Assembly: GCA_900547765.1 (NCBI GenBank)
Contig: URIA01000002.1
Coordinates: forward strand, 2,620 to 66,619
DNA from: an uncultured Collinsella sp.
GTDB taxonomy: Bacteria; Actinomycetota; Coriobacteriia; Coriobacteriales; Coriobacteriaceae
Reading direction: 5' to 3'
DNA length: 64,000 bases
In this document: positions 1-64,000 of the stretch, one piece after another
How positions within the stretch are numbered: position 1 is the stretch's first letter
Layout of the letters: every line of letters starts with the position of its first letter
Notes under the pieces: generated by a model
The model's database searches: none
The model's input: only the letters and a program-made list of their open reading frames with translations
Told to the model about the DNA's origin: nothing
Program-made: the position numbers and the translations under genes

Positions 1-1632
<1,632 letters not shown>

Positions 1633-1806
1633 TAACGTTAAGATGGACAAATGCGCCCGTTGGGGGAATAGTCGTGCCACTTCGCTTGACAACAGGCTAA
1701 ACTAGCTATTAAACATTTACTACTCTGTTTAGATTGAATTTGCGGTCGTTTATTTGCCGAGCTATCGAGTTGCGATGCTCCGCCGCGGCCGTTGCTAGGG
1801 GGAACA

Positions 1807-2817
1807 ATGGCCAAAGCAAGTGTTCGCGAGATCAGCCGCATCACCGGTTTTTCGCCTGCGACCGTGTCCAACGCGCTCAACCGCAAGCGCAGCGTGAGTG
1901 AGGAGACCGCCAAGGTCATCCTGGAGTGCGCACAGTCGCTGGGCTATCAGCAGTCGACGCAGCTCGAGAGCATCCAGTTTGTGCTTGCGCGCAAGACGGG
2001 CGCCATTCTGGACGAGAGCACCTTCCATCCTGCGGTCATTGAGGGCGTGGAGCGCCAGGCGCGCCGTCACGGTATGAGCACGAGCTTTGTCTCGCTCGAC
2101 TTTAGCGACTTGGACGCCGTGCGTCCGCAGGTCGAGGGCCTGATCGCCGATCCATCCGCCGCTATCGTGCTGATGGGTACCGAGCTGGGTGAGGAAGACT
2201 ATGCCTTGTTCGCCAACGCTGCCGCCCACTTGATCGTGCTCGATGGCTGGAGCGATCGTCAGTACTTCGATGCCGTAGTCATTGCCAACACCGACTCGGT
2301 GCTGCGCGCCGTGGACTACCTTATCGAGAAGGGTCACAAGCAAATCGGCTATCTGGCAGGCGACCTTCGCATCCGCAACTTTAAGGATCGCGAGCGCGGC
2401 TATCGCCAAGCGCTTGAGGATGCGGACCTTGAGGCCAACCCGACATGGCGCGTCACACTGGGCACCACGCTCGAAGGTGCTTATCGCGACATGGGCGCAT
2501 GGCTCGACAGCGTCTCGCGCGACGACCTGCCGACGGCTTTCTTTGCCGAAAACGACGTGCTCGCCGTAGGCGCCATGCGCGCGCTGAACGAGCACGGCAT
2601 ACGTGCCCCCGAGGATGTCTCAATCATCGGCTTTGACGATCTGTCTTTGGGCGCCTTCTCCAATCCGCCGCTCACCACGGTGCACGTTCCCAAGCACGAG
2701 GTGGGCGAGATCGCGGTGCGCCGCCTGGTGGGCAACATCCGCAATCCCAAGAGCTATACCTGCAAGACGGCCGTGTCGACCTACTTTGTCGAGCGCCAAA
2801 GCGTGCGCGAGATCTAG
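1807..2817 (+). CDS. LacI-family transcriptional regulator
   Basis: N-terminal HTH (ASVREISRITGFSPATVSNALNR) and periplasmic-binding-fold C-terminus. RBS AGGGGGAA before ATG 1807. Adjacent to the GH1 gene. Confidence 0.85.
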   Translation: MAKASVREISRITGFSPATVSNALNRKRSVSEETAKVILECAQSLGYQQSTQLESIQFVLARKTGAILDESTFHPAVIEGVERQARRHGMSTSFVSLDFSDLDAVRPQVEGLIADPSAAIVLMGTELGEEDYALFANAAAHLIVLDGWSDRQYFDAVVIANTDSVLRAVDYLIEKGHKQIGYLAGDLRIRNFKDRERGYRQALEDADLEANPTWRVTLGTTLEGAYRDMGAWLDSVSRDDLPTAFFAENDVLAVGAMRALNEHGIRAPEDVSIIGFDDLSLGAFSNPPLTTVHVPKHEVGEIAVRRLVGNIRNPKSYTCKTAVSTYFVERQSVREI

Positions 2818-2904
2818 TCGGAACGGCGCCAGACCCCAGAGCGGAAAAGTCCTTCTAGATTACCTAGAATGATTTTTCTGGGACGGGGATTTAAAACTCA
2901 TTGA

Positions 2905-2948
2905 TCCCCGTCCCGGGTAGCTCATTTGGGACGGGGCTTTTTTGACTG
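2905..2948 (+). terminator. Rho-independent terminator hairpin (CCCCGTCCC…GGGACGGGG followed by CTTTTTTG)
   Basis: 9-bp perfect stem with a 13-nt loop, then a T-run. Part of an array of four alternating GGGACGGGG/CCCCGTCCC elements (see findings). Confidence 0.6.
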
Positions 2949-3019
2949 GTATGATTGGTGCGACCATTCGAACCAGCTAAAAGAGCCCCGTCCCAATTTA
3001 ACTACCGAGAGGATCTGCC

Positions 3020-3508
3020 ATGGAGCGCATCGCGAGTTTTTCCGTTGACCATCTGCTGCTTGAGCCCGGCGTGTATGTGAGCCGCATCGACCGCGATCCG
3101 GCGACCGGCGCCGCCGTCACCACTTTTGACCTGCGCCTGACCACGCCCAATAAGGAGCCGGTTATGAACACGGCCGAATGCCACACCATCGAGCACTCGG
3201 GCGCGACGTTCCTTCGCAATCATGCCGAGTGGTCGAGCCGCATTGTCTACTTTGGTCCCATGGGCTGCCGTACGGGCTTTTACCTCGTCGTGTTTGGCGA
3301 GGTGACGAGCGAGGAGATTCTGCCGCTCGTGCGTGAGCTGTTCGAGTTTGTCGCTGGCTTTGAGGGCGATATCCCCGGTGCCGCTCCCGAGGAGTGCGGT
3401 AACTACCTGGACCAGAACCTTCCCATGGCAAACTGGCTCGCGCGCCGCTACCTCGACCGCGACTTGGCCGATATCGACGAGAATCACCTGCACTATCAGC
3501 AGGCGTAA
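3020..3508 (+). CDS. luxS: S-ribosylhomocysteinase LuxS
   Basis: HTIEH metal-binding motif and PMGCRTGFY motif characteristic of LuxS; ~160 aa. RBS GAGAGGA before ATG. Confidence 0.9.
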   Translation: MERIASFSVDHLLLEPGVYVSRIDRDPATGAAVTTFDLRLTTPNKEPVMNTAECHTIEHSGATFLRNHAEWSSRIVYFGPMGCRTGFYLVVFGEVTSEEILPLVRELFEFVAGFEGDIPGAAPEECGNYLDQNLPMANWLARRYLDRDLADIDENHLHYQQA

Positions 3509-3536
3509 GGCTGCTTGCAGGAATAACGTTTGTGCC

Positions 3537-3572
3537 AGAAGCGCTCCCGCTCTTTGCGGAGCGCTTTTTTAT
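3537..3572 (+). terminator. Rho-independent terminator after luxS
   Basis: Hairpin AGCGCTCC(C)GC-tctttg-GCGGAGCGCT followed by TTTTTT. Confidence 0.6.
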
Positions 3573-3643
3573 GCCGAGTGCTCAAAACAGAACAAGATTG
3601 TTCTAGAATGTTCATACTGTCACACAAACGAACAGGAGCGAAC

Positions 3644-4288
3644 ATGCATATCTACTCTGTCTCTGATCCCGAGTTCAAGTCCTATGGCAACGTTTGGGAT
3701 AACGTTCCGTCCGAGCTTACGTCGCCCGTGCTCGAGGCACTTGCCTCCACGCCCATCCCCGAGGGCAGCAAGTATGTGGCCTCCGCGCCCGAGCTCGAGG
3801 GTGTCATGGATGCCGATAAGCTGGGCTTTCTCATGTTTGGCGGTCGTCCCTTCCAGCTGGGCTGGTGCAACGGCCACAACACGCGTCTCAACTGCCTGGA
3901 GTACCACCGCGCGAGCGAGTTCAACCTGGGCGCCCGCGACTTTATCCTGCTCGTGGCGCATCGCTGGGAGATCGAGGACGGCAAGCTCGATACCGCGTGC
4001 GTCAAGGCGTTCCGCGTGCCGGCCGGCACGCTTGTTGAGGTTTTCAACACCACGCTTCACTACACGCCCTGCATGGTCGACGACGGCGGCTTCCAGGTGA
4101 TGGTGGCGCTGCCCGCCGGCACCAACGGCCCGCGCCCCGAGGCTGCAGCCGACATGCCTGCCGCCGGTGACGGCTACTGCTACTGGAAGGCCGACAAGTG
4201 GGTTCTCTGTCATGCTGACAGCCCCAAGGCAGCCGAGGGCGGCTACGTAGGCCTCATCGGCAAAAACCTCGACATCACCGTGGACTAG
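3644..4288 (+). CDS. Hypothetical protein (possibly DUF4867-like)
   Basis: ATG 3644 preceded by AGGAG; the track start at 3530 would run through the luxS terminator. Globular, cysteine-containing 214-aa protein. The DUF4867 assignment is from memory only. Confidence 0.55.
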   Translation: MHIYSVSDPEFKSYGNVWDNVPSELTSPVLEALASTPIPEGSKYVASAPELEGVMDADKLGFLMFGGRPFQLGWCNGHNTRLNCLEYHRASEFNLGARDFILLVAHRWEIEDGKLDTACVKAFRVPAGTLVEVFNTTLHYTPCMVDDGGFQVMVALPAGTNGPRPEAAADMPAAGDGYCYWKADKWVLCHADSPKAAEGGYVGLIGKNLDITVD

Positions 4289-4296
4289 CGCATCGC

Positions 4297-4343
4297 CCCA
4301 AACCACCACAAAGGTGCCTGTCCCCTTTGCGGTGGTTTGGGGC
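4297..4343. repeat. REP-like hairpin repeat, copy a (inverted orientation, extended stem, one stem mismatch)
   Basis: ccccaaACCACCACAAAGGtgcctgtccccTTTGCGGTGGTTtgggg. The loop is the reverse complement of the GGGGACAGGCACC loop of copies b-d. Confidence 0.8.
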
Positions 4344-4541
4344 GGGCGGATATCGGGAAGTGCCAGACGGGGGAGGCTGCCGGGCGCCTTGCCGTCTGCG
4401 GATTTTGGGACATGTGGCCCGCTTTTTGAGCCTGCCTGTCGGTACACTAAAAGCACTATGGGTACCCGCGAGCGACATATCGGCCACGCGGCCGCCCGAT
4501 CCGCACCCGTGGCGGATCCCAGGGGCGGCAGGCTCTTCGCC

Positions 4542-6341
4542 ATGCCGCGATTCCTTGTTGGCATAACGCATCAGGTGTACCGTCACCGCGTCTTTGCTAT
4601 CGCCGGCGCCATCACCGCGCTGTTCCTCATGCTTTTGGCAGTCTTGCCGGCGCTGTTCGCCTTCGACCCCAAACTTTCTAACGCCGTGCCCGCCTATAGC
4701 GAGGTGTCCGAAGAGGTCGTGGATGCGCTCGTCCACTCGAGCTCTCCCCCGCTTCTTGTCGCCGCAATTATATTTTCGATCTGGGGCGTATCGGTCTATC
4801 TGCGCTGTTTGGACTATGTGTTGCGCCGCCGCCTTGTTGCCATCGCCACCATCTGCGCCCTGTGGATGATCGAAGTCATTCTCAAGTACAAGTCGTTCAC
4901 GCCGTTCTATGCCACCGTGCTGTGGTACCTGTACTACGTGCCCATGACGCTCATTCCGCTGCTCTACCAGTTGTGTGGTTTGCGCCTTGCGGGTCTGGAG
5001 CAACACCGCCTGGGTCGCCGCTACTGCGCTGCGCTGTGGATTGTGGCCATCCTGCTTATCGGATTTGTGCTCACCAACGATTTTCACCAGCAGGTCTTCC
5101 GCTTTGACCGTACAAGCGACACCTGGAGCAACGATTACACGTACGGCTGGGGTTATTTCGCCGTCTTAGTGTGGACGGCCTTTAACTTTGTGGCCTTTTT
5201 TATCCTGGTTGGTCGGTCCTCGTCCTTTCGCATCCAGCGTTTCTCGGGCACGGCGGCGCTCGTGCTGCTGGGCGGCGCGTTCTTTGCCATCTCATATGCG
5301 TTGCGCGTGCCCTGGGCATGGAGGCTCAACTTCTCGCTCATCTATTGCGTCTTGTGCGTGGTGGCGATGGAAATCTGTCTCGATTGCGGTGTCATTCCGT
5401 CATATCACGACATCGCCGGCATCTTCGACACCTTGCCGCTCGACCTCAAAGTTCTAACGCGCGACTTGCAGGAAGTCTATGCCACGCCGGTGTCGAAGCC
5501 AATGCCGGCGGGCGTGTGCGAAGAGCTGCGAGCCCAGGAACACGGGCATGCCCATGCCTTTGCCGTGGAGTCCAATCCCGATGTGATGTACCGAGCCTTT
5601 CCACTGCTGGGCGGATCGGCCCTGCTTGCCCAAGACGTGTCGGATCTCAACGAGCTTAACCGTGAACTGGCACACCGTCGCATGGAGCTGCAACGCCAAA
5701 ACGAGCTGCTCGCCGCCGACTACGACCTTAAGACGCATTTGGCAGATCAAGAGGCCGAGACCTTATTGGTCCAAGACGTGGACCAAGCGCTTGCCCGCGC
5801 GCTCGAAGGGATGTACGACCTGCTGAGCTCGCTGCCGCCATTGACCGACGAAGCGTCTTCGCACGAGCGCTACCGCATGCTGCAGCGCGCCAAGATGCTC
5901 GTCGCCTATTGCAAGCGCAAGGGGTCGCTCACGTTGGCACAGCACGGGGAGAGCGGTTTTGATCGCGACCGCATTCAGCTCATCGCCAACGAGCTCGCAA
6001 GCGACCTGCGCACCATCGATATCGATTGCGCCTCGATTATCGCCATACGGCGCCCGTTGCACGCCAGTACGGTAAGCGCCCTGTACGACTGCGTGTATGA
6101 CTTTGCGTTTTTTGCCTACACCACCGACCATCCGGCGCTTATGTATCACTTGGGCGACCATGACCGATGCAGTGTCGAGCTGCGCGCCACGCTTTTTTCC
6201 AACGATGATGCAGATCTTTCGCAGACGCCCGCTGCGCAAGAGCTCGAAAGCGCTCTGCAAGGGCGCAACGTGGCATACCGCCTTGAGGGCGAGTCCGGCC
6301 AGCTGCGCATGATCGTCTTGATGCCGAGGGCGGGTGAGTGA
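4542..6341 (+). CDS. Polytopic membrane protein with a degenerate histidine-kinase-like cytoplasmic domain (putative accessory sensor)
   Basis: Multiple hydrophobic helices in the N-terminal half; C-terminal coiled region without a recognizable HisKA_3 H-box or ATPase N/G boxes. Stop overlaps the next gene (ATGA). Start uncertain: ATG 4458 or 4542, neither with a good RBS. Confidence 0.5.
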   Translation: MPRFLVGITHQVYRHRVFAIAGAITALFLMLLAVLPALFAFDPKLSNAVPAYSEVSEEVVDALVHSSSPPLLVAAIIFSIWGVSVYLRCLDYVLRRRLVAIATICALWMIEVILKYKSFTPFYATVLWYLYYVPMTLIPLLYQLCGLRLAGLEQHRLGRRYCAALWIVAILLIGFVLTNDFHQQVFRFDRTSDTWSNDYTYGWGYFAVLVWTAFNFVAFFILVGRSSSFRIQRFSGTAALVLLGGAFFAISYALRVPWAWRLNFSLIYCVLCVVAMEICLDCGVIPSYHDIAGIFDTLPLDLKVLTRDLQEVYATPVSKPMPAGVCEELRAQEHGHAHAFAVESNPDVMYRAFPLLGGSALLAQDVSDLNELNRELAHRRMELQRQNELLAADYDLKTHLADQEAETLLVQDVDQALARALEGMYDLLSSLPPLTDEASSHERYRMLQRAKMLVAYCKRKGSLTLAQHGESGFDRDRIQLIANELASDLRTIDIDCASIIAIRRPLHASTVSALYDCVYDFAFFAYTTDHPALMYHLGDHDRCSVELRATLFSNDDADLSQTPAAQELESALQGRNVAYRLEGESGQLRMIVLMPRAGE

Positions 6342-7837
6342 CGATGCAGATTTCGCTCATCCTTCCCCAAATCGTTGCGCTCGATGTTGTCTTTGCCCTG
6401 GCTGCGTGTCTGCAGACGATCCACGTCCCGCTCATTTCATCGCGCCGCTCGTCCTATAACCGTAAGGTGATTTGCGCCTACGAGACGAGCTTCGTGGTTC
6501 ACCTGGTGGTTTCGGCGCTTATCCTGTTCGCGTCGTCTGGCTCGTATCTGGTGGCGCCGCTTGACGTTTGCGCCAGGGCAATGGGCGGAGTGCTGTGGCT
6601 CAATGCCGCGATTTTTGCCTATGGCGTGGTGCTTATGGTGCGCTATCGTCGCCCCGTCATGCTGGTCGAGCTGCTGCTTGTTGTCGCCGTTACACCGCCG
6701 GTGGTTTTTGCCATGGGCTCGGCGTGGGCCGTTGTCCTTATCGCAGAGGGAGCGTTCTTCCTGTTCCGTTCCATCGCGGCGCTCTTGATGGATGTCCGCA
6801 ACCGCCAGGAGGATATCACCGCGTTCTCGACGATCGAAACCATCAACGTGATTCCCGTGGGCATCCTGTATCTGGACCCGAGGGGCCGTCCGCTGCTCAT
6901 GAACCGCTGCATGCGAAAAAACCTGGTGGAGCTTCATATGCCCACCGACCTAGGTGATATGAGCGGAACATGGAACGACCTGCGCAAACTCAGCATGCAA
7001 ATGCCCGAAAGCAGCCAGAACCGCGTGCGGATTAATCTGGACCGCTTTGGTGAGGCGCGGGCGGTGGTCGAGGTTTCTCCCGCCGAGATTCGCTTGTTTG
7101 TGCACGACGAGGTTATGGTTTCGGGCCGCCTCTTTGAGCGCATTATCGGACTGGACGTGACGGAATACGCACACGCCTACGACCGCCTGGCGCAAGCCAA
7201 CCACCTGCTTGAGCTTGCGGGCCAAGAGCTCCAAGCCCAGATCGAAGAAGTCAAAAAAGTTGCTGACAATGCGGCCTATCTGCGTATGCGCGCTCGCGTG
7301 CACGACGTGATCGGGCAGCGCCTGTCCATCCTCCATCGTTATCTGGAGGAGGGGCGCCTGGACGACGAGTCGCTCGAGCAGATCGACCCGTTGCTGCGCT
7401 CGATCGCCGCCGATCTGCGCAGTGGCGGTGCCAGTGAGCCTGTGGAGCAGCTGGGTGATATCGTCCACGCCTTTGGCCTGGTGAGCGTGCAGATCGATGT
7501 GGAGGGCGAGCTGCCAAGCGACGCGCGTGTCGCCGCAGCCTTTCTGCAGATTATCCGCGAAGCCTCGACCAATGCCACCAAGCATGCACAGGCCCATCAG
7601 GTCCATGTGCGCCTGCGGCAGGAGACGTCGGAAGACGGCGCTGTTGCGCGGATGGCCGTTTCTAACGACGGCGCGCCTGCACCCGTATCGTATCGCGAGG
7701 GAACGGGTATCCCAGGTATGAGGCATGTCGCACAGAATCTGGGCGGCAGCCTGGAAGTCCACACCGCCCCGCCCTTCACGCTTACGGTGTCCATCCCGCT
7801 CGCCTCCAACGCCACGGCCCAAAGGAGAAGCTCATGA
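6338..7837 (+). CDS. Sensor histidine kinase (HisKA_3 / NarX-DesK type)
   Basis: N-terminal TM helices; H-box HDVIGQRLSIL; ATPase N-box NATKHAQA and G-box GTGIPGM. Translationally coupled to the flanking genes. Confidence 0.8.
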   Translation: MTMQISLILPQIVALDVVFALAACLQTIHVPLISSRRSSYNRKVICAYETSFVVHLVVSALILFASSGSYLVAPLDVCARAMGGVLWLNAAIFAYGVVLMVRYRRPVMLVELLLVVAVTPPVVFAMGSAWAVVLIAEGAFFLFRSIAALLMDVRNRQEDITAFSTIETINVIPVGILYLDPRGRPLLMNRCMRKNLVELHMPTDLGDMSGTWNDLRKLSMQMPESSQNRVRINLDRFGEARAVVEVSPAEIRLFVHDEVMVSGRLFERIIGLDVTEYAHAYDRLAQANHLLELAGQELQAQIEEVKKVADNAAYLRMRARVHDVIGQRLSILHRYLEEGRLDDESLEQIDPLLRSIAADLRSGGASEPVEQLGDIVHAFGLVSVQIDVEGELPSDARVAAAFLQIIREASTNATKHAQAHQVHVRLRQETSEDGAVARMAVSNDGAPAPVSYREGTGIPGMRHVAQNLGGSLEVHTAPPFTLTVSIPLASNATAQRRSS

Positions 7838-8454
7838 TCCGCGTGTTAATCGTCGAAGACCAGGCTATCTTGCGCGAGAGCCTGGCGCGTTCCGTGGGCG
7901 ACCAGCCCGACATGACCGTTGTCGCCGCGATCGCCGACGCCTCGGATGCCTTGGACGTTGTGCTCAAGGAGCGCCCGGACATGATACTGATGGACGTATG
8001 CACCGAGCATGATTCCAACGGCATCGTGGCGGCGGCGCGCATTAAAGAACAACTGCCCGAGTGCCGCGTCATTATCATGACCGGCATGCCCGAGATCACC
8101 TTTGTCGATCAGGCCCGCGAGGCGGGCGTCGATAGCTTTGTGTACAAGAACGTCGGTATCGACGAGTTGTTCGCCGTGATGCGCTCCACGCTGGCGGGCT
8201 ATTGCACGTTTCCCAAGCCGCCCGAGAGTATTTTTTCGGGTACGGCGGCACTCGACGATGTTGAGCTATCGATTTTGCGCCTTGCCTGCGAGGGCAAGAG
8301 CCGTCGCGAGATCGCGGCCGAGCTGTTTATGAGTGAGGGCACCATCAAGCGTCGCATCTCGGAGATCCTCAACAAGACCGGCTACGACAACATCATGCGC
8401 TTGGCCGTGCGCGCAGTAACGGACGGCAGCATCGTTCCCAATATGGAGCGCTAG
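7834..8454 (+). CDS. Response regulator, NarL/FixJ (LuxR) family
   Basis: Receiver domain (IVEDQ…D…ILMDV) plus C-terminal LuxR HTH (LSILRLACEGKSRREIAAELFMSEGTIKRR). Confidence 0.85.
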   Translation: MIRVLIVEDQAILRESLARSVGDQPDMTVVAAIADASDALDVVLKERPDMILMDVCTEHDSNGIVAAARIKEQLPECRVIIMTGMPEITFVDQAREAGVDSFVYKNVGIDELFAVMRSTLAGYCTFPKPPESIFSGTAALDDVELSILRLACEGKSRREIAAELFMSEGTIKRRISEILNKTGYDNIMRLAVRAVTDGSIVPNMER

Positions 8455-8483
8455 CGCTCGTTACGCATCGGCACAAAAACGAC

Positions 8484-8512
8484 GGGGCCGCAGGATCAAC
8501 TCCTGCGGCCCC
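8484..8512. terminator. Terminator hairpin between convergent genes
   Basis: GGGGCCGCAGG-atcaact-CCTGCGGCCCC. The T-run is on the minus-strand side only (gtcgtttttgtg), so it mainly serves the minus-strand SPFH/lipoprotein operon. Confidence 0.55.
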
Positions 8513-8565
8513 GCCTGACATGTGCGCGGATGTATCCGCCAATCCGCGGCCGTCGATGTCTGCCG

Positions 8566-9408
8566 CTACGCGATGGTTGCGCTGTAGGAGGCGACGTCCT
8601 CGTAGGAATCGGTCAGGTAGGCGTCGATGCCGATGGTCGTATTGACCAGGTCGTCAAGGCTGTCAAGCTCGCCGCTCGAGAACGTGAATTCCTCGGTGGC
8701 GCTGGTGCCGGGCATCAGGTGAGCCGAGAACCAGGGTTCCTTCATAGTGCCGTTGACGTTGGTCTTGCCGGAAGGAGCGTAGAAGGTCAGGTCCTTGTCG
8801 CTCTTGTTGGTGATGTTGACGACAAAACCGATGTCGCCCCACTCGTCCTTGAACTTCTCGGTGATGGTGATGGTGCACAGGTCGTCATCGGCGACGGTGA
8901 CGGCGGGGGAGATTTCGACACTCTGGACGTCGTCGTCTTCGACGGCCTCATCGACCTCTTCTTCCTTCTCGGCCGCCTCGCGATCCTTCTTCACCGTGCC
9001 GGACAGATCCTTGTCGGACTTGGTGAAGATAAGCTTGTCGCCTTCCACCTCAAGGACGAGCTTGTCGTCCTTGAGCTTCAGGTCGTGCGACTCATCTTCG
9101 GCGGTGATCGTTACGGTGGTGGCGTCCTTGGCTTCCCATTTCAGGTCGGCGACCTCAAGGAACATATCGAGGACGCCTGTGCCGTCCTCGTCGAGGATCA
9201 GGACGCAGTTGAGGCCCCACTCCTTGAGCATATCCATGTACTCATCGGTGAGCTCTTCGCCATCCAAGGTTCCACCCGAGTACTGCCAGCTGCCGACGAA
9301 GTTGGCCTTGGGGTCCTTGCCGCCGCCGCTGCAGCCCGTCAGGGCAAAGGCGAGCGCCAGGACGCATGTCAGAAATGCGAGTACGGACTTTTTGAACGTT
9401 GTCTTCAT
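8566..9408 (-). CDS. Lipoprotein (hypothetical)
   Basis: ATG at 9408 preceded by AAAGGAGG. Signal peptide with lipobox LTGCSGG; acidic linker. The upstream 80 aa of the track ORF have no RBS. Confidence 0.7.
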   Translation of the reverse strand: MKTTFKKSVLAFLTCVLALAFALTGCSGGGKDPKANFVGSWQYSGGTLDGEELTDEYMDMLKEWGLNCVLILDEDGTGVLDMFLEVADLKWEAKDATTVTITAEDESHDLKLKDDKLVLEVEGDKLIFTKSDKDLSGTVKKDREAAEKEEEVDEAVEDDDVQSVEISPAVTVADDDLCTITITEKFKDEWGDIGFVVNITNKSDKDLTFYAPSGKTNVNGTMKEPWFSAHLMPGTSATEEFTFSSGELDSLDDLVNTTIGIDAYLTDSYEDVASYSATIA

Positions 9409-9488
9409 GGTGTCCTCCTTTATCGAACGAAACCCATAGAAGCAAATGCGGGGGTGGCGGAACCCCCGCCAATTACCAGATAGAGGGG

Positions 9489-10730
9489 TTAGGGCCGGGG
9501 CGTTCCGCAGTTGCTGCAGAACTTGCCGCCGTTTTCGCTGCCGCAGTTGGGGCAGAACCACTTTGCCGGTGCCGGGGCGGGTGCGGGACTGCCGCACTCG
9601 GAGCAGAACTTGCCGGTGTTGGTGGCGCCGCAGCTGCAAGTCCACGTGCCGGCCGCAGGTGCGGCGGCGGGAGCCGGTGCGGGGGCGGGAGCCGGAGCCG
9701 GCTGCGGGGCGGCCTGCTGCTGTGCCTGGCCGGCGGCGAACAGCTGGCTGGCGTTCATGCCGCCCATGCCACCTGCCATGCCCATGCCCATAAAGCCTGC
9801 CATCGCGCCGTTGGGGTTGGCGGCTGCCGCGCGCATCGCATCGCTCTGGGCGCTGGCGATGTTGGCTGCCGCCATGGTGGGATCGCGCATGACCGCGGCT
9901 TTCTGCAGGTCCTTGATCATCTGCTCGTCTTCTTGCGAGGCGGCGATGGAGTTGACGCCAAAGCTTACGATCTCAACGCCGCGCAGGTCACGCCAGTCGG
10001 CAGAGAGGACCTCGTTGAGCGCGCGGGCGAGCTCGGTGGTGTGGCCGGGGATGGCGCTGTAGCGGATGCCCATCTCCGAGATCTTGGCAAAGGCGGGCTG
10101 CAGGGCGGTGAGCAGCTCGGACTTAAGCTGGCTGTCGATCTTGTCGCGCGTGTAGCTATCGGTCACGTTGCCGCATACGTTGGTGTAGAACAGCAGCGGG
10201 TTGGTGATGCGGTACGAATACTCGCCGTTGCAGCGCACGGAGATGTCGACGTCCAGGCCAATGTTGTTGTCGACCACGCGGAAGGGCACGGGCGAGGCGG
10301 TGCCGTACTTATTGCCGATAATCTCCTTGGTGTTAATGAAGTAGACGCGCTGGTCCTTGCCCGCGTCGCCGCCGAAGGTAAAGCGGCTGCCGATATTGGC
10401 GAAGGTCTCCTTGATGGAGTCGCCCAGGTTGCCGCTAAAGACGCTCGGCTCGCTGCCGGTATCGAAGACGAACTCGCCGGGCTCCAGTGCGACTTCGATG
10501 ATCTTGCCGTTTTGCACCACGAGCATGCCCTGGCCGTCGTTGACGGCGATGACGGAGCCGTTGGAGATGACGTTGTCCTCGCCGCGCGTGTTGGAGCTGC
10601 GGCCACCGGTACGTTTGCTGCCCTTGCAGGCCAAGACGTCAGCAGGCATCGATTCGCAGTAGATATATTCCTTCCACTGGTCGGCCATGACGCCGCCGGC
10701 AGCTCCCAATCCAGCTTTCAAGAGTCCCAT
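9489..10730 (-). CDS. SPFH/band-7 domain protein with C-terminal zinc ribbons (YdjI / COG4260-like)
   Basis: Architecture and motifs resemble B. subtilis YdjI (…VYFINTKEI…). Gly/Met-rich segment, PAPAPA linker, then two CxxC…CxxC zinc ribbons at the C-terminus. RBS AAAGGAAG. Confidence 0.75.
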   Translation of the reverse strand: MGLLKAGLGAAGGVMADQWKEYIYCESMPADVLACKGSKRTGGRSSNTRGEDNVISNGSVIAVNDGQGMLVVQNGKIIEVALEPGEFVFDTGSEPSVFSGNLGDSIKETFANIGSRFTFGGDAGKDQRVYFINTKEIIGNKYGTASPVPFRVVDNNIGLDVDISVRCNGEYSYRITNPLLFYTNVCGNVTDSYTRDKIDSQLKSELLTALQPAFAKISEMGIRYSAIPGHTTELARALNEVLSADWRDLRGVEIVSFGVNSIAASQEDEQMIKDLQKAAVMRDPTMAAANIASAQSDAMRAAAANPNGAMAGFMGMGMAGGMGGMNASQLFAAGQAQQQAAPQPAPAPAPAPAPAAAPAAGTWTCSCGATNTGKFCSECGSPAPAPAPAKWFCPNCGSENGGKFCSNCGTPRP

Positions 10731-10778
10731 GGTGATCTTCCTTTCTCGTCAGAGGCCGGGTGGTATTGGTTGGATTGC

Positions 10779-12101
10779 TTAGTCGTCCTTGTCGTCTTTC
10801 ATGACAACGGTGGTCTCGGTGTGGCTGAAGGTGTCGTGCTTCTCGACCAGGTCGAGCTCGCCGCAGTACTCGTCGGCGTGGGTGGCCTCGTTGGCCGTTT
10901 TGAGCTGGCCTACCAGCAGCACGTCTCCGATGATTACGATGATCAGCGGCGCGACGATGTTGATGAGGATGCCCTCGATATCAAAGGTGAGGTAATCCGG
11001 ATCGAAGGCGTATTCGCCCATAAAGAGAATCTGGGAGAGGACAAATCCGATCACAAAGAACAGCAGCGAGGCGATAATGAGCTTGGGCTTGGAGCAGGGG
11101 AGCTCGCCGACCATACGGCCGGTTTGGCCGTTCATGGCAAACAGGTAGCTCTTGCCGTTCCACGAGGTCGAGAGCATCCAGACGGGGAACAAGGCGTAGT
11201 CGCTGTCTTCCCAGGTGTAGTCGAGCTGCTTGCTCTCGACCGAGGCATCGTCGTACTCATCGATAACGGTCTCGCGCAGGGCCGAGATCGTGCTTTCTTC
11301 CATACGGCGCTCGGCACGGGCCTTGCAAGTTTCGCAGTCCTCATCGTAACGGTTGGCGATGTAGCCGGGCATGTAGGCGACCGAGAACGGGCGCAGCGCG
11401 TCGTAGTCAAACGGTTCGATGGCGTCCATGTGGCCGTCGGGCATCTTGGACGATCCGTCGACGGGCACGCGCTCAAACGAGATATTGCCCTTACGGTAGG
11501 CATCGTAGTGGTCGGTGGTCGTGACGGTGCGGTCGGATTCCTCGGTCACGGTCTCGTTGGTTGCGTCAAAGTGCACTTCGCCGTCCACGCGGGCGCCGTA
11601 GAGCCAAAACGGCACGTAGACGCCTTGGACTTCGTCGATGTGGTTGCCGGTGACAAAGCTCTTGGGCAGCAGGATCTTGCCCTTGTAGTGCTCCTTGAGC
11701 GCGGCCAAGACATCGTCGCGTCCGAGTTTAAACGGAATCACCAGGTCGGGCGAGAAGTCGCCAGAGAGCTGGCCGGGCGCCACGGCGGAGTTGCCGCAGT
11801 ACGGGCAGGTGGAGACGGCGACGGTGCCGTCCGAGATCAGCTCGGCGCCACACGACGAGCAGATATAGCCGGCGTTTTGGGCCAGTTCCTGCACCGCATC
11901 GTCGGATGCGGGCTTGGATGTTGCGGCCGCCGCATCGGCTTTGGCATCTGCCTTGTCCTGGCGCTCGCGATAGAGAGCCTCGACCTCTTCGACTTCAAAG
12001 CGCGAGTCGCAGTAGTCACAGACGAGCTTTTGCTCGGCGCTGGCAAAATGCAGCGGGCCGCCACACGCGGGGCACTGATAGTTAACGCTTTCGAAGGCCA
12101 T
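10779..12101 (-). CDS. Zinc-ribbon membrane protein (YdjG/YdjH-like partner of the SPFH protein)
   Basis: N-terminal CPACGG…CDYC and CSSCG…CPYCG ribbons; C-terminal two TM helices. RBS GGAAAGGA. Directly upstream of the SPFH gene. Confidence 0.65.
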   Translation of the reverse strand: MAFESVNYQCPACGGPLHFASAEQKLVCDYCDSRFEVEEVEALYRERQDKADAKADAAAATSKPASDDAVQELAQNAGYICSSCGAELISDGTVAVSTCPYCGNSAVAPGQLSGDFSPDLVIPFKLGRDDVLAALKEHYKGKILLPKSFVTGNHIDEVQGVYVPFWLYGARVDGEVHFDATNETVTEESDRTVTTTDHYDAYRKGNISFERVPVDGSSKMPDGHMDAIEPFDYDALRPFSVAYMPGYIANRYDEDCETCKARAERRMEESTISALRETVIDEYDDASVESKQLDYTWEDSDYALFPVWMLSTSWNGKSYLFAMNGQTGRMVGELPCSKPKLIIASLLFFVIGFVLSQILFMGEYAFDPDYLTFDIEGILINIVAPLIIVIIGDVLLVGQLKTANEATHADEYCGELDLVEKHDTFSHTETTVVMKDDKDD

Positions 12102-12125
12102 GATCGGTCCTTTCCGTGCCGAGGG

Positions 12126-12863
12126 CTATGCGCCGATGGCGCCGCCGCAGTATTCGCAGCGCCCACTGGCATCGGGAATGGTGGTGGCGCCGCAGAAGGG
12201 GCAGGTCACCGCGGTCTTGGGGGCCTTGGCGGCAACGACGCTATCGCGCGTCTCCTGACGCAGCTGCACCAGCGCGTCGCGGACTTCGGTTGCCTGACGC
12301 TTGGCCTCGCGGTACTCGATGGATCCGCGCTGCTCGATGGTGGAGTCGTTCACGCGCAGGTCGATCTCGGTAAAGTACGGCGTGTTGACGTGGATGGTCA
12401 GATTGAAGTCGTAATCCAGGTCGTAGCGCGGCGGGTCATAACTCTCACGCTCGCCGTCCTTGGTCTCGCGATAGATCTCGGTGCGGTGCTCGTCGATATC
12501 CATATCGCAACCGAGCACCTGCGAGAACTCGATGATGTCGGGATTGGCGTCGCGCCAGCGGCTCTGCGAGGTGATGATCAGCAGGCCCGCGTCCTCATCG
12601 AGCATGATGTTGGTGCGCCCGGCCGAGAGTGTGCGCGTGGGGTTGAACGACGCCAAGCGCTCGGCATTGGCCTCGCGGTAGGCGAGCTGCTCGCGGATAT
12701 CGTCCGCGGTGCTGGAGCGATAGCCGTGAAAGTAGGGGGAGAGCTTGCCGGCGCACTCTTTGCACAGGTAGCCTTCATTGATTTTTGTCTTACCTAGAAG
12801 TCCCAGTTCGGTACCGCAAATCGCGCACTCTTTCTTCTCGAACATCTTGTCAAAGAAGCCCAT
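12126..12863 (-). CDS. Zinc-ribbon protein (DUF4428-like)
   Basis: N-terminal MGFFDK…CAICG…YLCKECAGKLSP; C-terminal CPFCG…CEYCGG. RBS GGGAGG. First gene of a three-gene operon with the SPFH protein. Confidence 0.6.
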   Translation of the reverse strand: MGFFDKMFEKKECAICGTELGLLGKTKINEGYLCKECAGKLSPYFHGYRSSTADDIREQLAYREANAERLASFNPTRTLSAGRTNIMLDEDAGLLIITSQSRWRDANPDIIEFSQVLGCDMDIDEHRTEIYRETKDGERESYDPPRYDLDYDFNLTIHVNTPYFTEIDLRVNDSTIEQRGSIEYREAKRQATEVRDALVQLRQETRDSVVAAKAPKTAVTCPFCGATTIPDASGRCEYCGGAIGA

Positions 12864-12982
12864 GGCTGCCTCCCATCAACAGGTAGCGTGTGTCACTTTT
12901 GATGATGGGGGAGTGTGCGATCCTTCGCGATACCCAGACGGCTCAAGGAGTCTCCACAACTGGGACACATGGCCCATTTTTT

Positions 12983-13017
12983 GACTAGTCGTTGGGGACG
13001 TTCTTAAACGACTAGTC
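12983..13017. repeat. Hairpin repeat with conserved loop GGGGACGTTCTTA, copy A (11-bp stem)
   Basis: GACTAGTCGTT-ggggacgttctta-AACGACTAGTC. Confidence 0.8.
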
Positions 13018-13035
13018 GCAGGGGACACTCTTCGG

Positions 13036-13066
13036 CCACTCATTGGGGACGTACTTAAATGAGTGG
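13036..13066. repeat. Hairpin repeat with conserved loop GGGGACGTACTTA, copy B (9-bp stem)
   Basis: CCACTCATT-ggggacgtactta-AATGAGTGG. Stem sequence differs from copy A by compensatory changes. Confidence 0.8.
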
Positions 13067-13250
13067 TAGTTGGAGACACTCCTGGCCGAGCTAGAGATCG
13101 CGCGCGCCCCTTCTGGGTCATGCGGCTCAAAATCGCGGCGTCATGCGGACGGCTGGGGTCGAATTTGCAACATTTCGAACTTGGCTTCGATATTGAGATT
13201 GGTTCTTTATTAAAATGGTGTTCCGGACAACAAAGCGGGTGGGGGTTACC

Positions 13251-14795
13251 ATGAGGGACCTGGGAGACACAACCGCATATTTGCGCCGGGGCATGCGGGA
13301 GATTCTGTGCCTAGCGCTGTTCTTCTTCACGTTTTTGGCGTGCGAGTATTTCTTTGATGCGCGCATGGCCGAGTTCGTGCCATCGAGTGAGGTCGTCATC
13401 TACGAGAGCATCGTTGTCGGCGCGAGCGTGATTGGCTTTTTCGTGCGCCCATTTCTGTACTATCGCCGTCCCCAGACGATCGATGCGACGAGCGATATTA
13501 CGGGCGTGCTGTTGGTATCGGCGTTGCTGCTGATGATTATGGCAGTGCGGTTTGAGGTAGTAATTGCCGGCGGCCTGGTGGCGTGCTGCGCCCTGGGCTA
13601 TTGCGGATCGACCGCCCATGCCAATCTTGCGCGGCGTTTTGCGCAGACGCCCTGCCTGGCGCGCGCCGTGGCGGTTTCCTATGCTGCGGGCATTTTGGTG
13701 CAGGTGCTCAACCATATGGTGATGCCTGCGGGCATTCCCCAGCAGTCTGTTCTCATTGCCTGTGCGATCGCGCTGGTGGGGCTGCTTCACGGTGCCCGCC
13801 GCGCTAAATTGCGTGATGAGCCTGCGCCCGAGTTCGAGGTCGGGATTGCCGAGCTATCGGTCGATGCGTCGGAGCGTGGCGCCAGGTGGCACGATGACCC
13901 CGAGGCAAAGGCGGCCTTTCAGGGCGCCGTGGTGCGTCTGACGGTGGCGACCGCTTGCCTCACCGGCGTGTTCGCGGCCCTCAATGCCGGCCTTACGACC
14001 TCGCATGCCGCTGGCGCTATCGATCTGGGCGACTGGCCGCGCTTGCTGCTGGTTGTGAGCGCCCTTGCCGCCGGCGTCCTGTATGACCTGCGTGGGCGTT
14101 CGTATATGAATATCATCATGACGTGCGCCGCCATGCTGTCCACGCTCTCGTTCTTTGTGCTTATCACCGATGGCAACGGTGGCAACACGCTTGCCGCCAC
14201 GATTATCTTTTACCTTGGCACGGGCTTTTTCGTGGTGTTCTTCACCGCGAAGTTCGCCGCGATTTCGACGTATGCCCGCTGGGCGTATCTGTGGCCGTGC
14301 ATGGGCCGTGTTATCAACAACGTTTGCTCGATACTCGTGACGGCTCCGGCGGTGGCGATTATCTCGAGTCAAAACGTGCTGGCGGCAGTGAGCGTCGTGC
14401 TCGTGCTGTTTGTCGGCATCGCGATTTCGCTGTTAGGGCAGTTTAGACAAGACGGTGAGGGCGAGGCGACGCACGGCGGGCTGGCGCTTGCCACCGACGA
14501 TCTTGGCGTGAGCTGTGAGCCCGGCCAGGCCGACACGGTGCCCCTGGAGGCGCCGGAACTTTCGTTTGACGATCGGATCGATGGCTTCGTTGCCGCCTTT
14601 GGGCTCACCAAGCGCGAGCGCGATGTTCTGGAGGCGCTGGTCGTTTCGGACGACAGCGTGCAGGACGTGGCGGCGGCACTCTTCCTTTCGCGCTCCACGC
14701 TCTATCGCCACATCGCTTCGATCAACAAAAAGACCGGTGCCTCCTCGCGCGTAGCCCTCATCAACTTCTTCTGGTCCTGGACACCCCAAGACTAG
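13251..14795 (+). CDS. Membrane-embedded LuxR-type HTH transcriptional regulator
   Basis: About 10 predicted TM helices followed by a C-terminal LuxR HTH (LTKRERDVLEALV…STLYRHIASINKKTG). Start uncertain: ATG 13251 preferred over 13215. Confidence 0.6.
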   Translation: MRDLGDTTAYLRRGMREILCLALFFFTFLACEYFFDARMAEFVPSSEVVIYESIVVGASVIGFFVRPFLYYRRPQTIDATSDITGVLLVSALLLMIMAVRFEVVIAGGLVACCALGYCGSTAHANLARRFAQTPCLARAVAVSYAAGILVQVLNHMVMPAGIPQQSVLIACAIALVGLLHGARRAKLRDEPAPEFEVGIAELSVDASERGARWHDDPEAKAAFQGAVVRLTVATACLTGVFAALNAGLTTSHAAGAIDLGDWPRLLLVVSALAAGVLYDLRGRSYMNIIMTCAAMLSTLSFFVLITDGNGGNTLAATIIFYLGTGFFVVFFTAKFAAISTYARWAYLWPCMGRVINNVCSILVTAPAVAIISSQNVLAAVSVVLVLFVGIAISLLGQFRQDGEGEATHGGLALATDDLGVSCEPGQADTVPLEAPELSFDDRIDGFVAAFGLTKRERDVLEALVVSDDSVQDVAAALFLSRSTLYRHIASINKKTGASSRVALINFFWSWTPQD

Positions 14796-14798
14796 CTA

Positions 14799-14835
14799 AC
14801 CACCACAAAGGGGACAGGCACCTTTGTGGTGGTTT
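14799..14835. repeat. REP-like hairpin repeat, copy b
   Basis: AACCACCACAAAGG-ggacaggcac-CCTTTGTGGTGGTT followed by TTTTT. Likely also a terminator. Confidence 0.85.
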
Positions 14836-14940
14836 TTTACCTGCAAAAATATGAATATGAGACATTTGTCACCTGCCGTTTTGGTGCTCAAAGGCATATG
14901 AATGTGATGCTGAGCAGAGCAGAACGGAGGGGGTGCACCT

Positions 14941-15390
14941 ATGGCGTCTCGGGGTTGCGCGTCTAATAAAATTGCGGGCGCGCTTATCGCCGTGGTGGTC
15001 TTTGCCGCGGCGGTGACACTCATGCGAGTTTACGTTGCCGGCGAACATGGCGCTCAGGGAAAGACTGCCGCGCAAGTGTCGCTCAACGATTGCGCTGCCG
15101 TTCCGGTGGCGGTCAAGCTTATCGAGGACGGGGAGGCGCGGACGGCCTATGAGACCGACGATGCCGAACTGGTCGCATCGACTTTTGCCGCGCTCGATGG
15201 CTGCACCGTGGGGGATGCGGTGGATGAGCGGACGAGCGATGCCGGCCGAACGCTCGTCTTTGTCTATACGGATGGCTCGGAGCAATCGGTAGAACTTGAG
15301 GGCAAAAACATCGTGCTCGATAAGACGGCGTACCGACTTAACGGTGCCGATGAGTTATGGCGGCAGCTTGCCGCGATCAAAAACAGCTAA
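14941..15390 (+). CDS. Hypothetical membrane-anchored protein
   Basis: RBS GGAGGG; N-terminal hydrophobic anchor. Confidence 0.5.
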   Translation: MASRGCASNKIAGALIAVVVFAAAVTLMRVYVAGEHGAQGKTAAQVSLNDCAAVPVAVKLIEDGEARTAYETDDAELVASTFAALDGCTVGDAVDERTSDAGRTLVFVYTDGSEQSVELEGKNIVLDKTAYRLNGADELWRQLAAIKNS

Positions 15391-15410
15391 CGAAATAAGG
15401 GGTGTACGGG

Positions 15411-16973
15411 ATGAGTGACTTGAGATTCTGTCCAGCGTGTGGGGCGCAGCTGCCTCGGGTCGCCGGCGTGACGGTGCGATTTTGCCCGGGGTGCGGCGTC
15501 CGACTTGAGGGCGTTGTGGGCTGCTCGGGCGCCGTGGGGGCTACAGATGGGGCGACTGCCGATGACGATGCGGACGAAGGCGGCGGCCCGAGTGTGGACG
15601 CGCCGGCCGATGCGTCGGTGGAGACTGCCGGTGTCGCGTCGTCGTCTCGTGACGCGGCCACGACGGATATGCCTCACATCGGTGACCTTGAGCTTCATGC
15701 CGCATGCGATACTTCCGGCGGCCAGGCACTCGCGCAGGTGGCGCTGCCGCGGGGCTGGCATATCGAAGAGGCGCATCTTGAGCGCAGCGGCAGTTTCGAC
15801 TGCCCGATTTCGGTTGGCGTGACGGCGGCGGGTCCGATGGGTGAGCGGATTGTGTACCGCTCCGAGCTCTGCTACGTGGATGCGGGCGCCGTTGCCAAGC
15901 GTATCCCCACGCAAACCGAACGCAAGGTGTTTGTGCACGTGGAGGCAGCTTGCGACGAGCTGGCTCAGGCCTGTGCAGCACGGCTGGGCGCGCGGGCAGA
16001 GGTTGTTGCCGAGCAACCGTACCCATCGAGCGCGGCGGTCGATATCGAGCGCGAGCGTGCCCGCGTAAAGCGCGAGGCGGCAAACGACTTTGCGATTCAG
16101 GGCTTTTCGATGGAGCCGAGTGATGTGGTCTATGAGTGCCGCATGCGTCGATATCGGCTCACGGGCGCCCCGGTGCCCACTGAGCTTGCGGTGGCGGCCA
16201 AAGTCGAGGGCTATATGTTTTCAATCGGCGGTGTCGCGGGTTCTATGGGCAAAGGTGTTGCCGCTGGGGTCGAGGCGCTGCTGGGCGCGGGCCTTTCGAG
16301 TGGACTGATCGGCGGTGTTTTGGGCAAGCGCCTGCGCGAGCGCCAGGCGGCGGCAGCGGCGGGACAGGGCGTCGCGCAAGAACAGCCCACGGGTCGAGGC
16401 GGTTGCCCGGACGGAGCGTCGTTCGAGCTGGGCGCGGCCGACCTGCTGCAGTGGCGTATCAGGGACAGCTTCTGTTTGGCTGCGCCAGAAGGTCGCCTGG
16501 ACGAGGCGGCCTCCACGGCGCTTGCATCAATGGCGTCGACTCTGCGGCTCAATCCGGCGATTGCACGCGAAGCGTCAGCTCAAAAGCAACAGATGGTGCT
16601 TGAGCAGCGCCAACGCACGCAGATGAACATTACCCAGCAGCAACAGCAGTTTGCAGCCTGGCAACAGATGCATGCCTCGCAACAGGCGGCGTTCGACAGC
16701 TACCAGCAGGCGTGGTTCGATCGCAGCGACCGTCAGCACGCCGCGAATATGGCTGCCAGCGCCGCCAATTTTTCCAGCGCGGGCGTGGGGACGGGCGCCG
16801 CCTCGTATTCCGATGCCATTCGCGGGGTCAACCATTACGCCAGACCCGACGGCACCGATGTCGAGGTCTCGGTGATGGCCGACCAGGCCTGGGTCAACGG
16901 TTCGGGCGATGTGATCGGTACACGCGATGGTTTTGAACCCGGTTTTGGCTGGACGGAGCTGCCTCGTCAATAG
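15411..16973 (+). CDS. Hypothetical zinc-ribbon protein with Gln-rich C-terminus
   Basis: N-terminal FCPACG…FCPGCG ribbon; RBS AAGGGGTG before ATG 15411. Confidence 0.5.
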   Translation: MSDLRFCPACGAQLPRVAGVTVRFCPGCGVRLEGVVGCSGAVGATDGATADDDADEGGGPSVDAPADASVETAGVASSSRDAATTDMPHIGDLELHAACDTSGGQALAQVALPRGWHIEEAHLERSGSFDCPISVGVTAAGPMGERIVYRSELCYVDAGAVAKRIPTQTERKVFVHVEAACDELAQACAARLGARAEVVAEQPYPSSAAVDIERERARVKREAANDFAIQGFSMEPSDVVYECRMRRYRLTGAPVPTELAVAAKVEGYMFSIGGVAGSMGKGVAAGVEALLGAGLSSGLIGGVLGKRLRERQAAAAAGQGVAQEQPTGRGGCPDGASFELGAADLLQWRIRDSFCLAAPEGRLDEAASTALASMASTLRLNPAIAREASAQKQQMVLEQRQRTQMNITQQQQQFAAWQQMHASQQAAFDSYQQAWFDRSDRQHAANMAASAANFSSAGVGTGAASYSDAIRGVNHYARPDGTDVEVSVMADQAWVNGSGDVIGTRDGFEPGFGWTELPRQ

Positions 16974-17046
16974 CGTGAGGCGGCTTATGTGTGAATCGAT
17001 GCCGGATGTGTTTCTCGGCATGGTGATAAAGAACGGGAAAGGAACA

Positions 17047-17805
17047 ATGATGAGGGAGACGGTACTTTCGCGCACGGTATTTGTCGCGGCGGCGGGAACG
17101 GCGCTGCTGACGCTTGTGGGGTGCGGCGGACAGCGGACGCAGGATGCGACGGGTTTTAACGACGACCGCCCGGTAAAGGACAAGATGGACGCGGGTGCGA
17201 CGTCGGGCGATTCCGGCGACGCGGACCGCGGCCCGGGCGCGGACAGCGGCTCGGCGGATGCGTTCGATACGTGGTCGGATGATTGCTGGGATGCGCACCG
17301 CAACATCAGCATCGCGGCGCTCCTCGAGCTTAAGGGCTGGCAGTTGCAGGAGTTTGCCTCGCAACAGGGCTATACCTGGCAAGACGCGCTCGAGATGTAC
17401 GAGGACGAGGCGGGACACGTGCTCAGCGTCTGCAATATCAGCAAGGACGGCGCGACCGAATGGCTCGGCGAGGACGAAATCGGAAAGCTCGACAAGGGCG
17501 GCACCGGAAGCACCGTGATGTTCACGCTGCAACTTTCGGGCTATTCGAGCTGCGAGGATGTTATCGCGGGCTTTTCCGTGCCGGTCGAGGACCGGGCGCA
17601 GATTACTTCGGGCTCATGGATCGCGTGCGTATACGGTTCCAACATGGCGCGGCACGTTGCCATGGTGAGCCCGATGGAAAACGGCGACTATCGCCTGGAC
17701 CTCATTACCGAGGAGGCCATCAAAACCGGCACGTTTACCCAGGGTGGCGGTGCCCCCACGATTAACGAGTTCTGGCAGGAAAAGACCGGACGCGCGCTCG
17801 GCTAA
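17047..17805 (+). CDS. Lipoprotein (hypothetical)
   Basis: RBS GGAAAGGA; signal peptide with lipobox LVGCGG. Confidence 0.6.
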   Translation: MMRETVLSRTVFVAAAGTALLTLVGCGGQRTQDATGFNDDRPVKDKMDAGATSGDSGDADRGPGADSGSADAFDTWSDDCWDAHRNISIAALLELKGWQLQEFASQQGYTWQDALEMYEDEAGHVLSVCNISKDGATEWLGEDEIGKLDKGGTGSTVMFTLQLSGYSSCEDVIAGFSVPVEDRAQITSGSWIACVYGSNMARHVAMVSPMENGDYRLDLITEEAIKTGTFTQGGGAPTINEFWQEKTGRALG

Positions 17806-17839
17806 GTGCGATGCGCCCAATATCATAGCGAGGGATAAC

Positions 17840-18526
17840 ATGAAGAACGAGATGACGATGAGCCGTGCGACCTTTGTGGCAGGCGCAGGTACGGCGGCTT
17901 GTGCACTGGCTGGCTGCTCGGGCGGATTGGGCGGCGCGGACGGCGCCAAGGCGGCGAGCACGGCGGACGCCGCCTGCGTGGATGACAATGCCAACGTGAC
18001 GGTCTATGCCTCCATCAACCTGAGGGGTGCCGATCTGGTGCGCCTGCTCAAGCATCAAAACTATGAGTGGCAAGGCGAGAGCGTGGGCTATGGCGCCGTC
18101 GATGATGCGGGATTTTTCGCTTTTACCTTTTCTGAGGTCTCGGACGATGTGGACGAACTTGCAAATAGCGCGATACCGCTTTCGGAATCCGAATACGAGG
18201 AGCTTGAACCGGGTGGCGGAGACGATAGCGTGGCGATCTTGCTTTCGGTGGCAGGTTATACGACGGGCGATCGCGCGCTTGCCGGTGCAATCGGCGATGC
18301 GGCGATGGTGCAGGAGAAGTGCACGATTGACGATTCCACATATTGGCTGGTCAAGGCACTCGACGGCAGTCGCTATGTGATTTCGGCCTACGATACCGAA
18401 GACGATGGCGACAGCGCGCATGACATCTATATCTATAGTGAGTCTTTTATTCGCACCGGTTATCTGAGCGGCGGCGACAAAATCGATATCGACGAGCTCT
18501 GGAGTCGCCTGACCAACGCCTCGTAG
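17840..18526 (+). CDS. Lipoprotein (hypothetical), distant paralog of the preceding gene
   Basis: RBS GAGGGA; lipobox LAGCSGG. Confidence 0.6.
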   Translation: MKNEMTMSRATFVAGAGTAACALAGCSGGLGGADGAKAASTADAACVDDNANVTVYASINLRGADLVRLLKHQNYEWQGESVGYGAVDDAGFFAFTFSEVSDDVDELANSAIPLSESEYEELEPGGGDDSVAILLSVAGYTTGDRALAGAIGDAAMVQEKCTIDDSTYWLVKALDGSRYVISAYDTEDDGDSAHDIYIYSESFIRTGYLSGGDKIDIDELWSRLTNAS

Positions 18527-18534
18527 CGCACCAA

Positions 18535-18572
18535 AACCACCACAAAGGGGACAGGCACCTTTGTGGTGGTTT
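18535..18572. repeat. REP-like hairpin repeat, copy c
   Basis: Identical core to copy b, followed by TTTTT. Lies between the convergent lipoprotein and mgtA genes. Confidence 0.85.
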
Positions 18573-18608
18573 TTGCCCTTGGGCTGTCTACTGTGGCGGC
18601 TCACCGTG

Positions 18609-21377
18609 CTACAGCAGCTCGCCGTGGCGGGCGATGTAGCGGCGCTTTGCCAGTTGAGTGAGCGCGATGTAGGCGGCAACGATGCCGATGAGCAGTGCGA
18701 AAAAGCTTGCGGGTAGCGTCATGAGGCCCAGCGCGTCGGCGATGGGGCTTGCCGGCAGCCAGGTGACAAGCGCCAGCCCCAGCACGGTGAGCGTGCACAG
18801 GGCGGGCACGGCGTGGTCACGCGGGCTCGGCAGGCGCGGGGAGCGCAGCATGTGGATCACGAGCGTCTGCGACCACATGGACTCGACAAACCAGCCGCTC
18901 TGGAAGAGCGCCGCAAAGGCCGCCATGCCCGCGGCGTCGCTCGCTGCGGCAAGCTCGGACCAGCTCGCGCCTACGGCGGCGGGGCACACCACAAAGTAGA
19001 GCGCGGCGAAGGTCACGATATCAAACAGCGAGCTCACGGGGCCCAGCTCGAGCATAAAGCCCTTGATGGATGCGGCGTCCCAGGCACGCGGGCGGGCAGT
19101 CCAGGCGTCATCGACGGTGTCCCACGGCAGTGCGATGCACACGATCTCGTAGACCAGCGACAGCAGTACCAGCTGCAGGGCGCTCATGGGCAAAAACGGC
19201 AAGAACAGGCTCGCGACGGTCACGGACAGCACATTGCCAAAGTTGGAGCTCACCGTGGTCTTGAGGTACTTGAGCAGGTTGCCGTAAGTGCGGCGGCCTT
19301 CGATGATGCCGCGCTCGAGCACGCCCAGGTCCTTCTGAAGCAAGATGATATCGGCGGATTCCTTGGCAATATCGACGGCCGAATCGACCGAGATGCCGCA
19401 ATCGCTCGCACGCATGGCGGCGGCGTCGTTGATGCCGTCGCCCATAAAGCCCACGGTGTGGCCGAGCATCTCGCGCATGACACGTACCAGGCGCGCCTTC
19501 TGCAGCGGCGAGAGCTTGGCGAAGAGGTGGGTTTTCTCGGCGCGCTTGGCAAGTTCGGCGTCATCGAGCGCATCGATCTCGGAGCCGAGCAAGACGTTGC
19601 TCGCATCGATACCAATCTGCTCGCAGACGGTGGCGGCGACGCGGTCGTTGTCGCCGGTTAGGACCTTGACCGCCACGCCCTTGGCCTCGAGGGTGGCGAC
19701 GGCGCCCGCGGCACTTGCTTTGGGCGGATCGAGGAAGGCCAAAAAGCCCATCAGCACCATGTCGCACTCGTCGGCGATGCCAAACTCGCCCACGCAGCGC
19801 GGATTGGTCTTCTGCGCCACGGCAATTACGCGTAGGCCCTCGGCGTTAAGTTCGGCGATCTGCTTGCGAATCTGGGCGAGCTTCTCGTCGGTGAGCGGCT
19901 GAGCGATGCCATCGATCTCGACAAAGGAGCAGATCTCGAGCATTTCCTCGGCAGCGCCCTTGGTAACCATCTGGGTTTTGCCTTGGGCGTCGGCGACAAC
20001 TACGCTCAGGCGACGGCGCGAGAAATCGAAGGGAACCTCGTCGACCTTGGTGTAGCGGTCGCGCAGGCTCTGGCCCAGCATGGAATCGGGTGCGACGGTC
20101 GAGGGCGTCACATCGGCACGGTCGATTACGGCCAGGTCGATAAGATTTTTGAGGCCGGTCTGGAAGAAGCTGTTCAAAAACGCATGGCGCAGCACGCGCG
20201 CGTCCTCGTTGCCATCGGTGTTGAGGTAGCGCTCGAGCACGATGCGGTCTTCGGTGAGGGTGCCGGTCTTGTCGCAGCACAGGACGTCCATCGCTCCAAG
20301 GTTTTGAATCGCCGGCAGCTCCTTGACGATAACCTGGCGACGGGCGAGGTCCTTGGCGCCCTGCGACAGGCTCGTGGTCACGATGACGGGAAGCATCTGC
20401 GGCGTGATGCCCACGGCCACGCTCGTGGCGAACAGCAGCGCGTCGATGACGTTGCCCTTGGTGGCGGCGTTGATGGCAAAGACGGCCGGCGCCATAACGA
20501 GCATCAGGCGCACCAGCAGCATGGAGACGCTCGAGACGCCGCGGTCAAACGCGCTTTTTTCGCCGCGCCCGTTGAGCATCTTGGCGATGCCGCCCAGGTA
20601 GGTGTCCGAGCCGGTGGCAACGACAAGCGCCATGGCGGCGCCGTTTTGCACGGAGGTGCCGGTAAAGACGATGTTCTTGCAGGCAGAGAGTGGCAGTGCG
20701 GAGCCGTCGGTGCCCTCGACGACGGTGACGGCGGTGGTCTTCTCGACGGCCTCGCTCTCGCCGGTGAGTGCGGACTCGATCACAAACAGGTCGCGCGCGG
20801 TGATGATGCGGGCGTCTGCTGGCACCATATCGCCGGCAGAGAGGCGGATTACATCGCCGGGGACGAGCTCGTCGAAGGGGATCTCGATGCGCCCGCCGTC
20901 GCGCAGGGCGGTGCAAGTGTTGGAGACCAGGTCCTTAAGGGCCTCGGCCGCATTGCCGCTGCGGGCTTCCTGGATAAACTTCATACCGCCCGATACCAGC
21001 AGCATGATGCCGATGACGATGACCGTGGAGGGGTCGCGCTGCGGCTCGGGTACGGCGAGCACGTCGATGTAGAGCGAGACCAGCGCGAGCGCGGCGAGGA
21101 TGCCGGCGAAGGGATCGATGAACGCGTCGGCGATGCGGCGGGCGAGCGTTTTGGTCGTTGCCTCGATGGTGTTGGGGCCGACGGCGTTCAGGCGCTCAGT
21201 TGCCTGCTCGACGGTGAGGCCGTTTGCCGTGGCGTCAAGCAGTACGAGGGCGTCCTCGGCACTATGGGTGGCGGCGAATATGGTGTTCTTGGATAGGCCG
21301 GTATGAGCGGCAGGGCGCGCCGTGCGGCGGCGCTTGGAGATGGCTTCGAGTACCGTGACGGTTTTGAGCATCAGCAT
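18609..21377 (-). CDS. mgtA: Magnesium-translocating P-type ATPase
   Basis: P-type ATPase motifs DKTGTLT, TGDN and GDGINDA; about 920 aa; MgtA-type N-terminus. RBS AAGGAGG. Confidence 0.85.
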   Translation of the reverse strand: MLMLKTVTVLEAISKRRRTARPAAHTGLSKNTIFAATHSAEDALVLLDATANGLTVEQATERLNAVGPNTIEATTKTLARRIADAFIDPFAGILAALALVSLYIDVLAVPEPQRDPSTVIVIGIMLLVSGGMKFIQEARSGNAAEALKDLVSNTCTALRDGGRIEIPFDELVPGDVIRLSAGDMVPADARIITARDLFVIESALTGESEAVEKTTAVTVVEGTDGSALPLSACKNIVFTGTSVQNGAAMALVVATGSDTYLGGIAKMLNGRGEKSAFDRGVSSVSMLLVRLMLVMAPAVFAINAATKGNVIDALLFATSVAVGITPQMLPVIVTTSLSQGAKDLARRQVIVKELPAIQNLGAMDVLCCDKTGTLTEDRIVLERYLNTDGNEDARVLRHAFLNSFFQTGLKNLIDLAVIDRADVTPSTVAPDSMLGQSLRDRYTKVDEVPFDFSRRRLSVVVADAQGKTQMVTKGAAEEMLEICSFVEIDGIAQPLTDEKLAQIRKQIAELNAEGLRVIAVAQKTNPRCVGEFGIADECDMVLMGFLAFLDPPKASAAGAVATLEAKGVAVKVLTGDNDRVAATVCEQIGIDASNVLLGSEIDALDDAELAKRAEKTHLFAKLSPLQKARLVRVMREMLGHTVGFMGDGINDAAAMRASDCGISVDSAVDIAKESADIILLQKDLGVLERGIIEGRRTYGNLLKYLKTTVSSNFGNVLSVTVASLFLPFLPMSALQLVLLSLVYEIVCIALPWDTVDDAWTARPRAWDAASIKGFMLELGPVSSLFDIVTFAALYFVVCPAAVGASWSELAAASDAAGMAAFAALFQSGWFVESMWSQTLVIHMLRSPRLPSPRDHAVPALCTLTVLGLALVTWLPASPIADALGLMTLPASFFALLIGIVAAYIALTQLAKRRYIARHGELL

Positions 21378-21389
21378 AGGGTCCTCCTT

Positions 21390-21600
21390 GTTGAGGGGAG
21401 TTAGCGTACGTGTCGTATTTGCTTCAAAAAACCTAGATGTCGCTCACGTCAAGCTCTTGAGCCCACAAAGGGTGCAGCGCGCCTTTGTGGTGGTTTTGGC
21501 GATCTGCCGGTGGCGTTTATGCGTGTGCGGAGTCCTCGCGGCGTGCCGAGGGCGACATGCAGGTTTTTCGACTAGGACTGCCTTCCATGGCACACCTCCT
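21390..21600 (-). promoter_or_regulatory. Long structured mgtA leader; possible M-box (Mg2+) riboswitch
   Basis: ~220-nt 5' UTR. Contains UUAGGAGGUG…AUGGAAGGCAG…CGAAAAACCUG segments resembling M-box conserved strands, a REP-variant hairpin and a U6 run. Confidence 0.3.
21462..21493. repeat. REP-like hairpin, variant copy e (different loop)
   Basis: CCCACAAAGG-gtgcagcgcg-CCTTTGTGGTGG inside the mgtA leader. Confidence 0.7.
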
Positions 21601-21814
21601 AAAGGCTGAGCGCAGCGCGCTTTGGGTATCTCGTACCCCTTTTTAATCCGCCCGTATTCTTGATGAGGGGGTTTGACATGTCAACCCCATTGTTCGGAAA
21701 ACCATTTCCCCTGACAAAGCCTTTACAGAATGCCGTGGCCCCAAAGCGCGCCCGCATCGACGCTTCGCCTGCGCTAAACTGGAAGGCACGTACGCGATTA
21801 CGAGAGGAGCCCGC

Positions 21815-22498
21815 ATGGAGGCTTACAAGCAAGAGTTCATCAAGTTTATGGTCGAGTCCGACGTCCTTAAGTTCGGCAGCTTTACGCTCAAGAGCGGCCG
21901 TCAGTCCCCGTTCTTTATGAACGCCGGCGCTTACGTGACGGGCTATCAGCTCAAGAAGCTGGGCGAGTATTACGCCCAGGCCATCCACGATAACTTTGGC
22001 GACGACTTTGACGTGCTGTTTGGACCGGCCTACAAGGGTATTCCGCTGGCCGTCGTGACCGCAATTGCCTACCACGAGCTGTACGGCAAGGAGGTCAAGT
22101 ACTGCTGCGACCGCAAGGAGGCCAAGGACCACGGTGCCGATAAGGGCAACCTGCTGGGTTATGAGCCCAAGGACGGCGACCGTGTGGTCATGGTCGAGGA
22201 CGTTACCACCAGCGGCAAGTCCATCGACGAGACTTATCCCAAGGTCAAGGCTGCTGCCGATGTCGAGATCAAGGGCCTGATCGTGTCCCTCAACCGCATG
22301 GAGGTCGGCAAGGGCGGTGTGACCACCGCGCAGAAGGAGATCGAGGCCAAGTACGGTTTCCCCGTCGCGAGCATCGTTTCCATGGCCGAGGTCGTCGAGA
22401 CCCTCTACAACCACGAGATCGACGGCAAGGTCGTTATCGATGACGAGCTCAAGACCGCTATCGACGCCTACTACGAGCAGTACGGAGCTCAGGAGTAG
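21815..22498 (+). CDS. pyrE: Orotate phosphoribosyltransferase
   Basis: Conserved N-terminus FGSFTLKSGRQSPFFMNAG… and PRPP-binding region VMVEDVTTSG. Confidence 0.9.
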   Translation: MEAYKQEFIKFMVESDVLKFGSFTLKSGRQSPFFMNAGAYVTGYQLKKLGEYYAQAIHDNFGDDFDVLFGPAYKGIPLAVVTAIAYHELYGKEVKYCCDRKEAKDHGADKGNLLGYEPKDGDRVVMVEDVTTSGKSIDETYPKVKAAADVEIKGLIVSLNRMEVGKGGVTTAQKEIEAKYGFPVASIVSMAEVVETLYNHEIDGKVVIDDELKTAIDAYYEQYGAQE

Positions 22499-22743
22499 GT
22501 AGTTACGCGGGTTTACCAACCCGCGTAACGGCTCGACGCTGCGCGGGCCGCATTTGGACAATCTGACGTTCAACTTCAAGGGCGCGACCAGAAGGTCAGC
22601 GCCCTTTCGTTTCACGTCACCTTGCCTCAAATGCGACCCGCTCGCTGACTTATGCTCAACCTATGGCGTCATCTCGCCCCAAAAGGGCCTCCTTCGCTCT
22701 GGCGGGTTTTCGCTGTCGGTACCAAAGCATCGGCGTTGTCGAA

Positions 22744-22774
22744 GTAGTCATTGGGGACGTTCTTAAATGACTAC
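22744..22774. repeat. Hairpin repeat with conserved loop GGGGACGTTCTTA, copy C (9-bp stem)
   Basis: GTAGTCATT-ggggacgttctta-AATGACTAC. Third family member, 9.7 kb from copies A and B. Confidence 0.8.
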
Positions 22775-22779
22775 ATAGT

Positions 22780-22847
22780 ATGAGAGTGGATAATCTCCTG
22801 GTTTGAGCCTGCATCTAAGTTCAAAGTGGGAGATTATCCACTCTCAT
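22780..22847. repeat. Perfect 19-bp inverted repeat (ATGAGAGTGGATAATCTCC … GGAGATTATCCACTCTCAT) with 30-nt spacer
   Basis: Read directly; lower-GC sequence in the convergent pyrE/pdxT intergenic region. Confidence 0.8.
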
Positions 22848-22887
22848 TTGTTGTGTGTCCGAAAATCCACGCTCGTTTCTACTCTGC

Positions 22888-23475
22888 CTACATTTGGAGG
22901 AAGAGCTCGTGGAGGCGGACGTCGTCGTCGAGTTCGGGGTGGAAGGTTACGCCGAGCTGGTTGCCCTGACGGGCGGCGACGATACGGCCGTCGACTTTCG
23001 CTAAGGCCTTGGCATTGCCGTGCACTTCGATGATGCGGGGTGCACGGATAAATGTTAATGGCACTTCACCGTCGATGCCGGACACCTGGCCCTTGGTGCG
23101 AAAACTGCCGAGCTGTCTGCCATAAGCGTTGCGCTCAACGAGTACGTTCATGGTTGCTAGGCGCGGCGTTCCCTTATCGTCGTGTGCGGCAAGATCGCGC
23201 GCCAATAGAATCAAGCCGGCGCAGGTGCCAAGGACGGGCATGCCTTCAACAATGTGGGTGCGAAGCTCCTCGAGCATGCCCAGCTCATCAAGCAGCTTCC
23301 CTTGAACGGTAGACTCGCCGCCGGGAAGTACCAGACGGTCAAAGTCCTGCTCCAAATCAGCCGCCTGCCTCAGCTCAATACAGCGCGCGCCCAGCTCGGA
23401 TAGTCTTGCCTCGTGCTCGGCAAATGCGCCTTGGACCGCCAGCACGGCGACCGTTTGGTCTGCATAATCGCTCAT
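22888..23475 (-). CDS. pdxT: Pyridoxal 5'-phosphate synthase glutaminase subunit
   Basis: Class I GATase: GTCAG catalytic Cys region, LPGGEST; about 195 aa. Immediately downstream of pdxS. Confidence 0.9.
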   Translation of the reverse strand: MSDYADQTVAVLAVQGAFAEHEARLSELGARCIELRQAADLEQDFDRLVLPGGESTVQGKLLDELGMLEELRTHIVEGMPVLGTCAGLILLARDLAAHDDKGTPRLATMNVLVERNAYGRQLGSFRTKGQVSGIDGEVPLTFIRAPRIIEVHGNAKALAKVDGRIVAARQGNQLGVTFHPELDDDVRLHELFLQM

Positions 23476-23495
23476 GTGCGATCCTTTCTGCCGGA

Positions 23496-24386
23496 CTAGC
23501 GTCCGCGCTCCTCCATGATGATTTCGATCTCGTCGGCGTTGATGCCCACCATGGCCTCGCCCAGGTCCTCCGAAAGCTCGGCGATGAGTTTGGCATCGGT
23601 GAAGTTTGCCACGGCCTTGACGATGGCGGCGGCGCGCTTGGCGGGGTCGCCGCTCTTAAAGATGCCCGAGCCGACAAAGACGCCTTCGGCGCCCAGCTGC
23701 ATCATCAGCGCGGCGTCGGCGGGGGTCGCTACGCCGCCGGCGGCAAAGTTCACGACGGGAAGCTTTCCCGTGGCATGGACCTCGCGCACCAGCTCGACCG
23801 GAACCTGCAGTTGCTTGGCTGCCTCAAAGAGCTCGTCGTCGCGCAGGGCAACAACGTCGCGGATCTGCTTTTGGATCTTGCGCATGTGACGCACGGCCTG
23901 AACGACGTCGCCCGTACCCGGCTCACCCTTGGTGCGAATCATAGTGGCGCCCTCGGCAACACGGCGCAGCGCCTCGCCCAGATCGCGGGCGCCGCAGACA
24001 AATGGCACGTCAAACTGGGTCTTGTCGATGTGATAGACGTCATCGGCAGGGGAGAGAACCTCGGACTCGTCGATGTAATCGATCTCGATAGCCTGCAGGA
24101 CCTGCGCCTCGACAATGTGACCGATGCGGCACTTGGCCATAACAGGGATGGAGACGGCCTCTTGGATGCCCTTGATCATCTTGGGGTCGCTCATGCGCGA
24201 GACGCCGCCTGCGGCACGGATGTCGGCCGGGATGCGCTCGAGTGCCATGACGGCGCAGGCGCCTGCCTCCTCGGCGATGCGTGCCTGCTCGGGCGTGGTG
24301 ACGTCCATGATGACGCCGCCCTTGAGCATCTGCGCGAGTTCGCGATTGAGTTTGACGCGATCGGCCTTGCTGGTCTGTTCTGCCAT
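23496..24386 (-). CDS. pdxS: Pyridoxal 5'-phosphate synthase lyase subunit
   Basis: Highly conserved PdxS sequence (GGVIMDV…EAGA.AVMALER…PVMAK.RIGH…). ATG 24386 with RBS AAGGGAG. Confidence 0.9.
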
Positions 24387-24531
24387 GGTTGCTCCCTTGG
24401 TTGGCATGTGCATTGCTTGACGGAACATCCTATCGGGGAGCTGGGTATGGCAAAATACTCAGTTTTCGAGATAATAATAAGGTCAGCCTAATACCAGATT
24501 GAACAGCTCGATAAGGTCAGGTGGCAAACTC

Positions 24532-25971
24532 ATGCTTGACTACAATTTGGAAAAACGCGGCGAAGCATCGCTTTATGAGTATGTTTACCAGCAAATTCGA
24601 GATGATATTGTTGCTGGACGTATTGTGGCGGGGGAGCATCTTCCGTCTAAGCGCGCCTTTGCCAGTCATCTGGGAATCAGTGTCATTACCATCGAGAATG
24701 CATATAGCCAGTTACTTGCCGAGGGCTATATTTGCTCAATGCCGCGTCGTGGCTACTACGCTTGCAAGCTTCCGGATGCACCGGTTTTGCCTTTGGCTTC
24801 GCAGGGCATCGACCGAGATACCGTCTCTGTGGGCCTCAGCGCGCATGATGTCAACGGACAGGTCGAGCTGTTCGATGCACTTTCTCCTTCCGCTTTGGAG
24901 GCGGCGCGGCTTTGGCAAAGCGCACTACGGGCGACGCTGGCATCCGAAGATGAGCGCGAAATCTTTTCGCCCGCACCGGCGCAGGGCACCGCTCGGCTGC
25001 GACGCGCAATTGCTCACCATCTGCGTGGGACAAGGGGCATGAATGTCGACCCCAACAACATTGTTATCGGTGCAGGCGCCCAGCTGCTCGATACCATGTT
25101 GGTTCAGTTGCTTGGAGCCGACAAGGTGTATGCCGTTGAGGACCCGGGCTATTTGCGTCTGACGCGTATCTATCAGGCTATGGGCTGCCAAGTACGACAT
25201 ATCCCGTTGGATGATGAGGGCGTGGACTTGAGCACTCTGCAGAAAAGCGGGACCGATGTCCTTCACTTGATGCCGTCTCATCAGTATCCGACCGGCCTTG
25301 TGACGAGTATTGCGCGTCGCTATGCGCTACTGAGCTGGGCCGCCGAGCGACCAGGTCGGTATCTCATCGAAGATGACTTTGATTGTGAGTTTCGCCTTGC
25401 CGGCAAGCCGATTCCCGCGCTCGCGTCGATCGATGCCGCCCAGTCGGTTATCTACACCAACACGTTTTCGAAGAGCCTTTCATCGGCGTTGCGTTTGGCG
25501 TATATGGTGTTGCCCGATGAGCTAATGGAGCGGTTTAGGCGCAACCTTGGTTTCTACGCCTCGTCGGTGAGCTCTGTTGACCAGGTCGCTTTGGCGCGTT
25601 TGCTGGAATCGGGTGATTACGAGCGACATGTGAACCGCGTGCGCGTTCGTGCTCGCGAGGCGCGTGATGGCCTGACGTCGCTTGTGCGGAAAGCGTTTCC
25701 GGCAGGGGAGGTCTCGATCGAACATGCAGACGCGGGCCTTTACTGCACCGTGGTTGCGGAGCGCGGAGCGGGCGGAAGCTCTTTTGTGCGGGCCCTCACG
25801 CGCTCGAGTATCCCTTTTGTCGATATCAGTGACTGTTATTGGTGTGCCGATGGCGCATTTGTCCCTGAAAACTCAAGTCAAATTCTTGTTCAGTATGACG
25901 ATTTGAGTTCAAAAGCGCTAAATACCTTGGAATCGCAGCTAATGGGAGCACTCTGCAACCTAAGTGAGTAG
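24532..25971 (+). CDS. pdxR: MocR/GntR-family PLP-dependent transcriptional regulator (PdxR-like)
   Basis: N-terminal GntR HTH (LPSKRAFASHLGISVITIENAYSQL) plus aminotransferase-like domain. Divergent from pdxST. The last codons (…NLSE, TAG) are contributed by MITE copy 1. Confidence 0.8.
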   Translation: MLDYNLEKRGEASLYEYVYQQIRDDIVAGRIVAGEHLPSKRAFASHLGISVITIENAYSQLLAEGYICSMPRRGYYACKLPDAPVLPLASQGIDRDTVSVGLSAHDVNGQVELFDALSPSALEAARLWQSALRATLASEDEREIFSPAPAQGTARLRRAIAHHLRGTRGMNVDPNNIVIGAGAQLLDTMLVQLLGADKVYAVEDPGYLRLTRIYQAMGCQVRHIPLDDEGVDLSTLQKSGTDVLHLMPSHQYPTGLVTSIARRYALLSWAAERPGRYLIEDDFDCEFRLAGKPIPALASIDAAQSVIYTNTFSKSLSSALRLAYMVLPDELMERFRRNLGFYASSVSSVDQVALARLLESGDYERHVNRVRVRAREARDGLTSLVRKAFPAGEVSIEHADAGLYCTVVAERGAGGSSFVRALTRSSIPFVDISDCYWCADGAFVPENSSQILVQYDDLSSKALNTLESQLMGALCNLSE

Positions 25972-26081
25972 GCTTTTGGAACTTTGGCGACCAGGCAGTT
26001 TTGTAACAAGCTATCTACCTGCGGTTTTGAAAAGCAGGATGACCGGGCTGCTCGGGATGTTCAAAAAAGTCTACTCACTTG
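25960..26081. mobile_element. MITE-like element, copy 1 (~122 bp, 20-bp terminal inverted repeats CTAAGTGAGTAG(A/G)CTTTT…)
   Basis: Left end CTAAGTGAGTAGGCTTTTGG, right end CAAAAAAGTCTACTCACTTG; internal sequence homologous to copies 2 and 3. Confidence 0.8.
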
Positions 26082-26262
26082 TCGCGCAAAGCTTCTGCAT
26101 GAGAAAAAATGGGGTTTTCAACAGAACTTCGTCCAGCTCTCGGCAAGCTTTTGGCCAGTTGGGGAGGGCTGTTGAAAACTTGGCAGTCCGTTCGGCACCA
26201 TTTTTGGCGCGTTCGCGCCAATGCGTGACTGACTGGGTTGAAATTCGTGTTTTCCTGTGCCT

Positions 26263-27390
26263 ATGAAAGATCTACTTTGTGACATATCGGCTTTTAGGTA
26301 CTGGCGTTTGCCCCCTCAGGTCCGCGCTCTGTGTCCGCCGCTTCCACGACCGGAAGAAGGCCGGCAGCGATATGATCTCGCCCGCAACCCGACGGCTGCG
26401 GTCGCGCTCGGTTTTCCGTTGTATACATTGGTTCAGACAAGAAACAAACGGACTTGTCCTGCCAGCATTAGGCAGCGGCTGTTTCTTGGTGAGCTTCCCA
26501 GGGAATCCGTACTGGAAACGGAGCATGGGTTTTTGATTACGTCTCCTCTTCTGACGGTATTCATCATGTCGCGGCATCTGACGGATCTTCAGCTTCTTTT
26601 GGTATTGGCGGAGATGTGTGGCTTGTTTGCGGTGTGCGCTCTGCCTGCGGCACTTGGGGCGGAGCTTTCGCGTGCAATTGATTCGGGCGCGATCTCGACA
26701 ACGTTCGGTTGGGTGCGCTGCCCGTCCGAGGACGGCACCGCCTCAAATTTATGGCGTCGAGACGCTTTGGTTTTGGGCGGAGACCTTGACCGTTTTTGTT
26801 CAGATGTTTGCGGGATACGTTACGGCAATAGATTTAGGACGGTGTCGCAACTTGTTCCATTGGGTGCCGCGTCGCCTTTTGAGGTCGAGGCGTATTTGCT
26901 ACTTGCACTGCCGCGATCCCTGGGAGGCGTAGGCTTTTGCGACATAGAGCTTAATGTTGAAGTGATGCTAAGCACAAGTGCTCGAGCGATTGTGGGAAAG
27001 TCCCGTGTATATATCGACATACTTCTGTCTTCGCCGGACGGCAGGCGACAGGTGGCCATTGAATGTCAGGGAAAGGCCTCGCACGGACGCGCAGGGGATG
27101 GCTTGCGTGACGCTGACCGCATGACGGCCCTTCAGGCCATGGGCTACGATGTGCTTCTCCTGACACACAGACAGATATCGGATGAGGATAGATTCCGCGC
27201 GATCGTTAAGGCCGTATGCAGGATGCTCGATGCTGAATATCGTGATAAAAGCTCAGATGAGCAAAGGGCTGAGACATTACTCAGGTCTGAACTATTCGTT
27301 GACTGGACAAAATTGGGAGTAATCGACGGAAAGATGCCCGTTAGACACAAAATGGCTCGATCGTGGACGGCTGCGAATCTAAGTGAGTAG
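26263..27390 (+). CDS. Hypothetical protein with C-terminal restriction-endonuclease-fold (DUF559/Vsr-like) domain
   Basis: C-terminal …VAIECQGKASHGRAGDGLRDADRMTALQAMGYDVLLLTHRQI… resembles DUF559-type endonuclease domains. Noticeably lower GC than neighbors; bracketed by MITE copies 1 and 2; stop codon lies in the MITE terminal repeat. Confidence 0.5.
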   Translation: MKDLLCDISAFRYWRLPPQVRALCPPLPRPEEGRQRYDLARNPTAAVALGFPLYTLVQTRNKRTCPASIRQRLFLGELPRESVLETEHGFLITSPLLTVFIMSRHLTDLQLLLVLAEMCGLFAVCALPAALGAELSRAIDSGAISTTFGWVRCPSEDGTASNLWRRDALVLGGDLDRFCSDVCGIRYGNRFRTVSQLVPLGAASPFEVEAYLLLALPRSLGGVGFCDIELNVEVMLSTSARAIVGKSRVYIDILLSSPDGRRQVAIECQGKASHGRAGDGLRDADRMTALQAMGYDVLLLTHRQISDEDRFRAIVKAVCRMLDAEYRDKSSDEQRAETLLRSELFVDWTKLGVIDGKMPVRHKMARSWTAANLSE

Positions 27391-27501
27391 ACTTTTGGCA
27401 CTTTGGCGACTAGGTCGTTTTGCAACAAGGCATTTACCTGCGGCTTTATAAAGTGATATGGATGGTCTGCTCGGCAAGTTCCAAAAAGTCTACTCACTTA
27501 G
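27379..27501. mobile_element. MITE-like element, copy 2
   Basis: CTAAGTGAGTAGACTTTTGG … CCAAAAAGTCTACTCACTTAG; near-perfect 20-bp terminal inverted repeats. Confidence 0.85.
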
Positions 27502-27554
27502 TTTTTGACGAGAAGCCGATGCCGAAGGCGGTCCTATTTCAGGTAGTTAACAAG

Positions 27555-27600
27555 TTTGTGAGGCACGAAAAAGGCCCGAACCATGCGGTCCGGGCCTCAT
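27555..27600 (-). terminator. Rho-independent terminator after the rubrerythrin gene
   Basis: Minus-strand hairpin GGCCCGGACCGCATGGTTCGGGCC followed by TTTTTCG. Confidence 0.6.
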
Positions 27601-27631
27601 CGAGCTAGAGGTTATGTCTCAGGTTGCTGGC

Positions 27632-28192
27632 TTAGCCGAAGTAGCGCTTGAGCAGGCCGGCGAAAGCCTTGCCGTGGCGAGCCTCGTCGCGAGCCATCTC
27701 GTGCACGGTGTCGTGGATGGCATCGAGGCCAGCGGCCTTGGCGCGCTTAGCAAGATCGGTCTTGCCGGCGGTGGCGCCGTTCTCGGCCTCAACGCGCATC
27801 TCGAGGTTCTTCTTGGTGGAGTCGGTTACGACCTCGCCCAGGAGCTCAGCGAACTTGGCAGCGTGCTCGGCCTCCTCGTGGGCAGCCTTCTCCCAGTACA
27901 GGCCGATCTCGGGATAGCCCTCGCGATGAGCGACGCGCGCCATGGCCAGGTACATACCGACCTCGGAGCACTCGCCCTCAAAGTTGGCGCGCAGGTCGGC
28001 AACGATGTCCTCGGAGACGCCCTCCATCTTGGCGACGCCCACGACGTGCTCGGCAGCCCACTCGAGCTGACCCTCCTCCTGCTTCAGGAAGCGAGAACCG
28101 GGAACGCCGCACTGGGGGCACTTGAAGTCCTCGGGCAGCTGGTCGCCGTCGAACTCTTCCACATAACCGCAAACGGGGCAAACAAACTTCAT
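27632..28192 (-). CDS. Rubrerythrin family protein (N-terminal rubredoxin-like domain: reverse rubrerythrin type)
   Basis: N-terminal CPVCG…CPQCG rubredoxin-like centre followed by ferritin-like diiron motifs (E…EH…EA.H). ATG 28192 with RBS AAAGGA. Confidence 0.85.
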
Positions 28193-28448
28193 GATTCGAT
28201 CCTTTCGATCGATGGCGATTGTGCGCTCGTCCGGTCCCGTAAGGGCCCTCTCCGGACGTGCGTCTTGACGAGTTCTATTATCCATAAATGCAACCAAATG
28301 TGAAGCCTATTAGGAATGATTTTTAATAAAACAATTTTGAGATATGAAGATGTTGATTGATTAACGATTGGGAGGCCGTCTGCGATCTTTGCTGAGTACA
28401 ATCGGGCGAGCAAATGTTGACCTATCAACAAATGAAGGAGTTTCCTTT

Positions 28449-29669
28449 ATGCATCTAGCCCGTCGTGCCTGGTGCCGAACATATCAGACGGTTTTTCGCA
28501 TTGCATTGCCGATCCTGCCCTATACCGAGCCGCGCATTTTAGAGCATGCCGAGGATGTGCCCGCGGTGCTTCAAAAGCGCTCGATCCAGAAGGTCCTTAT
28601 CGTGACGGATCCCGGCATTGCCCGTCTGGGGCTCACGGCACCGCTCGAGACAGCGCTCGCGTCCAAGGGAATTGGCGTTGCGGTCTATGCCAAAACATCG
28701 GCGAACCCCACGGTCTCAAACGTGGAAGAAGCGGCGTCCCTGTATCGAGAGCGCGCCTGCCAGGCCGTTATCGGCTTTGGCGGTGGCTCGGCCATGGACT
28801 GTGCCAAGGGCGTGGGAGCACGCATCGCGCAGCCAAACAAGCCCATCAACAAGATGCGCGGCCTGCTGCGGATTCATCGTCGCCTGCCGCTGCTTATCGC
28901 CGTTCCCACCACGGCAGGTACGGGAAGCGAGGTCACGCTTGCGGCAGTAATTACCGATGGCGAAACACACTACAAGTATCCCATTAACGACTTTGTGCTT
29001 ATCCCGCGCTTTGCGGTGCACGACCCCGAGTTTACGCGCGGCCTGCCCGCCTCCATTACGGGGCAAACGGGCATGGACGCCCTGACGCATGCCGTCGAGG
29101 CGTTTATCGGGCGAAGCACCACACCCTATACGCGCAAGATGGCGCGGCAGGCGGTTCAGCTCATCCACGACAATTTGCTCGAGGCCTATGAGCATGGCGA
29201 TGACATGCGTGCGCGTCGCAATATGCTTTCGGCGGCGTATAAGGCGGGAGTTGCCTTTACGCGCTCCTATGTTGGATACGTTCATGCCATCGCGCACAGT
29301 CTAGGCGGCCGATACGGAATTCCGCACGGTTTGGCCAACGCGATCATCCTGCCGCACATGCTTCGCGCTTATGGTGACGCCGCCGCCCCCAAGCTTGCCG
29401 ATCTTGCTCGCATGGCGGGCATTGCGCCGGCTACCGCGCAGGACAGTCTTGCGGCCGAGGCCTTTATCGATTGGGTCGACCGCATGAACGAGGCCCTGGG
29501 AATCCCCAAATATGTCTCGGGTATTCGCCGCTCCGATATTCCGCAAATGGCGGCCCATGCCGATGCCGAGGCCAATCCCCTGTACCCCGTTCCACTTTTG
29601 ATGGACCGCTCGGAGCTCGAGCATATGTACGAGGTCGTCGCGGGTGGTATGTTTGAGGACGAGAACTAG
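28449..29669 (+). CDS. Iron-containing alcohol dehydrogenase
   Basis: Fe-ADH family: GGGSAMDCAKG and metal-binding His region (…AHSLGG…). RBS GAAGGAG. Confidence 0.85.
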   Translation: MHLARRAWCRTYQTVFRIALPILPYTEPRILEHAEDVPAVLQKRSIQKVLIVTDPGIARLGLTAPLETALASKGIGVAVYAKTSANPTVSNVEEAASLYRERACQAVIGFGGGSAMDCAKGVGARIAQPNKPINKMRGLLRIHRRLPLLIAVPTTAGTGSEVTLAAVITDGETHYKYPINDFVLIPRFAVHDPEFTRGLPASITGQTGMDALTHAVEAFIGRSTTPYTRKMARQAVQLIHDNLLEAYEHGDDMRARRNMLSAAYKAGVAFTRSYVGYVHAIAHSLGGRYGIPHGLANAIILPHMLRAYGDAAAPKLADLARMAGIAPATAQDSLAAEAFIDWVDRMNEALGIPKYVSGIRRSDIPQMAAHADAEANPLYPVPLLMDRSELEHMYEVVAGGMFEDEN

Positions 29670-29678
29670 GAGGGTGCC

Positions 29679-31058
29679 ATGAACACCGAGGAAATTGCGC
29701 GCATCGTCGGCGATCAGCGCGCCTACTTTAAGACGCACGCCACGTTTGATGTCGATGCTCGACGTCGCGCGCTCGTGTGTTTACGCGATGCGGTGCGGGC
29801 CCACGAGGCCGATATCGCTCATGCGCTCAAGACCGATTTGGGAAAGTCGCATGACGAGGCCTATATGTGCGAGATTGGCACATCGCTTTCCGAGATTCGA
29901 CATCAGATTGCGCATGTGGCCCGATGGAGTCGTCCGCGCCTGCGTCCGTGCGACCTCGCTAACGCCGTGAGCGTGTGCAAAACGCAAACCGTGCCCTATG
30001 GCGTCACGCTCATCATGGCGCCCTGGAACTATCCGTTTTTGCTGACGCTCGAGCCGCTCGCTGGCGCCCTTGCCGCGGGCAATACCGTGGTCATCAAGCC
30101 GAGCGCCTATGCTCCGGCATCGAGCGCGGTGCTCAGGCAAATCTGTGAAGAGGCATTTGATCCGCGCCTGGTGACGGTTGTCGAGGGCGGGCGCGCCGAG
30201 AACGAAGCGCTGCTCGATGAGCACTGGGACAAGATCTTCTTTACCGGTAGCGTTCCGGTTGGCAAGCTCGTCATGGAGCGCGCAAGTAAAAACCTTACGC
30301 CCGTGACGCTTGAGCTGGGCGGAAAGAGTCCCTGCATCGTGGATGCGACGGCAAACTTGAAGGTCGCGGCACGGCGCATCGCCTTTGGTAAATGGCTCAA
30401 CGTGGGGCAGACCTGCGTGGCGCCCGACTACCTGCTGGTCGATACGCGCGTGCACGACGAGCTGCTGGGCCTCATCAAGGAGGAGGTCCGTCGCATGTTT
30501 GGCGAACATCCACTCGACAATGAGGATTACGGACATATCGTCAACGCCAAGCATTTTGCGCGTGCGCGCGGGCTGATCGATCCCGATAAGGTCGTGCTTG
30601 GAGGTGCCGCGCGCGAGGCTTCGCTCAAGATTGAGCCGACAATTTTGGACGGCGTGGCCCCCGCTGACGCCGTGATGCAGGAGGAGATCTTCGGTCCCAT
30701 CTTGCCGGTGCTGACGTTTGAGAGCCTAGACGAGGCCGAAGCGTTTATTACGGATCGTCCGACGCCGCTGGCCCTGTATATCTTTAGCCAGGATCGTGCG
30801 GTTCAGCAACGCTTTGTGCGCTACGTGCCCTTTGGCGGCGGCTGCGTCAACGACACCATCATGCACTTGGCTACGAGCCATATGGGCTTTGGCGGCATGG
30901 GCGCGAGCGGTATGGGGCAGTACCATGGCCGCGAGAGCTTCGATACGTTTAGCCACAAGAAGAGCATCGTGAACAAGGCAACCTGGCTGGACGTGCCGTT
31001 TCGGTATGCGCCCTACGCAAGCTGGAAGCACAAATTCGTGCGCATGTTTGTGCATTAG
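29679..31058 (+). CDS. NAD(P)-dependent aldehyde dehydrogenase
   Basis: ALDH catalytic motifs ELGGKSP and GQTCVAPDY (Cys). RBS AGGAGGG. Forms an ADH-ALDH pair with the preceding gene. Confidence 0.85.
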   Translation: MNTEEIARIVGDQRAYFKTHATFDVDARRRALVCLRDAVRAHEADIAHALKTDLGKSHDEAYMCEIGTSLSEIRHQIAHVARWSRPRLRPCDLANAVSVCKTQTVPYGVTLIMAPWNYPFLLTLEPLAGALAAGNTVVIKPSAYAPASSAVLRQICEEAFDPRLVTVVEGGRAENEALLDEHWDKIFFTGSVPVGKLVMERASKNLTPVTLELGGKSPCIVDATANLKVAARRIAFGKWLNVGQTCVAPDYLLVDTRVHDELLGLIKEEVRRMFGEHPLDNEDYGHIVNAKHFARARGLIDPDKVVLGGAAREASLKIEPTILDGVAPADAVMQEEIFGPILPVLTFESLDEAEAFITDRPTPLALYIFSQDRAVQQRFVRYVPFGGGCVNDTIMHLATSHMGFGGMGASGMGQYHGRESFDTFSHKKSIVNKATWLDVPFRYAPYASWKHKFVRMFVH

Positions 31059-31180
31059 AATCAGATGGCGTAGCGACAAACGGTCGAAAGGCGCAGGCAG
31101 GATGAATTTGTGTCCGCACGAGTTCGTAGACTTCTCAATAAGGTTAAGCGCCGGTTTATCTGGCCGTTAGGGGAGTTGCT

Positions 31181-31507
31181 ATGTACGAGCCTTCACGTGT
31201 TCTTCTGTCATTTCACATTGCAGGATTTCAGTATGCCGATGGCGCCTTGGTCCTGGGCGATCTTAAAGCGGGCGATAAGCTGACGCTGTGTGCCGAGCGC
31301 GATAATCCCCATGACCCTGAGGCGGTTGCGATCTATTACGGCAACACCAAGCTTGGCTATGTTCCGGGAAACGAGGTCGGCCCGCTGTCCTTGATGATGT
31401 ATTACGGCCACGAGGACGTATTTGAGGCCCGCGTGCAACAGGTTGCTCCCGAGCGCAGCCCGTGGCATCAGGTGCGCGTTGGCCTCTATGTGGTGGATGC
31501 TCGCTAA
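31181..31507 (+). CDS. HIRAN domain protein
   Basis: 108-aa stand-alone HIRAN: …AERDNPHDPEAVAIYY.NTKLGYVP… RBS TAGGGGAG. Confidence 0.7.
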   Translation: MYEPSRVLLSFHIAGFQYADGALVLGDLKAGDKLTLCAERDNPHDPEAVAIYYGNTKLGYVPGNEVGPLSLMMYYGHEDVFEARVQQVAPERSPWHQVRVGLYVVDAR

Positions 31508-31525
31508 TCGGTAAGGGAAGCTGCC

Positions 31526-31705
31526 ATGTTTGACGACGATGACCTGTTCGATTTGACGGATGATCCGTTTGAATGGGATATGCTACTCGATGACGATGAG
31601 TTGGAGCAGGGCCGTAGGAAACGGCAGGACAAGAAAACTCAGGGTGACGCTTCGAAAAAGCAAGACAAGCGCCGCCGCGGACTGTTCGGCGGGCTCTTTG
31701 GCTAA
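31526..31705 (+). CDS. Small ORF (59 aa): acidic N-terminal half, basic C-terminal tail; missing from the ORF track
   Basis: ATG 31526 with RBS AAGGGAAG; MFDDDDLFDLTDDPFEWDMLLDDDELEQGRRKRQDKKTQGDASKKQDKRRRGLFGGLFG; TAA at 31703-31705. Sits between the HIRAN and phosphoesterase genes. Confidence 0.45.
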   Translation: MFDDDDLFDLTDDPFEWDMLLDDDELEQGRRKRQDKKTQGDASKKQDKRRRGLFGGLFG

Positions 31706-31771
31706 CCGCCGCATCGCTGTGTCTGTATACTTAGCACCAGTTTGACGCGTTGCGAAATGAGGGCATAGACG

Positions 31772-32317
31772 ATGATGTGGTTTACCGCCGACCTACACCT
31801 GGGCGATACGAATATCTTGCACGACATGGACCGGCCGTTTGGCTCGGTCGAGGAGATGAACCGCAAGGTCATCGATGCCATCAATGAGTGCGTGGCTGTG
31901 GACGACCGCCTCTATATCTTGGGAGACTTTACCTATCGTTTGCCCCTGGCGGAGGCGGTGCGCCTGCGCGAGCGCATCGAATGCCAGAATGTGACGCTCA
32001 TCCGTGGCAACCATGACGGCGACTGGGAAGATCCCGACGTACCGCAGATTTGGGAAGACGTGCGCGATTACCTGGAGATTGCTCCCGGCTATGCCAAGGG
32101 CCATCGCCTGGTTTTGAGCCATTACCCCATGCTCAGCTGGAATGGCAAGGCGCGCGGCGCCATCATGCTGCACGGGCATATCCACAGCAGGGGAGACCGC
32201 ACCAACGCACGCAACCGCGATCGCGAGCGCCCTATCTTTCGCTACGATGTCGGTCTCGATGCCAACGAGTACAAGCCCGTAAGCCGTGATCAGATTCTTA
32301 GCTTCTTTGGGTTATAG
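31772..32317 (+). CDS. Metallophosphoesterase (calcineurin-like)
   Basis: Metal-binding motifs DLHLGD, GDF, GNHD, GHIH in canonical order; 181 aa. Confidence 0.75.
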   Translation: MMWFTADLHLGDTNILHDMDRPFGSVEEMNRKVIDAINECVAVDDRLYILGDFTYRLPLAEAVRLRERIECQNVTLIRGNHDGDWEDPDVPQIWEDVRDYLEIAPGYAKGHRLVLSHYPMLSWNGKARGAIMLHGHIHSRGDRTNARNRDRERPIFRYDVGLDANEYKPVSRDQILSFFGL

Positions 32318-32320
32318 AGC

Positions 32321-32367
32321 GCCAGAGCCACCACAAAGGGGACAGGCACCTTTGTGGTGGTTCTGGC
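32321..32367. repeat. REP-like hairpin repeat, copy d (extended stem)
   Basis: gccagaGCCACCACAAAGG-ggacaggcac-CCTTTGTGGTGGttctggc. Confidence 0.85.
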
Positions 32368-32457
32368 GCCGTTGCCATTATGGCGGCGGCGCCTTTTTTG
32401 TCCGCGCGGCGCGGTAGAGTGTAGCCGGTTGATATTTGCGTCCATCGAGGAGCTGCT

Positions 32458-34215
32458 ATGAACGAGATCAAGTGCCCGCATTGCGGCGAAGTTTTTAAGG
32501 TCGATGCGTCCGGCTATGCGGATATCGTCAAGCAAGTGCGCGATGCCGAGTTCTCGCGCGATCTTGATGAGCGCGTAGCGGCGGCTCGACGCGAGGGCGA
32601 GCAGGCGCTGGAGCTTGAGCGTTCGCGTTCGGCGTCTGCCCTGCAGGAGGCGGAGTCTCAACGCGACGCTCAGCTTGTCGAGCAGAAGAACGCTGCGGCG
32701 CAGGAGTTGGCACAAGAGGTTGCCAAGCGCGATGCTGAGCTTGCCGAGCTGCGCGCCAAGCTCGAGGGCGCTGCCGCAGAGCGCGAGAGCGCAAGCCAGC
32801 GCGCGGCGGTTGAGGCCCGCGCCGATGCTCAAAAGGAGAATGCCGAGCTGCAGCGCGAGATCGACAACCTGCGTGCGCAGCTGGGGCGCAAGGATGACGA
32901 AGCAAAGCTTGCCGAAGCCGCGGTGCGCAATGCGACTCAAAATGACCTCGCCGCGCGCGATGCTCAGATTGCGGAGTTGCAGGCAAAGCTTGCCGCCGCA
33001 GATAAGGCTCAAGAAATGGCGCTCGCAACTGCTGCGGCCGAGGCGCAGCGTAAGCTCGAGGCTGCGCAAAACGAAGCGAATCGTAAGCTTTCCGATTACC
33101 AGACAGAAGTGCGTGAGAAGTTCTCGAATGCTAAGACTCAGTCCGAGCGCGAGGCCGAGGGCCTTCGTGCACAGCTTCGTGAGCAAGAACTTTCTGCAAA
33201 AATGGAGCTGTCGAAGGCGGTCGCCGCGGCGGAGCGAGAGCGCGATGAGGCACGTGCCAAGCTGACGAGCGAGTTGGCGGTGCGCGATTCTCGCGAGGAG
33301 CAGGCCAAGGCGGCACACGAGCTCGAGCTTGCGCAGGCCAAGCGTGCGAGCGATGACCTGATTCGCTACAAGGATGAAGAGATTGAGCGCCTTAAGGACA
33401 TGAAGGTCCGCCTGTCCACCAAGATGGTGGGCGAGTCGCTCGAGCAGCACTGCGAGACCGAGTTCAACCGTCTGCGCATGACGGCATTTCCTAACGCGTA
33501 CTTCGAGAAGGATAACGATGCGTCCGAGGGTACCAAGGGCGACTTTATCTTCCGCGAGTGCGACGCAAGCGGCAACGAGGTCATTTCGATTATGTTCGAG
33601 ATGAAAAACGAGAACGACGAGACCGCGACCAAGCATAAAAACGAGGACTTCTTTAAGAAGCTCGACCACGATCGTCGCCAGAAAGGCTGTGAGTATGCAG
33701 TGCTCTGCACGCTGCTCGAGCCCGAGAGCGAGCTCTACAATGCCGGCATCGTGGACGTGAGCTATCGCTACGAGAAGATGTACGTGATCCGTCCGCAGTT
33801 TTTCATTCCCATGATCACGCTTCTGCGCAACGCCGCCATGGGTTCGCTGCGCTATAAGCAGGAGCTGGCGGAGTACAAGCAGCAGAACATCGACGTCACG
33901 AACTTCGAAGCCAAGATGGAAAAGTTCAAGAACGATTTCGGCCGCAACTACGAGATCGCGAGCCGCAAGTTCCAAACGGCAATCGATGAGATTGACAAGA
34001 CGATTAGCCATCTGCAGAAAACCAAGGAGGCGTTGCTGTCCTCCGAGAACAATCTGCGCCTAGCTAACAAGAAGGCCGACGATCTTACTATTCGCAAGCT
34101 CACCTGGGGCAACAAGACCATGAAGGCGGCGTTTGACGAGGCACGCGGGACTGCGCCAGAGACAAACGATGAGCCCGCCGAGGCGGATTCGTATGAGGTC
34201 GAGGATGCCGAGTAA
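32458..34215 (+). CDS. DUF2130 domain protein (N-terminal zinc ribbon, long coiled coil, C-terminal nuclease-like domain)
   Basis: [13 protein letters not shown]… ribbon; ~250-aa Ala/Glu/Arg/Gln-rich coiled coil; conserved C-terminal block (…DFIFRE…[12 protein letters not shown]…EYAVLCT…). RBS GAGGAG. Confidence 0.75.
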
Positions 34216-34289
34216 GGCATAGCGTATAGTGCAAAAGCGGGGCCGCTGGCAATATTGCCAACGGCCCCGTTTCGTTCCAGTATGTTCGG

Positions 34290-36971
34290 CTAGTTCTCGA
34301 GCAGGTCCTCGATAAAGCCGACGCGGTAGTTTTTGAAGATGACCTCGCCGCCGTCTTGCGTGGCGTCCAGATCGACATCGCCCATGATGCCAAAATCGTG
34401 GTCGCCGTCCTCGTCGGCAAAGATCTGGTGCACGTGCCATACGTGCGCGGTCTTCTCATCGGACTCATCGATGGAAAACATCGCGGCGCTGCGGGCATCT
34501 CCGTCGGTGAGGATTTCCTCGTGCTGCTCGTGGTAGGCATCGAGCGCCTTTTGCCAGCGGATCTCGCTCATGCCCCAGTTGTCATCGAGCTCGCCCAGGT
34601 CGCGAACGTGCTCGCGAGCGGCAAGAGTCACGCGGCGGAAGAGCGCGTTGCGAACCAACAGCGTGCAGCCGCGGCGGTCCGCTACGACCTCGTCGATGCC
34701 CTGTGGCGGCGCGGCGTCGAGGGCTGCCGGGTTGCCGGCGTTCTCCCACTCGTCCACCAGGCTCGAGTCCACCGAGCGCACCACAAAGCCCAGCCACGAG
34801 ATAATGTCGCGCAGGCGCTCGTCGCGTTTCTCGATGGGTACGGTGCGGTCGAGCGAACGGTAGGCCTCTGCCAGGTAGCGCAGCAAAATGCCCTCGGAGC
34901 GGGCGATGCCGAGCTTTTGAATGTAACCCTTAAAGTCGCTCGCGCTTTCCAGCATATCGCGCAGGACGCTCTTGGGAGAGAGCTGGTAGTCGTTGGCCCA
35001 GGGCACTTCCTGGCAGTACTTGTCAAAGGCGGCATCGAGCAAGTCTTCGAGCGGCTTTTCGTACGTGACGTCTTGAATACGCTCCAGACGCTCCTCATAG
35101 TCGACGCCGTCGGCTTTCATCTCGGCCATAGCGCGATCGCGTGCGGCGCGCTCCTGTGCGCGCAGCACCTGCTTGGGATCCTCGAGCGTTGCCTCGACCA
35201 TTGAGATCAGGTCCATGGTATAGGTTTCGCTATCAGGATCGAGCAACTCCAGCGCGGCAAGCAAAAACGGCGAGAGCGGCTGGTCGAGCGCAAAGTCCTC
35301 GGGCAGGTCGACCGTCAGCGCGTAGTCGATGTCCGGCGCGGCGTCAGCCGGAGCGTCGGGTGCGGGCGGCACCTCGGTGCGAACGACGACACCGGAATCG
35401 ATGAGCGTGGCGAAGATTTCGTCGGCGCGAACCTCGAGCTTGGCCTTTTCCTCGGGGGTCTGCAGGCTTGTCTCAATGAGGTCGTGTACGCGGGCACGGG
35501 CATCACCGCCCTGCTCGACCACGCTAATCACCATGGAGTGCGTGATGCGCAGGCGCGGCTTGAGCGTCTCGGGCTGCGTCTCGATCAGGCGCTCAAAGGT
35601 CTGCTTATTCCAGGTGACAAAGCCCTCGGGGGCCTTTTTCTTTTTAATCTTACGGAGCTTTTTGGGGTCGTCGCCCGCTTTGGCCATAAGCTTGGCATTT
35701 TCGATCTCGTGCTCGGGTGCCTCGGCGATCACCATGCCCTCGGTATCGAAGCCCGAGCGGCCGGCGCGACCGGCAATCTGATGGAACTCGCGGGCGCGCA
35801 GACGACGCATCTTGTAGCCATCGAACTTGGTGAGCGCGGTGAGCACCACGGTGTGGATGGGTACGTTGATGCCGACGCCGAGCGTGTCGGTGCCGCAAAT
35901 GACGGGCAGTAGGCCCTGCTGTGCCAGGCGCTCGACCAGTAGGCGATAGCGCGGCAGCATACCGGCGTGGTGCACGCCGACGCCGCAGCCAAGCAAGCGC
36001 TTGAGGATCTTGCCGAAGGCCGTCGAGAAGCTCGTGCCCTTGGCCGCCTCCTTGATAGCCTCGCGCTGCTCCTTGCTGGCAATGCCAAAGTTGGCGAGGG
36101 ATTGCGCCGTCGCAAGTGCGGCGTCCTGGCTAAAGTGCACGATGTAGAGCGGGGCCTCGCCGCGGCGCATGGCGAGCTCGACGGTGCCCTCGAGCGAGGT
36201 CGTCACGTAGTCGTAGCTCAGCGGCACGGGGCGTGGGGCATCGACGACCAAGTCGCAGGTAGCGCCGGTGTGTTCCTCGAGCGAGGCGGCGATCGCGGTG
36301 ACATCGCCGAGCGTGGCGCTCATGAGCATGAATTGCGTGTGAGGCAGGGCGAGCAGTGGCACCTGCCAGGCCCAACCGCGATCGGGGTCGGCAAAGTAGT
36401 GGAACTCGTCCATGGCGACGCAGCCAACATCGGCATCTTCGCCCTCGCGCAGTGCGTCGTTGGCAAGGATTTCTGCCGTGCAGCAGATGACGGGCGCCTT
36501 GGTGTTGATGTGCGTGTCGCCGGTGATCATGCCGACGTTATCGCGGCCGAGCACCTGCACAAGGTCGAAAAACTTCTCACTGACCAGAGCCTTGATAGGA
36601 GCCGTGTAGTAGCAGCGCTTGCCCTGCGCCATGCCCATAAAGAGCATTCCCAGCGCGACGAGCGATTTACCCGATCCGGTCGGTGTTCCCAAAATGACAT
36701 GGTCACCGGCGGCTAGATCCATGAGGGCCTCTTCCTGGTGGTCCCACAGCTCAATACCGCGATCGCTCGTCCATTCAAAGAAACGTTCGAAGGCCTGATC
36801 GGGCGTGAGCCACGGTTCGGGCTCACTGCCATCCTCGGGCTCCCACCAGGTGGGGGAGAGCGCGCCGAGCGAACCGAACTCGGCTTCGGTTCCCGTGCCG
36901 CCCGAGAATGAGCTGGCGGCTCCGGCGCCGGAAACGGTGCTGGCGGTGGTGTCTGTCGTGGTCTGTGCCAT
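34290..36971 (-). CDS. DEAD/DEAH-box (Ski2-like) helicase with DUF3516-type C-terminal region
   Basis: Motif I GTPTGSGKS, motif II DEFH, SAT; ~890 aa. ATG 36971; the track start at 37142 lies inside MITE copy 3. Confidence 0.85.
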   Translation of the reverse strand: MAQTTTDTTASTVSGAGAASSFSGGTGTEAEFGSLGALSPTWWEPEDGSEPEPWLTPDQAFERFFEWTSDRGIELWDHQEEALMDLAAGDHVILGTPTGSGKSLVALGMLFMGMAQGKRCYYTAPIKALVSEKFFDLVQVLGRDNVGMITGDTHINTKAPVICCTAEILANDALREGEDADVGCVAMDEFHYFADPDRGWAWQVPLLALPHTQFMLMSATLGDVTAIAASLEEHTGATCDLVVDAPRPVPLSYDYVTTSLEGTVELAMRRGEAPLYIVHFSQDAALATAQSLANFGIASKEQREAIKEAAKGTSFSTAFGKILKRLLGCGVGVHHAGMLPRYRLLVERLAQQGLLPVICGTDTLGVGINVPIHTVVLTALTKFDGYKMRRLRAREFHQIAGRAGRSGFDTEGMVIAEAPEHEIENAKLMAKAGDDPKKLRKIKKKKAPEGFVTWNKQTFERLIETQPETLKPRLRITHSMVISVVEQGGDARARVHDLIETSLQTPEEKAKLEVRADEIFATLIDSGVVVRTEVPPAPDAPADAAPDIDYALTVDLPEDFALDQPLSPFLLAALELLDPDSETYTMDLISMVEATLEDPKQVLRAQERAARDRAMAEMKADGVDYEERLERIQDVTYEKPLEDLLDAAFDKYCQEVPWANDYQLSPKSVLRDMLESASDFKGYIQKLGIARSEGILLRYLAEAYRSLDRTVPIEKRDERLRDIISWLGFVVRSVDSSLVDEWENAGNPAALDAAPPQGIDEVVADRRGCTLLVRNALFRRVTLAAREHVRDLGELDDNWGMSEIRWQKALDAYHEQHEEILTDGDARSAAMFSIDESDEKTAHVWHVHQIFADEDGDHDFGIMGDVDLDATQDGGEVIFKNYRVGFIEDLLEN

Positions 36972-37092
36972 GTGGTTGCTTTCTCTCGCGTTTGTCCGCC
37001 AACTATTATGGCGTAGCGTCGCATCGATGCGTTCGCAGGCAAGAAAATGCAGGAAATGGGCGTTCTGCCCAGCCGTTTGGTGCAGTTGCCAG

Positions 37093-37215
37093 CTAAGTGA
37101 GTAGACTTTTTGCAATATCGCGAGCACATGGCTTTTGCGCAAGGGCTCTACCTGCGGTTTTAGTATTGGTTATGCGGGTTGTGCTTGGCTATTGCAAAAA
37201 AGTCTACTCACTTAG
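37093..37215. mobile_element. MITE-like element, copy 3
   Basis: CTAAGTGAGTAGACTTTTTGC … GCAAAAAAGTCTACTCACTTAG. Located between the helicase and trmB genes. Confidence 0.85.
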
Positions 37216-37280
37216 ATTTGAGGGTCGTTTGTTGGCGCCTATTCGCGCTTGTTTGCCGACGTCGCGACCATCAGAAGCCC

Positions 37281-38120
37281 CTAGGACTCTTGCGGTAGAC
37301 GCTTCTTGCCCTTGCGGGCACGGTTTCTAAAGTTCTCAACGGCCTCTTCCATGCCCAGGGGTACATAGGCGAGCTCATCGAGGTTTTCGGGCAGGTAGCA
37401 GGCAAGACTTTGCTCCTGCGCACGGCCCGCCGCGAGCTGTTCATCGCTGGGCCGTGCGCCGGGTGTGGCGCAAATGCCATAGACGACGGCACCCATCTCG
37501 CGCGTGCGGCATTCATATTCGGTCTCGGGATGCTCGGGATGGTCGCGGCGCACGTCGTCACTTACCCAAAGCGTGTCGTAGCCGGCTGCGGCAAACTGTC
37601 CTAGGGCGTAGTCGCGCAGTGGCTTGCTGTCGGTGCGCAGCGTGACGGTGGCGCCGGCTGCAAAGAGCGGGCGGTAGAGCATCAGATGGTCGACATGGAC
37701 GAGTCGTTTTTTGGCGTACTTGGCCTTGGGCTGCGGCGTGGGAAAGTTGATGGTGATGGCATCGAGCTCGCCTGCGGCAAACAGCTGCGGCAGCGATGCG
37801 GCACCTCGGGGCAGGACGAGTGCGTTGGACAGCTCTTGCTCGCAGATTTTCTGCGCGGCATAGGCGATGCAGATGGGTTCCTGGTCCATGCCGATAAAGA
37901 GGGCGTTTGGATCGTGGGCCGCGCGCTCAACAAGGTACGTTCCCTTGCCGCAGCCAAGATCCAGGTGAAGGTACTCGAAGGGCTTGCTGCCTGCGGGCGC
38001 GCAAGCCTCGCGCCAATCTCCGGTATAGATCTCGGGGTTCGTCTCGATTGCATCGGCGTAGCGCTCCAAGCGCTCCTCGAGCACAAAGTTCTTAGGCGTG
38101 CGAACGTGGACGGCTCCCAT
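37281..38120 (-). CDS. trmB: tRNA (guanine46-N7)-methyltransferase
   Basis: LDLGCGKG SAM motif and INFPTPQPK…KRL motif typical of TrmB. RBS AAGGAG. Confidence 0.85.
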   Translation of the reverse strand: MGAVHVRTPKNFVLEERLERYADAIETNPEIYTGDWREACAPAGSKPFEYLHLDLGCGKGTYLVERAAHDPNALFIGMDQEPICIAYAAQKICEQELSNALVLPRGAASLPQLFAAGELDAITINFPTPQPKAKYAKKRLVHVDHLMLYRPLFAAGATVTLRTDSKPLRDYALGQFAAAGYDTLWVSDDVRRDHPEHPETEYECRTREMGAVVYGICATPGARPSDEQLAAGRAQEQSLACYLPENLDELAYVPLGMEEAVENFRNRARKGKKRLPQES

Positions 38121-38237
38121 GAGGCTCCTTGGTCATAAATGCGAAACGCATGGTTACGCGTTTCGGCGCTGTGTTGGAAGGGGTGGGCATAGCTTGCCCG
38201 AAAGATGCGGTGCGGCTCGGCGGCGAGTCGCCGATGT

Positions 38238-39110
38238 CTACAGACGCTTGAGAATCACATAGCGGTTGAGCTCGCCGCTGCGACCGTCAGCATGGAAGCG
38301 CTCAAGCTCGCGCACGGGAACCTCGCCGCTCTTGTAGAACGTGCGGACACCGCGCACCAGGTCGGTGATCTGCTGATCGTCAAAGTGATGGCAATAGCGG
38401 TAGGCGTGGCGGTCGTTTTGCCAGCCAATGAGGTGATCGCCGGCTTCAAACTGCGCGGAATCGTAACCCTCAAACGGCGGGGTGAGTTCAGCGCGGGCTT
38501 CGGCTCGAACGGCCTTGCGCGCCATACGCTCATCGTTCATAAACTCCCAAAAGCTGATGGCGATGATGCCGCCTGGGCGCGTCTGGCGTACCAGGGCGTC
38601 GAGCACGCGTACGCGGTACTCGCACGACGGCACGTGGTGCATAAAGCCAAAGCAGACCGAGATGTCGGCGAGCGGGGCGTCGAAAAGCACGTCGGGTGTC
38701 TCGGCGGGGTTGAGCTTCATCAGGGCGTCGAGCACGTCGAGTTCCTGGAAGTGCAGGTTGGGAATTCGCAGGGCGTGGCCACGGGCATCGATCGCCAGGT
38801 CTTGGCACGAGTCGACACCATAGAACTCAAACGGGCAGCTGGCATCTGCCGAGGGGTTTGCGCCGTCGATGCCCTTGGCGGCAAGTGCGCCGCCGGCGGC
38901 AAAGTTCTCAAAGCGCATATTGCCGCAGGCAAGATCGAAGACGCGGACGGGATGCTCGATCGTGGCGACGTCGAGCTGCTCGAGCGCGATGTCCATGGTG
39001 CGCACCCAGCCGGGCCACGGTGCCTGGCGCGTATCGGAGAAGGAGGCGGAGTGCTCGCGATAGAACGTATTGTTGAGCTGAATGAGCGATGAGGCGAAAT
39101 CGCGGTTCAC
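38238..39110 (-). CDS. Class I SAM-dependent methyltransferase
   Basis: Motif I VFDLACGNMRF. Proposed GTG start at 39110 preceded by GGAGGGA; the track start at 39245 has no RBS. Confidence 0.65.
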   Translation of the reverse strand: MNRDFASSLIQLNNTFYREHSASFSDTRQAPWPGWVRTMDIALEQLDVATIEHPVRVFDLACGNMRFENFAAGGALAAKGIDGANPSADASCPFEFYGVDSCQDLAIDARGHALRIPNLHFQELDVLDALMKLNPAETPDVLFDAPLADISVCFGFMHHVPSCEYRVRVLDALVRQTRPGGIIAISFWEFMNDERMARKAVRAEARAELTPPFEGYDSAQFEAGDHLIGWQNDRHAYRYCHHFDDQQITDLVRGVRTFYKSGEVPVRELERFHADGRSGELNRYVILKRL

Positions 39111-39377
39111 GGCGCGGAACTCCCTCCGTTGGCGGTGCGGAATAAACAGTACGACCATACTACCGTTAACGCCGCAACGGGGACAACCGAGCTGCGGGTC
39201 ATTGCTTTGTTTGGACACATTTCCGCAGCTCATGTATGCCCGCAACCGCCGGTTGTCAAAAATCTCACTAGAATAGGTGGCATGCTTTTGGCGGTGGCAG
39301 ATAGATTTTTAACTGTGCAAGGCGCCTTAAGAACAAAAACGGTCCGGCGGCACGGCTGGCATCACATAGGAGGAACC

Positions 39378-40100
39378 ATGAATGTAGAAACTGCGCAGCG
39401 GCTCGCCGACCTTCGTCGCAGCAAGGGTTTTAGCCAAGAAGGGCTGGCGCGAAAGCTGGGGCTGTCGCGCCAGGCGGTCAGTAAATGGGAGCGTGCGGAG
39501 AGCTCGCCCGATACCGAGAACCTGATCTCGCTCGCCAAACTCTATGGCGTGAGTTTGGACGAGCTCCTCAATCCGAGTGACGAGATCGAGGACGATATCG
39601 AGTTTGAGAACGAGGACCGCGCCCGTCAGCGCGAGGCCGAGGCGGCAGAGCGCGCCCGTACCCATGAGGCGGCGGCACGTGCCACCGAGGCGGCAACGCA
39701 GGCGAGTGATGCCGCGGCCAAGGCGGCGCAAGCGGCAAGCTGGAGTGCGCAGGCAGCTAATGCGGCGACGGCTCAGGTGACGGGTGCCGGTGCGACCAGC
39801 GTGACTCCGGTGAAGGGTCCGTTTCAGTCGTTCCCGTATTGGGCTGTGTGCTGGCTGCTGTTCTTTTTGCTGATGTTCCTGTTTGGTGCCGGCCCCTTTG
39901 CCGCGCTGATCTTCTTTACGATCCCCATCTATCACTGGGTGGCGCGTGCGCTCGATGGCGATTGGGCACGCGGGGATATCCAGGTTGGTCCGGCGCCGGC
40001 GGTCGCTAGGACTAAGGGGGAGGACGTTTCCACTGCGGTTGACGCTGACATGGCTGCCGGGGCCACCGCTGAGCCGAGTGCCAAAGAAGGTGGTGAATGA
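39378..40100 (+). CDS. XRE-family HTH transcriptional regulator with C-terminal membrane segment
   Basis: Cro/C1 HTH (…SQEGLARKLGLSRQAVSKWERAES…); Ala-rich linker; two TM helices. RBS AGGAGG before ATG 39378. Confidence 0.75.
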   Translation: MNVETAQRLADLRRSKGFSQEGLARKLGLSRQAVSKWERAESSPDTENLISLAKLYGVSLDELLNPSDEIEDDIEFENEDRARQREAEAAERARTHEAAARATEAATQASDAAAKAAQAASWSAQAANAATAQVTGAGATSVTPVKGPFQSFPYWAVCWLLFFLLMFLFGAGPFAALIFFTIPIYHWVARALDGDWARGDIQVGPAPAVARTKGEDVSTAVDADMAAGATAEPSAKEGGE

Positions 40101-40996
40101 TGAAGCTCTCGCATGAGTCTAAGAGGCGCTTGGGCGTCGGCATCGGAGCGTTTGTGCTTATCATCGGACTTGTCTTCGGCACTTCGTGGACTTTGATTCA
40201 TTTTGATGGACCGTGGGATTTCGACGATGTTGTATCCGGCTTGTCTGGTATGGGCGATGCGTTTGACGAGGACGATTCCTTGAATAGCGGTAACTATTCC
40301 GCTCGGCCTCAACAGCTTTCGAAGGAAACGTTTGATGCCGACGCGTTCACATCCCTTGACTTGGATGTGACGTCGGGTGCGGTTGAGATCAAATGCGTTT
40401 CCGACGGGCCGGTACGTGTCATCGAGAGTGGCCGCGTCGCAAAAGGAGTAGCTGCTTACGATGCGGCAACCCAGAATCTGACCGAGGTTAAGGGTTCTAC
40501 GCTCAAGCTTCGCCAGTTCGATTGCGATGACGAGCGCGCCATTGACCGCACGGTAACCGTCGAACTGCCGCGCGAAGTTGCCGATAACATGGTGGGCATT
40601 ACAGCGAATGTAGGATCGGGTGACCTGACGGTCGCGGGCATTGCGTGTCATGACCTCAACCTGACTTTGGACTCGGGAGACGTCGAGTTTACGGGTACCG
40701 TGACCGATACCCTGAATGCCGAGGTCGGTTCGGGCGATGTGACGTTCGAGCTCTACCAGGCCCCCGCGAAGTCGATGGACGTGAGCGTGGGCTCGGGCGA
40801 TGTGGAGATGACGGTTCCGAACTCGACGGGCTTTAAGGCGAGCCTCACCTTGGGCAGCGGCGACTTCGAGAGCGATTTCCTTCCGCTTGGCTACGACGGC
40901 GAGACCGTTTTGAATCTTGAATTCGATAACGGCGATAAGTCTGCCACGTATCGTTTTGAGGTCGGTTCGGGCGACATGTCGTTTGATCCGGAGTGA
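40097..40996 (+). CDS. DUF4097-type repeat protein (putative adhesin / LiaG-like)
   Basis: N-terminal TM anchor and six GSGD(L/V/F/M)… beta-repeat units. ATGA overlap with the upstream regulator. Confidence 0.75.
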   Translation: MMKLSHESKRRLGVGIGAFVLIIGLVFGTSWTLIHFDGPWDFDDVVSGLSGMGDAFDEDDSLNSGNYSARPQQLSKETFDADAFTSLDLDVTSGAVEIKCVSDGPVRVIESGRVAKGVAAYDAATQNLTEVKGSTLKLRQFDCDDERAIDRTVTVELPREVADNMVGITANVGSGDLTVAGIACHDLNLTLDSGDVEFTGTVTDTLNAEVGSGDVTFELYQAPAKSMDVSVGSGDVEMTVPNSTGFKASLTLGSGDFESDFLPLGYDGETVLNLEFDNGDKSATYRFEVGSGDMSFDPE

Positions 40997-41043
40997 CATG
41001 AGGTTTTCGGAGATCGGTACATATAGGCATGCTGTTTGATGAA

Positions 41044-41085
41044 GGCGCCGAAGCCGAGATTGGCTTCGGCGCCTTTGCCTTTACA
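41044..41085 (+). terminator. Terminator hairpin after the DUF4097 gene
   Basis: GGCGCCGAAGCC-gagatt-GGCTTCGGCGCC followed by TTTGCCTTT. Confidence 0.5.
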
Positions 41086-41093
41086 ATGGGGGC

Positions 41094-43001
41094 ATGGAAC
41101 AGATTATCTTGAACATACTCGAGGCTCTGCGTCGCGGCGAGACCGTGGACGACAAAGCGCTCGTCAAATTGATACATGCCGAGGCGCGCCGCGAGGGTGC
41201 CGACAAACGCGATTTGGCCAAGCGCCGTCTGCTGCCGTTCTACCAGCGGGTTAAACGTGAGGAGCCGGCTCGGTGGGCTGCGTGGAATGTCGATTCCGAT
41301 CTGGAACGTCAACTGCTGCAGGTGCTGCGTATGAAGTCGCGCCGAACGGCCTCGGGCGTGGCGACCATTACCGTCATCACCAAGCCCTGGCCGTGCTCGG
41401 GCGATTGCCTGTTTTGCCCCAACGACCTGCGCATGCCCAAGAGCTATCTGCATGCTGAGCCGGCGTGTGCCCGTGCGGAGCAAAACTGCTTCGATCCGTA
41501 TCTGCAGGTGAGTGCCCGTTTGACGGCGCTTTCGCAAATGGGGCATGCGACCGATAAGATCGAGCTCATTGTGCTTGGCGGTACCTGGAGCGACTATCCG
41601 GAAGGCTATCAGACATGGTTTATGTCGGAGCTCTTCCGCGCGCTCAATGACGATGCCGTGGCCGGCGTGGCGGCCAACCCCATGTTGGCGCGTCCGGGTA
41701 TCAGCCGTGCCGAGGCGGGGCGCCTGCTCGACGATGCTCCTGCCAATGCGCTGCCGCCGGTGGTGGCGGAGCGACGCGAACGCTATCGCGCTGCCGGTAT
41801 TGCGACCGATGAGGTTGAGCTTGCGAGCGGCGTTGCCGACGAGCAGGGGCGTGTGGATGCTACCGTGGGTGGCTATAACCGCGCGGTGCGTCGTCTGTAC
41901 GGCCCCGGCACGCCGTGGGGCGAGGTCGCCGAGTGGCAGACGGCCACGATGGAGGAGCTTGAGCGTCAGCAGCGCATCAATGAGACGGCGAAGCATCGCG
42001 TGGTGGGGCTCGTTATCGAGACGCGCCCCGATGCTGTAACGCCGCAGGCCCTCACGCTTATCCGCCGCCTGGGCTGCACCAAGATCCAGATGGGTATCCA
42101 GAGTCTCGACCAGCACCTGCTCGATATCAACGAGCGTCGCATTTCGGTGGCGCAGATCGAGCGGGCGTTTTCGCTTGCGCGCCTGTTTGGCTTTAAGATC
42201 CACGCGCATTTTATGCTTAACTTGCTGGGCGCCACGCCCGAGGGGGACAAGCGCGACTACGAGTGCTTTATGACCGAGGGGGCCTTTATGCCCGACGAGG
42301 TCAAGGTCTACCCGTGTGCGCTCATCGAGGGCTCGCGTCTGGTGGGCTGCTATGAGCGCGGCGAATGGCGCCCCTATACCGAGGAAGAGCTGCTCGATGT
42401 GTTGGCCGACGACATCGTGGTGACGCCGGCGTTCTGCCGCATCAGTCGCATGATCCGCGACTTTAGCTCCGACGACATCATGGTGGGCAACAAGAAGCCC
42501 AACCTGCGTCAGCTCGTCGAGAACCGCCTGGCTGCTCGGGGTGACGGTGCGACGGTGCGTGAGATCCGCTATCGCGAGATTAGCACGGCGGGCGCCGACC
42601 TAGGCGAGTTGACCCTTGACGAGGGCGTGGCGTACGAGACGCCGGTGACGCACGAGCGCTTTTTGCAGTGGGTGACGCCGCAGGGCAAAATCGCGGGTTT
42701 TTTGCGCCTGTCGCTGCCCGATCGCGCGTTTGTTGCCGCGCATGCGGACGAGTTGCTGACGGCGCCGGACGAGGCGATGATTCGTGAGGTGCACGTGTAC
42801 GGCATGGCGGCGCGCATGGGAGATCAAGGCCAGGCGGCTCAGCATCATGGACTGGGGCGGTCGCTGGTGGAGCGTGCGTGCCAGATGGCGCGGGACGCGG
42901 GCTATGCGCGCATCAACGTGATCAGCGCGATCGGCACGCGTGAGTACTATCGTCATTTGGGTTTTTACGACCATGGACTCTATCTGCAAAAGGAGCTCTA
43001 G
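41094..43001 (+). CDS. Elp3-like radical SAM / GNAT acetyltransferase family protein
   Basis: Radical-SAM cysteine cluster region (…PCSGDCLFCPN…) and C-terminal GNAT domain (…HHGLGRSLVERACQMARDAGYARINVISAIGTREYYRHLGF…). Overall Elp3 architecture. Confidence 0.75.
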   Translation: MEQIILNILEALRRGETVDDKALVKLIHAEARREGADKRDLAKRRLLPFYQRVKREEPARWAAWNVDSDLERQLLQVLRMKSRRTASGVATITVITKPWPCSGDCLFCPNDLRMPKSYLHAEPACARAEQNCFDPYLQVSARLTALSQMGHATDKIELIVLGGTWSDYPEGYQTWFMSELFRALNDDAVAGVAANPMLARPGISRAEAGRLLDDAPANALPPVVAERRERYRAAGIATDEVELASGVADEQGRVDATVGGYNRAVRRLYGPGTPWGEVAEWQTATMEELERQQRINETAKHRVVGLVIETRPDAVTPQALTLIRRLGCTKIQMGIQSLDQHLLDINERRISVAQIERAFSLARLFGFKIHAHFMLNLLGATPEGDKRDYECFMTEGAFMPDEVKVYPCALIEGSRLVGCYERGEWRPYTEEELLDVLADDIVVTPAFCRISRMIRDFSSDDIMVGNKKPNLRQLVENRLAARGDGATVREIRYREISTAGADLGELTLDEGVAYETPVTHERFLQWVTPQGKIAGFLRLSLPDRAFVAAHADELLTAPDEAMIREVHVYGMAARMGDQGQAAQHHGLGRSLVERACQMARDAGYARINVISAIGTREYYRHLGFYDHGLYLQKEL

Positions 43002-43880
43002 ATGAACAAGCCGAGTGTTTCTGCTGGTGTCGTTGCCGGCGTTGCCCTGGGAGCCGCGGCACTTGGTGCGGCCGCCGTCGCTGTTCGCGCTGCCTGTCTG
43101 CAGGTCGCGAGGACCCGCAATGGGCTGGCGCGTGTAAAGCGCGTGCACGATGAGGGCGGCGACGAAGTCCGCGTATTGGTTCAAGGCGGCGTCTACCAAA
43201 GCGCGAGTTACGTTGGCGAGCGCTGGGCGGAGCCCGTCTTTGCGTACTATCGCGCGTTTGACGACGTGTTTGAGGCCGAGGATGCGATGCGCGACGCTTA
43301 TGGTCACGGTATCAGCCGTATGCTTATGCTAGGTGGCGGCGGGTTTGCCTATCCCAAATATGCGCTGGTGTCGCACGAGGGCTTGCGTATGGACGTTATC
43401 GAGTATGACGGAGAGATAACGCGCTTGGCGCGCCGTTGGTTCTACCTGGACGAGCTGGAGCGCGCGGTGGGCGACCGCCTGCGGGTGATTACCGCCGAGG
43501 CTCGCTCGTATCTGGGTGTGACGAGCGTGGGCCATCGTCGCTACGACGTGGTCGTGAGCGATTGCTTTGGCGGTGCCGAGCCCGTTCGCGAGCTGGCGAC
43601 GGTTGAGGCGCTGCGCCTGGTGCGAGGCAGCCTGAACCCCGGGGGTATCTACGTGGCCAATATTGTGAGCGCAAACGAGGGGAGCGATGTGACGTTCCTT
43701 CGCGACTGCGCTGCCACGGCACTCGAGGTATTCGTCCACGCCTGGGTGGTCCCATGTGGCGATGCGAAGTTCGGCGGCGAGGAAAACTACCTGCTCATCG
43801 CCAGCGACGGCGACTACGCCTTTGCCGAAGCCGTGCCCTTCGACACCGACTTCCTCGGCACCGTTCTTCACGACAAGTAA
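43002..43880 (+). CDS. Spermidine-synthase-like class I methyltransferase-fold protein
   Basis: MLMLGGGGFAYP… and …DVVVSDCFGG… resemble spermine/spermidine synthase motifs. Translationally abutted to the Elp3-like gene. Confidence 0.6.
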   Translation: MNKPSVSAGVVAGVALGAAALGAAAVAVRAACLQVARTRNGLARVKRVHDEGGDEVRVLVQGGVYQSASYVGERWAEPVFAYYRAFDDVFEAEDAMRDAYGHGISRMLMLGGGGFAYPKYALVSHEGLRMDVIEYDGEITRLARRWFYLDELERAVGDRLRVITAEARSYLGVTSVGHRRYDVVVSDCFGGAEPVRELATVEALRLVRGSLNPGGIYVANIVSANEGSDVTFLRDCAATALEVFVHAWVVPCGDAKFGGEENYLLIASDGDYAFAEAVPFDTDFLGTVLHDK

Positions 43881-43907
43881 GTCTCCCCGTCCCAAAAAAG
43901 ACTGGTC

Positions 43908-46352
43908 TTAGGCGTGGTCGCGCCAGCTGCGGACACGCTGCTTCATACCCTCGATGTCGAGCACGCCTTCGGCAAAGCCCTTGCGCACGAGCTCTTCGGG
44001 AACAAACTCGTCGTAGCGGTCAAAGTAAGGCACCTCGCCAGGATAGACGAGCTCGATGGGATCGAAGTCCTTCTCGGCCTCGGTGGCGAGCACCTCAAAG
44101 AACGTCTCCTCGTCGGCCTTCATCTTAAACTGCATAAAGTACGGGCGTGACGGATCGAGCCCGCGAAGGCCCAGCTCAGCGGCGCATTTGATTTTAAGCA
44201 TGCGCTCGAGTGCTAGGAAGGCGTAGCTGCCCAACCAGGGGAAGAGCACCCAGGTATCGCCGCCCAGGTTGATGAGCGGTTTAGTTCCCGCGCCCGAAAT
44301 CTCGGCGGTATGACGAGCCTGCGCCAAACGAGCCCGTGCGTTACCCATAAGGTACGGATATGTTGCGTGCTCAGTGAGCGCTTGGCGCATGCGCTCGAGC
44401 ACATGCGTGTTAATGTCTCCAGGGCAGTCGCCAAAGTAGGCCGGCACACGGCCCTTGACCTGCGTGGCAAAGACAGTATGGCGCTTCCAGTCCACTTCCT
44501 CGACAATCCAGCAGTGTCCGGCGATGGCGATGCGCTCACCGGGCGGGGGCGGATTAACGATCGTGCCCAGCTCGGCCGATTCGCTGCGAACGGTAAACTC
44601 CTCGTTTTCCTGGAACACGGCGTAGAACTTAAAGTTGTTGATGATGCGCTCGCCCGCGAGGCCCACGATGAGCCCACCGCCCTCGGTGACCTGGATATGG
44701 TCGATCTTAATGAGGTGATGTAGCAGCACACGGTAATCGTCTGCCGAGACACGGTGGAAATAGCTGAGCGTGAGCACGCGTTGGGCAAGTTCGGCCGGCG
44801 TGAGCTCGCCGGTGCTGGCGAGGGTCGACATAGTCTGGTGATAGAGCAGGCTGTAGGGGAGACGATCGAGCTCAGGCGGCTCGACCCACTTTTCCTCGCG
44901 ATAGAGTTGTACGAGCGCGATACCCTGCAGGAGCTTCCAGGGAATGGTTTCGGGCATCATCGTGCGCGGCTCGGGTTCTTCCTCACGCATGACAAACCAC
45001 ATCTCGGGCGGAAGGTCGCGACGGCCTGTGCGCCCCATGCGCTGCAAAAAGGAGCTGACGGTAAACGGCGCATCGATCTGAAATGCACGCTCCAGGCGGC
45101 CGATATCGATACCGAGCTCCAACGTAGAGGTGGTGACGGTTGTCTGCGTCTGCTCCTCGTCGCGCATGAGCTCCTCGGCCGTCTCGCGTAGCGATGCCGA
45201 AAGATTGCCGTGATGGATGAGAAAGCGGTCGGGCTCGTGCCGGCTCTCGCAGTAGCTGCGCAGCATGGAGCACACGGCCTCTGCCTCCTCGCGCGAGTTG
45301 GCAAAGACCAGGCACTTGCGGCCGCGGGTGTGTTCGAAGATATAGCCCATGCCGGGGTCGGCGTTGTCTGGTGCTGTGTCGGTGGGGCTGAGAAGCGCCT
45401 GCTCGGTCGCTCGCGGGATGTCGACTTCGCCCTCGGGGGCCGAGGAAGTTTGGCGGTCCTTGGGAGTGGCCTTGCCCCGTGCCCGCTCACGACGTTGACG
45501 GCGCTCCTCTTGTGTGAGCTGTCCGCTGTGACGCATGTCTTGGGCGCCGGCGGGCAGTGCCGCGGATGCCGCCGCCTCGATGCGCTCGCACGCAAGCACT
45601 TCGGCCTCTTGAGGACCTGTGCCCATGAATCCCCGCTGCTGTGCCTGAGGACCCGAGTTGTAGAAGTGCTCCATGGAGATGCGCCACACGCGACGCGGCT
45701 CCTCAAAACGGGGGATAACGCAGTCGCGTCCCGTTCCCTGTGAGAGAAAAGCGCCCGTGCGCTCGGGGTCGCCGATGGTAGCGGAAAGGCCAATGCGACG
45801 GGGCTGCACGCCTGCCATGCGCGACAGGCGCTCAATAAGGCAGAGCGTCTGCCCGCCTCGATCGCCGCGCATAAGCGAATGGACCTCGTCAATGACCACA
45901 TAGCGCAGGTCGCAGAACATGCGCGGGATCGCCATATGCTTATGGATCAGGAGTGCCTCGAGCGACTCGGGCGTAATCTGAAGGATGCCGCTCGGTTTTT
46001 TGATGAGCTTAGCCTTGTGCGATTGCGAGACGTCGCCATGCCAGTGCCAGACGGGGATGTTGGCTTCTCCGCACAGGTCATTGAGACGGACGAACTGATC
46101 ATTGATGAGTGCCTTGAGGGGGCCGATGTAGAGGGCGCCAACGCTTGCGGGCGGGTTCTCCCAAAACTCGGTCAGGATGGGAAAGAAGGCTGCCTCGGTT
46201 TTGCCGGAAGCTGTGGATGCCGTTAGGAGCACATTGTCTTGTGTGTTAAAGATGGCATCTGCCGCCGCAACCTGAATGGAGCGCAGACTCTCCCAATCGT
46301 GGGAGTAGATGAAGTCTTGGATAAACGGAGCATATCTGTCAAAGGCGTTCAC
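43908..46352 (-). CDS. Lhr-like DEAD/DEAH-box helicase (Shango SngC-like)
   Basis: Motif I ASTASGKTEAAF, motif II DEVH, SAT, motif VI QRMGRTGRR. Proposed GTG start at 46352 preceded by GAGAGGAGG-cccc; the track start at 46418 is TTG with no RBS. Confidence 0.8.
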   Translation of the reverse strand: MNAFDRYAPFIQDFIYSHDWESLRSIQVAAADAIFNTQDNVLLTASTASGKTEAAFFPILTEFWENPPASVGALYIGPLKALINDQFVRLNDLCGEANIPVWHWHGDVSQSHKAKLIKKPSGILQITPESLEALLIHKHMAIPRMFCDLRYVVIDEVHSLMRGDRGGQTLCLIERLSRMAGVQPRRIGLSATIGDPERTGAFLSQGTGRDCVIPRFEEPRRVWRISMEHFYNSGPQAQQRGFMGTGPQEAEVLACERIEAAASAALPAGAQDMRHSGQLTQEERRQRRERARGKATPKDRQTSSAPEGEVDIPRATEQALLSPTDTAPDNADPGMGYIFEHTRGRKCLVFANSREEAEAVCSMLRSYCESRHEPDRFLIHHGNLSASLRETAEELMRDEEQTQTTVTTSTLELGIDIGRLERAFQIDAPFTVSSFLQRMGRTGRRDLPPEMWFVMREEEPEPRTMMPETIPWKLLQGIALVQLYREEKWVEPPELDRLPYSLLYHQTMSTLASTGELTPAELAQRVLTLSYFHRVSADDYRVLLHHLIKIDHIQVTEGGGLIVGLAGERIINNFKFYAVFQENEEFTVRSESAELGTIVNPPPPGERIAIAGHCWIVEEVDWKRHTVFATQVKGRVPAYFGDCPGDINTHVLERMRQALTEHATYPYLMGNARARLAQARHTAEISGAGTKPLINLGGDTWVLFPWLGSYAFLALERMLKIKCAAELGLRGLDPSRPYFMQFKMKADEETFFEVLATEAEKDFDPIELVYPGEVPYFDRYDEFVPEELVRKGFAEGVLDIEGMKQRVRSWRDHA

Positions 46353-46435
46353 GGGGCCTCCTCTCAAAAACGAATCTCTCAACGCGGCTGGCAACGGCTT
46401 GCTGCATTGCTGCTTCAACGTTTGCCCAGATAAAA

Positions 46436-46468
46436 CCTGCCAAAATAAACCTGTCCCGTTTTGGCAGG
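46436..46468 (-). terminator. Intra-operon terminator-like hairpin between the ATPase and helicase genes
   Basis: Minus strand: CCTGCCAAAA-cgggacaggtttat-TTTTGGCAGG then TTTTAT. Abuts the ATPase stop codon. Loop contains GGGACAGG as in the REP loop. Confidence 0.55.
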
Positions 46469-47773
46469 TTAGATGGTGAATTCGGCGAAGTTGCGGTCAC
46501 CGTCTGCAGCGCCGGTGTCGCCTGTTGCGGCTGCCGGCGCCAGCGCGTCGCCGCCGACGCTTTGCAGCAGCTCCGCCACATTTGCATCGGGGTTCTGACA
46601 CAGGATATCGAGCAGCTCGATAAAGTCACGGATGACCTCACGCGGCGTTAAGTGCGTATCGGCTCCCACGCGGCCAAACTCAATCTTGAGAAAGCCCACC
46701 AAGTCGTTCTCGGTAAGCGTGGGTGTCCAGCCAAAGTAGCCGGCATGGATCTGCATGAGTTTTTCGATGAGCACCAGCAGTTCCTCATAGGTGAGTGGCT
46801 GCAGGCGGATGATGGGCGCGAGCATGTCCTTAAGGTCCTCGCGCGCAAAGCGGCCCTGAGCGAGTCGGCTGCGCAGGGCTTCGTAGGAGAACATGCCGCG
46901 GCGGCGGTCTTCGATGGAGGTTGGCGTGCCGCCCATGATTATGCCCAGGTACTGCGCTTTGCCCTGGAGCGTGTCGTTGTACATGGTCAAGATCTTCTCG
47001 TAGTTGTATTGGCGCGTGATCGCGTTGGGAATCTTGTACAGATTCACGAGCTCGTCGATGAGCACCAGCATGCCCTTGTAGCCGCTGCAGACCAAAAAGC
47101 GCGCAATGAGCTTAACGTAGTCGTACCAGTCGTCATCGCTGATGATGGTCGAGGAGCCCAGCTCGGCGCGTGCCTCACTCTTGGTGCGGTACTCGCCGCG
47201 AATCCATTTGGTCACGCGGCTCATGGCTTCTTCGTCGCCCTCGGATACTGCCGCGCGGTAGCGGCGGAGCATGCGGGCGAAGTCGAAGCCGTGGACCATT
47301 TCCTCGAGCGGGGCCAGTTGGGCATTGACGGCAGACTCATCGGCATCGGCACACGAGGCGACCCAGCGATCCAGGATAAGGTTGAGCGCACCGCCCTCGG
47401 GGCGCGTTTTAGTCGATATGTTGCGGATGAGCTCACGGTAGGTGGCAAGGCCCTGTCCCTGGCCGCCCTGCAGGCGGCGCTCAGGGGATAGGTCGGCATC
47501 GGCCACGACGAATCCCTCGCCCATGGCGTGCGTGCGGATGGTCTGGAGCAAAAAGCTCTTGCCGGCTCCGTAGCGACCGACCAGAAAGCGGAAGCTTGCG
47601 CCGCCGCCGGCGATGAGACTCAGGTCGGTGAGCAGGGCGCGGATCTCGACCTCGCGTCCTACAGTGATATAGGGAAGGCCGATGCGCGGGACCACGCCGC
47701 CCTTGAGCGAGTTGAGAATGACGGCAGCGACGCGCTTGGGCACGCGGGGTGCTGCGGATGCGTTATCACTCAT
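46469..47773 (-). CDS. P-loop ATPase, DUF2791-like (BrxD-like; Shango SngB-like)
   Basis: Walker A GRYGAGKS, Walker B region VLIDE; ~430 aa. The start overlaps the upstream gene end. Confidence 0.75.
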   Translation of the reverse strand: MSDNASAAPRVPKRVAAVILNSLKGGVVPRIGLPYITVGREVEIRALLTDLSLIAGGGASFRFLVGRYGAGKSFLLQTIRTHAMGEGFVVADADLSPERRLQGGQGQGLATYRELIRNISTKTRPEGGALNLILDRWVASCADADESAVNAQLAPLEEMVHGFDFARMLRRYRAAVSEGDEEAMSRVTKWIRGEYRTKSEARAELGSSTIISDDDWYDYVKLIARFLVCSGYKGMLVLIDELVNLYKIPNAITRQYNYEKILTMYNDTLQGKAQYLGIIMGGTPTSIEDRRRGMFSYEALRSRLAQGRFAREDLKDMLAPIIRLQPLTYEELLVLIEKLMQIHAGYFGWTPTLTENDLVGFLKIEFGRVGADTHLTPREVIRDFIELLDILCQNPDANVAELLQSVGGDALAPAAATGDTGAADGDRNFAEFTI

Positions 47774-49526
47774 GGTCTAGGTATCCTCTCACGTCTGCTT
47801 CGTAGTCCTCGATAATGTGCGGTCCTGCTGCGCCAAATTCAATTACGGTGTCACCCACCAGGTCAAAGAGCGCCTCGTTGATGGTATCGACGAGCATGTC
47901 CTCGCTCTGGCCCGACCTCTCCACTGCCGATGCCGTCTGTGCCACGTTCTGCTCGAGCAGTGCGTGAAGGAAGGCATCTGCGGCGGGCGCGAGTTCGGTT
48001 GCGGTGCCAGCGGGTGCAGTCGATACGACCGCTGGCGTCGGTGCGAGGAGCGGTGCCACGACGCCAAACTGTTCGGTGGAAATGGTTGGCTCGTCGGCTT
48101 CGTTGCGCTCCGTGGGCGTCGCGATCGGCTCGGTCATCACGTCGGCCGCGGGCTTGGCTTCCGGCTGCTCGGAGCCTGCCTCATCGACCTCTGCGAGTAT
48201 ATCGTCCTCGCGCTCTTCGTCGATTAAAAGTGCTTCGCGCGTTTGCGCAGCGGCGCTCCGAATGTGCCCCAGCTGAGTCAGGTCGATATCGATCTTGACG
48301 GGCTGGTGCGCGGCGTCCCACGAAAGCCATGCCACGATCTCGTCATCGATGATCTTGGCCAGATATTTGGGGACCTTCTCCTCCTTCAGGGGATGGGTGG
48401 GGTCTAGGGCCAGGCGCAGGCGTTGGTCGCAGGCGCGCATCATCTCACCGAGCTTGCTGCTTTTTTGTCTGCTGCCGTGGATGCGCATGCATTCCCAAAA
48501 GCCATTTTGGCAGCGGTAGATGTGAATGGGGTCCAGGCGATATTCGCAGTCCTCGTGGCGCTCGGGCGCAAAGAACACGGCCGAGGCAAACATGGTGTAG
48601 GGCATGGCCGTCTCCTCCCCAAACAAGCTCGCTACGATGCCGGTCTTTCGGTGCGTGTCATAGTAGCGCGCCATACGGACATACACGGCGCATGCCACGT
48701 GGCGCAGGTCGCGATGGTGGGAACGGTCGAGCCGTGAGTTATTCAGGTTGTACGTGGAGAGGGCGTTTATAGCGGTCATGAGTCGCTCCTCGCCTGCCTC
48801 GTCGGGCGGAAGGGGGAGCGTGGGCTCGGAGGTTTTGCGACGCTTGGGGACTTGGGCCGACGGCGTCGGTGTAGGTGCAAGGTCTCGAGCCGCGCGGCGC
48901 AGCTCGATGAGGGCGTTGTCGAACATGACGGTTTTAGAGTCGCGAAGCAGCTTGGGGTCGAGTCCGTGGAACACGGCGTAGTCCTGCAGCCACACGCGTG
49001 CAAACCGATCGATGCCGGGCTCGAAGGCGCGGTAGGCATCCCAAAAGGCCTTGATTTTGTTAAAACCATCGAGTGGGTCATCTACGCCAATGCCACAGAT
49101 CAGCTCATAGAGATACAGGAAGGCAAAGGACGTAGACGTTTCCTCGACGGTTCCGCGGCGCACTTGTGCACGCCAGGTAAAATAGCCACGCAACTGCCGA
49201 TCGCTCATGGCGTTATAGGTGGGAAAGTACGACTTGAACGTACCGTTGTAGGGGCAGTCGTCCTCAAAGTCGGCCATCAGCAGGCCTTGGCGGTAGAAAA
49301 GCTCGGCTTCCGAAAGCCAGCGACCCGCGCCGCCTTTGGGGTCATCCTGCCAGCGCGATATCTCGCGCATCTTGCGGTATTGGTCGGGAAGGAAGTTCTG
49401 CATCTGACGACCGGTTTTGAGAATTGGCTCGTCAGCATAGACTTCGTTTGAGAAGCGAGCAGACTGATGGGTCCGGGCCTCGGCCATAATGCGCTCGATG
49501 AGCATCTTGATGTCCTGGTCGGCCAC
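47766..49526 (-). CDS. TerB-N / TerB-C domain protein (Shango SngA-like)
   Basis: Conserved …QLRGYFTWR… block typical of TerB-N-containing proteins; acidic, low-complexity C-terminal half. GTG start with GAGAGGAGG-agcg. Confidence 0.6.
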   Translation of the reverse strand: MADQDIKMLIERIMAEARTHQSARFSNEVYADEPILKTGRQMQNFLPDQYRKMREISRWQDDPKGGAGRWLSEAELFYRQGLLMADFEDDCPYNGTFKSYFPTYNAMSDRQLRGYFTWRAQVRRGTVEETSTSFAFLYLYELICGIGVDDPLDGFNKIKAFWDAYRAFEPGIDRFARVWLQDYAVFHGLDPKLLRDSKTVMFDNALIELRRAARDLAPTPTPSAQVPKRRKTSEPTLPLPPDEAGEERLMTAINALSTYNLNNSRLDRSHHRDLRHVACAVYVRMARYYDTHRKTGIVASLFGEETAMPYTMFASAVFFAPERHEDCEYRLDPIHIYRCQNGFWECMRIHGSRQKSSKLGEMMRACDQRLRLALDPTHPLKEEKVPKYLAKIIDDEIVAWLSWDAAHQPVKIDIDLTQLGHIRSAAAQTREALLIDEEREDDILAEVDEAGSEQPEAKPAADVMTEPIATPTERNEADEPTISTEQFGVVAPLLAPTPAVVSTAPAGTATELAPAADAFLHALLEQNVAQTASAVERSGQSEDMLVDTINEALFDLVGDTVIEFGAAGPHIIEDYEADVRGYLDHE

Positions 49527-49613
49527 CGCTCCTCCTCTCGAACGCAGCTACGGTGACCTCATATCATAGCACAGCATCAAACAGGTGTTCGAGATACCGC
49601 TGCGTTGATAGAT

Positions 49614-50330
49614 TTAGAACAGGAGGGCATAGATGACGGCTATGACAACGGAGGGGAGCATATTGGCCGTGCGGAAGGTCTGAGGACGGATGAGGTTGAC
49701 TCCGACGCAGAAGATGAGCATAGAGCCCACGAGCGATAGGCTGTCGAGGGCGGCGGCGGTCATGATGGGGGAGAGCGCGCCGGCAAACAGCGTGATCGTC
49801 CCCTGGAACACGGCGACGGGCAGGGCGGAGAAAATGCAGCCGCGGCCAAGCGACGCCGTCATGGTGCAGACGATGATGCAGTCCAATGCGCCTTTCAGGG
49901 CAAGCGTTGACCAGTCACCGAGCAGACCGTCCTGGATCGATCCCACAATGGCCATGGCGCCGATACACACGGTGAGTGAAGTCGAGACGAAAGCGTTGGT
50001 GAACTCGTTATCGCCCTCGCTGCCGGTTTTGCGCTTGAGCCATTCGCCAAGGTTTTCAATGGCGGCCTCCAAGTTGATGGCCTCGCCGATGAGCGAGCCG
50101 AGGGCGAACGAGACAATGAGCATGGTGGTACCGGTGGTCGCCAGCGCCTTTCCATCGATGATGAGCATCTTTTGCATGGTGCCGCCAAGGCCGATAAACA
50201 GGACGCACAGCCCCGATGCTTTCATGAGCGTGTCTTGGATGCGCGGTGTGATGAAGCGGCCGCCCGCTAATCCCAAAAGACCGCCCGCAACTAAAAGCAC
50301 AACGTTGATGATTGTTCCCAAGCCCGGCAT
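49614..50330 (-). CDS. DUF554-family membrane protein
   Basis: Polytopic, Gly/Ala/Leu-rich; ATG 50330 with RBS AGGAGGG. Confidence 0.7.
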   Translation of the reverse strand: MPGLGTIINVVLLVAGGLLGLAGGRFITPRIQDTLMKASGLCVLFIGLGGTMQKMLIIDGKALATTGTTMLIVSFALGSLIGEAINLEAAIENLGEWLKRKTGSEGDNEFTNAFVSTSLTVCIGAMAIVGSIQDGLLGDWSTLALKGALDCIIVCTMTASLGRGCIFSALPVAVFQGTITLFAGALSPIMTAAALDSLSLVGSMLIFCVGVNLIRPQTFRTANMLPSVVIAVIYALLF

Positions 50331-50448
50331 GAGCCCTCCTGTATTGATGCCAACGTGGCAATCGTAGCAGAACGAAATGCGAGGCACATCGCGACTCATC
50401 TAATACGTTATATAAGTGGTGTTAGGAATGATGCGCAGCATTTAAGCC

Positions 50449-51174
50449 TCAGGTGGTTGTCGGGACATAGGGATAGTAGTCAAAGCGCAGTGTCATAAGC
50501 CGCTGTGGGGATTCAATAGCCGCGGCGATGATATTGGCATCGCGGGCACGATCAAACCCTTCGAGTTCGATCTGATACGAGACGTCTTGCATAATGTCCA
50601 GACGTCGCCAGGCTAGGAGTGTGTCACCATCGAATTCCAAGGTCTTGCCTCCGTCTGGAGCAACGGCGTATAGACGCAGCTTGGCGGTGGTTGCGGGGTC
50701 GACAACCGTGACCTTTTTAATTTCGTTTCGAGTATTCTTGGCGCCCAACAAGGTGAGCAGTGTTGGGGCCACGACCTCGCCCGATGGCAAAAAGACGACT
50801 TCGATGGATTCAGGAAATGCGATGATGGCCGACTTGCGGACGGGCTGATTGGCGGCGGCAACTTCGATGTTCGCAGCGTCGATGACCTCTGTGTGGTCGA
50901 GCGCGGCAAGCACGCAGCAGTTACCTTCATCGATCTCTTGAGGATCAGCAAGCCCCAGACTGTCTGCGAGCTCGGGATCGTTTGGATCGTTAGCGGGCTC
51001 ATTCGGTGCTTCGAAAGAAGCTGGGACGCTGTTTGTCGGCGACGGCGTGTCGCCCGCACCTGCTTCTTTGTCCGCGTTCTCTTCTTGTATGGTTGCGTTG
51101 ATGGGTTCGTCGTTTGAGGGGAGCGTCTTGGCGTCAAGCGCGGAGGGGATAATTCCGATGGCTCCTGATCCGTT
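50449..51174 (-). pseudogene. In-frame continuation of the upstream secreted-protein gene after a TGA stop (possible nonsense mutation or readthrough)
   Basis: No stop codon and no ATG between the TGA at 51175-51177 and the GTG-initiated ORF 50449..50913. The 87-codon intervening stretch is a Pro/Asp/Glu-rich linker. Confidence 0.4.
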
Positions 51175-51879
51175 TCACTCCATTTCGAGAAGCGCCGGGT
51201 CGGCAAGAATGCGTTGCCTGCTTTGCGCGTGGGCATCGATTTCAATAGGGCCTGCCTCTATCCCTCGTGTAAGGCTGAGTGATCCGGCTGGCTTCTCGAA
51301 ATGAGCGTCTGTGTCTTTGGTGCTGACGGCGTAGAACAGCAGGGACGCTTCTCCCGCCGCGATGGCATCGGTGTCGGCTTTGGTCAACCGCAACGATGCC
51401 GTGAATGAGAGGGTGGGCTGCGTGTCGTCTGCATTCGCGGCGGCGCAGCCCAGACATATACCGCCTCCTTTCTCGAAAAACGCACCGTCGAAGGCGACCT
51501 TCGCTCCGTTCGCCGAGTCATCGATCGAAGCGATGTCGATGTGCAGCTCTAAATTGCATGGATCGCCATCTGCGTCGAGCACAACCGAGCGCCACGTGCA
51601 GACGGCGTACCCCGCCTGGGAGCCGTTTGCCTTGTTCGAACGATTGATATCCACGACTATCGAACCGTCCGTATTACGACGAAGGCATCCCGAGGTTGAG
51701 ATTGCAGCCTGTGCGATCGAAAAACGCTTGCACGCAATGGCGCTCGACGGATTTGATGCGGAGCTTAGGGCTGCTGGTAAGGAGTCTGCCATGACGGGAG
51801 TCGCCCAAGCGGCGACAGGCGTTCCGGTTGCGAGCGCGCCGCAGAGTGCGACGACGGGCAAAAGGTTCTTCGATGCCAT
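51175..51879 (-). CDS. Secreted hypothetical protein (N-terminal part of an interrupted larger gene?)
   Basis: Signal peptide MASKNLLPVVALCGALATGTPVAAWA; RBS AAGGAG; ends at a TGA that is in-frame with the downstream ORF. Confidence 0.55.
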   Translation of the reverse strand: MASKNLLPVVALCGALATGTPVAAWATPVMADSLPAALSSASNPSSAIACKRFSIAQAAISTSGCLRRNTDGSIVVDINRSNKANGSQAGYAVCTWRSVVLDADGDPCNLELHIDIASIDDSANGAKVAFDGAFFEKGGGICLGCAAANADDTQPTLSFTASLRLTKADTDAIAAGEASLLFYAVSTKDTDAHFEKPAGSLSLTRGIEAGPIEIDAHAQSRQRILADPALLEME

Positions 51880-51897
51880 GGGGTCTCCTTAGCTAAT

Positions 51898-52762
51898 TTA
51901 GTGCGGCCTGTCCGTGTTTTGTTTCTGGCTGCGTTTGATGTGCAGGCCGAGGCTGGCGGTTCCCGCGCCTGCTGCTGTGGCGCCTGCTGCCAAGAGCCAT
52001 CGTCCATCGCCTGTCTGCGCCAATGGTTCCTCGCGGTTGCCGCGGTCGAGCCCCGAGAGGTCGACCGTCACTTGCGTGGCGGCCTGCGCCTGTTCTTGCT
52101 GGGCAAAGGCCATGGCTGGGCCAAACGCTAGGATGCTGACGGCGGCGGCCAGGGCGACGGCCTTATGCCGTGTGCGCACCGGGCTCGACCGTCCAGGTGA
52201 TCGTTGCAACCTGATCGCCTTCGCCGGTTACGCGGAAGATGTCGCGCGTGACGCGGGCGACGTTTCCGCTTGTCTTGAGCTTAATTTTGTCCTTGCCGCC
52301 GGCAATGCCCTGGTAGCTCATGTCGAAGGCTGCGTTCTTGGAAAGATCGAGGCCCGTCCCCTGCATTGCGGCGCTGGCGTTCTGGAGTGCGCCGTCGGGG
52401 CCGACCTTAAAGTCGATGGAGTTCTGCGCGGTTCCGGCCTTGGCGTCGGCAGCAATGGTCCAGGTGTTCATGGCGTCGATCTTCATGTTGGTGACATGGA
52501 TGCCGTAGGCCGAATGATTGTCGATGGTGGTCGCGTCTTCTGAGGGGCCCTGAAGCGTGCCGTCGGCCTTGGCGACGAAGGGAATAACCGTCGGAACTTT
52601 GAACTCAACGTTGTCGATCTCGGTCCTGACCATTACTTTCGTGGTTCCAACGCGCCCGGCCGCCATAGCTGGCGTCGGGGCAGCGCCCATTGCGAGCGCG
52701 AGCGCGAGCCCTGCGCCCACGACGAGCGCTCTGGCTCCGTTCATGTTCCTGGTGATGTCCAT
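51898..52762 (-). pseudogene. LPXTG-type cell-wall-anchored surface protein, apparently frameshifted
   Basis: 5' ORF 52163..52762 has a signal peptide. 3' ORF 51898..52209 (TTG 'start') ends with LAQTG + hydrophobic stretch + KRSQK tail, a sortase sorting signal. The two overlap by 47 nt in different frames. Confidence 0.45.
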
Positions 52763-52852
52763 GGTCGTTCCTTTCTATTCGCCGCGGGCCGTCCCCGCGA
52801 TGATTGGACGAATGCTGGTGAATTGCGTGCGGTGCCGCGTCGGCCGGAAAAG

Positions 52853-53362
52853 CTAGTTCTCGGCTTGCTCAACCCGCACCTTGACACGTGTCGGATTGCC
52901 GTGGCTGTCGAGGGTCTTGGCATCGAGTGCCTGGATCTCGATGTACGCCTCGCCTTCTTTGATGTCGCCGGCGGGGCACGTCTCGATTGTCTTGCCGGTC
53001 TCGACCACACCGGATTCGTACATGGTCTCGTCGTTTTGGATGACGCGGAATCGCTGGGGAAATTTATTGTCTTGGACGTTTTGCACGTTGACGCGCAGCT
53101 TGCCGTCCTCCTGCAGCTGAGCGACCGGCGCGACCGAAATCGTCATCATGTTGTCGCGGACGATAGCGTCGAGCTCATCTTGGATTTCCTGACGCGTTTT
53201 GCCCTCGGCCGTCGTAACCGAAGCGCCCGCCTCGGGTACGGGCTGCGACTGCCAAGCGTATAGTCCTACGGCGACAAGGGCGCAGACGATGGCCAAACAG
53301 GCAACGATGAGCTTCTTGCGACGACCCAGGCCTACAAAGTGGGGTGGCCTCTTCGCGCTCAT
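52853..53362 (-). CDS. Hypothetical membrane-anchored protein
   Basis: N-terminal TM helix; ATG overlaps the upstream stop (ATGA). Confidence 0.55.
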   Translation of the reverse strand: MSAKRPPHFVGLGRRKKLIVACLAIVCALVAVGLYAWQSQPVPEAGASVTTAEGKTRQEIQDELDAIVRDNMMTISVAPVAQLQEDGKLRVNVQNVQDNKFPQRFRVIQNDETMYESGVVETGKTIETCPAGDIKEGEAYIEIQALDAKTLDSHGNPTRVKVRVEQAEN

Positions 53363-53655
53363 GCGGCATCCTTGGCGGTATAGATGCGCGCAAAGGTGGA
53401 CGGGTCCGCTCCAAAGAGCATGTGAAGCATCAGGCGGCGCGAGTAAGCAAGCTCGTCGAAGTCGGGAGGGAGCTCGATGTCGTGGATATGCGCGATGTGG
53501 TGGGCGAGCGCCGAGAACGACTCGGGGTCGCAGATCGCATCGGTGGTAACGTGGTAGACCGTCGTATCGGGGAATGCCTCTTCGTCGAAAGGCAGGAGAT
53601 GGGGATCGTCGTCGACTTCGATGGCGATGCCGTACTGGGGCCAGTAATATGCCAT
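53359..53655 (-). CDS. Hypothetical small protein
   Basis: ATG 53655 with RBS GGGAGG; translationally coupled to the downstream membrane-protein gene. Confidence 0.5.
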   Translation of the reverse strand: MAYYWPQYGIAIEVDDDPHLLPFDEEAFPDTTVYHVTTDAICDPESFSALAHHIAHIHDIELPPDFDELAYSRRLMLHMLFGADPSTFARIYTAKDAA

Positions 53656-54001
53656 GGGAACCTCCCTGCTTCTTGGGCCAAAACTTCTATCGGTTTTGGC
53701 TGTCGATGCCGACCGTATCAGTCGCAACTTGACCAATTTCTGACCAAATGCTTGACGGATTGGCGTCTCAGCAGGTAAAAGGCGGCAAAAATTACTTCAA
53801 CTTTTTTCGGGCGACAATCGAGCGATCGGCGACGGCGGGGCCATATGTGTCAAAAGCATCGTCTGCCGAGGAAACCTTGCCGCTCGCCGAATTGCACGAA
53901 CGTAAAAATCGCCAATTATGGAGACGGTCTCGAACACGTCGACGAAACGATGCGGTAACATCTCCCTGCAAACACTGTAGTTAGCTAAAGGGGGAGTTCG
54001 C

Positions 54002-55603
54002 GTGTCTGCAACCATCAAACCCTTCACCGACGAGTTCGAAGAGTATGGCCGCGATGAGTCTCGCACGTCGGGCGAGGCCTCGAGCATCTCGTTTCCGACA
54101 ACGGAAGACGAGGTCCGTGCCATTTTGGAAAAGCTCCATGCCGAGCGTGTCCCGGTAACGGTTCAGGGCGCCCGAACCGGCCTTGCCGCCGGTGCCGTGC
54201 CCCACGGCGGGCATATCCTCAATACTTCCCGTATGAATCGCTACTTGGGCCTTCGCCGCGATGAACAAGGTCGCTTTCTACTGCGCGTGGAGCCGGGTGT
54301 TGTGCTTTCTGAGCTGCGCAAGCAGCTGGGCAAGAAGGTGCTGCCGACTGCTGGTTGGGACCAGGCATCGCTTGAGGCCTACGAGGAGTTCCAAGAGGCC
54401 CCCGAGCAGTTCTTTCCCACCGATCCCACCGAGACGTTTGCCTGTCTGGGCGGCATGGCGGCATGTAACGCCTCTGGTGCCCGCAGCTACGCCTACGGCT
54501 CCTTGCGCCCACATATCACGGGACTCCACGTCGCGCTGGCTGATGGCGATTTGCTTGAGCTTCAGCGCGGCGAGGCTTTTGCCCAGGGCCGCCACCTGTC
54601 GCTCGTGACGGCAGCGGGCCGTACGCTCGAGCTCGATCTTCCCGGCTATACCATGCCCAAGACAAAAAATGCCTCAGGCTATTTCGTTGCGGACGAAATG
54701 GACGCCATCGACCTCTTTATCGGTGCGTGCGGCACACTCGGCGTCATTACCGAGCTCGAGATCGCCCTGCAGGCGGCGCCTGCGGTCGTTTGGGGTGTGA
54801 GCTGCTTTTTCGATAGCGAAGACAAGGCCGTGTCCTTTACCGATTCCGTGCGTCCCGTCCTGTCCCATGCGGCTGCCATCGAGTACTTCGACGCTGGCGC
54901 CCTGGATATTCTACGTCGCCAGCGCGAGCAGTCGACGGCGTTTGCCTCGCTGCCGGCGCTCGACAAAGACGCCAAGGTCTGTGTCTACGTGGAGCTCGAC
55001 TGCGATGACGAGGCCCAGGCGACCGAGGAACTGTACCACCTGGGATGGGTGCTGGAGCTTGCGGGCGGCCGCGACGATGCGACATGGGTCGCGCGCACCG
55101 AGGTCGATCGCGAGTGCCAGCGATTCTTCCGCCACGCGGTGCCCGAGAGCGTCAACATGCTTATCGACGAGCGTCGCCGCACCGACCCCACCATCACCAA
55201 GCTGGGCTCGGACATGTCGGTGCCCAATGCACGCCTTGCCGATGTCGTGGCCCTCTATCGCCGCACACTGGCCGAAAGCGGGCTTGAATCTGCTGCCTGG
55301 GGGCACATCGGTAACAACCATCTGCATGTGAACATCCTGCCGCGCGATGCGCAAGACTACCGTCGCGGTGGCGAGCTGTTTGCCCAGTGGGCTGCCGAGG
55401 TAACGGCTATGGGCGGCGCCGTCTCCGCCGAACACGGCGTCGGCAAGATCAAGGCTGGCTTCTTGGAGACGATGTACGGCCACGAGGCCATGGTCGAGTC
55501 GGCGCAGCTCAAGCTCCAGCTCGATCCTGCCGGCCAGCTGGGTCGCGGCAACCTGTTTGCGGAGAAGCTCTTGGATGAACTCGTCCAGAAAGGGGGCGCG
55601 TGA
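54002..55603 (+). CDS. FAD-binding oxidoreductase (GlcD / LctD-like D-lactate dehydrogenase family)
   Basis: FAD_binding_4 region (…PVTVQGARTGLAGGAVP…); ~530 aa. GTG start after AAAGGGGGAG. Confidence 0.8.
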   Translation: MSATIKPFTDEFEEYGRDESRTSGEASSISFPTTEDEVRAILEKLHAERVPVTVQGARTGLAAGAVPHGGHILNTSRMNRYLGLRRDEQGRFLLRVEPGVVLSELRKQLGKKVLPTAGWDQASLEAYEEFQEAPEQFFPTDPTETFACLGGMAACNASGARSYAYGSLRPHITGLHVALADGDLLELQRGEAFAQGRHLSLVTAAGRTLELDLPGYTMPKTKNASGYFVADEMDAIDLFIGACGTLGVITELEIALQAAPAVVWGVSCFFDSEDKAVSFTDSVRPVLSHAAAIEYFDAGALDILRRQREQSTAFASLPALDKDAKVCVYVELDCDDEAQATEELYHLGWVLELAGGRDDATWVARTEVDRECQRFFRHAVPESVNMLIDERRRTDPTITKLGSDMSVPNARLADVVALYRRTLAESGLESAAWGHIGNNHLHVNILPRDAQDYRRGGELFAQWAAEVTAMGGAVSAEHGVGKIKAGFLETMYGHEAMVESAQLKLQLDPAGQLGRGNLFAEKLLDELVQKGGA

Positions 55604-55605
55604 AT

Positions 55606-56421
55606 ATGAGTGATTTCCATATGGTGGTGTGCGTTAAGGCCGTGCCGGGCAGCACCGAGGTCAAGATGGACCCCAAGACCAATACCATCGTGCGTGATGG
55701 CAAGCAGGCGGTCATTAACCCGTTCGATGCGAGCGCTCTGGAATGCGCGCTGGCGCTGAAGGACGACTTTATCGGCTTTGGCATGGACGTGCGCGTGACG
55801 GTGGTGTCGATGGGCATCCCCGCGACCGAGTCGCTGCTGCGCGACTGCATCGCTCGAGGCGCCGACGACGCGCTGCTGCTGACCGATCGCGCCTTTGCAG
55901 GTGCCGATACCCTGGCAACCACCTATGCCCTCAAGTGCGGCATCGAGGCGCTCGACGAGGACTTCGACCTGCTCATCTGCGGCAAGATGGCGGTGGATGG
56001 CGATACGGCCCAGATTGGCCCCGAGCTTGCCGGTGCTTTTGAGATTCCCTGTGTGACCGACGTGAGCTGCGTGCAAAGCGCGGGCTTTACGACCTGTGGT
56101 TCACTGGCGCTTGTTCACGGCTGCGATGCCGGCGAGGAGACGGTGTGTCTTGAGATGCCGTGCGTGATGACGACTGCCAAGGAGATTGGCCAGTTGCGTA
56201 TGCCGAGTATTGCCGGTATTCGCGCGGCGGAGGAGGCGGACGTGCGCGTGGTCAGTGCCGCCGACGTGAACGCCGACCCCGCGCGTTGCGGTCTTGCCGG
56301 GTCGCCGACACAGGTCGTGCGCTCGTTTGTGCCCGACCGTGACCAAACGTGCGAGGACGTTGACGGAACGGCGTCCGAGCAGGCGGCAAAACTTGCCAAG
56401 ATTATCGAGGGGATGGCATAG
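55606..56421 (+). CDS. etfB: Electron transfer flavoprotein beta subunit
   Basis: MVVCVKAVP… N-terminus and overall EtfB pattern; RBS AAAGGGGG. Confidence 0.85.
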   Translation: MSDFHMVVCVKAVPGSTEVKMDPKTNTIVRDGKQAVINPFDASALECALALKDDFIGFGMDVRVTVVSMGIPATESLLRDCIARGADDALLLTDRAFAGADTLATTYALKCGIEALDEDFDLLICGKMAVDGDTAQIGPELAGAFEIPCVTDVSCVQSAGFTTCGSLALVHGCDAGEETVCLEMPCVMTTAKEIGQLRMPSIAGIRAAEEADVRVVSAADVNADPARCGLAGSPTQVVRSFVPDRDQTCEDVDGTASEQAAKLAKIIEGMA

Positions 56422-57627
56422 ATGAGCGGACTGATTATCGATAGCGAAGCCTGTATCGGCTGCGGTCGCTGCGTTCGCGCCTGTGCCTCGGGCGGCATCG
56501 TAGTGGAAGGCGAGCGACCCAGCCGATGCGCCCGCGTAACCGACGGCTGCATCCTATGCGGTGGGTGCGTCGACGCCTGCCCTGTCAACGCTATCTCGAT
56601 CGAGCGTGACGAGGCCGCTGGTGCGGTTGACCTCGATGCGTATCGAGACATTTGGGTATTCGTGCAGACCGACGAGCACGATACGGTGACTCCCGTTGCC
56701 TATGAGCTTATGGGCAAGGGCCGCGAGCTTGCCGATGCGCGCGGCTGCCGTCTGGTGGCACTGGTCGGTATGGGTCCCGAGGGTTCTCTCGGCGACCTGG
56801 AGCATCTGGTTTGCGCGGGCGCCGACGAAGTCCTGGCCTGTCGCGACGAGCGCCTGCGCCAAAACGATGCGGAGGTCTACGCCCGCTTGATCTGCGATTT
56901 GGTAGCCGAATGCAAACCCGAGGCCATCCTATACGGTGCGACCGCCTTTGGCCGCGAACTGGCACCCGGCGTTGCCGTGCGCTTGCAGACGGGCCTTACG
57001 GCTGACTGCACCGTACTTTCGATGGATACGGAGACGGGACTGCTGCAACAGACGCGTCCGGCGTTTGGCGGCAACCTAATGGCCACCATCGTCTGCCCCA
57101 ATCATCGTCCCCAGATGGCAACGGTTCGTCCCGGCATCTTTAAGGCGCCCGACTTTGACTACAACCGCTCTGGCACGATCACCCAGATATCGCTTGCGGA
57201 TGATGCTAAGGCCCGTGTCGAGATCTCGATTCCCGCCGAGGAGTGGGGGCGGCAGGCTTCGATCGCCGATGCCGAGCGCCTGGTCGTGGTGGGTCGCGGC
57301 ATTGGTTCCAAGAAAAACCTGCCGCTGATGCGAAGGCTCGCCGAGGCTCTGGGAGCCGAGCTTGGTTGCACGCGACCTGTCGTGGAGGCCGGCTGGTTGG
57401 AGTATCGCCATCAGATTGGCCAGACCGGCGTATCGGTTTCGCCCAAGCTTCTCGTGAGTATCGGTGTTTCGGGCGCCATCCAGCATCTTGCCGGCATCGG
57501 TGGGGCGGAGTGCATTATCGCCATCAATGAGGACCCGGATGCCCCCATTTTCGGCGCTGCCCAGTACAAGGTTGTTGGGGACGCCGTCGAGGTCGTCGAG
57601 GAGCTGCTGGCCCAGCTTGAGCGCTAG
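56422..57627 (+). CDS. etfA: Electron transfer flavoprotein alpha subunit with N-terminal 4Fe-4S ferredoxin domain
   Basis: Two CxxCxxCxxxCP clusters at the N-terminus followed by EtfA FAD-binding C-terminal domain (…PKLLVSIGVSGAIQHLAG…). Confidence 0.85.
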   Translation: MSGLIIDSEACIGCGRCVRACASGGIVVEGERPSRCARVTDGCILCGGCVDACPVNAISIERDEAAGAVDLDAYRDIWVFVQTDEHDTVTPVAYELMGKGRELADARGCRLVALVGMGPEGSLGDLEHLVCAGADEVLACRDERLRQNDAEVYARLICDLVAECKPEAILYGATAFGRELAPGVAVRLQTGLTADCTVLSMDTETGLLQQTRPAFGGNLMATIVCPNHRPQMATVRPGIFKAPDFDYNRSGTITQISLADDAKARVEISIPAEEWGRQASIADAERLVVVGRGIGSKKNLPLMRRLAEALGAELGCTRPVVEAGWLEYRHQIGQTGVSVSPKLLVSIGVSGAIQHLAGIGGAECIIAINEDPDAPIFGAAQYKVVGDAVEVVEELLAQLER

Positions 57628-58436
57628 GCGCGCGCCAGCCAGTCGCGCATCTCGTCCTTTAGGCGGCTCCAGGTTGCCTGCGTGGCGGGGTCGGTAAAGG
57701 GCTGTGTAATGCCAAAGGGCGCGTCGAGCAGGCGGTGGATATCACCCTGTTCGCGCGCCAGCGCACGGCTTGCCGGATAGACGAGCTCAAACATAAAGCA
57801 GATAAGCCCCACCAAGAAGTCGGCGGGCTCATCGCGCTCATCGCGTGCGACGCAGCGGTGCTCGTCAAAGGCGGCAAGTGTCGGCGACGAGAAACGGCTG
57901 CCGAGAAACGTCTTCTCGTCCACCTTGAGGATAGTGTCGACGGTGCTGTCGGCGATGGTGCGCATAATGTCGATCTTGTCACCATCGCGCACGATATCGC
58001 AGAAGCACCGTGTACGCTCGTCGAGTTGTGCCGGCAGGCGAAAGTCGCTGTGATAGGCGATGCTCGCTCGGATGAGCTCGTCATGCGCACCGGTTTCGAT
58101 AAAGTCACGGATGTTTGTCGTGGCGGGTGCATCGGCGGGATTCTCGCCAAAGAGGACCTCGATGCCCAGCGCCGCATGGCTCATGCTCTCGGCGTCCTTA
58201 AAGGTGTCCCAGCGTCGTAGCTGCTCAAAGCGGCCCATATCGTGTAGCAGGCCGCAAAGCCATGCCAGGTCAATATCTTCTGACGACCAGCCCTGCTCGC
58301 GCGCTACGGCATCGCATGCCTCGGCAACGTGGTACGTATGCTCGATTTTGAGCGCGATGCGTGGGTTGGTGGCGTCGTAGGCATCGGTGTAGCTTTTGAA
58401 GGCCGCGCGCGCCCGGTCTCGATCGATAGCTGTCAT
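57624..58436 (-). CDS. HD-domain phosphohydrolase
   Basis: H…HD motif (EHTYHVAE … LLHDMGR); RBS AGGAAG. Confidence 0.75.
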   Translation of the reverse strand: MTAIDRDRARAAFKSYTDAYDATNPRIALKIEHTYHVAEACDAVAREQGWSSEDIDLAWLCGLLHDMGRFEQLRRWDTFKDAESMSHAALGIEVLFGENPADAPATTNIRDFIETGAHDELIRASIAYHSDFRLPAQLDERTRCFCDIVRDGDKIDIMRTIADSTVDTILKVDEKTFLGSRFSSPTLAAFDEHRCVARDERDEPADFLVGLICFMFELVYPASRALAREQGDIHRLLDAPFGITQPFTDPATQATWSRLKDEMRDWLARA

Positions 58437-58562
58437 AATGACTTCCTAAAAAGTTGTGTCTTTCGATCCGGTGGCAATTGTAGGTGAACTCGGTTGCTGT
58501 CGGATGATGATTCTGCCGTGTCGCTACATGCGGTTCGGAGACCTTGTCAGGATGAGAAGCGT

Positions 58563-59255
58563 ATGGTGCTCAAAATCGTTAGAACCGTCTGGCCGGTGAT
58601 GCTTACCTATGTTGCAATAGGCGCGCCGTGCGGAATGATCATGGGGCAGACGGGAATGGAGCCCTGGATGGTCTTTGCTCTAAGCAGTACGTTTGTGACG
58701 GGCAGCGGCCAGTTTATGATCTGCAACCTGTGGCTGGCGGGTGTGCCTGCAGCATCGATCGTCGCGAGCGTTGCCGCCATCTCCTCGCGTTTTGCGCTTT
58801 ACTCGGCATCGATCGCACCGCATCTGAGGGGTGCCTCGAAGCGTCAGACGCTGGCTGTTGCCGCGACACTTACCGAGGAAGCATATGGCATCTCGCTTGC
58901 CAAGTTGGTTGAAGGGGAGGATTGGGGCCCGCGCGAGTCCTTTGTGCTCAACGTGATCCTCATCGCAACATGGGGCGTTTCGTGTACGATGGGCGCCATC
59001 GTCGGCGCCGTTGTCGATGTTCCCACCGCCATTGCAGCCTTTGTCTGCACCTCGCTCTTTATCTGCCTGCTCTTTTCGCAGCGGCTGTCGCGCGGCAACG
59101 TTGTCGCAGCGGTTTCGGGCGCGGTGTCCGTCGCCGTATGCAAGTTCTTGGGCCTCGCGAATATTGCCGTGCCGGCAAGCGTCGTGGTCGGCATTGCCAT
59201 TGCGCTGGCGTGCGATGCTGTATTTGACGGAAGAGGTGCCCGCGATGCCCGTTAA
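58563..59255 (+). CDS. azlC: AzlC-family branched-chain amino acid exporter subunit
   Basis: Polytopic AzlC-like sequence, paired with the downstream AzlD-like gene. Confidence 0.75.
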   Translation: MVLKIVRTVWPVMLTYVAIGAPCGMIMGQTGMEPWMVFALSSTFVTGSGQFMICNLWLAGVPAASIVASVAAISSRFALYSASIAPHLRGASKRQTLAVAATLTEEAYGISLAKLVEGEDWGPRESFVLNVILIATWGVSCTMGAIVGAVVDVPTAIAAFVCTSLFICLLFSQRLSRGNVVAAVSGAVSVAVCKFLGLANIAVPASVVVGIAIALACDAVFDGRGARDAR

Positions 59256-59568
59256 CGAGTTCTTGGTTCTGTGGCTGTCGTCGTGGGCTGCTATCGCGTT
59301 CTTTCGCATCGCGCCGGCGTTCGCCTTGCGCGGGCGGACCCTGTCGCCCCGCATTACCGAGGCCCTAGGCTATATCCCGCCCGCTGCCTTTGCCGCGCTG
59401 GTCGCCAACGACTTGGTGAACCCCGGCGCGTTCGACGCGGGACTCTGGCCTGCCTTGGTTCCCTGGATTGCGGCCGCCGGCGTCGTGGCGGTGGCAATCA
59501 AGACAAAGTCGATGTTGTGGTGCTGCGTTTCGGGCATCGTGTTCTATATCGTTTTGAGCCTCGTATAG
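59245..59568 (+). CDS. azlD: AzlD-family branched-chain amino acid transport protein
   Basis: ~107-aa small hydrophobic protein overlapping the azlC stop; RBS GAAGAGGTG. Confidence 0.7.
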   Translation: MPVNEFLVLWLSSWAAIAFFRIAPAFALRGRTLSPRITEALGYIPPAAFAALVANDLVNPGAFDAGLWPALVPWIAAAGVVAVAIKTKSMLWCCVSGIVFYIVLSLV

Positions 59569-59709
59569 GAGCAGGACGCGTTATCGTCCCGGCCTATCGA
59601 ATCGAATTTCTCACCGAGGCGGTCTGCTTCTTCTGGTACCATGGTCAAACTTTACTGTAGCAAAGCGTGACGTGGGCTTTTGTTCTGCGTCAGCGGAAAT
59701 GGGGGTTTC

Positions 59710-60732
59710 ATGGCACAGGAAGCGACCGCCAACGAGCAAAAGAAATTCAAGGTACCGCGCATCCCGGGCGACATCATGATCTATCCGATGATCGTCGGCC
59801 TTTTGCTCAATACCTTCTGCCCGCAGGTCTTTGAGGTCGGCGGCTTCTTTACGGCTGCCTGCCGCGGCGGCTCCAACACCATCGTTGCCGCGATCTTGCT
59901 GTTTGTGGGCGCCGGCATCAGCTTTAAGTCCACGCCGGGCGCCATCAAGACCGGCATCGTCGTGCTGATTCCTAAGCTTGTAGTGGCAGCCGCGCTGGGT
60001 CTGGGCGTCGCGTACTTCTTTAACGATAACTTTTTAGGCCTGAGCTCGGTTTCCATCATCGGCGGCATTACGTTTTGCAACATGGCGCTCTATACGGGTA
60101 TCATGGGCGAGTTCGGCGATGAGTCCGAGCAGGGCGCTGTCGGTATCCTGTTCTTTACGGCCGGCCCCGCCGTCACGATGATCATCCTTGGTGTTTCGGG
60201 TCTCGCCAACATCCCCGTCGGCACCATCATCGGATCCATCCTGCCGCTTGTTATCGGCATGGTCCTGGGCAACTTGTTCCCGTTTATCAAGAACCTGCTG
60301 GTTCCCGGCGCCAATCCCGCGATCGCTGTAATTGGTTTTCAGCTCGGTGCGTCCATGAGCCTTTCGAGCTTCATCGCCGGTGGCATTTCGGGCATCCTGC
60401 TGGGCCTCATCACGCTCTTTATCGTCGGTCCCATTACCTTTGCCTTCGAGCGCCTGTGTGGCGGCAATGGTAAGGCGGCTGTGGCATGTTCCACCATTGC
60501 CGGCACGGCCATGACCACGCCGGTCGCCCTCGCCGAGGTCGCTCCGCGCTATGCCGAGCTTGCGCCCACCGCGTATGCGCAGATCGCCACTGCCGTCATC
60601 ATCACGGCAATCATGGCCCCGATTCTGACCGGCTGGGTCGATAAGAAGTTCTGCCAGAGCAAGGAAGACCTGTCGCCTGCCGGTGTCGAGGCCATCGAAG
60701 AGGCTGTCGCGACCGACATCGATGGCGAGTAG
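59710..60732 (+). CDS. kdgT: 2-keto-3-deoxygluconate permease family transporter
   Basis: KdgT-type sequence (…IPGDIMIYPMIVGLLLNTF…); ~340 aa. Confidence 0.75.
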   Translation: MAQEATANEQKKFKVPRIPGDIMIYPMIVGLLLNTFCPQVFEVGGFFTAACRGGSNTIVAAILLFVGAGISFKSTPGAIKTGIVVLIPKLVVAAALGLGVAYFFNDNFLGLSSVSIIGGITFCNMALYTGIMGEFGDESEQGAVGILFFTAGPAVTMIILGVSGLANIPVGTIIGSILPLVIGMVLGNLFPFIKNLLVPGANPAIAVIGFQLGASMSLSSFIAGGISGILLGLITLFIVGPITFAFERLCGGNGKAAVACSTIAGTAMTTPVALAEVAPRYAELAPTAYAQIATAVIITAIMAPILTGWVDKKFCQSKEDLSPAGVEAIEEAVATDIDGE

Positions 60733-60780
60733 CAATCGATACCCATCAATGATTCCGGCATGCAACTCGCGCCGTTTGAA

Positions 60781-60818
60781 CGCCCGAACGAGAGCTGTCT
60801 TGCAGTGACGTTCGGGCG
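60781..60818 (+). terminator. Terminator hairpin after kdgT
   Basis: CGCCCGAACG…CGTTCGGGCG perfect 10-bp stem. Confidence 0.5.
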
Positions 60819-60920
60819 CTCTGCTATTATTCCCCTTACCCCTGCGGAGTAGGGGGTGTTTGTTGCCCAGATTCGAATTGGGCGATTTTGGCCACTTGGA
60901 TATAGAGGGGATGGAGCCTG

Positions 60921-62063
60921 GTGGTTAAGGCACTCAAGATCGAGATATTTATGCTGTGCATGATTATTCTTATCGGGCTTGCCGCGCGAAGTCGCCGCTC
61001 CTTGTTCTCGAGCACCCAGCAGCTATTGTTTAGCATGCTCGGCTACACCTCTGCCGCCTACATTTTCTTCGATATGATTTGGACGCTCTCGGACGGCGTG
61101 AGCACTCCTGTGGGCATTACAGCCAACTGGATTTCCAACGCGGTCTCGTTTTCGCTGTTCGCCATCGCGTGCCTCATTTGGTTCTTCTATTCCGAGACGA
61201 TGCAGGGCTCGCGATTCCTGGCCACGCGCTACAGGATGGCACTCGTGGCATTGCCTACGGCGGTAGTGGTCGCCCTGGCATTTACCAGCTACTGGACACA
61301 CACTCTTTTCTATATCGATGCGCAAGGCGTATATCGTCGCGGTGCAGCTTATATGATTCAGCCTATCGTTAGCTACTGCTACGTCATATATACGTCCTTG
61401 CATGCCTTTGTTCAGGCTCGAAAAGTCGAAAGCCTGCAAAAGAAGGCCATTTATCGCACCCTCGCCTTTTTCGCGGTCCCCGCTCTGGTGGGCGGTACCT
61501 TTCAGGTCGTATTTTCGGTGCCCGGCCTTTGCGTCGGCATAATGATCAGTATTTTGCTGCTCTATATCGTCTACCAGGAGCAGCTGATCTCGACTGACCC
61601 ATTGACTGGACTCAACAACCGTAACCGTTTTGAGACCTATATGCTGTCGCTGTTCTCGGGTGCTGACCAGGCCGATGATGTGTATCTGCTGATGATGGAT
61701 GCTGACGGCTTTAAGCAGATTAACGACCACTATGGACATGTCGAGGGCGACCATGCCCTTCAGGTTGTTTCGAAGGCGCTCAAGGACGTCTGTTCGATGT
61801 CCGGCGGCTTTATCGCGCGCTATGGCGGCGATGAGTTCGTGGTGCTCCAAAAGGCAGCGACGGAACGGGACATCATAGACCTGTGCACGGCGATCAACGA
61901 CGAACTCGCTCGTGCCGAGGTGCCGTATCTGTTGCAGATGTCTATCGGTTACGCGCGGGTTGGCGATGGGATCGATACCTGGCAGGATTTGCTTCGTGCT
62001 GCCGATGCGGAGCTCTATCGCGTCAAGGGCGAGAAGAAGAAAGTCGGCGTCCAGATACGCTAG
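60921..62063 (+). CDS. Diguanylate cyclase (GGDEF domain) with N-terminal membrane sensor domain
   Basis: Six TM helices, then GGDEF domain with RYGGDEF active-site motif. GTG start; exact start uncertain. Confidence 0.8.
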   Translation: MVKALKIEIFMLCMIILIGLAARSRRSLFSSTQQLLFSMLGYTSAAYIFFDMIWTLSDGVSTPVGITANWISNAVSFSLFAIACLIWFFYSETMQGSRFLATRYRMALVALPTAVVVALAFTSYWTHTLFYIDAQGVYRRGAAYMIQPIVSYCYVIYTSLHAFVQARKVESLQKKAIYRTLAFFAVPALVGGTFQVVFSVPGLCVGIMISILLLYIVYQEQLISTDPLTGLNNRNRFETYMLSLFSGADQADDVYLLMMDADGFKQINDHYGHVEGDHALQVVSKALKDVCSMSGGFIARYGGDEFVVLQKAATERDIIDLCTAINDELARAEVPYLLQMSIGYARVGDGIDTWQDLLRAADAELYRVKGEKKKVGVQIR

Positions 62064-62068
62064 AAAAA

Positions 62069-62103
62069 GGGGCGCACGACCGTTGCGATGGTCGTGCGCC
62101 CCC
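62069..62103. terminator. Bidirectional terminator between convergent GGDEF and EamA genes
   Basis: GGGGCGCACGACC-gttgcgat-GGTCGTGCGCCCC flanked by an A-run upstream and a T-run downstream. Confidence 0.65.
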
Positions 62104-62173
62104 TTTGTGTTGGCGGGATTAGTAGCGACTGTCGAAGATGCGCCTCGTCTTTTTCTCGGAACGGGGTGGCCTA

Positions 62174-63109
62174 CTAGGCCTTTTTAGGTTTGTTGACGAT
62201 GATGATACCGCCGCAGACCAACAGCAGGGCAACGATGACGGTAACGGGGCTCGTGCCGGCGCCCTCGCCGAGCAGCAGCGCACTCAGCAGCACGCCGAAG
62301 ACCGGGTTCATAAACCCAAAGACCGAGACGCGGCTGACGGGATTGACGGCAAGCAGGCGCGACCACAGCGAGTAGGCGACCGCGGAGATAAGCGCCATAT
62401 AGATAATGAGCGCGATGGCGGGGGCGATCGCGGTGGGGGAGAGCGCACCACCCATCAAAAAGCCGATGGCGGTGAGGACGAGGCCGCCGACCAGGAACTG
62501 CCAGCCGGCAAGCAACACGCCGTCGTGCTCGCGCGAGAAGATACCGATCAGGCAGGTCGAAAGGGCACCTGCGACGGTGGAGGCCAGGATAAAGCCCTCG
62601 CCGTCGAGCGTAAAGCCAAAGGTTCCGTCCGCGCCCGAAAGGTTGACGAGTGCGACACCGGCAAAGCCCAGCACGCAGCCGAGCACCTTGGCCGCATCGA
62701 GCTTCTCGGTATGAAATGCCAAGGCGGCAAAGAGGATTGCGAGGAAGTTTGCGCTGGCCTCGATGATGGAGCTTGACATGGCGCTGGCGCGCGAGAGTCC
62801 CAAGTAGAAAAAGAAGTACTGTCCAATAGTCTGGAAGAGCGACAGGATGCAGATGGGCTTGATATCGCGAGCCTGCGGAACGAGTGGGCGGCGCTGTGCC
62901 GTGCTCATGCCAACAATGACCAAGGCGCCGGCAAGCGTAAAGCGCAAGCCTGCAAAGAGCAGCTGCGAGGCGCTATCGTGCGCGGGGATGCCAAAGAGTG
63001 CGTAGCCGATCTTGATGCAGGGAAAGGCCGATCCCCAGAGTGCACAGCAAACAAGACAGCCCAGGATAAGTCCGGGCAGGGTGGCGAGATACGGCTTGGG
63101 GCTTTCCAT
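62174..63109 (-). CDS. EamA-family (DMT superfamily) transporter
   Basis: Ten TM helices in two EamA repeats; ATG 63109 with RBS AGGAAGGA. Confidence 0.8.
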   Translation of the reverse strand: MESPKPYLATLPGLILGCLVCCALWGSAFPCIKIGYALFGIPAHDSASQLLFAGLRFTLAGALVIVGMSTAQRRPLVPQARDIKPICILSLFQTIGQYFFFYLGLSRASAMSSSIIEASANFLAILFAALAFHTEKLDAAKVLGCVLGFAGVALVNLSGADGTFGFTLDGEGFILASTVAGALSTCLIGIFSREHDGVLLAGWQFLVGGLVLTAIGFLMGGALSPTAIAPAIALIIYMALISAVAYSLWSRLLAVNPVSRVSVFGFMNPVFGVLLSALLLGEGAGTSPVTVIVALLLVCGGIIIVNKPKKA

Positions 63110-63143
63110 GATGTCCTTCCTACATGCGCGAAGCAAAAAAGAA

Positions 63144-63170
63144 CCCGCCACCGGGTGTGCCGGTGGCGGG
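63144..63170 (-). terminator. Rho-independent terminator after purL
   Basis: Minus strand: CCCGCCACCGG-caca-CCGGTGGCGGG followed by TTCTTTTTTGC. Confidence 0.65.
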
Positions 63171-63208
63171 CGTTGTTACCCGAGGGGATTGTACCCGATG
63201 GGTACGTA

Positions 63209-64000
63209 TTAAGCGAAGTAGGCCACGCCGCTCTCAAAGATCGGCATGAACTTATCGCCGGGGACATGCTCGGGCACGTTGCGATACAGGTTGTCACCGC
63301 GACGCTCGGCATGGCCCATCTTGCCCAGGACGCGGCCGTCGGGGCTCGTGATGCCCTCGATGGCGAGCGCGGAGCCGTTGGGGTTGACGGAAAGATCCAT
63401 GCTCGGCTTGCCGTCCTCGCCCACGTACTGCGTGGCGACCTGGCCGTTGGCGATGAGCTGGGCGAGCACCTCGTCGTTGGCGACAAAGCGGCCCTCGCCG
63501 TGGCTGATGGCGACGGTGTAGGGGTCGTCCAGGCTGCACTGCGACAGCCACGGGGACAGGTTGGACGAGATGCGAGTGCGCACCAGACGGCTCTGGTGGC
63601 GGCCGATGGTGTTGAACGTCAGCGTGGGTGCATCGGGCGTGGCGTCGACGATGTCGCCGTAGGGCACCAGGCCGAGCTTGATCAGGGCCTGGAAGCCGTT
63701 GCAGATGCCCAGCATCAGGCCATCGCGGGCCTTGAGCAGGTCGCGGACAGCCTCGGTGACCTCGGGGGCGCGGAAGAACGCCGTGATGAACTTGGCGGAG
63801 CCGTCGGGCTCGTCGCCGCCCGAGAAGCCGCCGGGGATCATGACGATCTGGCTCTGGCGAATACGACGGGCGAGCTCGTGGGTGCTCTCGGCGACGGCCT
63901 CGGGCGTGAGGTTGTTGATCACGAAGGTGTCGGCCTCGGCGCCGGCGGCGCGGAAGGCGCGGGCGCTGTCGTACTCGCAGTTGTTGCCAGGGAACACGGG
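63209..64000 (-). CDS. purL: Phosphoribosylformylglycinamidine synthase, C-terminal glutamine amidotransferase domain (5' part outside window)
   Basis: GATase region with catalytic LGICNGFQ and downstream HGEGRF; the ORF runs off the window edge. Confidence 0.8.
   Translation of the reverse strand, partial: PVFPGNNCEYDSARAFRAAGAEADTFVINNLTPEAVAESTHELARRIRQSQIVMIPGGFSGGDEPDGSAKFITAFFRAPEVTEAVRDLLKARDGLMLGICNGFQALIKLGLVPYGDIVDATPDAPTLTFNTIGRHQSRLVRTRISSNLSPWLSQCSLDDPYTVAISHGEGRFVANDEVLAQLIANGQVATQYVGEDGKPSMDLSVNPNGSALAIEGITSPDGRVLGKMGHAERRGDNLYRNVPEHVPGDKFMPIFESGVAYFA

Follow-up and report, generated by a model that had tools for sequence, protein, structure and literature searches.

Hairpins with a common 13-nt loop in Collinsella as probable copies of a REP/BIME-like interspersed repeat

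Three hairpins with a near-identical 13-nt loop are found in a 64,000-nt stretch of DNA from an uncultured Collinsella sp. (contig URIA01000002.1; the whole stretch is referred to here as the window). They are best interpreted, with a probability of about 0.7, as copies of a Collinsella-specific, extragenic, palindromic interspersed repeat that resembles the REP and BIME sequences. The repeat displays several hallmarks of these families, i.e., a stem-loop palindrome, a location outside genes, many lineage-restricted copies and mosaic arrays; the GTAG foot is not displayed. The hairpins do not appear to be a regulatory RNA specific to the neighboring genes, and a dedicated role in regulating the adjacent LuxR-type gene or pyrE/pdxT is unlikely. 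A search of the literature for REP, MITE or similar repeats in Collinsella, or for the loop sequence, found none described, and the best reading is that, within the literature searched, the repeat was previously undescribed in this genus.

Hairpins and other repeats in the window

Hairpin A (12983-13019; GACTAGTCGTT / GGGGACGTTCTTA / AACGACTAGTC), hairpin B (13036-13066; CCACTCATT / GGGGACGTACTTA / AATGAGTGG) and hairpin C (22744-22774; GTAGTCATT / GGGGACGTTCTTA / AATGACTAC), all on the + strand, had been proposed in a sequence-only reading of the window, and the sequence reads as claimed. The loop 13-mer GGGGACGTWCTTA has three exact matches in the window, every one on the + strand. When up to two mismatches are allowed there are five matches, compared with 1.09 expected, and none of 100 shuffled sequences gave five. 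The hairpin regions also fold into much more stable structures than shuffled sequence (z = -5.3 and -7.8). Two extra motifs said to be interleaved with A and B, GGGGACACTC at 13021 and GGAGACACTC at 13072, are present as well and are in the register of the array described below; as bare 10-mers these motifs are not enriched in the window.

Hairpins A and B are part of a direct array of four units ('++++', 12983-13090, + strand), which is found in the divergent gap between a DUF4428 zinc-ribbon gene (12126-12863, - strand) and a LuxR-type gene (13215-14795, + strand). The four cores of the array are in register, with spacings of 27, 24 and 27 nt. The first unit, at 12983-13019, belongs to subfamily S1 and consists of the arm (GAC)TAGTCGTT, the core GGGGACGTTCTT and the arm AAACGACTA(GTC); the stem of hairpin A reaches 11 bp because the 8-bp palindrome GACTAGTC is present in both arms. 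It is followed by a variant unit (13013-13041) that begins with the TAGTC closing hairpin A and is without a hairpin of its own, its core GGGGACACTCTT (13021-13032) being 27 nt from the core of A. Unit B, at 13036-13066, is of subfamily S2 (arm C(C)ACTCATT, core GGGGACGTACTT, arm AAATGAGTG(G)), and the array ends with a degenerate unit (13064-13090) whose core, GGAGACACTCCT at 13072-13083, is 27 nt from the core of B. This terminal unit and the segment 13019-13035 are able to pair as an imperfect outer helix that encloses hairpin B. Both ACTAGT sites of the window are within hairpin A. In 304 kb of Collinsella DNA (the window plus loci L225-L229), CTAG is under-represented ∼5-fold and GGGGAC/GTCCCC ∼3-fold relative to base composition.

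Unit C is a singlet of subfamily S1 in the convergent gap between pyrE and pdxT, and two other dispersed Collinsella repeat modules are found on either side of its hairpin. Directly after hairpin C is a 68-nt near-perfect palindrome (22780-22847; ATGAGAGTGGATAATCTCC...GGAGATTATCCACTCTCAT) that is itself dispersed in Collinsella; the loci collected contain 17-19 copies, often beside GGGGAC units. On the other side, 3′ of pyrE, is a palindromic module of ∼110 nt (∼22560-22740). The inner terminator hairpin of this module has a variable stem and a conserved loop, GACCAGAAGGTC, of which 29 copies are present in the loci. CGCTCGCTG and CCAAAACATCGGCG modules come after the ∼110-nt module, which recurs at non-orthologous loci in other species.

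The gene context proposed for the hairpins agrees with Pfam assignments, which place a DUF4428 zinc-ribbon gene, an SPFH gene and a GerE/LuxR membrane regulator around A and B, and a phosphoribosyltransferase (pyrE) and SNO/PdxT around C. On the + strand, a 1132-aa open frame at 9399-12797 is a shadow of three genuine minus-strand genes (SPFH and zinc-ribbon proteins); long open reading frames in this 60% GC genome are no proof of genes. Divergent from pdxS/pdxT is a 490-aa open reading frame (24499-25971, + strand) that by eye resembles a MocR/GntR-type PLP-dependent regulator (PdxR-like) and was missed by the codon-usage gene caller.

No terminator-like site was detected at A, B or hairpin C in a terminator scan. 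With stems that are AT-rich close to a 13-nt loop and with no T-run, the hairpins do not have the makeup of intrinsic terminators. A second dispersed hairpin family (AAAACCACCACAAAG-GGGACAGGCAC-CTTTGTGGTGGTTTT) is found at 4290-4342 (- strand), 14787-14839, 18524-18576 and 32315-32367, with a partial copy at 21479-21501. Its copies are right at gene 3′ ends, its 13-nt loop likewise starts with GGGGAC, and it looks like a bidirectional intrinsic terminator; CCACCACAAAGG of this family occurs 26 times in 840 kb of Collinsella loci. Repeats of 124 nt with inverted ends (CTAAGTGAGTAGACTTTTTG) are present at 25957-26080, 27376-27499 and 37090-37213. Two of these directly flank a 377-aa open reading frame (26257-27390) in a stretch of lower GC content and together with it could form a small mobile cassette. 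An inverted repeat with 44-nt arms (GGTAGCTCATTTGGGACGGGGCTTTTTTGACTGG...) occupies an intergenic gap at 2916-3006.

Unit structure, distribution and turnover

The repeat unit is ∼27 nt and consists of an arm, TT, the core GGGGAC-NNN-CYT, WWW and a complementary arm. Neighboring units share arms, which gives rise to 14-bp palindromes at the junctions (AAYGACTAGTCRTT in S1, AAGTGCCGGCACTT in S3). A unit together with at least the start of the next one can therefore fold into a hairpin with an 8-bp stem and the core in a 13-nt loop, GGGGACGUUCUUA. Across 141 copies among the matches listed, stem positions 1-8 are paired in 55-98%. The cores vary (GTT, GTA, AGA, ACT or AGT, then CTT or CCT), and the stems fall into subfamilies, TAGTCRTT, CACTCATT and GGCACTT, each complementary within itself. 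The arms of S1, S2 and S3 thus differ from one another and are internally complementary; chimeric units also occur.

Units are found singly or in arrays. Among the matches listed there are 127 complete clusters, 33 of them single units, 25 '+-' doublets and 24 '++' pairs, with the remainder having up to seven units; 74% of the clusters contain 2-7 units. Spacing in these matches peaks at 27 nt for direct neighbors and 28 nt for convergent neighbors, and a convergent (inverted) doublet could fold as one 20-bp hairpin. A coding role was considered, as the 27-nt period leaves reading frames open, and was rejected by inspection, the arrays being short and present in both orientations.

The sequence-only reading had suggested a pattern search for further copies, and such a search shows a real hairpin family with many more copies. 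With the pattern TGGGGACGTNCTTAA and one genome per species, at least 119 genome loci were found, and those among the matches listed are nearly all from Collinsella or Coriobacteriaceae. Metagenomes yielded at least 120 loci, nearly all, among the matches listed, from Collinsella or the human gut. Two true units among the matches listed are in MAGs labeled as other taxa (L021 and L043), which we read as mis-binned contigs. The six non-Collinsella genome matches listed show no flanking complementarity, and none of 105 matches in viral contigs (IMG/VR) has a stem of 5 bp or more. It follows from these stemless matches that the loop alone arises by chance and that the combination of loop and stem is specific to Collinsella. 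A phage origin was also considered and set aside, as the IMG/VR matches are chance occurrences and BLAST against INPHARED gave no match. Many of the genome matches listed are situated at contig ends. Collinsella is a common genus of the human gut whose genomes are mostly fragmented MAGs, and the family helps to explain breaks in their assembly.

Copies are distributed unevenly within a genome. A 0.9-Mb record of Collinsella aerofaciens has units at ∼19 places, with none in its first 200 kb, where housekeeping operons are tightly packed, and a single strict core, i.e., a very low density, in 240 kb of the record. These counts therefore correspond to tens of copies per genome. The record (NZ_OY725717.1 in PLSDB, strain TSDC17.2-1.1) is filed as 'plasmid 6'; it carries recA, ftsK, ribosomal protein genes and the pyr operon and is clearly chromosomal sequence.

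Copy number and location bear on the proposal that the 12-mer GGGGACGTTCTT is a DNA uptake sequence, a self-recognition tag for natural transformation that often occurs in pairs as terminators, as in Neisseria. Inverted 12-mer pairs are found downstream of genes, and the annotation of C. aerofaciens includes comEC, dprA and a comEA-like helix-hairpin-helix gene. The uptake sequences of Neisseria and Haemophilus, however, are present in thousands of copies and also inside genes. The Collinsella repeat has tens of copies per genome, none within genes among the matches listed and none in the 200 kb of core genome, and the conserved entity is the 27-nt unit with its arms rather than a bare 10-12-mer. 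An uptake sequence is thus extremely improbable.

All 138 Collinsella copies among the matches listed are outside predicted genes, although ∼80% of the sampled DNA is genic; genes were predicted with a home-made codon-usage caller that failed to predict at least two low-GC genes of the window. Among these matches, convergent gaps are the most densely occupied (31 copies in 19 kb), whereas 68 kb of co-directional gaps contain 45 copies and 29 kb of divergent gaps contain 18. Of the 45 copies in co-directional gaps, 29 are in the sense and 16 in the antisense orientation. Orientation relative to GC skew (34 versus 40) displays no replication-strand bias, in a weak test, as skew estimates from 8 kb are noisy. 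The units represent an independent family, since 93 of 137 clusters among the matches listed have no other repeat modules nearby; dependence on neighboring modules was rejected on the same count.

Comparisons of orthologous loci reveal a rapid change of content. After the same conserved terminator region 3′ of pyrE, six Collinsella species have one, two or three units of differing types. At the A/B locus, the four-unit array is kept in L099, with a GTT to ATT change in hairpin A that results in an uncompensated A·C, and in L077 a different, S2-type array is at the same junction. A 56-nt doublet in L074 is missing at the orthologous sites of L104 and L061. The filled and empty sites of these three loci show no clean target-site duplication and the boundaries are ragged. 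In L019 there is an internal deletion between two GGGG runs. As array content varies between species at the same locus, neither the LuxR-type gene nor pyrE has a conserved cis-regulator in these units, and turnover of this kind is the behavior of a mobile or recombinogenic repeat.

Decay of stem and loop, and possible recognition of the hairpin

The sequence-only reading had also proposed that the stems are fully compensatory and covary under an invariant loop, which would indicate a structure selected at the RNA or single-stranded DNA level, such as a loop recognized by a protein, a small-RNA module or a recombination site. Full compensation holds for A, B and C and fails for the family overall, where an A·C mismatch is found in about half of the unbiased copies. 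The sole highly polymorphic stem position of S1 is a CpG, with R on the left and Y on the right. Its combinations among the matches listed (A·C 36, A-T 30, G-C 17 and G·T 6) show no significant association (Fisher p = 0.14). An unbiased sample came from a metagenome scan seeded on the left arm plus GGGGAC, which leaves the 3′ half free of selection bias; 96 family members are listed. The left base is fixed as A in this sample, and the partner is T in 48 and C in 47, giving 48 paired and 48 mismatched copies. In the same 96 members, positions of the 3′ loop half show 74-98% identity (mean ∼91%) and those of the 3′ arm 88-96% (mean ∼90% outside the R/Y site). Loop and stem decay at an equal rate, with ∼90% identity per position. 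Given this equal decay and the uncompensated R/Y site, the individual copies behave as if they descended from a few palindromic masters and then decayed neutrally.

Covariation itself is weak. Among 72 distinct sequences, 84.3% of cells are paired versus 81.3% in column shuffles, and the covariation score is 0.185 versus 0.138; this modest excess comes mainly from one pair, the change from G-C to C-G that defines S2. When copies were searched for by stem, each arm type was found with a core of its own, GTT for S1 arms and GTA or AGA for S2 arms. The stem differences between A/C and B are differences between repeat subfamilies, with stem and loop inherited jointly as a few subfamilies and the stems not drifting freely under a fixed loop. 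What stands from the earlier proposal is that self-complementarity is kept in each subfamily although the arm sequences differ. This provides real evidence that palindromy matters for making or keeping the units, and self-complementary arms in at least three subfamilies argue for either a structural requirement or a palindromic master copy. Conservation of the loop does not exceed that of the stem.

That the hairpins are not a double-stranded DNA operator, a further claim of the sequence-only reading, is in keeping with the differing self-complementary arms, which speak against an ordinary sequence-specific operator. A related proposal is that the arrays are double-stranded sites where the 14-bp junction palindromes at a 27-bp period, or the GGGGACNNNCYT cores, bind a dimeric or nucleoid-associated protein. 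Perfect junction palindromes, strictly quantized spacing, orientation that is independent of transcription and confinement to intergenic DNA are all consistent with such sites. The palindromes are wholly different between subfamilies whose arrays are otherwise alike, however, and one dimeric protein could not read all of them. In addition, the R/Y polymorphism leaves many junctions asymmetric (CA 11, TG 8, CG 7 and TA 4, with the R/Y states uncorrelated), copies decay as though unconstrained and copy number differs at orthologous promoters. This proposal is considered very unlikely.

A transcribed RNA module is another possibility, with the loop GGGGACGUWCUUA read by an RNA-binding protein or a base-pairing partner and the hairpin serving as a 3′-UTR stabilizer, a processing site or a small-RNA module. 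The stability of the hairpins, the complementarity maintained in three arm classes, the enrichment 3′ of genes in convergent gaps, the slight excess of sense copies in co-directional gaps, and the recurrence of the GGGGAC core across hairpin classes, the terminator-like class included, all agree with such a role. On the other hand, both orientations are common, inverted doublets make up 20% of clusters, and the complementary loop UAAGAACGUCCCC would be a different ligand. One stem position carries an uncompensated A·C in ∼40-50% of copies, which is also difficult to reconcile with a structured RNA, as are the equal decay of loop and stem and the differences in unit number and type at orthologous loci. 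On weak evidence, the single promoter-like site of the LuxR-type gene is located downstream of hairpins A and B. Rfam gave no match for the whole window at gathering thresholds, and for the A/B region only chance-level matches at E values up to 10; no curated covariance model thus corresponds to the repeat. The Collinsella-1 RNA motif (RF01700; Weinberg, 2010, PMC2864571) is likewise a candidate structured element in Collinsella and the human gut, and was rejected as a relative since its published alignment is unrelated in sequence and structure. The loop sequence is absent from the supplements searched of the human-microbiome structured-RNA survey. An RNA module is, on balance, unlikely, and knowledge of the repeat family keeps these hairpins from being annotated as riboswitch-like or small-RNA candidates.

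The preferred interpretation, a REP/BIME-like repeat, implies that the units are non-autonomous DNA elements. New copies would arise from a few palindromic masters by way of a hairpin-recognizing enzyme, recombination or template switching; arrays would lengthen or shorten by slippage or unequal exchange at the 27-nt period; and single copies would afterwards drift neutrally. Any effect on the host would be generic, for instance as hairpins at RNA 3′ ends, as insulation or as sites for nucleoid proteins, and neither the LuxR-type gene nor pyrE would be under gene-specific control. Counting against this interpretation are the lack of a visible mobilizing enzyme, of a clean target-site duplication and of a replication-strand bias. 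A single-strand mechanism like that of IS200/IS605 might be expected to leave such a strand bias.

Searches for an enzyme were made in the DNA around the units. With IS608 TnpA and the Escherichia coli RAYT as queries, tblastn gave no match in 840 kb of unit-bearing genome loci, and clustering of proteins encoded near units yielded housekeeping orthologs only. The only genes bracketed by units among the matches listed are prfA and a HAD hydrolase gene. One IS200-type tnpA was detected in ∼1.1 Mb of metagenome and C. aerofaciens DNA (positions 3197-3697 of L298, gut metagenome contig OLNO01004446.1; tblastn 6e-20 to IS608 TnpA) and is not flanked by units. It is inserted within a palindromic module of the pyrE type. 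Neither of the hairpins at the ends of this IS200, CCACCCGCTACGCGGGTGG and AACCACCCTTTTTAAGGGTGGTT, is a GGGGAC unit, and the element was thus rejected as a source of a linked mobilizing enzyme.

These searches weigh on the proposal of a REPIN-RAYT type of system, in which inverted doublets would be the mobile form, moved as single-stranded hairpins by a single-copy domesticated Y1 (HUH) transposase. The '+-' doublet with its fixed 28-nt spacing is the commonest multi-unit form (25 of 127 clusters among the matches listed), the doublet of L074 is present or missing at orthologous sites, and IS200-family Y1 transposases do occur in Collinsella-like contigs. The one tnpA recovered, however, is an ordinary IS200 with differing end hairpins, the unit-bearing loci have no Y1/RAYT homolog, and no REPtron-like bracketing of a gene by units is found. 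A 5′ GTAG is not conserved at the base of the hairpin, only TAG, which is preceded by G, C, T or A in roughly 42, 40, 18 and 14 copies among the matches listed. The lack of replication-strand bias, a weak test, points the same way. A REPIN-RAYT system is therefore rated as quite unlikely.

Pure selfish spread does not explain why the GGGGAC core is common to subfamilies with unrelated arms and to the separate terminator-like hairpin family. A core shared by unrelated stems hints at a reader that acts in trans. It can be put forward, as a tentative and rather doubtful proposal, that a putative trans-acting Collinsella factor recognizes GGGGAC-NNN-C in the 13-nt loops of four or more unrelated stems (TAGTCRTT, CACTCATT, GGCACTT and that of the terminator-like CCACCACAAAG family). 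Such a factor might be an HUH-type enzyme that nicks the loop and spreads the units; alternatively, it might be an RNA-binding protein at mRNA 3′ ends. If so, the repeat system would be defined by its loop, whereas classical REPs are defined by their stem, and a specific protein reading the GGGGAC loop would offer a tractable system for the spread of short repeats without a linked transposase.

Comparison with known repeat systems

GTAG at the foot of the REP hairpin is the recognition element of RAYT proteins. REP/PU sequences and BIMEs have been described in Enterobacteria (Stern, 1984; Gilson; via PMC7771070 and PMC3337134). They share with the Collinsella repeat the form of ∼30-nt imperfect palindromes that are extragenic, confined to one lineage, single or in mosaic arrays, divided into subfamilies and enriched at gene 3′ ends. 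Classical REPs conserve the stem and the GTAG foot, BIMEs alternate in orientation and REP copies number in the hundreds per genome. The Collinsella units, by contrast, lack a conserved GTAG foot and are best conserved in an asymmetric loop core rather than in the stem; their arrays often consist of head-to-tail units with a fixed 27-nt spacing, with direct arrangements as frequent as inverted ones, and their copies number in the tens per genome. REPIN-RAYT systems (Bertels and Rainey, PMC3116915, PMC3337134) are similar in having inverted doublets, here foldable to a 20-bp stem, whose presence or absence varies between related genomes. They differ in that no cognate single-copy RAYT was found in the DNA searched and no units flank a transposase gene, and in that the Collinsella doublets are matched in frequency by singlets and direct arrays.

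The units also resemble MITEs in being small, non-coding, palindromic and dispersed, with variable presence between genomes. However, no terminal inverted repeats matching a known IS are displayed, no target-site duplication is seen at the filled and empty sites examined, and a single unit is far smaller than typical MITEs. Conserved hairpin-loop sequences with stems that differ between lineages are a feature of HUH rolling-circle origins (geminivirus, circovirus and pMV158-type), which occur once per replicon beside a Rep gene. The Collinsella units are instead dispersed chromosomal repeats with no Rep/HUH gene nearby, and the likeness is one of functional analogy only.

BOX of Streptococcus pneumoniae and NIME/dRS3 of Neisseria are modular mosaics in which a short module is tandemly repeated a variable number of times, in intergenic DNA and mixed with other modules. 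The modular mosaic build is shared by the Collinsella repeat, although the sequences are unrelated and its module is much shorter (27 nt); targeting by phage integrase, described for dRS3, has no counterpart in the evidence from Collinsella. The host of the repeat is an actinobacterium of the Coriobacteriia, whereas the hosts of REP/BIME are Enterobacteria. None had been described from the Coriobacteriia in the literature searched, and REP/BIME-like mosaic repeats would be extended to this class by the Collinsella family.

Follow-up and report, generated by a model that had tools for sequence, protein, structure and literature searches.

Palindromic repeats beside a Vsr/DUF559-like endonuclease gene in Collinsella: a candidate nuclease-plus-palindrome module

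The window analysed here is a stretch of 64,000 nucleotides from the genome of an uncultured Collinsella sp. In it, the gene for the MocR-type regulator PdxR is followed by ORF375, a gene with a nuclease-like C-terminus, and by the rubrerythrin gene. A short palindromic element (E) lies at the end of pdxR and another at the end of ORF375, and a third, solo copy is found elsewhere in the window (Table 1).

Table 1. Coordinates of the genes and elements in the window
Feature	Position	Strand	Remarks
pdxR	24532..25971	+	MocR-type regulator, 479 aa; PdxR equivalog 458.8 bits, profile positions 1-443 of 448
Element copy 1 (family A, site S4)	25960..26081	+	Alignment, TIR match, RNA fold
Copy 1 left TIR	25960-25979		Inner limit 25979; gives pdxR L-S-E-stop
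Copy 1 core	26015-26028		CTACCTGCGGTTTT
Copy 1 right TIR	26062-26081		Ends CTTG
ORF375 5' region	26082..26262	+	
ORF375	26263..27390	+	C-terminal Vsr/DUF559-type PD-(D/E)XK endonuclease domain (predicted); N-terminal region without assigned function
Element copy 2 (family A, site S1)	27379..27501	+	Orientation as copy 1
Copy 2 TIRs	27379-27398 and 27482-27501		
Copy 2 core	27434-27447		TTACCTGCGGCTTT
DUF3516 helicase gene	start ~36971	-	Neighbour of copy 3, which is antisense to it
Element copy 3 (family A, site S5)	37093..37215	+	Solo
Copy 3 core	37148-37161		
trmB	stop 37281	-	Neighbour of copy 3, which is antisense to it

A sequence-only reading of this DNA had described three elements with terminal inverted repeats (TIRs) and a common core. 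All three are present where it placed them, with lengths of 122-123 bp, TIRs of 18-20 bp and a mean column identity of 80% in the alignment of the three copies. The TIR sequence is CTAAGTGAGTAG(A/G)CTTTT, and the termini are as had been described except at the right end of copy 1, which reads ...CTCACTTG and not ...CTTAG, as it does in all orthologues; the core CTACCTGCGG(T/C)TTT was found in all three copies. The 16-mer AAGTGAGTAGACTTTT has six matches in the window at one mismatch or fewer, one per element end, where 0.19 would be expected by chance. An nhmmer profile recovered exactly these three copies; no further family-A copies and no other palindrome families were found within the window. 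Two candidates for additional copies, a weak core-like match inside a coding sequence (11605-11650) and a 123-bp inverted repeat overlapped by minus-strand ORFs, none of which has been shown to be a gene (51181-51303), are probably due to chance. The elements are AT-rich (GC 0.44-0.47) and, as had been supposed, non-coding and devoid of a transposase, since 122-123 bp between the outer ends of the TIRs leave no room for an ORF. As RNA, copies 1, 2 and 3 fold with -43.3 kcal/mol (z -3.3), -45.5 kcal/mol (z -5.7) and -57.5 kcal/mol (z -8.3), respectively, and the + strand folds better than the - strand in every case, which suggests G-U pairs. In the window, no hit to an Rfam family passed the gathering threshold, and within the elements there was no match even at E<=5. 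Promoter and terminator scans gave nothing inside or adjoining the elements; the rubrerythrin gene next to them is served by a canonical terminator of its own.

The TIR reads TAAgTGAgTAG. In other words, it holds a stop codon in every frame, at both ends of the element, so that an ORF running into the element is closed at once. Such triple-frame stop motifs occur only seven times on both strands of the window, and five of the seven are element ends. Both pdxR and ORF375 end with ...CTA AGT GAG TAG (L-S-E-stop) within the left TIR of copy 1 (TAG at 25969-25971) and copy 2, respectively, in agreement with the idea that the elements donate stop codons. All three stops of the TIR are used, varying by strain. 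In other strains, upstream frameshifts make pdxR stop at TGA or TAA within this TIR (stops among orthologues: TAG 13, TGA 8, TAA 1), and the endings ...LSE, ...LQPK and ...HSAT are all derived from it; orthologues of ORF375 end with ...LSE or ...TARI before the stop. The stronger claim, that PdxR lost its native C-terminus to the insertion, is not supported: with 479 aa, the protein has the length of the solved PdxR/GabR proteins (478-479 aa), the NCBIfam profile reaches position 443 of 448, and only the last three codons and the stop are element-derived. The endings of orthologous PdxR proteins had been put forward as a refuting test; all those sampled are NLSE or a frameshifted TIR stop, and the test is uninformative because all sampled orthologues carry the element.

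ORF375 has a GC content of 0.541 (GC3 0.545) against 0.602 for the window, which ranks it among the lowest 2% of windows of its size and bears out its description as a low-GC gene; pdxR, with 0.558, is nearly as low. The Vsr/DUF559-like C-terminus was likewise recovered, the only Pfam matches being REase_MTES_1575 and DUF559. The nuclease fold is confidently modelled, and its structure matches Vsr, DUF559 and EDxHD nucleases. On the basis of this restriction-endonuclease-like fold and of conserved acidic and histidine residues, the protein is predicted to be a Vsr/DUF559-type PD-(D/E)XK endonuclease. It belongs to a family of ~350-aa proteins (1,934 clusters at 50% identity, E<=1e-3) in which D252, E267, H274 and D283 are invariant and Q269 and R286 are conserved in at least 90%. 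TnsA of Tn7 and the EDxHD homing endonuclease I-Bth0305I are its structural neighbours at the level of the fold only, with 14-18% identity; unlike them, ORF375 lacks partners of the TnsB/TnsC kind and does not lie in an intron or intein, and for its ~240 N-terminal residues no relative was identified. Searches of PADLOC, PHROGs, NCBIfam and PDB sequences with ORF375 returned nothing informative, and the 1,934 clusters carry no NCBIfam, PADLOC or literature annotation. In the literature, we found no report of a Collinsella miniature inverted-repeat element (MITE), of the TIR sequence or of DUF559 proteins with palindromes. The 5' region of ORF375 contains CAAGCTTTTGGCCAG (26144-26158), and a paralogue with 33% identity, on other contigs, has this sequence in its own 5' region.

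The elements are not confined to this locus, as the sequence-only reading had anticipated. In a sample of 119 Collinsella genome stretches, all of them from gut metagenomes or metagenome-assembled genomes (MAGs), we found 137 full family-A copies of 121-122 bp, several per genome, at only ~9 orthologous sites. Sequence subfamilies follow the sites, that is, each site has its own sequence type. The order pdxR-E-ORF375-E-rubrerythrin is syntenic in every genome seen, with 87-97% nucleotide identity, and loci found independently through the protein have both copies in all cases. Family-A copies now appear to be fixed at ~9 orthologous sites within the C. aerofaciens complex. Throughout this complex, ORF375 itself is a single-copy gene in conserved synteny, with a rate of divergence close to that of pdxR, and no single allele of its family was seen in a second genomic context. 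All copies of the element are intergenic, often directly at the 3' ends of genes, with an orientation to transcription that is sense at S1, S2, S4 and S6 and antisense at S3 and S5. Copies 1 and 2 (sites S4 and S1) form direct repeats with ~8 nt of upstream flank in common, and the S6/S2 pair forms direct repeats of 187-bp units that share flank beyond the element. Because these local pairs are direct and have common flanks, they point to an origin by local duplication or recombination and not by transposition. Beyond a possible TA, which is indistinguishable from the palindromic end of the TIR (C-TA-AGTG...CACT-TA-G), no direct repeat was found as a target-site duplication; empty sites were not seen in the loci examined, which were selected for carrying the element. 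No plasmid matched the element, and the two single-TIR matches in viral contigs are, on our estimate, what chance would give for a 17-mer in so large a collection.

Constraint is concentrated at the ends of the element. The termini are invariant at all sites, and the interiors are 45-67% identical between unrelated sites. Among 19 orthologous genomes, nucleotide diversity is 0.044-0.067 in the TIRs and 0 at their outermost bases at all four ends, compared with 0.115 in the interiors, 0.13-0.16 at third codon positions and 0.085-0.14 in intergenic DNA. Gene conversion among the copies could also keep the termini invariant. RNAalifold recovers chiefly the invariant terminal stem, with only two pairs showing compensatory change, a result that does not separate selection on RNA from selection on DNA; the differences between subfamilies in the inner arms are partly compensatory.

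In some strains, copy 3 is interrupted after window position 37155 by an IS110-family element of 1,560 bp (domains DEDD_Tnp_IS110 and Transposase_20). Its insertion site is ACCTGC^GGTTTT in the loop motif ACCTGCGG, entered at one position and in one orientation, and all but one of 117 junctions follow CCTGC. The element core is an insertion hotspot for IS110. The halves of the target are CTACCTGC and GGTTTT, and the 5' non-coding region of the insertion sequence holds TGACCTGC, identical to the left half. Repetitive extragenic palindromes (REPs) and other palindromic repeats are targets of the IS110/IS1111 family (Tobes & Pareja 2006, PMC1525189; see also the bridge/seek RNA papers PMC11208160 and PMC11187229 and, for ISPpu9, bioRxiv 10.1101/2025.01.17.633520), and the Collinsella case resembles these in that IS110 enters a repeated palindrome at a fixed position and orientation. 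Such targeting is a trait of a second element that exploits palindromes, and it leaves the nature of the palindromes themselves unexplained.

The strongest indication of what these palindromes may be comes from the homologues of ORF375. Palindromes of 120-136 bp lie beside eight of nine diverse homologues (seven of eight distinct loci), within ~30-340 bp upstream of the gene, at its stop codon, or both, and 11 were observed in the searched flanks where the inverted-repeat background (14 in 950 kb) predicts ~0.1. Their termini are equal on both sides of one gene and different between genes (CGAAGTGAGCCT, ACGAWATTGGGA, CAAATGCGCGGATAA, AAGTAGGTATCC, TTCGGAAGTATGCGGCAAA and others), and many of them keep the core ACCTGCGGTT. 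Since the palindromes elsewhere have the same build and their own termini, protein and termini appear to diverge together. Beside pyruvate kinase genes that are 86% identical, for example, identity between the family members drops to 38% and the palindrome termini are unrelated; likewise, alleles of a second paralogue with a family-C or a family-B element downstream are 70% identical. It should be mentioned that the loci of this second paralogue were ascertained through the insertion sequence that targets the elements, so that this part of the association is biased, and that two family members (the L027 paralogue and L255) had no adjacent palindrome.

We therefore favour, with a probability of roughly 55%, a co-evolving nuclease-plus-palindrome module in which ORF375 is the cognate partner of the elements and not their cargo; it looks like a partner because its homologues elsewhere carry their own, different palindromes. 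The elements of the window would be family A of a superfamily of 120-165-bp palindromes in Collinsella and related Coriobacteriia, built from lineage-specific TIRs, inner arms that are conserved in part (CGAGCAC / GTGCTCG), a centre that is asymmetric and a loop motif, (T/G)ACCTGCGGTT, that appears to be deeply conserved. The ORF375 protein most likely acts on these palindromes, as its adjacency to them and their co-variation suggest; it would recognise and nick or cut the cognate palindromes, possibly as a hairpin or cruciform, and such an action would account both for the seeding of solo copies at other intergenic sites and for the invariant termini.

In size (~125 bp), TIRs, possible TA ends and a hairpin formed by the whole element, the Collinsella elements resemble the ERIC/IRU repeats of enterobacteria and the Correia repeats of Neisseria, which are MITE-like imperfect palindromes of ~100-160 bp and are likewise intergenic, often transcribed and mostly fixed at orthologous sites. 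To our knowledge, neither has a dedicated flanked partner gene, and a triple-frame stop terminus and a conserved central motif are not among their described features.

The closest parallel to the proposed module is the REPIN/RAYT system, composed of REP doublets and REP-associated tyrosine transposases (Bertels & Rainey, PMC3116915; bioRxiv 10.1101/2021.07.10.451892). Both comprise a gene that is single-copy, syntenic and, it appears, inherited vertically, with hairpin palindromes of its own on its flanks; the same repeat also occurs in other intergenic regions and persists at orthologous sites, and the repeat sequence is particular to each lineage of the gene. The two differ in the enzyme, a Vsr/DUF559-type PD-(D/E)XK fold for ORF375 as against the IS200/IS605-like Y1 HUH transposase of RAYTs, and in number, family A having ~9 sites and REPINs tens to hundreds of copies per genome. 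Long perfect TIRs and a loop motif that is conserved further set the Collinsella elements apart.

Other explanations were considered. If the elements were classical MITEs, deletion derivatives of an insertion sequence moved in trans by, for example, an IS630/Tc1-like transposase at the TA of CTAG, copies 1 and 2 could be read as a composite transposon that brought in a low-GC gene. Their small size, perfect TIRs, AT-richness and several copies per genome agree with this, as do the low GC of ORF375 and ends that are compatible with a TA duplication in CTAG. On the contrary, a search of the 119 stretches for the expected cognate transposase with the same TIRs gave none: there was no TIR pair at IS-like spacing, where ~12 would be expected given ~9 element sites and one same-ended full-length insertion sequence per genome. 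The only longer spacings were those of the ORF375 pair (~1.52 kb) and of copies split by the unrelated IS110 element, and solo element ends were contig ends or IS110 junctions. The copies, moreover, all stand at orthologous sites with site-specific sequence types, and independent captures would not give homologues of the supposed cargo with different palindromes. As for mobilisation of the gene by a composite transposon, which the sequence-only reading had proposed, it conflicts with a location that is invariant in all relatives, with outer flanks (..tgcaac and ..tttttgac) that are not duplicated, and with copies that are direct repeats. We regard this explanation as very improbable. An integron cassette does not fit either: its attC site would call for a GTTRRRY core, which the ends seen here, CTAAGTGAG...CTCACTTAG, do not contain, and there is no integrase in the neighbourhood.

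An autonomous transposon of a new kind, in which ORF375-family proteins would be mobility enzymes like TnsA or homing endonucleases, the palindrome-gene-palindrome unit would be mobile and solo palindromes would be its non-autonomous derivatives, we think unlikely. The two copies are direct and not inverted, in the window and in all relatives; the gene behaves as a single-copy syntenic gene that diverges much as pdxR does, with no second context for any one allele and no target duplication. Quite unlikely, in our judgement, is a purely structural or regulatory role without present mobility, whether as hairpins at transcript ends (a terminator, or an mRNA stabiliser with built-in stops) or as operators bound by ORF375-family regulators. 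The great stability of the hairpins (-43 to -57 kcal/mol, z -3.3 to -8.3), the better folding of the + strand with its suggestion of G-U pairs, the partly compensatory inner arms, the intergenic positions, often at 3' ends, and the constraint on termini at fixed sites all suit such a role, and stop codons at the base of the stem would keep ribosomes off the hairpin. Against it stand the inconsistent orientation to transcription, the want of a terminator or promoter consensus in or beside the elements next to a rubrerythrin gene with a canonical terminator of its own, and the yield of only two compensatory pairs and no Rfam match; regulation alone would also leave a nuclease-fold partner with an invariant catalytic-type motif unexplained.

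Returning to the nuclease-plus-palindrome module, I would speculate, more tentatively and at less than even odds, that the proteins of the ORF375 family, with a novel N-terminal domain beside the Vsr/DUF559-type endonuclease domain, form a second class of enzymes, of separate evolutionary origin, that reside in the host as single-copy genes and both maintain and spread a population of hairpin repeats of their own. These enzymes would be based on PD-(D/E)XK, with a variable part of the protein reading the lineage-specific termini; the reaction would take place at the universally conserved loop motif ACCTGCGGTT, and this motif would in turn be parasitised by an RNA-guided IS110 element.

Collinsella is among the commonest Actinobacteria of the human gut, and the repeats described here explain recurrent contig breaks, chimeric joins in MAGs and odd C-termini in its genomes. 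A hairpin with stop codons in all frames at both ends is a natural gene-end cassette, and the conserved loop motif defines, in a gut commensal, a natural target of an IS110-family element of the bridge-RNA type. For a large family of uncharacterised nuclease-like proteins, the palindromes are a candidate substrate. If the association is functional, it would add a second enzyme class to the long-lived, vertically inherited partnerships between repeats and enzymes in bacteria, which so far are essentially those of REPINs and RAYTs.

Family A, the palindromic elements noticed in the sequence-only reading, was found by an nhmmer profile search in exactly three copies within the 64 kb, at the coordinates claimed there. 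The copies are 122–123 bp long, with a mean column identity of 80% in their alignment. At one mismatch or fewer, the window has six occurrences of the terminal 16-mer AAGTGAGTAGACTTTT, against 0.19 expected by chance, and these six are the two ends of the three elements. The claim of shared terminal repeats holds apart from the right end of copy 1, which is CTCACTTG, not CTCACTTAG, in the window and in all orthologues. A plasmid search gave no match for family A, and the viral contigs gave only two, each to a single terminus, which were taken as chance. We found no published description of such an element.

Features and loci (bare coordinates refer to the window; L-numbers are related genome or metagenome loci, and S-numbers orthologous family-A sites)
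Feature	Location	Detail
pdxR	24532-25971	ends ...CTA AGT GAG TAG within a left terminal repeat
Palindromic element copy 1	25960-26081	site S4, after pdxR
ORF375	26263-27390	ends ...CTA AGT GAG TAG within a left terminal repeat
Palindromic element copy 2	27379-27501	site S1, after ORF375
Palindromic element copy 3	37093-37215	site S5, trmB-helicase spacer
S3		spacer between HAD hydrolase and YitT genes
S6, S2		direct pair around metallophosphoesterase gene and NhaP/TrkA_C antiporter gene
S7-S9		three rare sites
Palindromes of family member	L245	CGAAGTGAGCCT, both sides of gene
Palindromes of family member	L248	ACGAWATTGGGA, both sides; stop overlapped by downstream copy
Palindromes of family member	L251	CAAATGCGCGGATAA, both sides
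Palindromes of family member	L252	AAGTAGGTATCC, both sides
Palindrome of family member	L246-L250	TTCGGAAGTATGCGGCAAA, upstream
Palindrome of family member	L254	AATCGGGCGATTTTGTAACGAG, upstream
Palindrome of family member	L253	CAATTAGGTAACCTAAT, upstream
Families B-D	L126, L144, L174, L179, L185, L194, L204, L212, L239 and others	metagenome loci
IS110 element, 1,560 bp	L170, about 3303-4862	example copy
IS110 element	L003, L103, L104, L115	break at window position 37155
IS110 element	L072, L051, L057	further loci

When one genome per species was scanned with TAAGTGAGTAGACTTTT, at least 119 stretches were recovered, essentially all from Collinsella or Coriobacteriaceae. Among the matches listed there are at least 137 complete elements, which measure 121 bp (126 copies) or 122 bp (11 copies) from TAAG to CTTA and occupy, by their flanking sequence, only about nine orthologous sites. 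Because the element-bearing loci have 87–97% nucleotide identity to the window, this sampling is confined to the C. aerofaciens species complex. Copies 1 and 2 were both also present in loci reached independently through the ORF375 protein. The palindromic repeats are a uniform family fixed at few sites. In each of the two local pairs in Collinsella, the copies belong to one subfamily, lie in direct orientation, and have flanking sequence in common outside the element, about 8 nt at S4/S1 and 66 nt at S6/S2. This pattern is better explained by local duplication or recombination than by two transpositions.

Between copies at unrelated sites, the interiors are only 45–67% identical (closer site pairs are S1/S4, 80%; S2/S6, 95%; and S3/S7, 90%), and across the 39 representative sequences the outer 17–18 nt hardly vary. 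Among 19 orthologous genomes, nucleotide diversity is 0.044–0.067 in the four terminal inverted repeats (TIRs) and 0 in their outermost bases (about 11–12 nt per end), compared with 0.115 in the element interiors, 0.13–0.16 at codon position 3, and 0.085–0.14 in flanking intergenic DNA. Even with some ascertainment bias in favour of exact termini, terminus and interior contrast too strongly, between copies from different sites, for these to be decaying relics.

Other loci also vary between genomes. About 300 bp of extra DNA (e.g., L007 3751-4062) that the window lacks, and that has no similarity to the palindromes, is present in many related Collinsella genomes immediately after the aldehyde dehydrogenase gene (window 31060-31068). 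Alignments to many relatives end at window 22766, so the DNA upstream is strain-variable; there, about 100–150 bp (22500-22650) match the otherwise unrelated L035, L061, L073, and L087 at 78–87%, which suggests another small repeat. The DNA beyond S2 also varies between genomes, and in L014 a gene for a GIY-YIG plus Schlafen-like helicase (3318-5060) that appears to be defence-related is found downstream of S2.

The terminus TAA-g-TGA-g-TAG places one stop codon in every reading frame; the symmetry of the element gives the opposite end the same property on the other strand. Counting both strands, the window has only seven true triple-frame stop motifs, of which five are element ends; one of the other two, TGATTGATTAA (28354-28364), lies a few bases 5' of the first possible start (TTG, 28368) of an Fe-alcohol dehydrogenase ORF. 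The observation that pdxR and the flanked gene share element-derived ends was correct, and all three stops are in use among strains: PdxR orthologues end in ...NLSE (TAG), ...LQPK (TGA), or ...HSAT (TAA), as set by small upstream frameshifts, and ORF375 orthologues in ...LSE or ...TARI. The invariant triple-stop termini are therefore used by real genes. The idea that the native C-terminus of PdxR had been replaced fails: at 479 aa (solved PdxR and GabR have 478–479 aa), and with the NCBIfam PdxR model matched up to position 443 of 448, the protein is full length, so that the element gives it only three codons and a stop.

ORF375, the gene between copies 1 and 2, encodes a Vsr/DUF559-type PD-(D/E)XK endonuclease domain. 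Its low GC content, noted earlier, is borne out (0.541 vs. 0.602 for the window; lowest 2% of equal-sized windows), and that of pdxR is almost as low (0.558). Its family comprises 1,934 clusters at 50% identity (E ≤ 1e-3), with members typically of about 350 aa; no variation occurs at D252, E267, H274, or D283, at least 90% of the sequences retain Q269 and R286, and Pfam assigns REase_MTES_1575 to 29 and DUF559 to nine of 60 relatives. All named homologues of ORF375 are from Collinsella.

In the DNA flanking nine diverse family members (21–44% identical to the reference), palindromes of 120–136 bp are present at eight, or seven of eight distinct loci, within about 30–340 bp before the start codon, at or close behind the stop codon, or in both places. 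The background of 14 comparable inverted repeats (115–140 bp, at least 13 matched bases) per 950 kb of Collinsella DNA, family A set aside, predicts about 0.1 in these flanks, where 11 were observed. The termini are common to both palindromes of one locus and unrelated between loci; in many of these elements, the central motif ACCTGCGG(T/A)T is retained, as are inner arms reading GAGTAGA/TCTACTC. Two family members, the L027 paralogue and L255, had no palindrome. The nuclease-fold family and palindromes of family-A architecture thus show a strong, lineage-specific physical association. Moreover, protein and termini change together in two comparisons. Where family members lie downstream of pyruvate kinase genes with 86% identity, they are only 38% identical, and their palindrome termini are entirely different. 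A second paralogue, which shares 33% identity with ORF375, exists as two alleles, 70% identical to each other; contigs with one allele have a family-C element after the gene, and those with the other have a family-B element.

Families B (CAAAACTATGCCGGTTTAC...), C (CCACGAAACCGGCCCATCTACTACGTTT), and D (GGAAGTATGCGGCAAA) are palindromes of 125–165 bp that differ in their termini and have inner arms and core in common with family A; they are absent from the window and from the 950 kb of family-A-selected Collinsella DNA. Further inverted repeats of 124–129 bp with unrelated termini (e.g., ACCGACTTCTTTATA...), at L014 2121-2244 (= L076 5091-5214), L014 7680-7808, and L033 7766-7890, one of them about 180 bp upstream of the family-A copy at S2, may be additional families.

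In several genomes, an insert divides the family-A element at a precise position in its conserved loop (...ACCTGC^GGTTTT...), where contig breaks also tend to fall. With an internal 24-mer of this insert as query, 120 metagenome loci were recovered; 18 of 27 complete copies are 1,560 bp long, and the 412-aa protein has DEDD_Tnp_IS110 (E 1.9e-18) and Transposase_20 (E 1.4e-17) domains and a C-terminal HTH. The left junction follows CCTGC in 116 of 117 cases, always in the same orientation relative to the palindrome; about 16 of the 117 lie in family-A elements and most others in family B, C, and D palindromes, which share the inner arms and core. IS110 thus targets the shared core. Within the 5' non-coding region of the IS, TGACCTGC repeats the left half of the target exactly, which fits the RNA-guided targeting and known preference for REP-type repeats of IS110 elements (PMC11208160, PMC11187229, PMC1525189). 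The 1,560-bp element is not present in the window. In several contigs (L137, L177, L133, and others), halves of two different palindromes are joined across it, for example the left half from the pdxR site and the right half from a family-A site not seen elsewhere, through either IS-mediated rearrangement or chimeric assembly. A weak Rfam match (E 0.17) to a C/D-box sRNA model in the 5' region (L170 3381-3424) is probably chance; according to a bioRxiv preprint (PMC11213020), IS110 transposases, which use bridge RNAs, are linked evolutionarily to Nop5-family proteins, the partners of C/D-box snoRNAs. One Collinsella isolate has a different IS110-family transposase gene upstream of pdxT/pdxS (L121 882-2003), where its close relative L120 has other genes.

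From the comparative evidence linking gene and palindromes, we infer that ORF375 would recognise and cut its cognate palindromes, and that such cutting would have seeded, and would maintain, the solo copies. Among known systems, the RAYT/REPIN partnership comes nearest (PMC3116915; bioRxiv 10.1101/2021.07.10.451892), as an analogy of the proposed mechanism and not as membership, because the defining Y1 transposase is absent and the copy number is low.

Alternatively, palindrome, gene, and palindrome might form a mobile transposon with an endonuclease-type mobility enzyme, which we regard as unlikely. A purely RNA-structural or regulatory role is somewhat less likely still. In its favour, long hairpins are predicted for all three copies (−43.3, −45.5, and −57.5 kcal/mol; z-scores −3.3 to −8.3), the plus strand folding better than the minus strand in each; against it, the elements matched nothing in Rfam or in promoter and terminator scans. 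It should be mentioned that a GC-rich hairpin followed by a T-run lies on the minus strand just downstream of the rubrerythrin gene (27558-27600), with weak Rfam matches to terminator-containing families; if this is the intrinsic terminator of that gene, ordinary terminators are used next to an element in this organism.

The least likely of the three is the classical MITE and composite transposon of the sequence-only reading, whose observations were confirmed and whose interpretation is partly supported. In size, shape, and fixed location the elements resemble ERIC and Correia-type MITE-like repeats; an autonomous partner, as a strict MITE would have, was not found, there being neither a pair of termini at IS-like spacing nor a transposase with family-A ends among the at least 119 stretches listed. 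The expected further copies exist (about nine sites among the matches listed), but no flanking direct repeat beyond a possible TA accompanies them, and no empty site was seen among the loci examined, which were chosen for carrying an element. The family members elsewhere, which bear their own palindromes with lineage-specific termini, speak against mobilised cargo. In the reading that we prefer, with ORF375 acting on its cognate palindromes, the bracketed gene appears to be a co-evolving partner of the repeats, not cargo, and for this reason the finding is of more interest than a routine MITE.

Follow-up and report, generated by a model that had tools for sequence, protein, structure and literature searches.

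A fixed Shango-family gene trio in the core genome of Collinsella, with a possible role in nucleic-acid surveillance

The genes described here lie in a 64,000-nucleotide stretch of DNA from an uncultured Collinsella sp. (GCA_900547765.1 URIA01000002.1:2620-66619; hereafter the window), which belongs to the Collinsella aerofaciens complex. Three adjacent, co-directional genes on the minus strand are transcribed in the order sngA (47766..49526), sngB (46469..47773) and sngC (43908..46352), the first two overlapping by 8 nt (47766-47773) and the last two separated by a gap of 116 nt. The three reading frames, their motifs and the overlap were all found as reported in the initial annotation, which had identified the trio as the Shango system (SngABC). 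This identity was upheld by HMM searches, which recovered TerB_N, TerB_C, the former DUF2791 and DEAD/Helicase_C domains, and since the PADLOC models for SngA, SngB and SngC match all three proteins, PADLOC or DefenseFinder should label the locus as Shango. Each of the three is a full-length member of its family, and the motifs of the ATPase and the helicase are intact.

SngA (586 aa, GTG start) is a cytoplasmic TerB_N/TerB_C protein carrying the motif LRGYFTWR. Pfam places TerB_N (PF13208; 3.3e-32) at aa 65-198 and TerB_C (PF15615; 2.9e-16) at aa 407-580, and the PADLOC SngA model matches aa 29-581 (6.3e-77, 258 bits; model positions 53-525 of 528). The TerB domain PF05099 gave no match even at E<=10, and no transmembrane or amphipathic hydrophobic segment was detected in the protein (max KD19 1.34). 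Two low-complexity linkers, at aa 201-260 and aa 441-540, account for most of the variation among relatives, and the C-terminal part is strongly acidic (34 D/E vs 5 K/R in aa 437-586). The structure model is poor (pLDDT 57.5), and no relatives of SngA were found by structure or in the PDB.

SngB (434 aa, ATG start) is a P-loop ATPase of the BrxC/BrxD family, matching BrxC_BrxD (PF10923, the former DUF2791) over its full length (4.4e-149). Its Walker A motif, G66-RYGAGKS with K72, is intact and is accompanied by a Walker-B-like LVLIDEL (LVLIDE). The PADLOC SngB model (1.5e-169, 563 bits) far outscores that for BrxD (1.3e-38, 131 bits), and the score against NCBIfam BREX_BrxD (NF033438), 132.6 bits, does not reach the cutoff of 350. 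Identity to proteobacterial plasmid copies is only about 42-45%.

SngC (814 aa, GTG start) is an Lhr-like SF2 helicase with DEAD (3.6e-26) and Helicase_C (5.3e-18) domains, in which motifs I (ASTASGKT; GKT, K51), II (DEVH; D155/E156) and VI (QRMGRTGRR) are all intact, and a charged insertion of roughly 90 aa separates the RecA lobes. The description of this protein as Lhr-like was apt, its best solved-structure relatives being Lhr 5v9x (3.4e-25) and 7lhl and MrfA/YprA 6znp, with the match confined mainly to the first RecA lobe. The C-terminal half is matched by the SngC and BrxHI models only. PADLOC scored the protein at 8.1e-275 (912 bits) for SngC against 6.3e-123 (410 bits) for BrxHI, so that the resemblance to the BrxD/BrxHI pair, which had also been pointed out, is real and much weaker than that to Shango. 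SngC scores 888-912 bits on the Shango model, but only 92 against Lhr chains. None of the Lhr-type family cutoffs was attained: SngC scored 192 bits for TIGR04121 (ligase-associated Lhr-type; cutoff 850), 164 for PRK13767 (cutoff 849) and 86 for PRK09751 (cutoff 1496). Mechanically, the open reading frame extends upstream to a TTG at 46418, but the GTG at 46352 is taken as the real start because a Shine-Dalgarno sequence precedes it, the PADLOC alignment starts there, and the gene as called in relatives encodes 814 aa.

The motif GAGAGGAGG-N4-GTG, previously proposed for all three starts, is exact at sngA (49527..49539, minus strand; GAGAGGAGG-AGCG-GTG) and sngC (46353..46365, minus strand; GAGAGGAGG-CCCC-GTG), whereas sngB starts in the context GAGAGGA-N10-ATG. 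The 9-mer GAGAGGAGG occurs twice in the window, both times at these trio starts, where 0.39 copies would be expected by chance and 8 of 100 shuffles reach two. The idea that these contexts reflect deliberate low-level translation found no support, as both GTG codons stand 4 nt after a strong GGAGG within a GGAG-rich Shine-Dalgarno sequence, and this sequence and the GTG starts are conserved across the Collinsella aerofaciens complex. In high-GC Actinobacteria, GTG is a frequent start codon. The sngB-sngC spacer opens with a terminator-like hairpin (46428..46470, minus strand) that has a 12-bp stem, ACCUGCCAAAAC...UUUUGGCAGGU, followed by UUUUAU. The stem itself is clear, although the fold taken over all 123 nt lacks significance (z = -1.15) and the hairpin escaped a simple scan for terminators. 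The 116-nt spacer with its hairpin is present in 72 of 79 loci, among which no compensatory changes were seen; spacers in deeper lineages are only 12-36 nt. The hairpin may terminate transcription partially, or attenuate it, and in this way uncouple sngC from sngAB.

The flanking genes had been described as housekeeping, namely a DUF554 gene and a spermidine-synthase-like gene. The identity of the first is confirmed (6e-66) and that of the second only weakly so, as its window copy matches PF01564 below cutoff (E=0.008, 16 bits), but its orthologues carry that domain, one being named 'fused MFS/spermidine synthase' by NCBI. On the sngA side the flanks are not fixed: in deeper lineages DUF554 and the genes beyond it form the variable part of the locus. 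The trio has a GC content of 0.60-0.62, like its surroundings, with no compositional anomaly, and neither repeats bounding it nor integrase or tRNA genes were found at the locus. Applied to ten neighbouring genes, PADLOC returned generic HTH-domain and SF2-helicase-domain matches and one weak mad2 match (6.6e-06, on p292). The trio does not lie in a defence island.

Comparison with 80 related Collinsella species-level genomes recovered 64 complete trios and 10 more truncated at the ends of contigs. Every informative relative has the trio, and no empty site, i.e., the locus without the trio, was seen in any of the 80. Synonymous divergence of the trio (dS 0.28-0.38) is like that of the flanking rSAM and p292 genes (0.30-0.32), and dN/dS is 0.043 for SngC, 0.054 for SngB and 0.133 for SngA. 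The trio is therefore not the compact, self-contained insertion that had been suggested, and instead of being variably present it is conserved at this locus throughout the genus and behaves in a housekeeping-like manner. An accessory or patchy distribution, which is typical of Shango without being a formal requirement, is not seen in Collinsella. The trio is an old part of the core chromosome, vertically inherited at one position and under strong purifying selection. That Shango occurs in such a setting is already known, since a published gut-genome survey (HRGM2 preprint) reports it in the core genomes of gut Actinobacteriota.

The neighbours of sngC in deeper Collinsella-like lineages are still the same rSAM gene and spermidine-synthase-like gene, and synteny with rSAM and p292 persists down to lineages with about 46-63% flanking-protein identity. 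Across these lineages the identity of SngC (Pearson r 0.94) and of SngB (Spearman rho 1.0) tracks that of rSAM, and SngC, at 73-89%, is more conserved than rSAM (63-85%), TrmB (50-80%) and p292 in every one. The position of sngAB varies, being adjacent, 3 kb away or not seen nearby: the trio is split in L094, and in L091, L092, L093 and L096 the 3-8 kb of locus past sngC contain no sngAB. The helicase is either able to work alone or has its partners elsewhere. In L093 an AbiD gene lies directly upstream of sngC, at the position that sngAB hold in the window, which is a defence-type context.

Taken together, these features suggest, with a probability of about 0.6, that the trio is a complete Shango-family system of the core genome that performs ATP-driven nucleic-acid surveillance, providing constitutive, lineage-wide innate immunity and possibly contributing to genome maintenance. 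From their domain content, the three proteins could form a cytoplasmic, ATP-driven complex in which SngC, as an Lhr-like DNA translocase or helicase, would be the motor, engaging DNA that is foreign or aberrant, for instance the intermediates of phage replication. The polarity of Lhr is 3'-to-5'. The BrxD-like P-loop ATPase SngB would serve as a loader or switch, and SngA, with its TerB_N and TerB_C modules joined by disordered linkers, as a sensor or adaptor, its acidic C-terminal part being more likely to bind a partner, or to mimic DNA and so hold partners inactive, than to bind DNA. Since no nuclease, toxin or membrane domain is recognisable in SngA, SngB or SngC, interference would presumably proceed through disruption of phage DNA transactions by the helicase or through recruitment of host factors, rather than through cell suicide. 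The constitutive and lineage-wide character of the proposed immunity, and its possible extension to maintenance of the host genome, is suggested by the fixation of the trio in the Collinsella core genome.

The alternative that survives best is housekeeping genome maintenance in Coriobacteriaceae, with SngC as a core enzyme of DNA or RNA repair or processing like Lhr or MrfA, SngAB as its accessories, and anti-phage activity not the main role. It is possible, if rather unlikely. In its favour, all informative genomes have the trio fixed at a single locus, with dS equal to that of its flanks and dN/dS of 0.04-0.05, SngC outranks rSAM, TrmB and p292 in conservation, sngC persists without adjacent sngAB in four lineages and the trio is split in another, there is no surrounding defence island, and the nearest solved helicases are repair enzymes. 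Core-genome fixation and conservation above that of neighbouring housekeeping genes are atypical of defence and fit housekeeping at least as well. On the other hand, the scores of SngC on the Shango model far exceed its scores against Lhr chains and for the ligase-associated Lhr type, homologous trios elsewhere are mostly found on conjugative plasmids (687 plasmids), Shango has been shown by experiment to be anti-phage (PMC10250203), sngC of L093 is coupled to an AbiD gene, and a defence system can be fixed and still defend. More tentative again is the proposal that the 'Shango' genes of Collinsella and the related lineages sampled are an ancestral core genome-maintenance module, which is put forward because SngC is under greater constraint than the neighbouring tRNA-modification genes, persists without adjacent SngAB and is paired with AbiD. 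If this were true, the Shango that is mobile and anti-phage in Proteobacteria and this housekeeping-like helicase module would be two faces of one machine, and the locus a tractable case of a defence system that was domesticated or that arose from housekeeping.

A function in Ter-type metal or tellurite stress, or in membrane surveillance with SngA as a membrane-associated TerB sensor, is quite improbable. It draws on speculation in the Millman et al. preprint and other literature that the TerB proteins in Shango and Bunzi monitor the membrane, but SngA has only TerB_N and TerB_C, lacks PF05099 and any membrane-seeking segment, and is partnered by a DNA helicase and a DNA-system ATPase; terC, terD and telA-type domains were absent from the window ORFs scanned. 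Still harder to sustain is a type 2 BREX/Pgl remnant of which only the BrxD-BrxHI pair is left. The secondary PADLOC matches to BrxD and BrxHI and the Pfam family name BrxC_BrxD point that way, but the Shango models give 4.3-fold (SngB) and 2.2-fold (SngC) more bits, the NCBIfam BrxD cutoff is missed by a wide margin, and the gene translationally coupled to that of the ATPase encodes a TerB_N/TerB_C protein. The initial annotation had noted no pglX/pglZ-type genes, and indeed no PglX, PglZ or PglW domains were found in the sizeable window ORFs scanned or in the related loci inspected, nor any pglX or pglZ pseudogene traces adjoining the trio in Collinsella lineages. Lastly, a recent mobile defence cassette, variably present between housekeeping genes, would agree with the mobility of Shango in other phyla (plasmids; relaxase and IS110 neighbours in Clostridium estertheticum) but is refuted for the sampled clade by the absence of empty sites and the flank-like dS, and is opposed by the ordinary GC, the lack of flanking repeats, integrase or tRNA genes, and the long-kept synteny with rSAM and p292.

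The Shango call is in itself routine, and the usefulness of this locus lies in its context: genes that are fixed, syntenic and constrained like core genes in a very abundant human gut genus. A lineage with core Shango genes would allow roles in defence and in genome maintenance to be separated genetically, and natural variants are on offer, namely the intact trio, the split trio, the solitary helicase and the helicase with AbiD. The locus also serves as a warning to surveys in which defence systems are taken to be accessory and island-borne.

Among known systems, the TerB of ter clusters, Bunzi and Dionysus share with SngA the 'TerB' naming and a proposed link of Ter domains to phage defence, whereas SngA is without PF05099, TM helices or a pore-forming or membrane partner. 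The BrxD/BrxHI pair of type 2 BREX (Pgl) is closer, with an ATPase (PF10923) and a helicase clade homologous to SngB and SngC; SngC has been placed in a defence-specific SF2 clade with BrxHI, DruE and DpdJ (PMC12278908). Instead of the PglX methyltransferase, PglZ phosphatase and PglW kinase, however, the Collinsella locus has a TerB_N/TerB_C partner. The repair helicases Lhr and MrfA (YprA) have the same SF2 RecA core, and sngC is likewise a conserved chromosomal gene in this clade, but SngC falls far below the Lhr-type NCBIfam cutoffs (86-192 vs 849-1496 bits). The closest counterpart is Shango itself (Millman et al. 2022, Johnson et al. 2023), which protects P. aeruginosa and E. coli 10-100-fold against phages (PMC10250203; Millman et al. 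preprint) and shares with the Collinsella trio its three families, their order and an operon-like layout. The systems for which the literature shows phage resistance are those of P. aeruginosa PA14 and E. coli. A plasmid of Clostridium and one of Aeromonas also have the order TerB_N protein, ATPase, helicase; homologous trios elsewhere are plasmid-borne, and the trio of Clostridium estertheticum adjoins a relaxase and an IS110 element. In contrast to cDHS1 of P. aeruginosa, a variable defence hotspot, the Collinsella site is fixed, syntenic and part of the core genome; it differs further in the 116-nt sngB-sngC spacer with its hairpin and in the SngC insertion of about 90 aa, and sister lineages of Collinsella carry a split trio or a solitary sngC.

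The Shango-type TerB/ATPase/helicase module that the initial annotation placed on the minus strand was confirmed in its coordinates, motifs and domains. Its three long ORFs, sngA (47766..49526; GTG start, 586 aa), sngB (46469..47773; ATG start, 434 aa) and sngC (43908..46352; GTG start, 814 aa), are all present, and the motifs GYFTWR, GRYGAGKS, ASTASGKT, DEVH and QRMGRTGRR were each found in their products. SngA has the Pfam domains TerB_N (3.3e-32) and TerB_C (2.9e-16), with no match to TerB (PF05099) even at E<=10; SngB is covered over its full length by the BrxC/BrxD ATPase family PF10923, formerly DUF2791 (4.4e-149), and SngC carries DEAD and Helicase_C domains. The PADLOC Shango models recognized SngA (6.3e-77), SngB (1.5e-169, 563 bits) and SngC (8.1e-275, 912 bits), against BREX model scores of 131 bits for SngB (BrxD), 410 bits for SngC (BrxHI) and none for SngA. 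Since the NCBIfam BrxD and Lhr-type equivalogs also scored far under their cutoffs, and no PglX/PglZ-type genes were found within the window, the Shango assignment is secure and a BREX origin for the ATPase and helicase is excluded.

The same order of TerB_N protein, ATPase and helicase occurs on an Aeromonas plasmid and on one of Clostridium estertheticum, where a relaxase gene and an IS110 element lie next to it. Of the 687 plasmids found to carry SngB homologues, 541 are conjugative, and the SngA family comprises about 2,500 clusters at 50% identity. A separate SngB homologue search was dominated by Collinsella sequences at 97–99% identity and gave no distant relatives and no usable SngB or SngC alignment. 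The nearest solved structures to SngC are Lhr (5v9x, 7lhl) and MrfA/YprA (6znp), and a PDB search found no solved relatives of SngA or SngB.

The first two genes share 8 nt, as had been noted, and a gap of 116 nt separates sngB from sngC. The context GAGAGGAGG-N4-GTG was verified upstream of both sngA and sngC, and the 9-mer GAGAGGAGG has no other copies in the 64 kb; sngB starts in the context GAGAGGA-N10-ATG. These starts had been read as a sign of deliberate low-level translation, a suggestion left unsupported, since a strong and conserved GGAGG SD sequence lies 4 nt before both GTG codons. For sngC, GTG 46352 is the start indicated by the SD sequence, by where the PADLOC alignment begins and by gene calls on identical contigs, and the TTG at 46418, to which the mechanical ORF extends, was rejected. 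The sngB–sngC spacer (46353..46468, minus strand) holds a 12-bp hairpin followed by UUUUAU, which a simple promoter/terminator scan missed while returning nothing above chance. Across 72 Collinsella loci of the C. aerofaciens complex the spacer is conserved beyond synonymous sites; in deeper lineages it is only 12–36 nt long and the hairpin is absent. The hairpin may partly uncouple sngC expression, but this is only a lead because no compensatory changes were seen in it.

SngA is the most variable of the three proteins, with 87–95% identity among relatives. The excess change falls in two low-complexity linkers (aa 201–260 and 441–540) and not in the folded parts, and overall dN/dS is 0.13; diversifying selection was on these grounds rejected as the cause of the lower identity. 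An AlphaFold2 model, built from an alignment of 20 sequences (13 clusters at 92% identity), had a pLDDT of 57.5 and a pTM of 0.37, and was moderately confident only at aa 110–180 and aa 511–580, the latter predicted as three helices and a hairpin of winged-helix-like topology. No match came from Foldseek of the model against the PDB (E<=1e-3) or from a search of PDB entries with a profile of 101 diverse SngA sequences, and the model serves as a guide to topology alone. The C-terminal 150 residues contain 34 acidic and 5 basic residues.

The module had also been described as a compact insertion, and here the evidence points the other way. Using the flanking radical-SAM/GNAT gene (rSAM; 41094..43001), the locus was fetched from one genome per species, and the best 80 of roughly 570 genomes matched by the flank-gene scan were compared; all are Collinsella of the C. 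aerofaciens complex, at 96–98% identity. A complete trio occupies the same position in 64 of the 80, a contig ends inside it in 10, and 5 are too short to judge; in the remaining locus, L054, the contig stops within an MFS-like insertion of about 2 kb between the spermidine-synthase-like gene (p292, 292 aa) and sngC. No empty site was seen among the 80, so variable presence among relatives is unsupported, the trio being found in all informative loci. Nei–Gojobori divergence from the window was similar for SngC (dS 0.34, dN/dS 0.043), SngB (0.28, 0.054) and SngA (0.38, 0.133) and for the flanking rSAM (0.30, 0.057) and p292 (0.32, 0.072), indicating that the trio has diverged at the same pace as its neighbours and that purifying selection on it is strong. 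Its GC content (0.60–0.62) does not differ from the surroundings, a repeat search found no att-like or terminal repeats bounding it, and the window has no tRNA genes. Conservation at this locus is genus-wide and housekeeping-like, the pattern that the initial annotation had itself named as a refutation, and the insertion claim falls; the Shango family assignment is untouched by this.

Deeper Collinsella-like lineages, reached by anchoring on more distant orthologues of SngA and p292, extend this picture. Expressed as percent identity to the window proteins (rSAM, TrmB and p292; then SngC, SngB and SngA), the values were 85, 80 and 80; 89, 90 and 66 in L087; 83, 75 and 75; 87, 88 and 67 in L088; 80, 65 and 59; 83, 82 and 53 in L086; 72, 74 and 57; 75, 80 and 50 in L089; 63, 50 and 63; 77, 74 and 54 in L090; and 66, 57 and 48; 76, 79 and 42 in L094. 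Of the trio, only SngC was seen in L092 (68, 59 and 55; SngC 79), L093 (63, 54 and 54; SngC 78) and L091 (63, 56 and 46; SngC 73). In every deeper lineage sngC lies near the block of DUF3516 helicase, TrmB, rSAM and p292 genes, its product exceeding the block in conservation throughout, by 2–15 points. The identity of SngC (r = 0.94) and of SngB (rho = 1.0) to the window copies correlates with that of the flank genes, and the deep helicases all score 888–908 bits on the PADLOC SngC model. The side of the trio away from p292 differs by lineage, with the DUF554 gene and a surface-protein operon, FAD-oxidase/ETF genes directly, an HTH gene and ABC transporter, or MFS and aconitase genes. A split trio was seen in the Collinsella sp. 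MAG L094 (positions 10936-19485), where an ABC-transporter gene and an Fe-hydrogenase gene lie between sngC and sngB–sngA. Beyond sngC, no sngAB was found within 3–8 kb of the locus in L091, L092, L093 and L096/L097; an AbiD (Abi_2) gene (14552-15688) overlaps the sngC start in L093, at the position of sngAB in the window, and the genes beyond sngC in L096 are a resolvase gene and exopolysaccharide genes. On this synteny and conservation the trio is an old resident of its chromosomal neighbourhood, and several neighbours are newcomers.

The neighbouring genes have features of their own. The block at 34290..43880 (DUF3516 helicase, TrmB-like methyltransferase, a 295-aa gene, ELP3-like radical-SAM/GNAT and spermidine-synthase-like membrane protein) is kept in every lineage examined, with sngC as its constant neighbour; an HTH and DUF4097 pair within it (39129..40996) occurs in some lineages only, the DUF4097 gene ranging from 70 to 98% identity. 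The p292 product (43002..43880, plus strand) has a hydrophobic N-terminal segment (KD19 2.29) and weak matches to Spermine_synth (sub-threshold, E=0.008) and the PADLOC 'mad2' methyltransferase fold (6.6e-06), and an orthologue is named 'fused MFS/spermidine synthase' at NCBI. The MFS-transporter-like insertion of about 2 kb at its junction with sngC is present in four Collinsella genomes (L013, 12782-14825; L054; L066; L044) and is followed by an intact trio in L013; some other lineages have a PGA_cap or HAD hydrolase gene at this junction. On the other side, an operon of small signal-peptide proteins of 169, 199, about 93 and 476 aa (50449..53362, minus strand), with no Pfam or PADLOC matches, falls into sharp allelic classes among Collinsella (59–72% or 91–100% identity, neighbouring genes 96–98%), is missing from L084, L086, L089 and L090, and is probably a variable surface or adhesin locus. 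Its 476-aa secreted-protein gene (50449..51879, minus strand) looks like two ORFs (234 and 154 aa) because of a TGG to TAG nonsense change, W235* (stop codon 51175-51177), relative to the otherwise identical contig L001; L002 shares the stop.

The ATPase and helicase motifs are intact, sngA and sngB are tightly coupled, all three genes are under purifying selection, and no nuclease, toxin or membrane domain, nor any predicted membrane segment, was found in the three proteins, SngA being soluble and acidic. With moderate confidence at best, and reasoning from protein sequences, the trio could be a cytoplasmic ATP-driven surveillance complex in which SngC, as an Lhr-like translocase, would engage foreign or aberrant nucleic acid, with SngB as loader or switch and SngA as sensor or adaptor, its acidic tail binding or masking partners; interference might then arise where the helicase acts on transactions of phage DNA, or through host factors that the complex recruits. 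The chief competing reading gives the module, or SngC at least, a role mainly in genome maintenance in Collinsella and its relatives. The evolutionary behaviour of the trio favours this, whereas the mobility of the family on plasmids elsewhere, the anti-phage activity demonstrated for Shango members and the AbiD neighbour of sngC in L093 favour defence. One role does not preclude the other.

Shango was described as a TerB-like/ATPase/helicase operon by Millman et al. and Johnson et al. (PMC10250203), who found it in a core defence hotspot of P. aeruginosa and in islands of E. coli, and its protection is modest, 10–100-fold (Millman et al.; PMC10250203). 'Membrane surveillance' by its TerB-like protein is speculation only in the published work (Millman et al.), and SngC belongs to a defence-specific SF2 clade with BrxHI, DruE and DpdJ (PMC12278908). 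In the HRGM2 gut-genome preprint (10.1101/2024.12.11.627901) defence systems are mostly accessory, the exception being Shango in Actinobacteriota core genomes, so that core status in Collinsella is already on record at survey level. Neither the system nor its place in the core genomes of gut Actinobacteriota is therefore new. The present locus adds detail of modest interest, namely the depth of synteny, conservation above that of the neighbouring genes, variants with a split trio or a solitary helicase, and the pairing with AbiD; it is chiefly valuable as a natural setting for separating the defence and maintenance roles of Shango.
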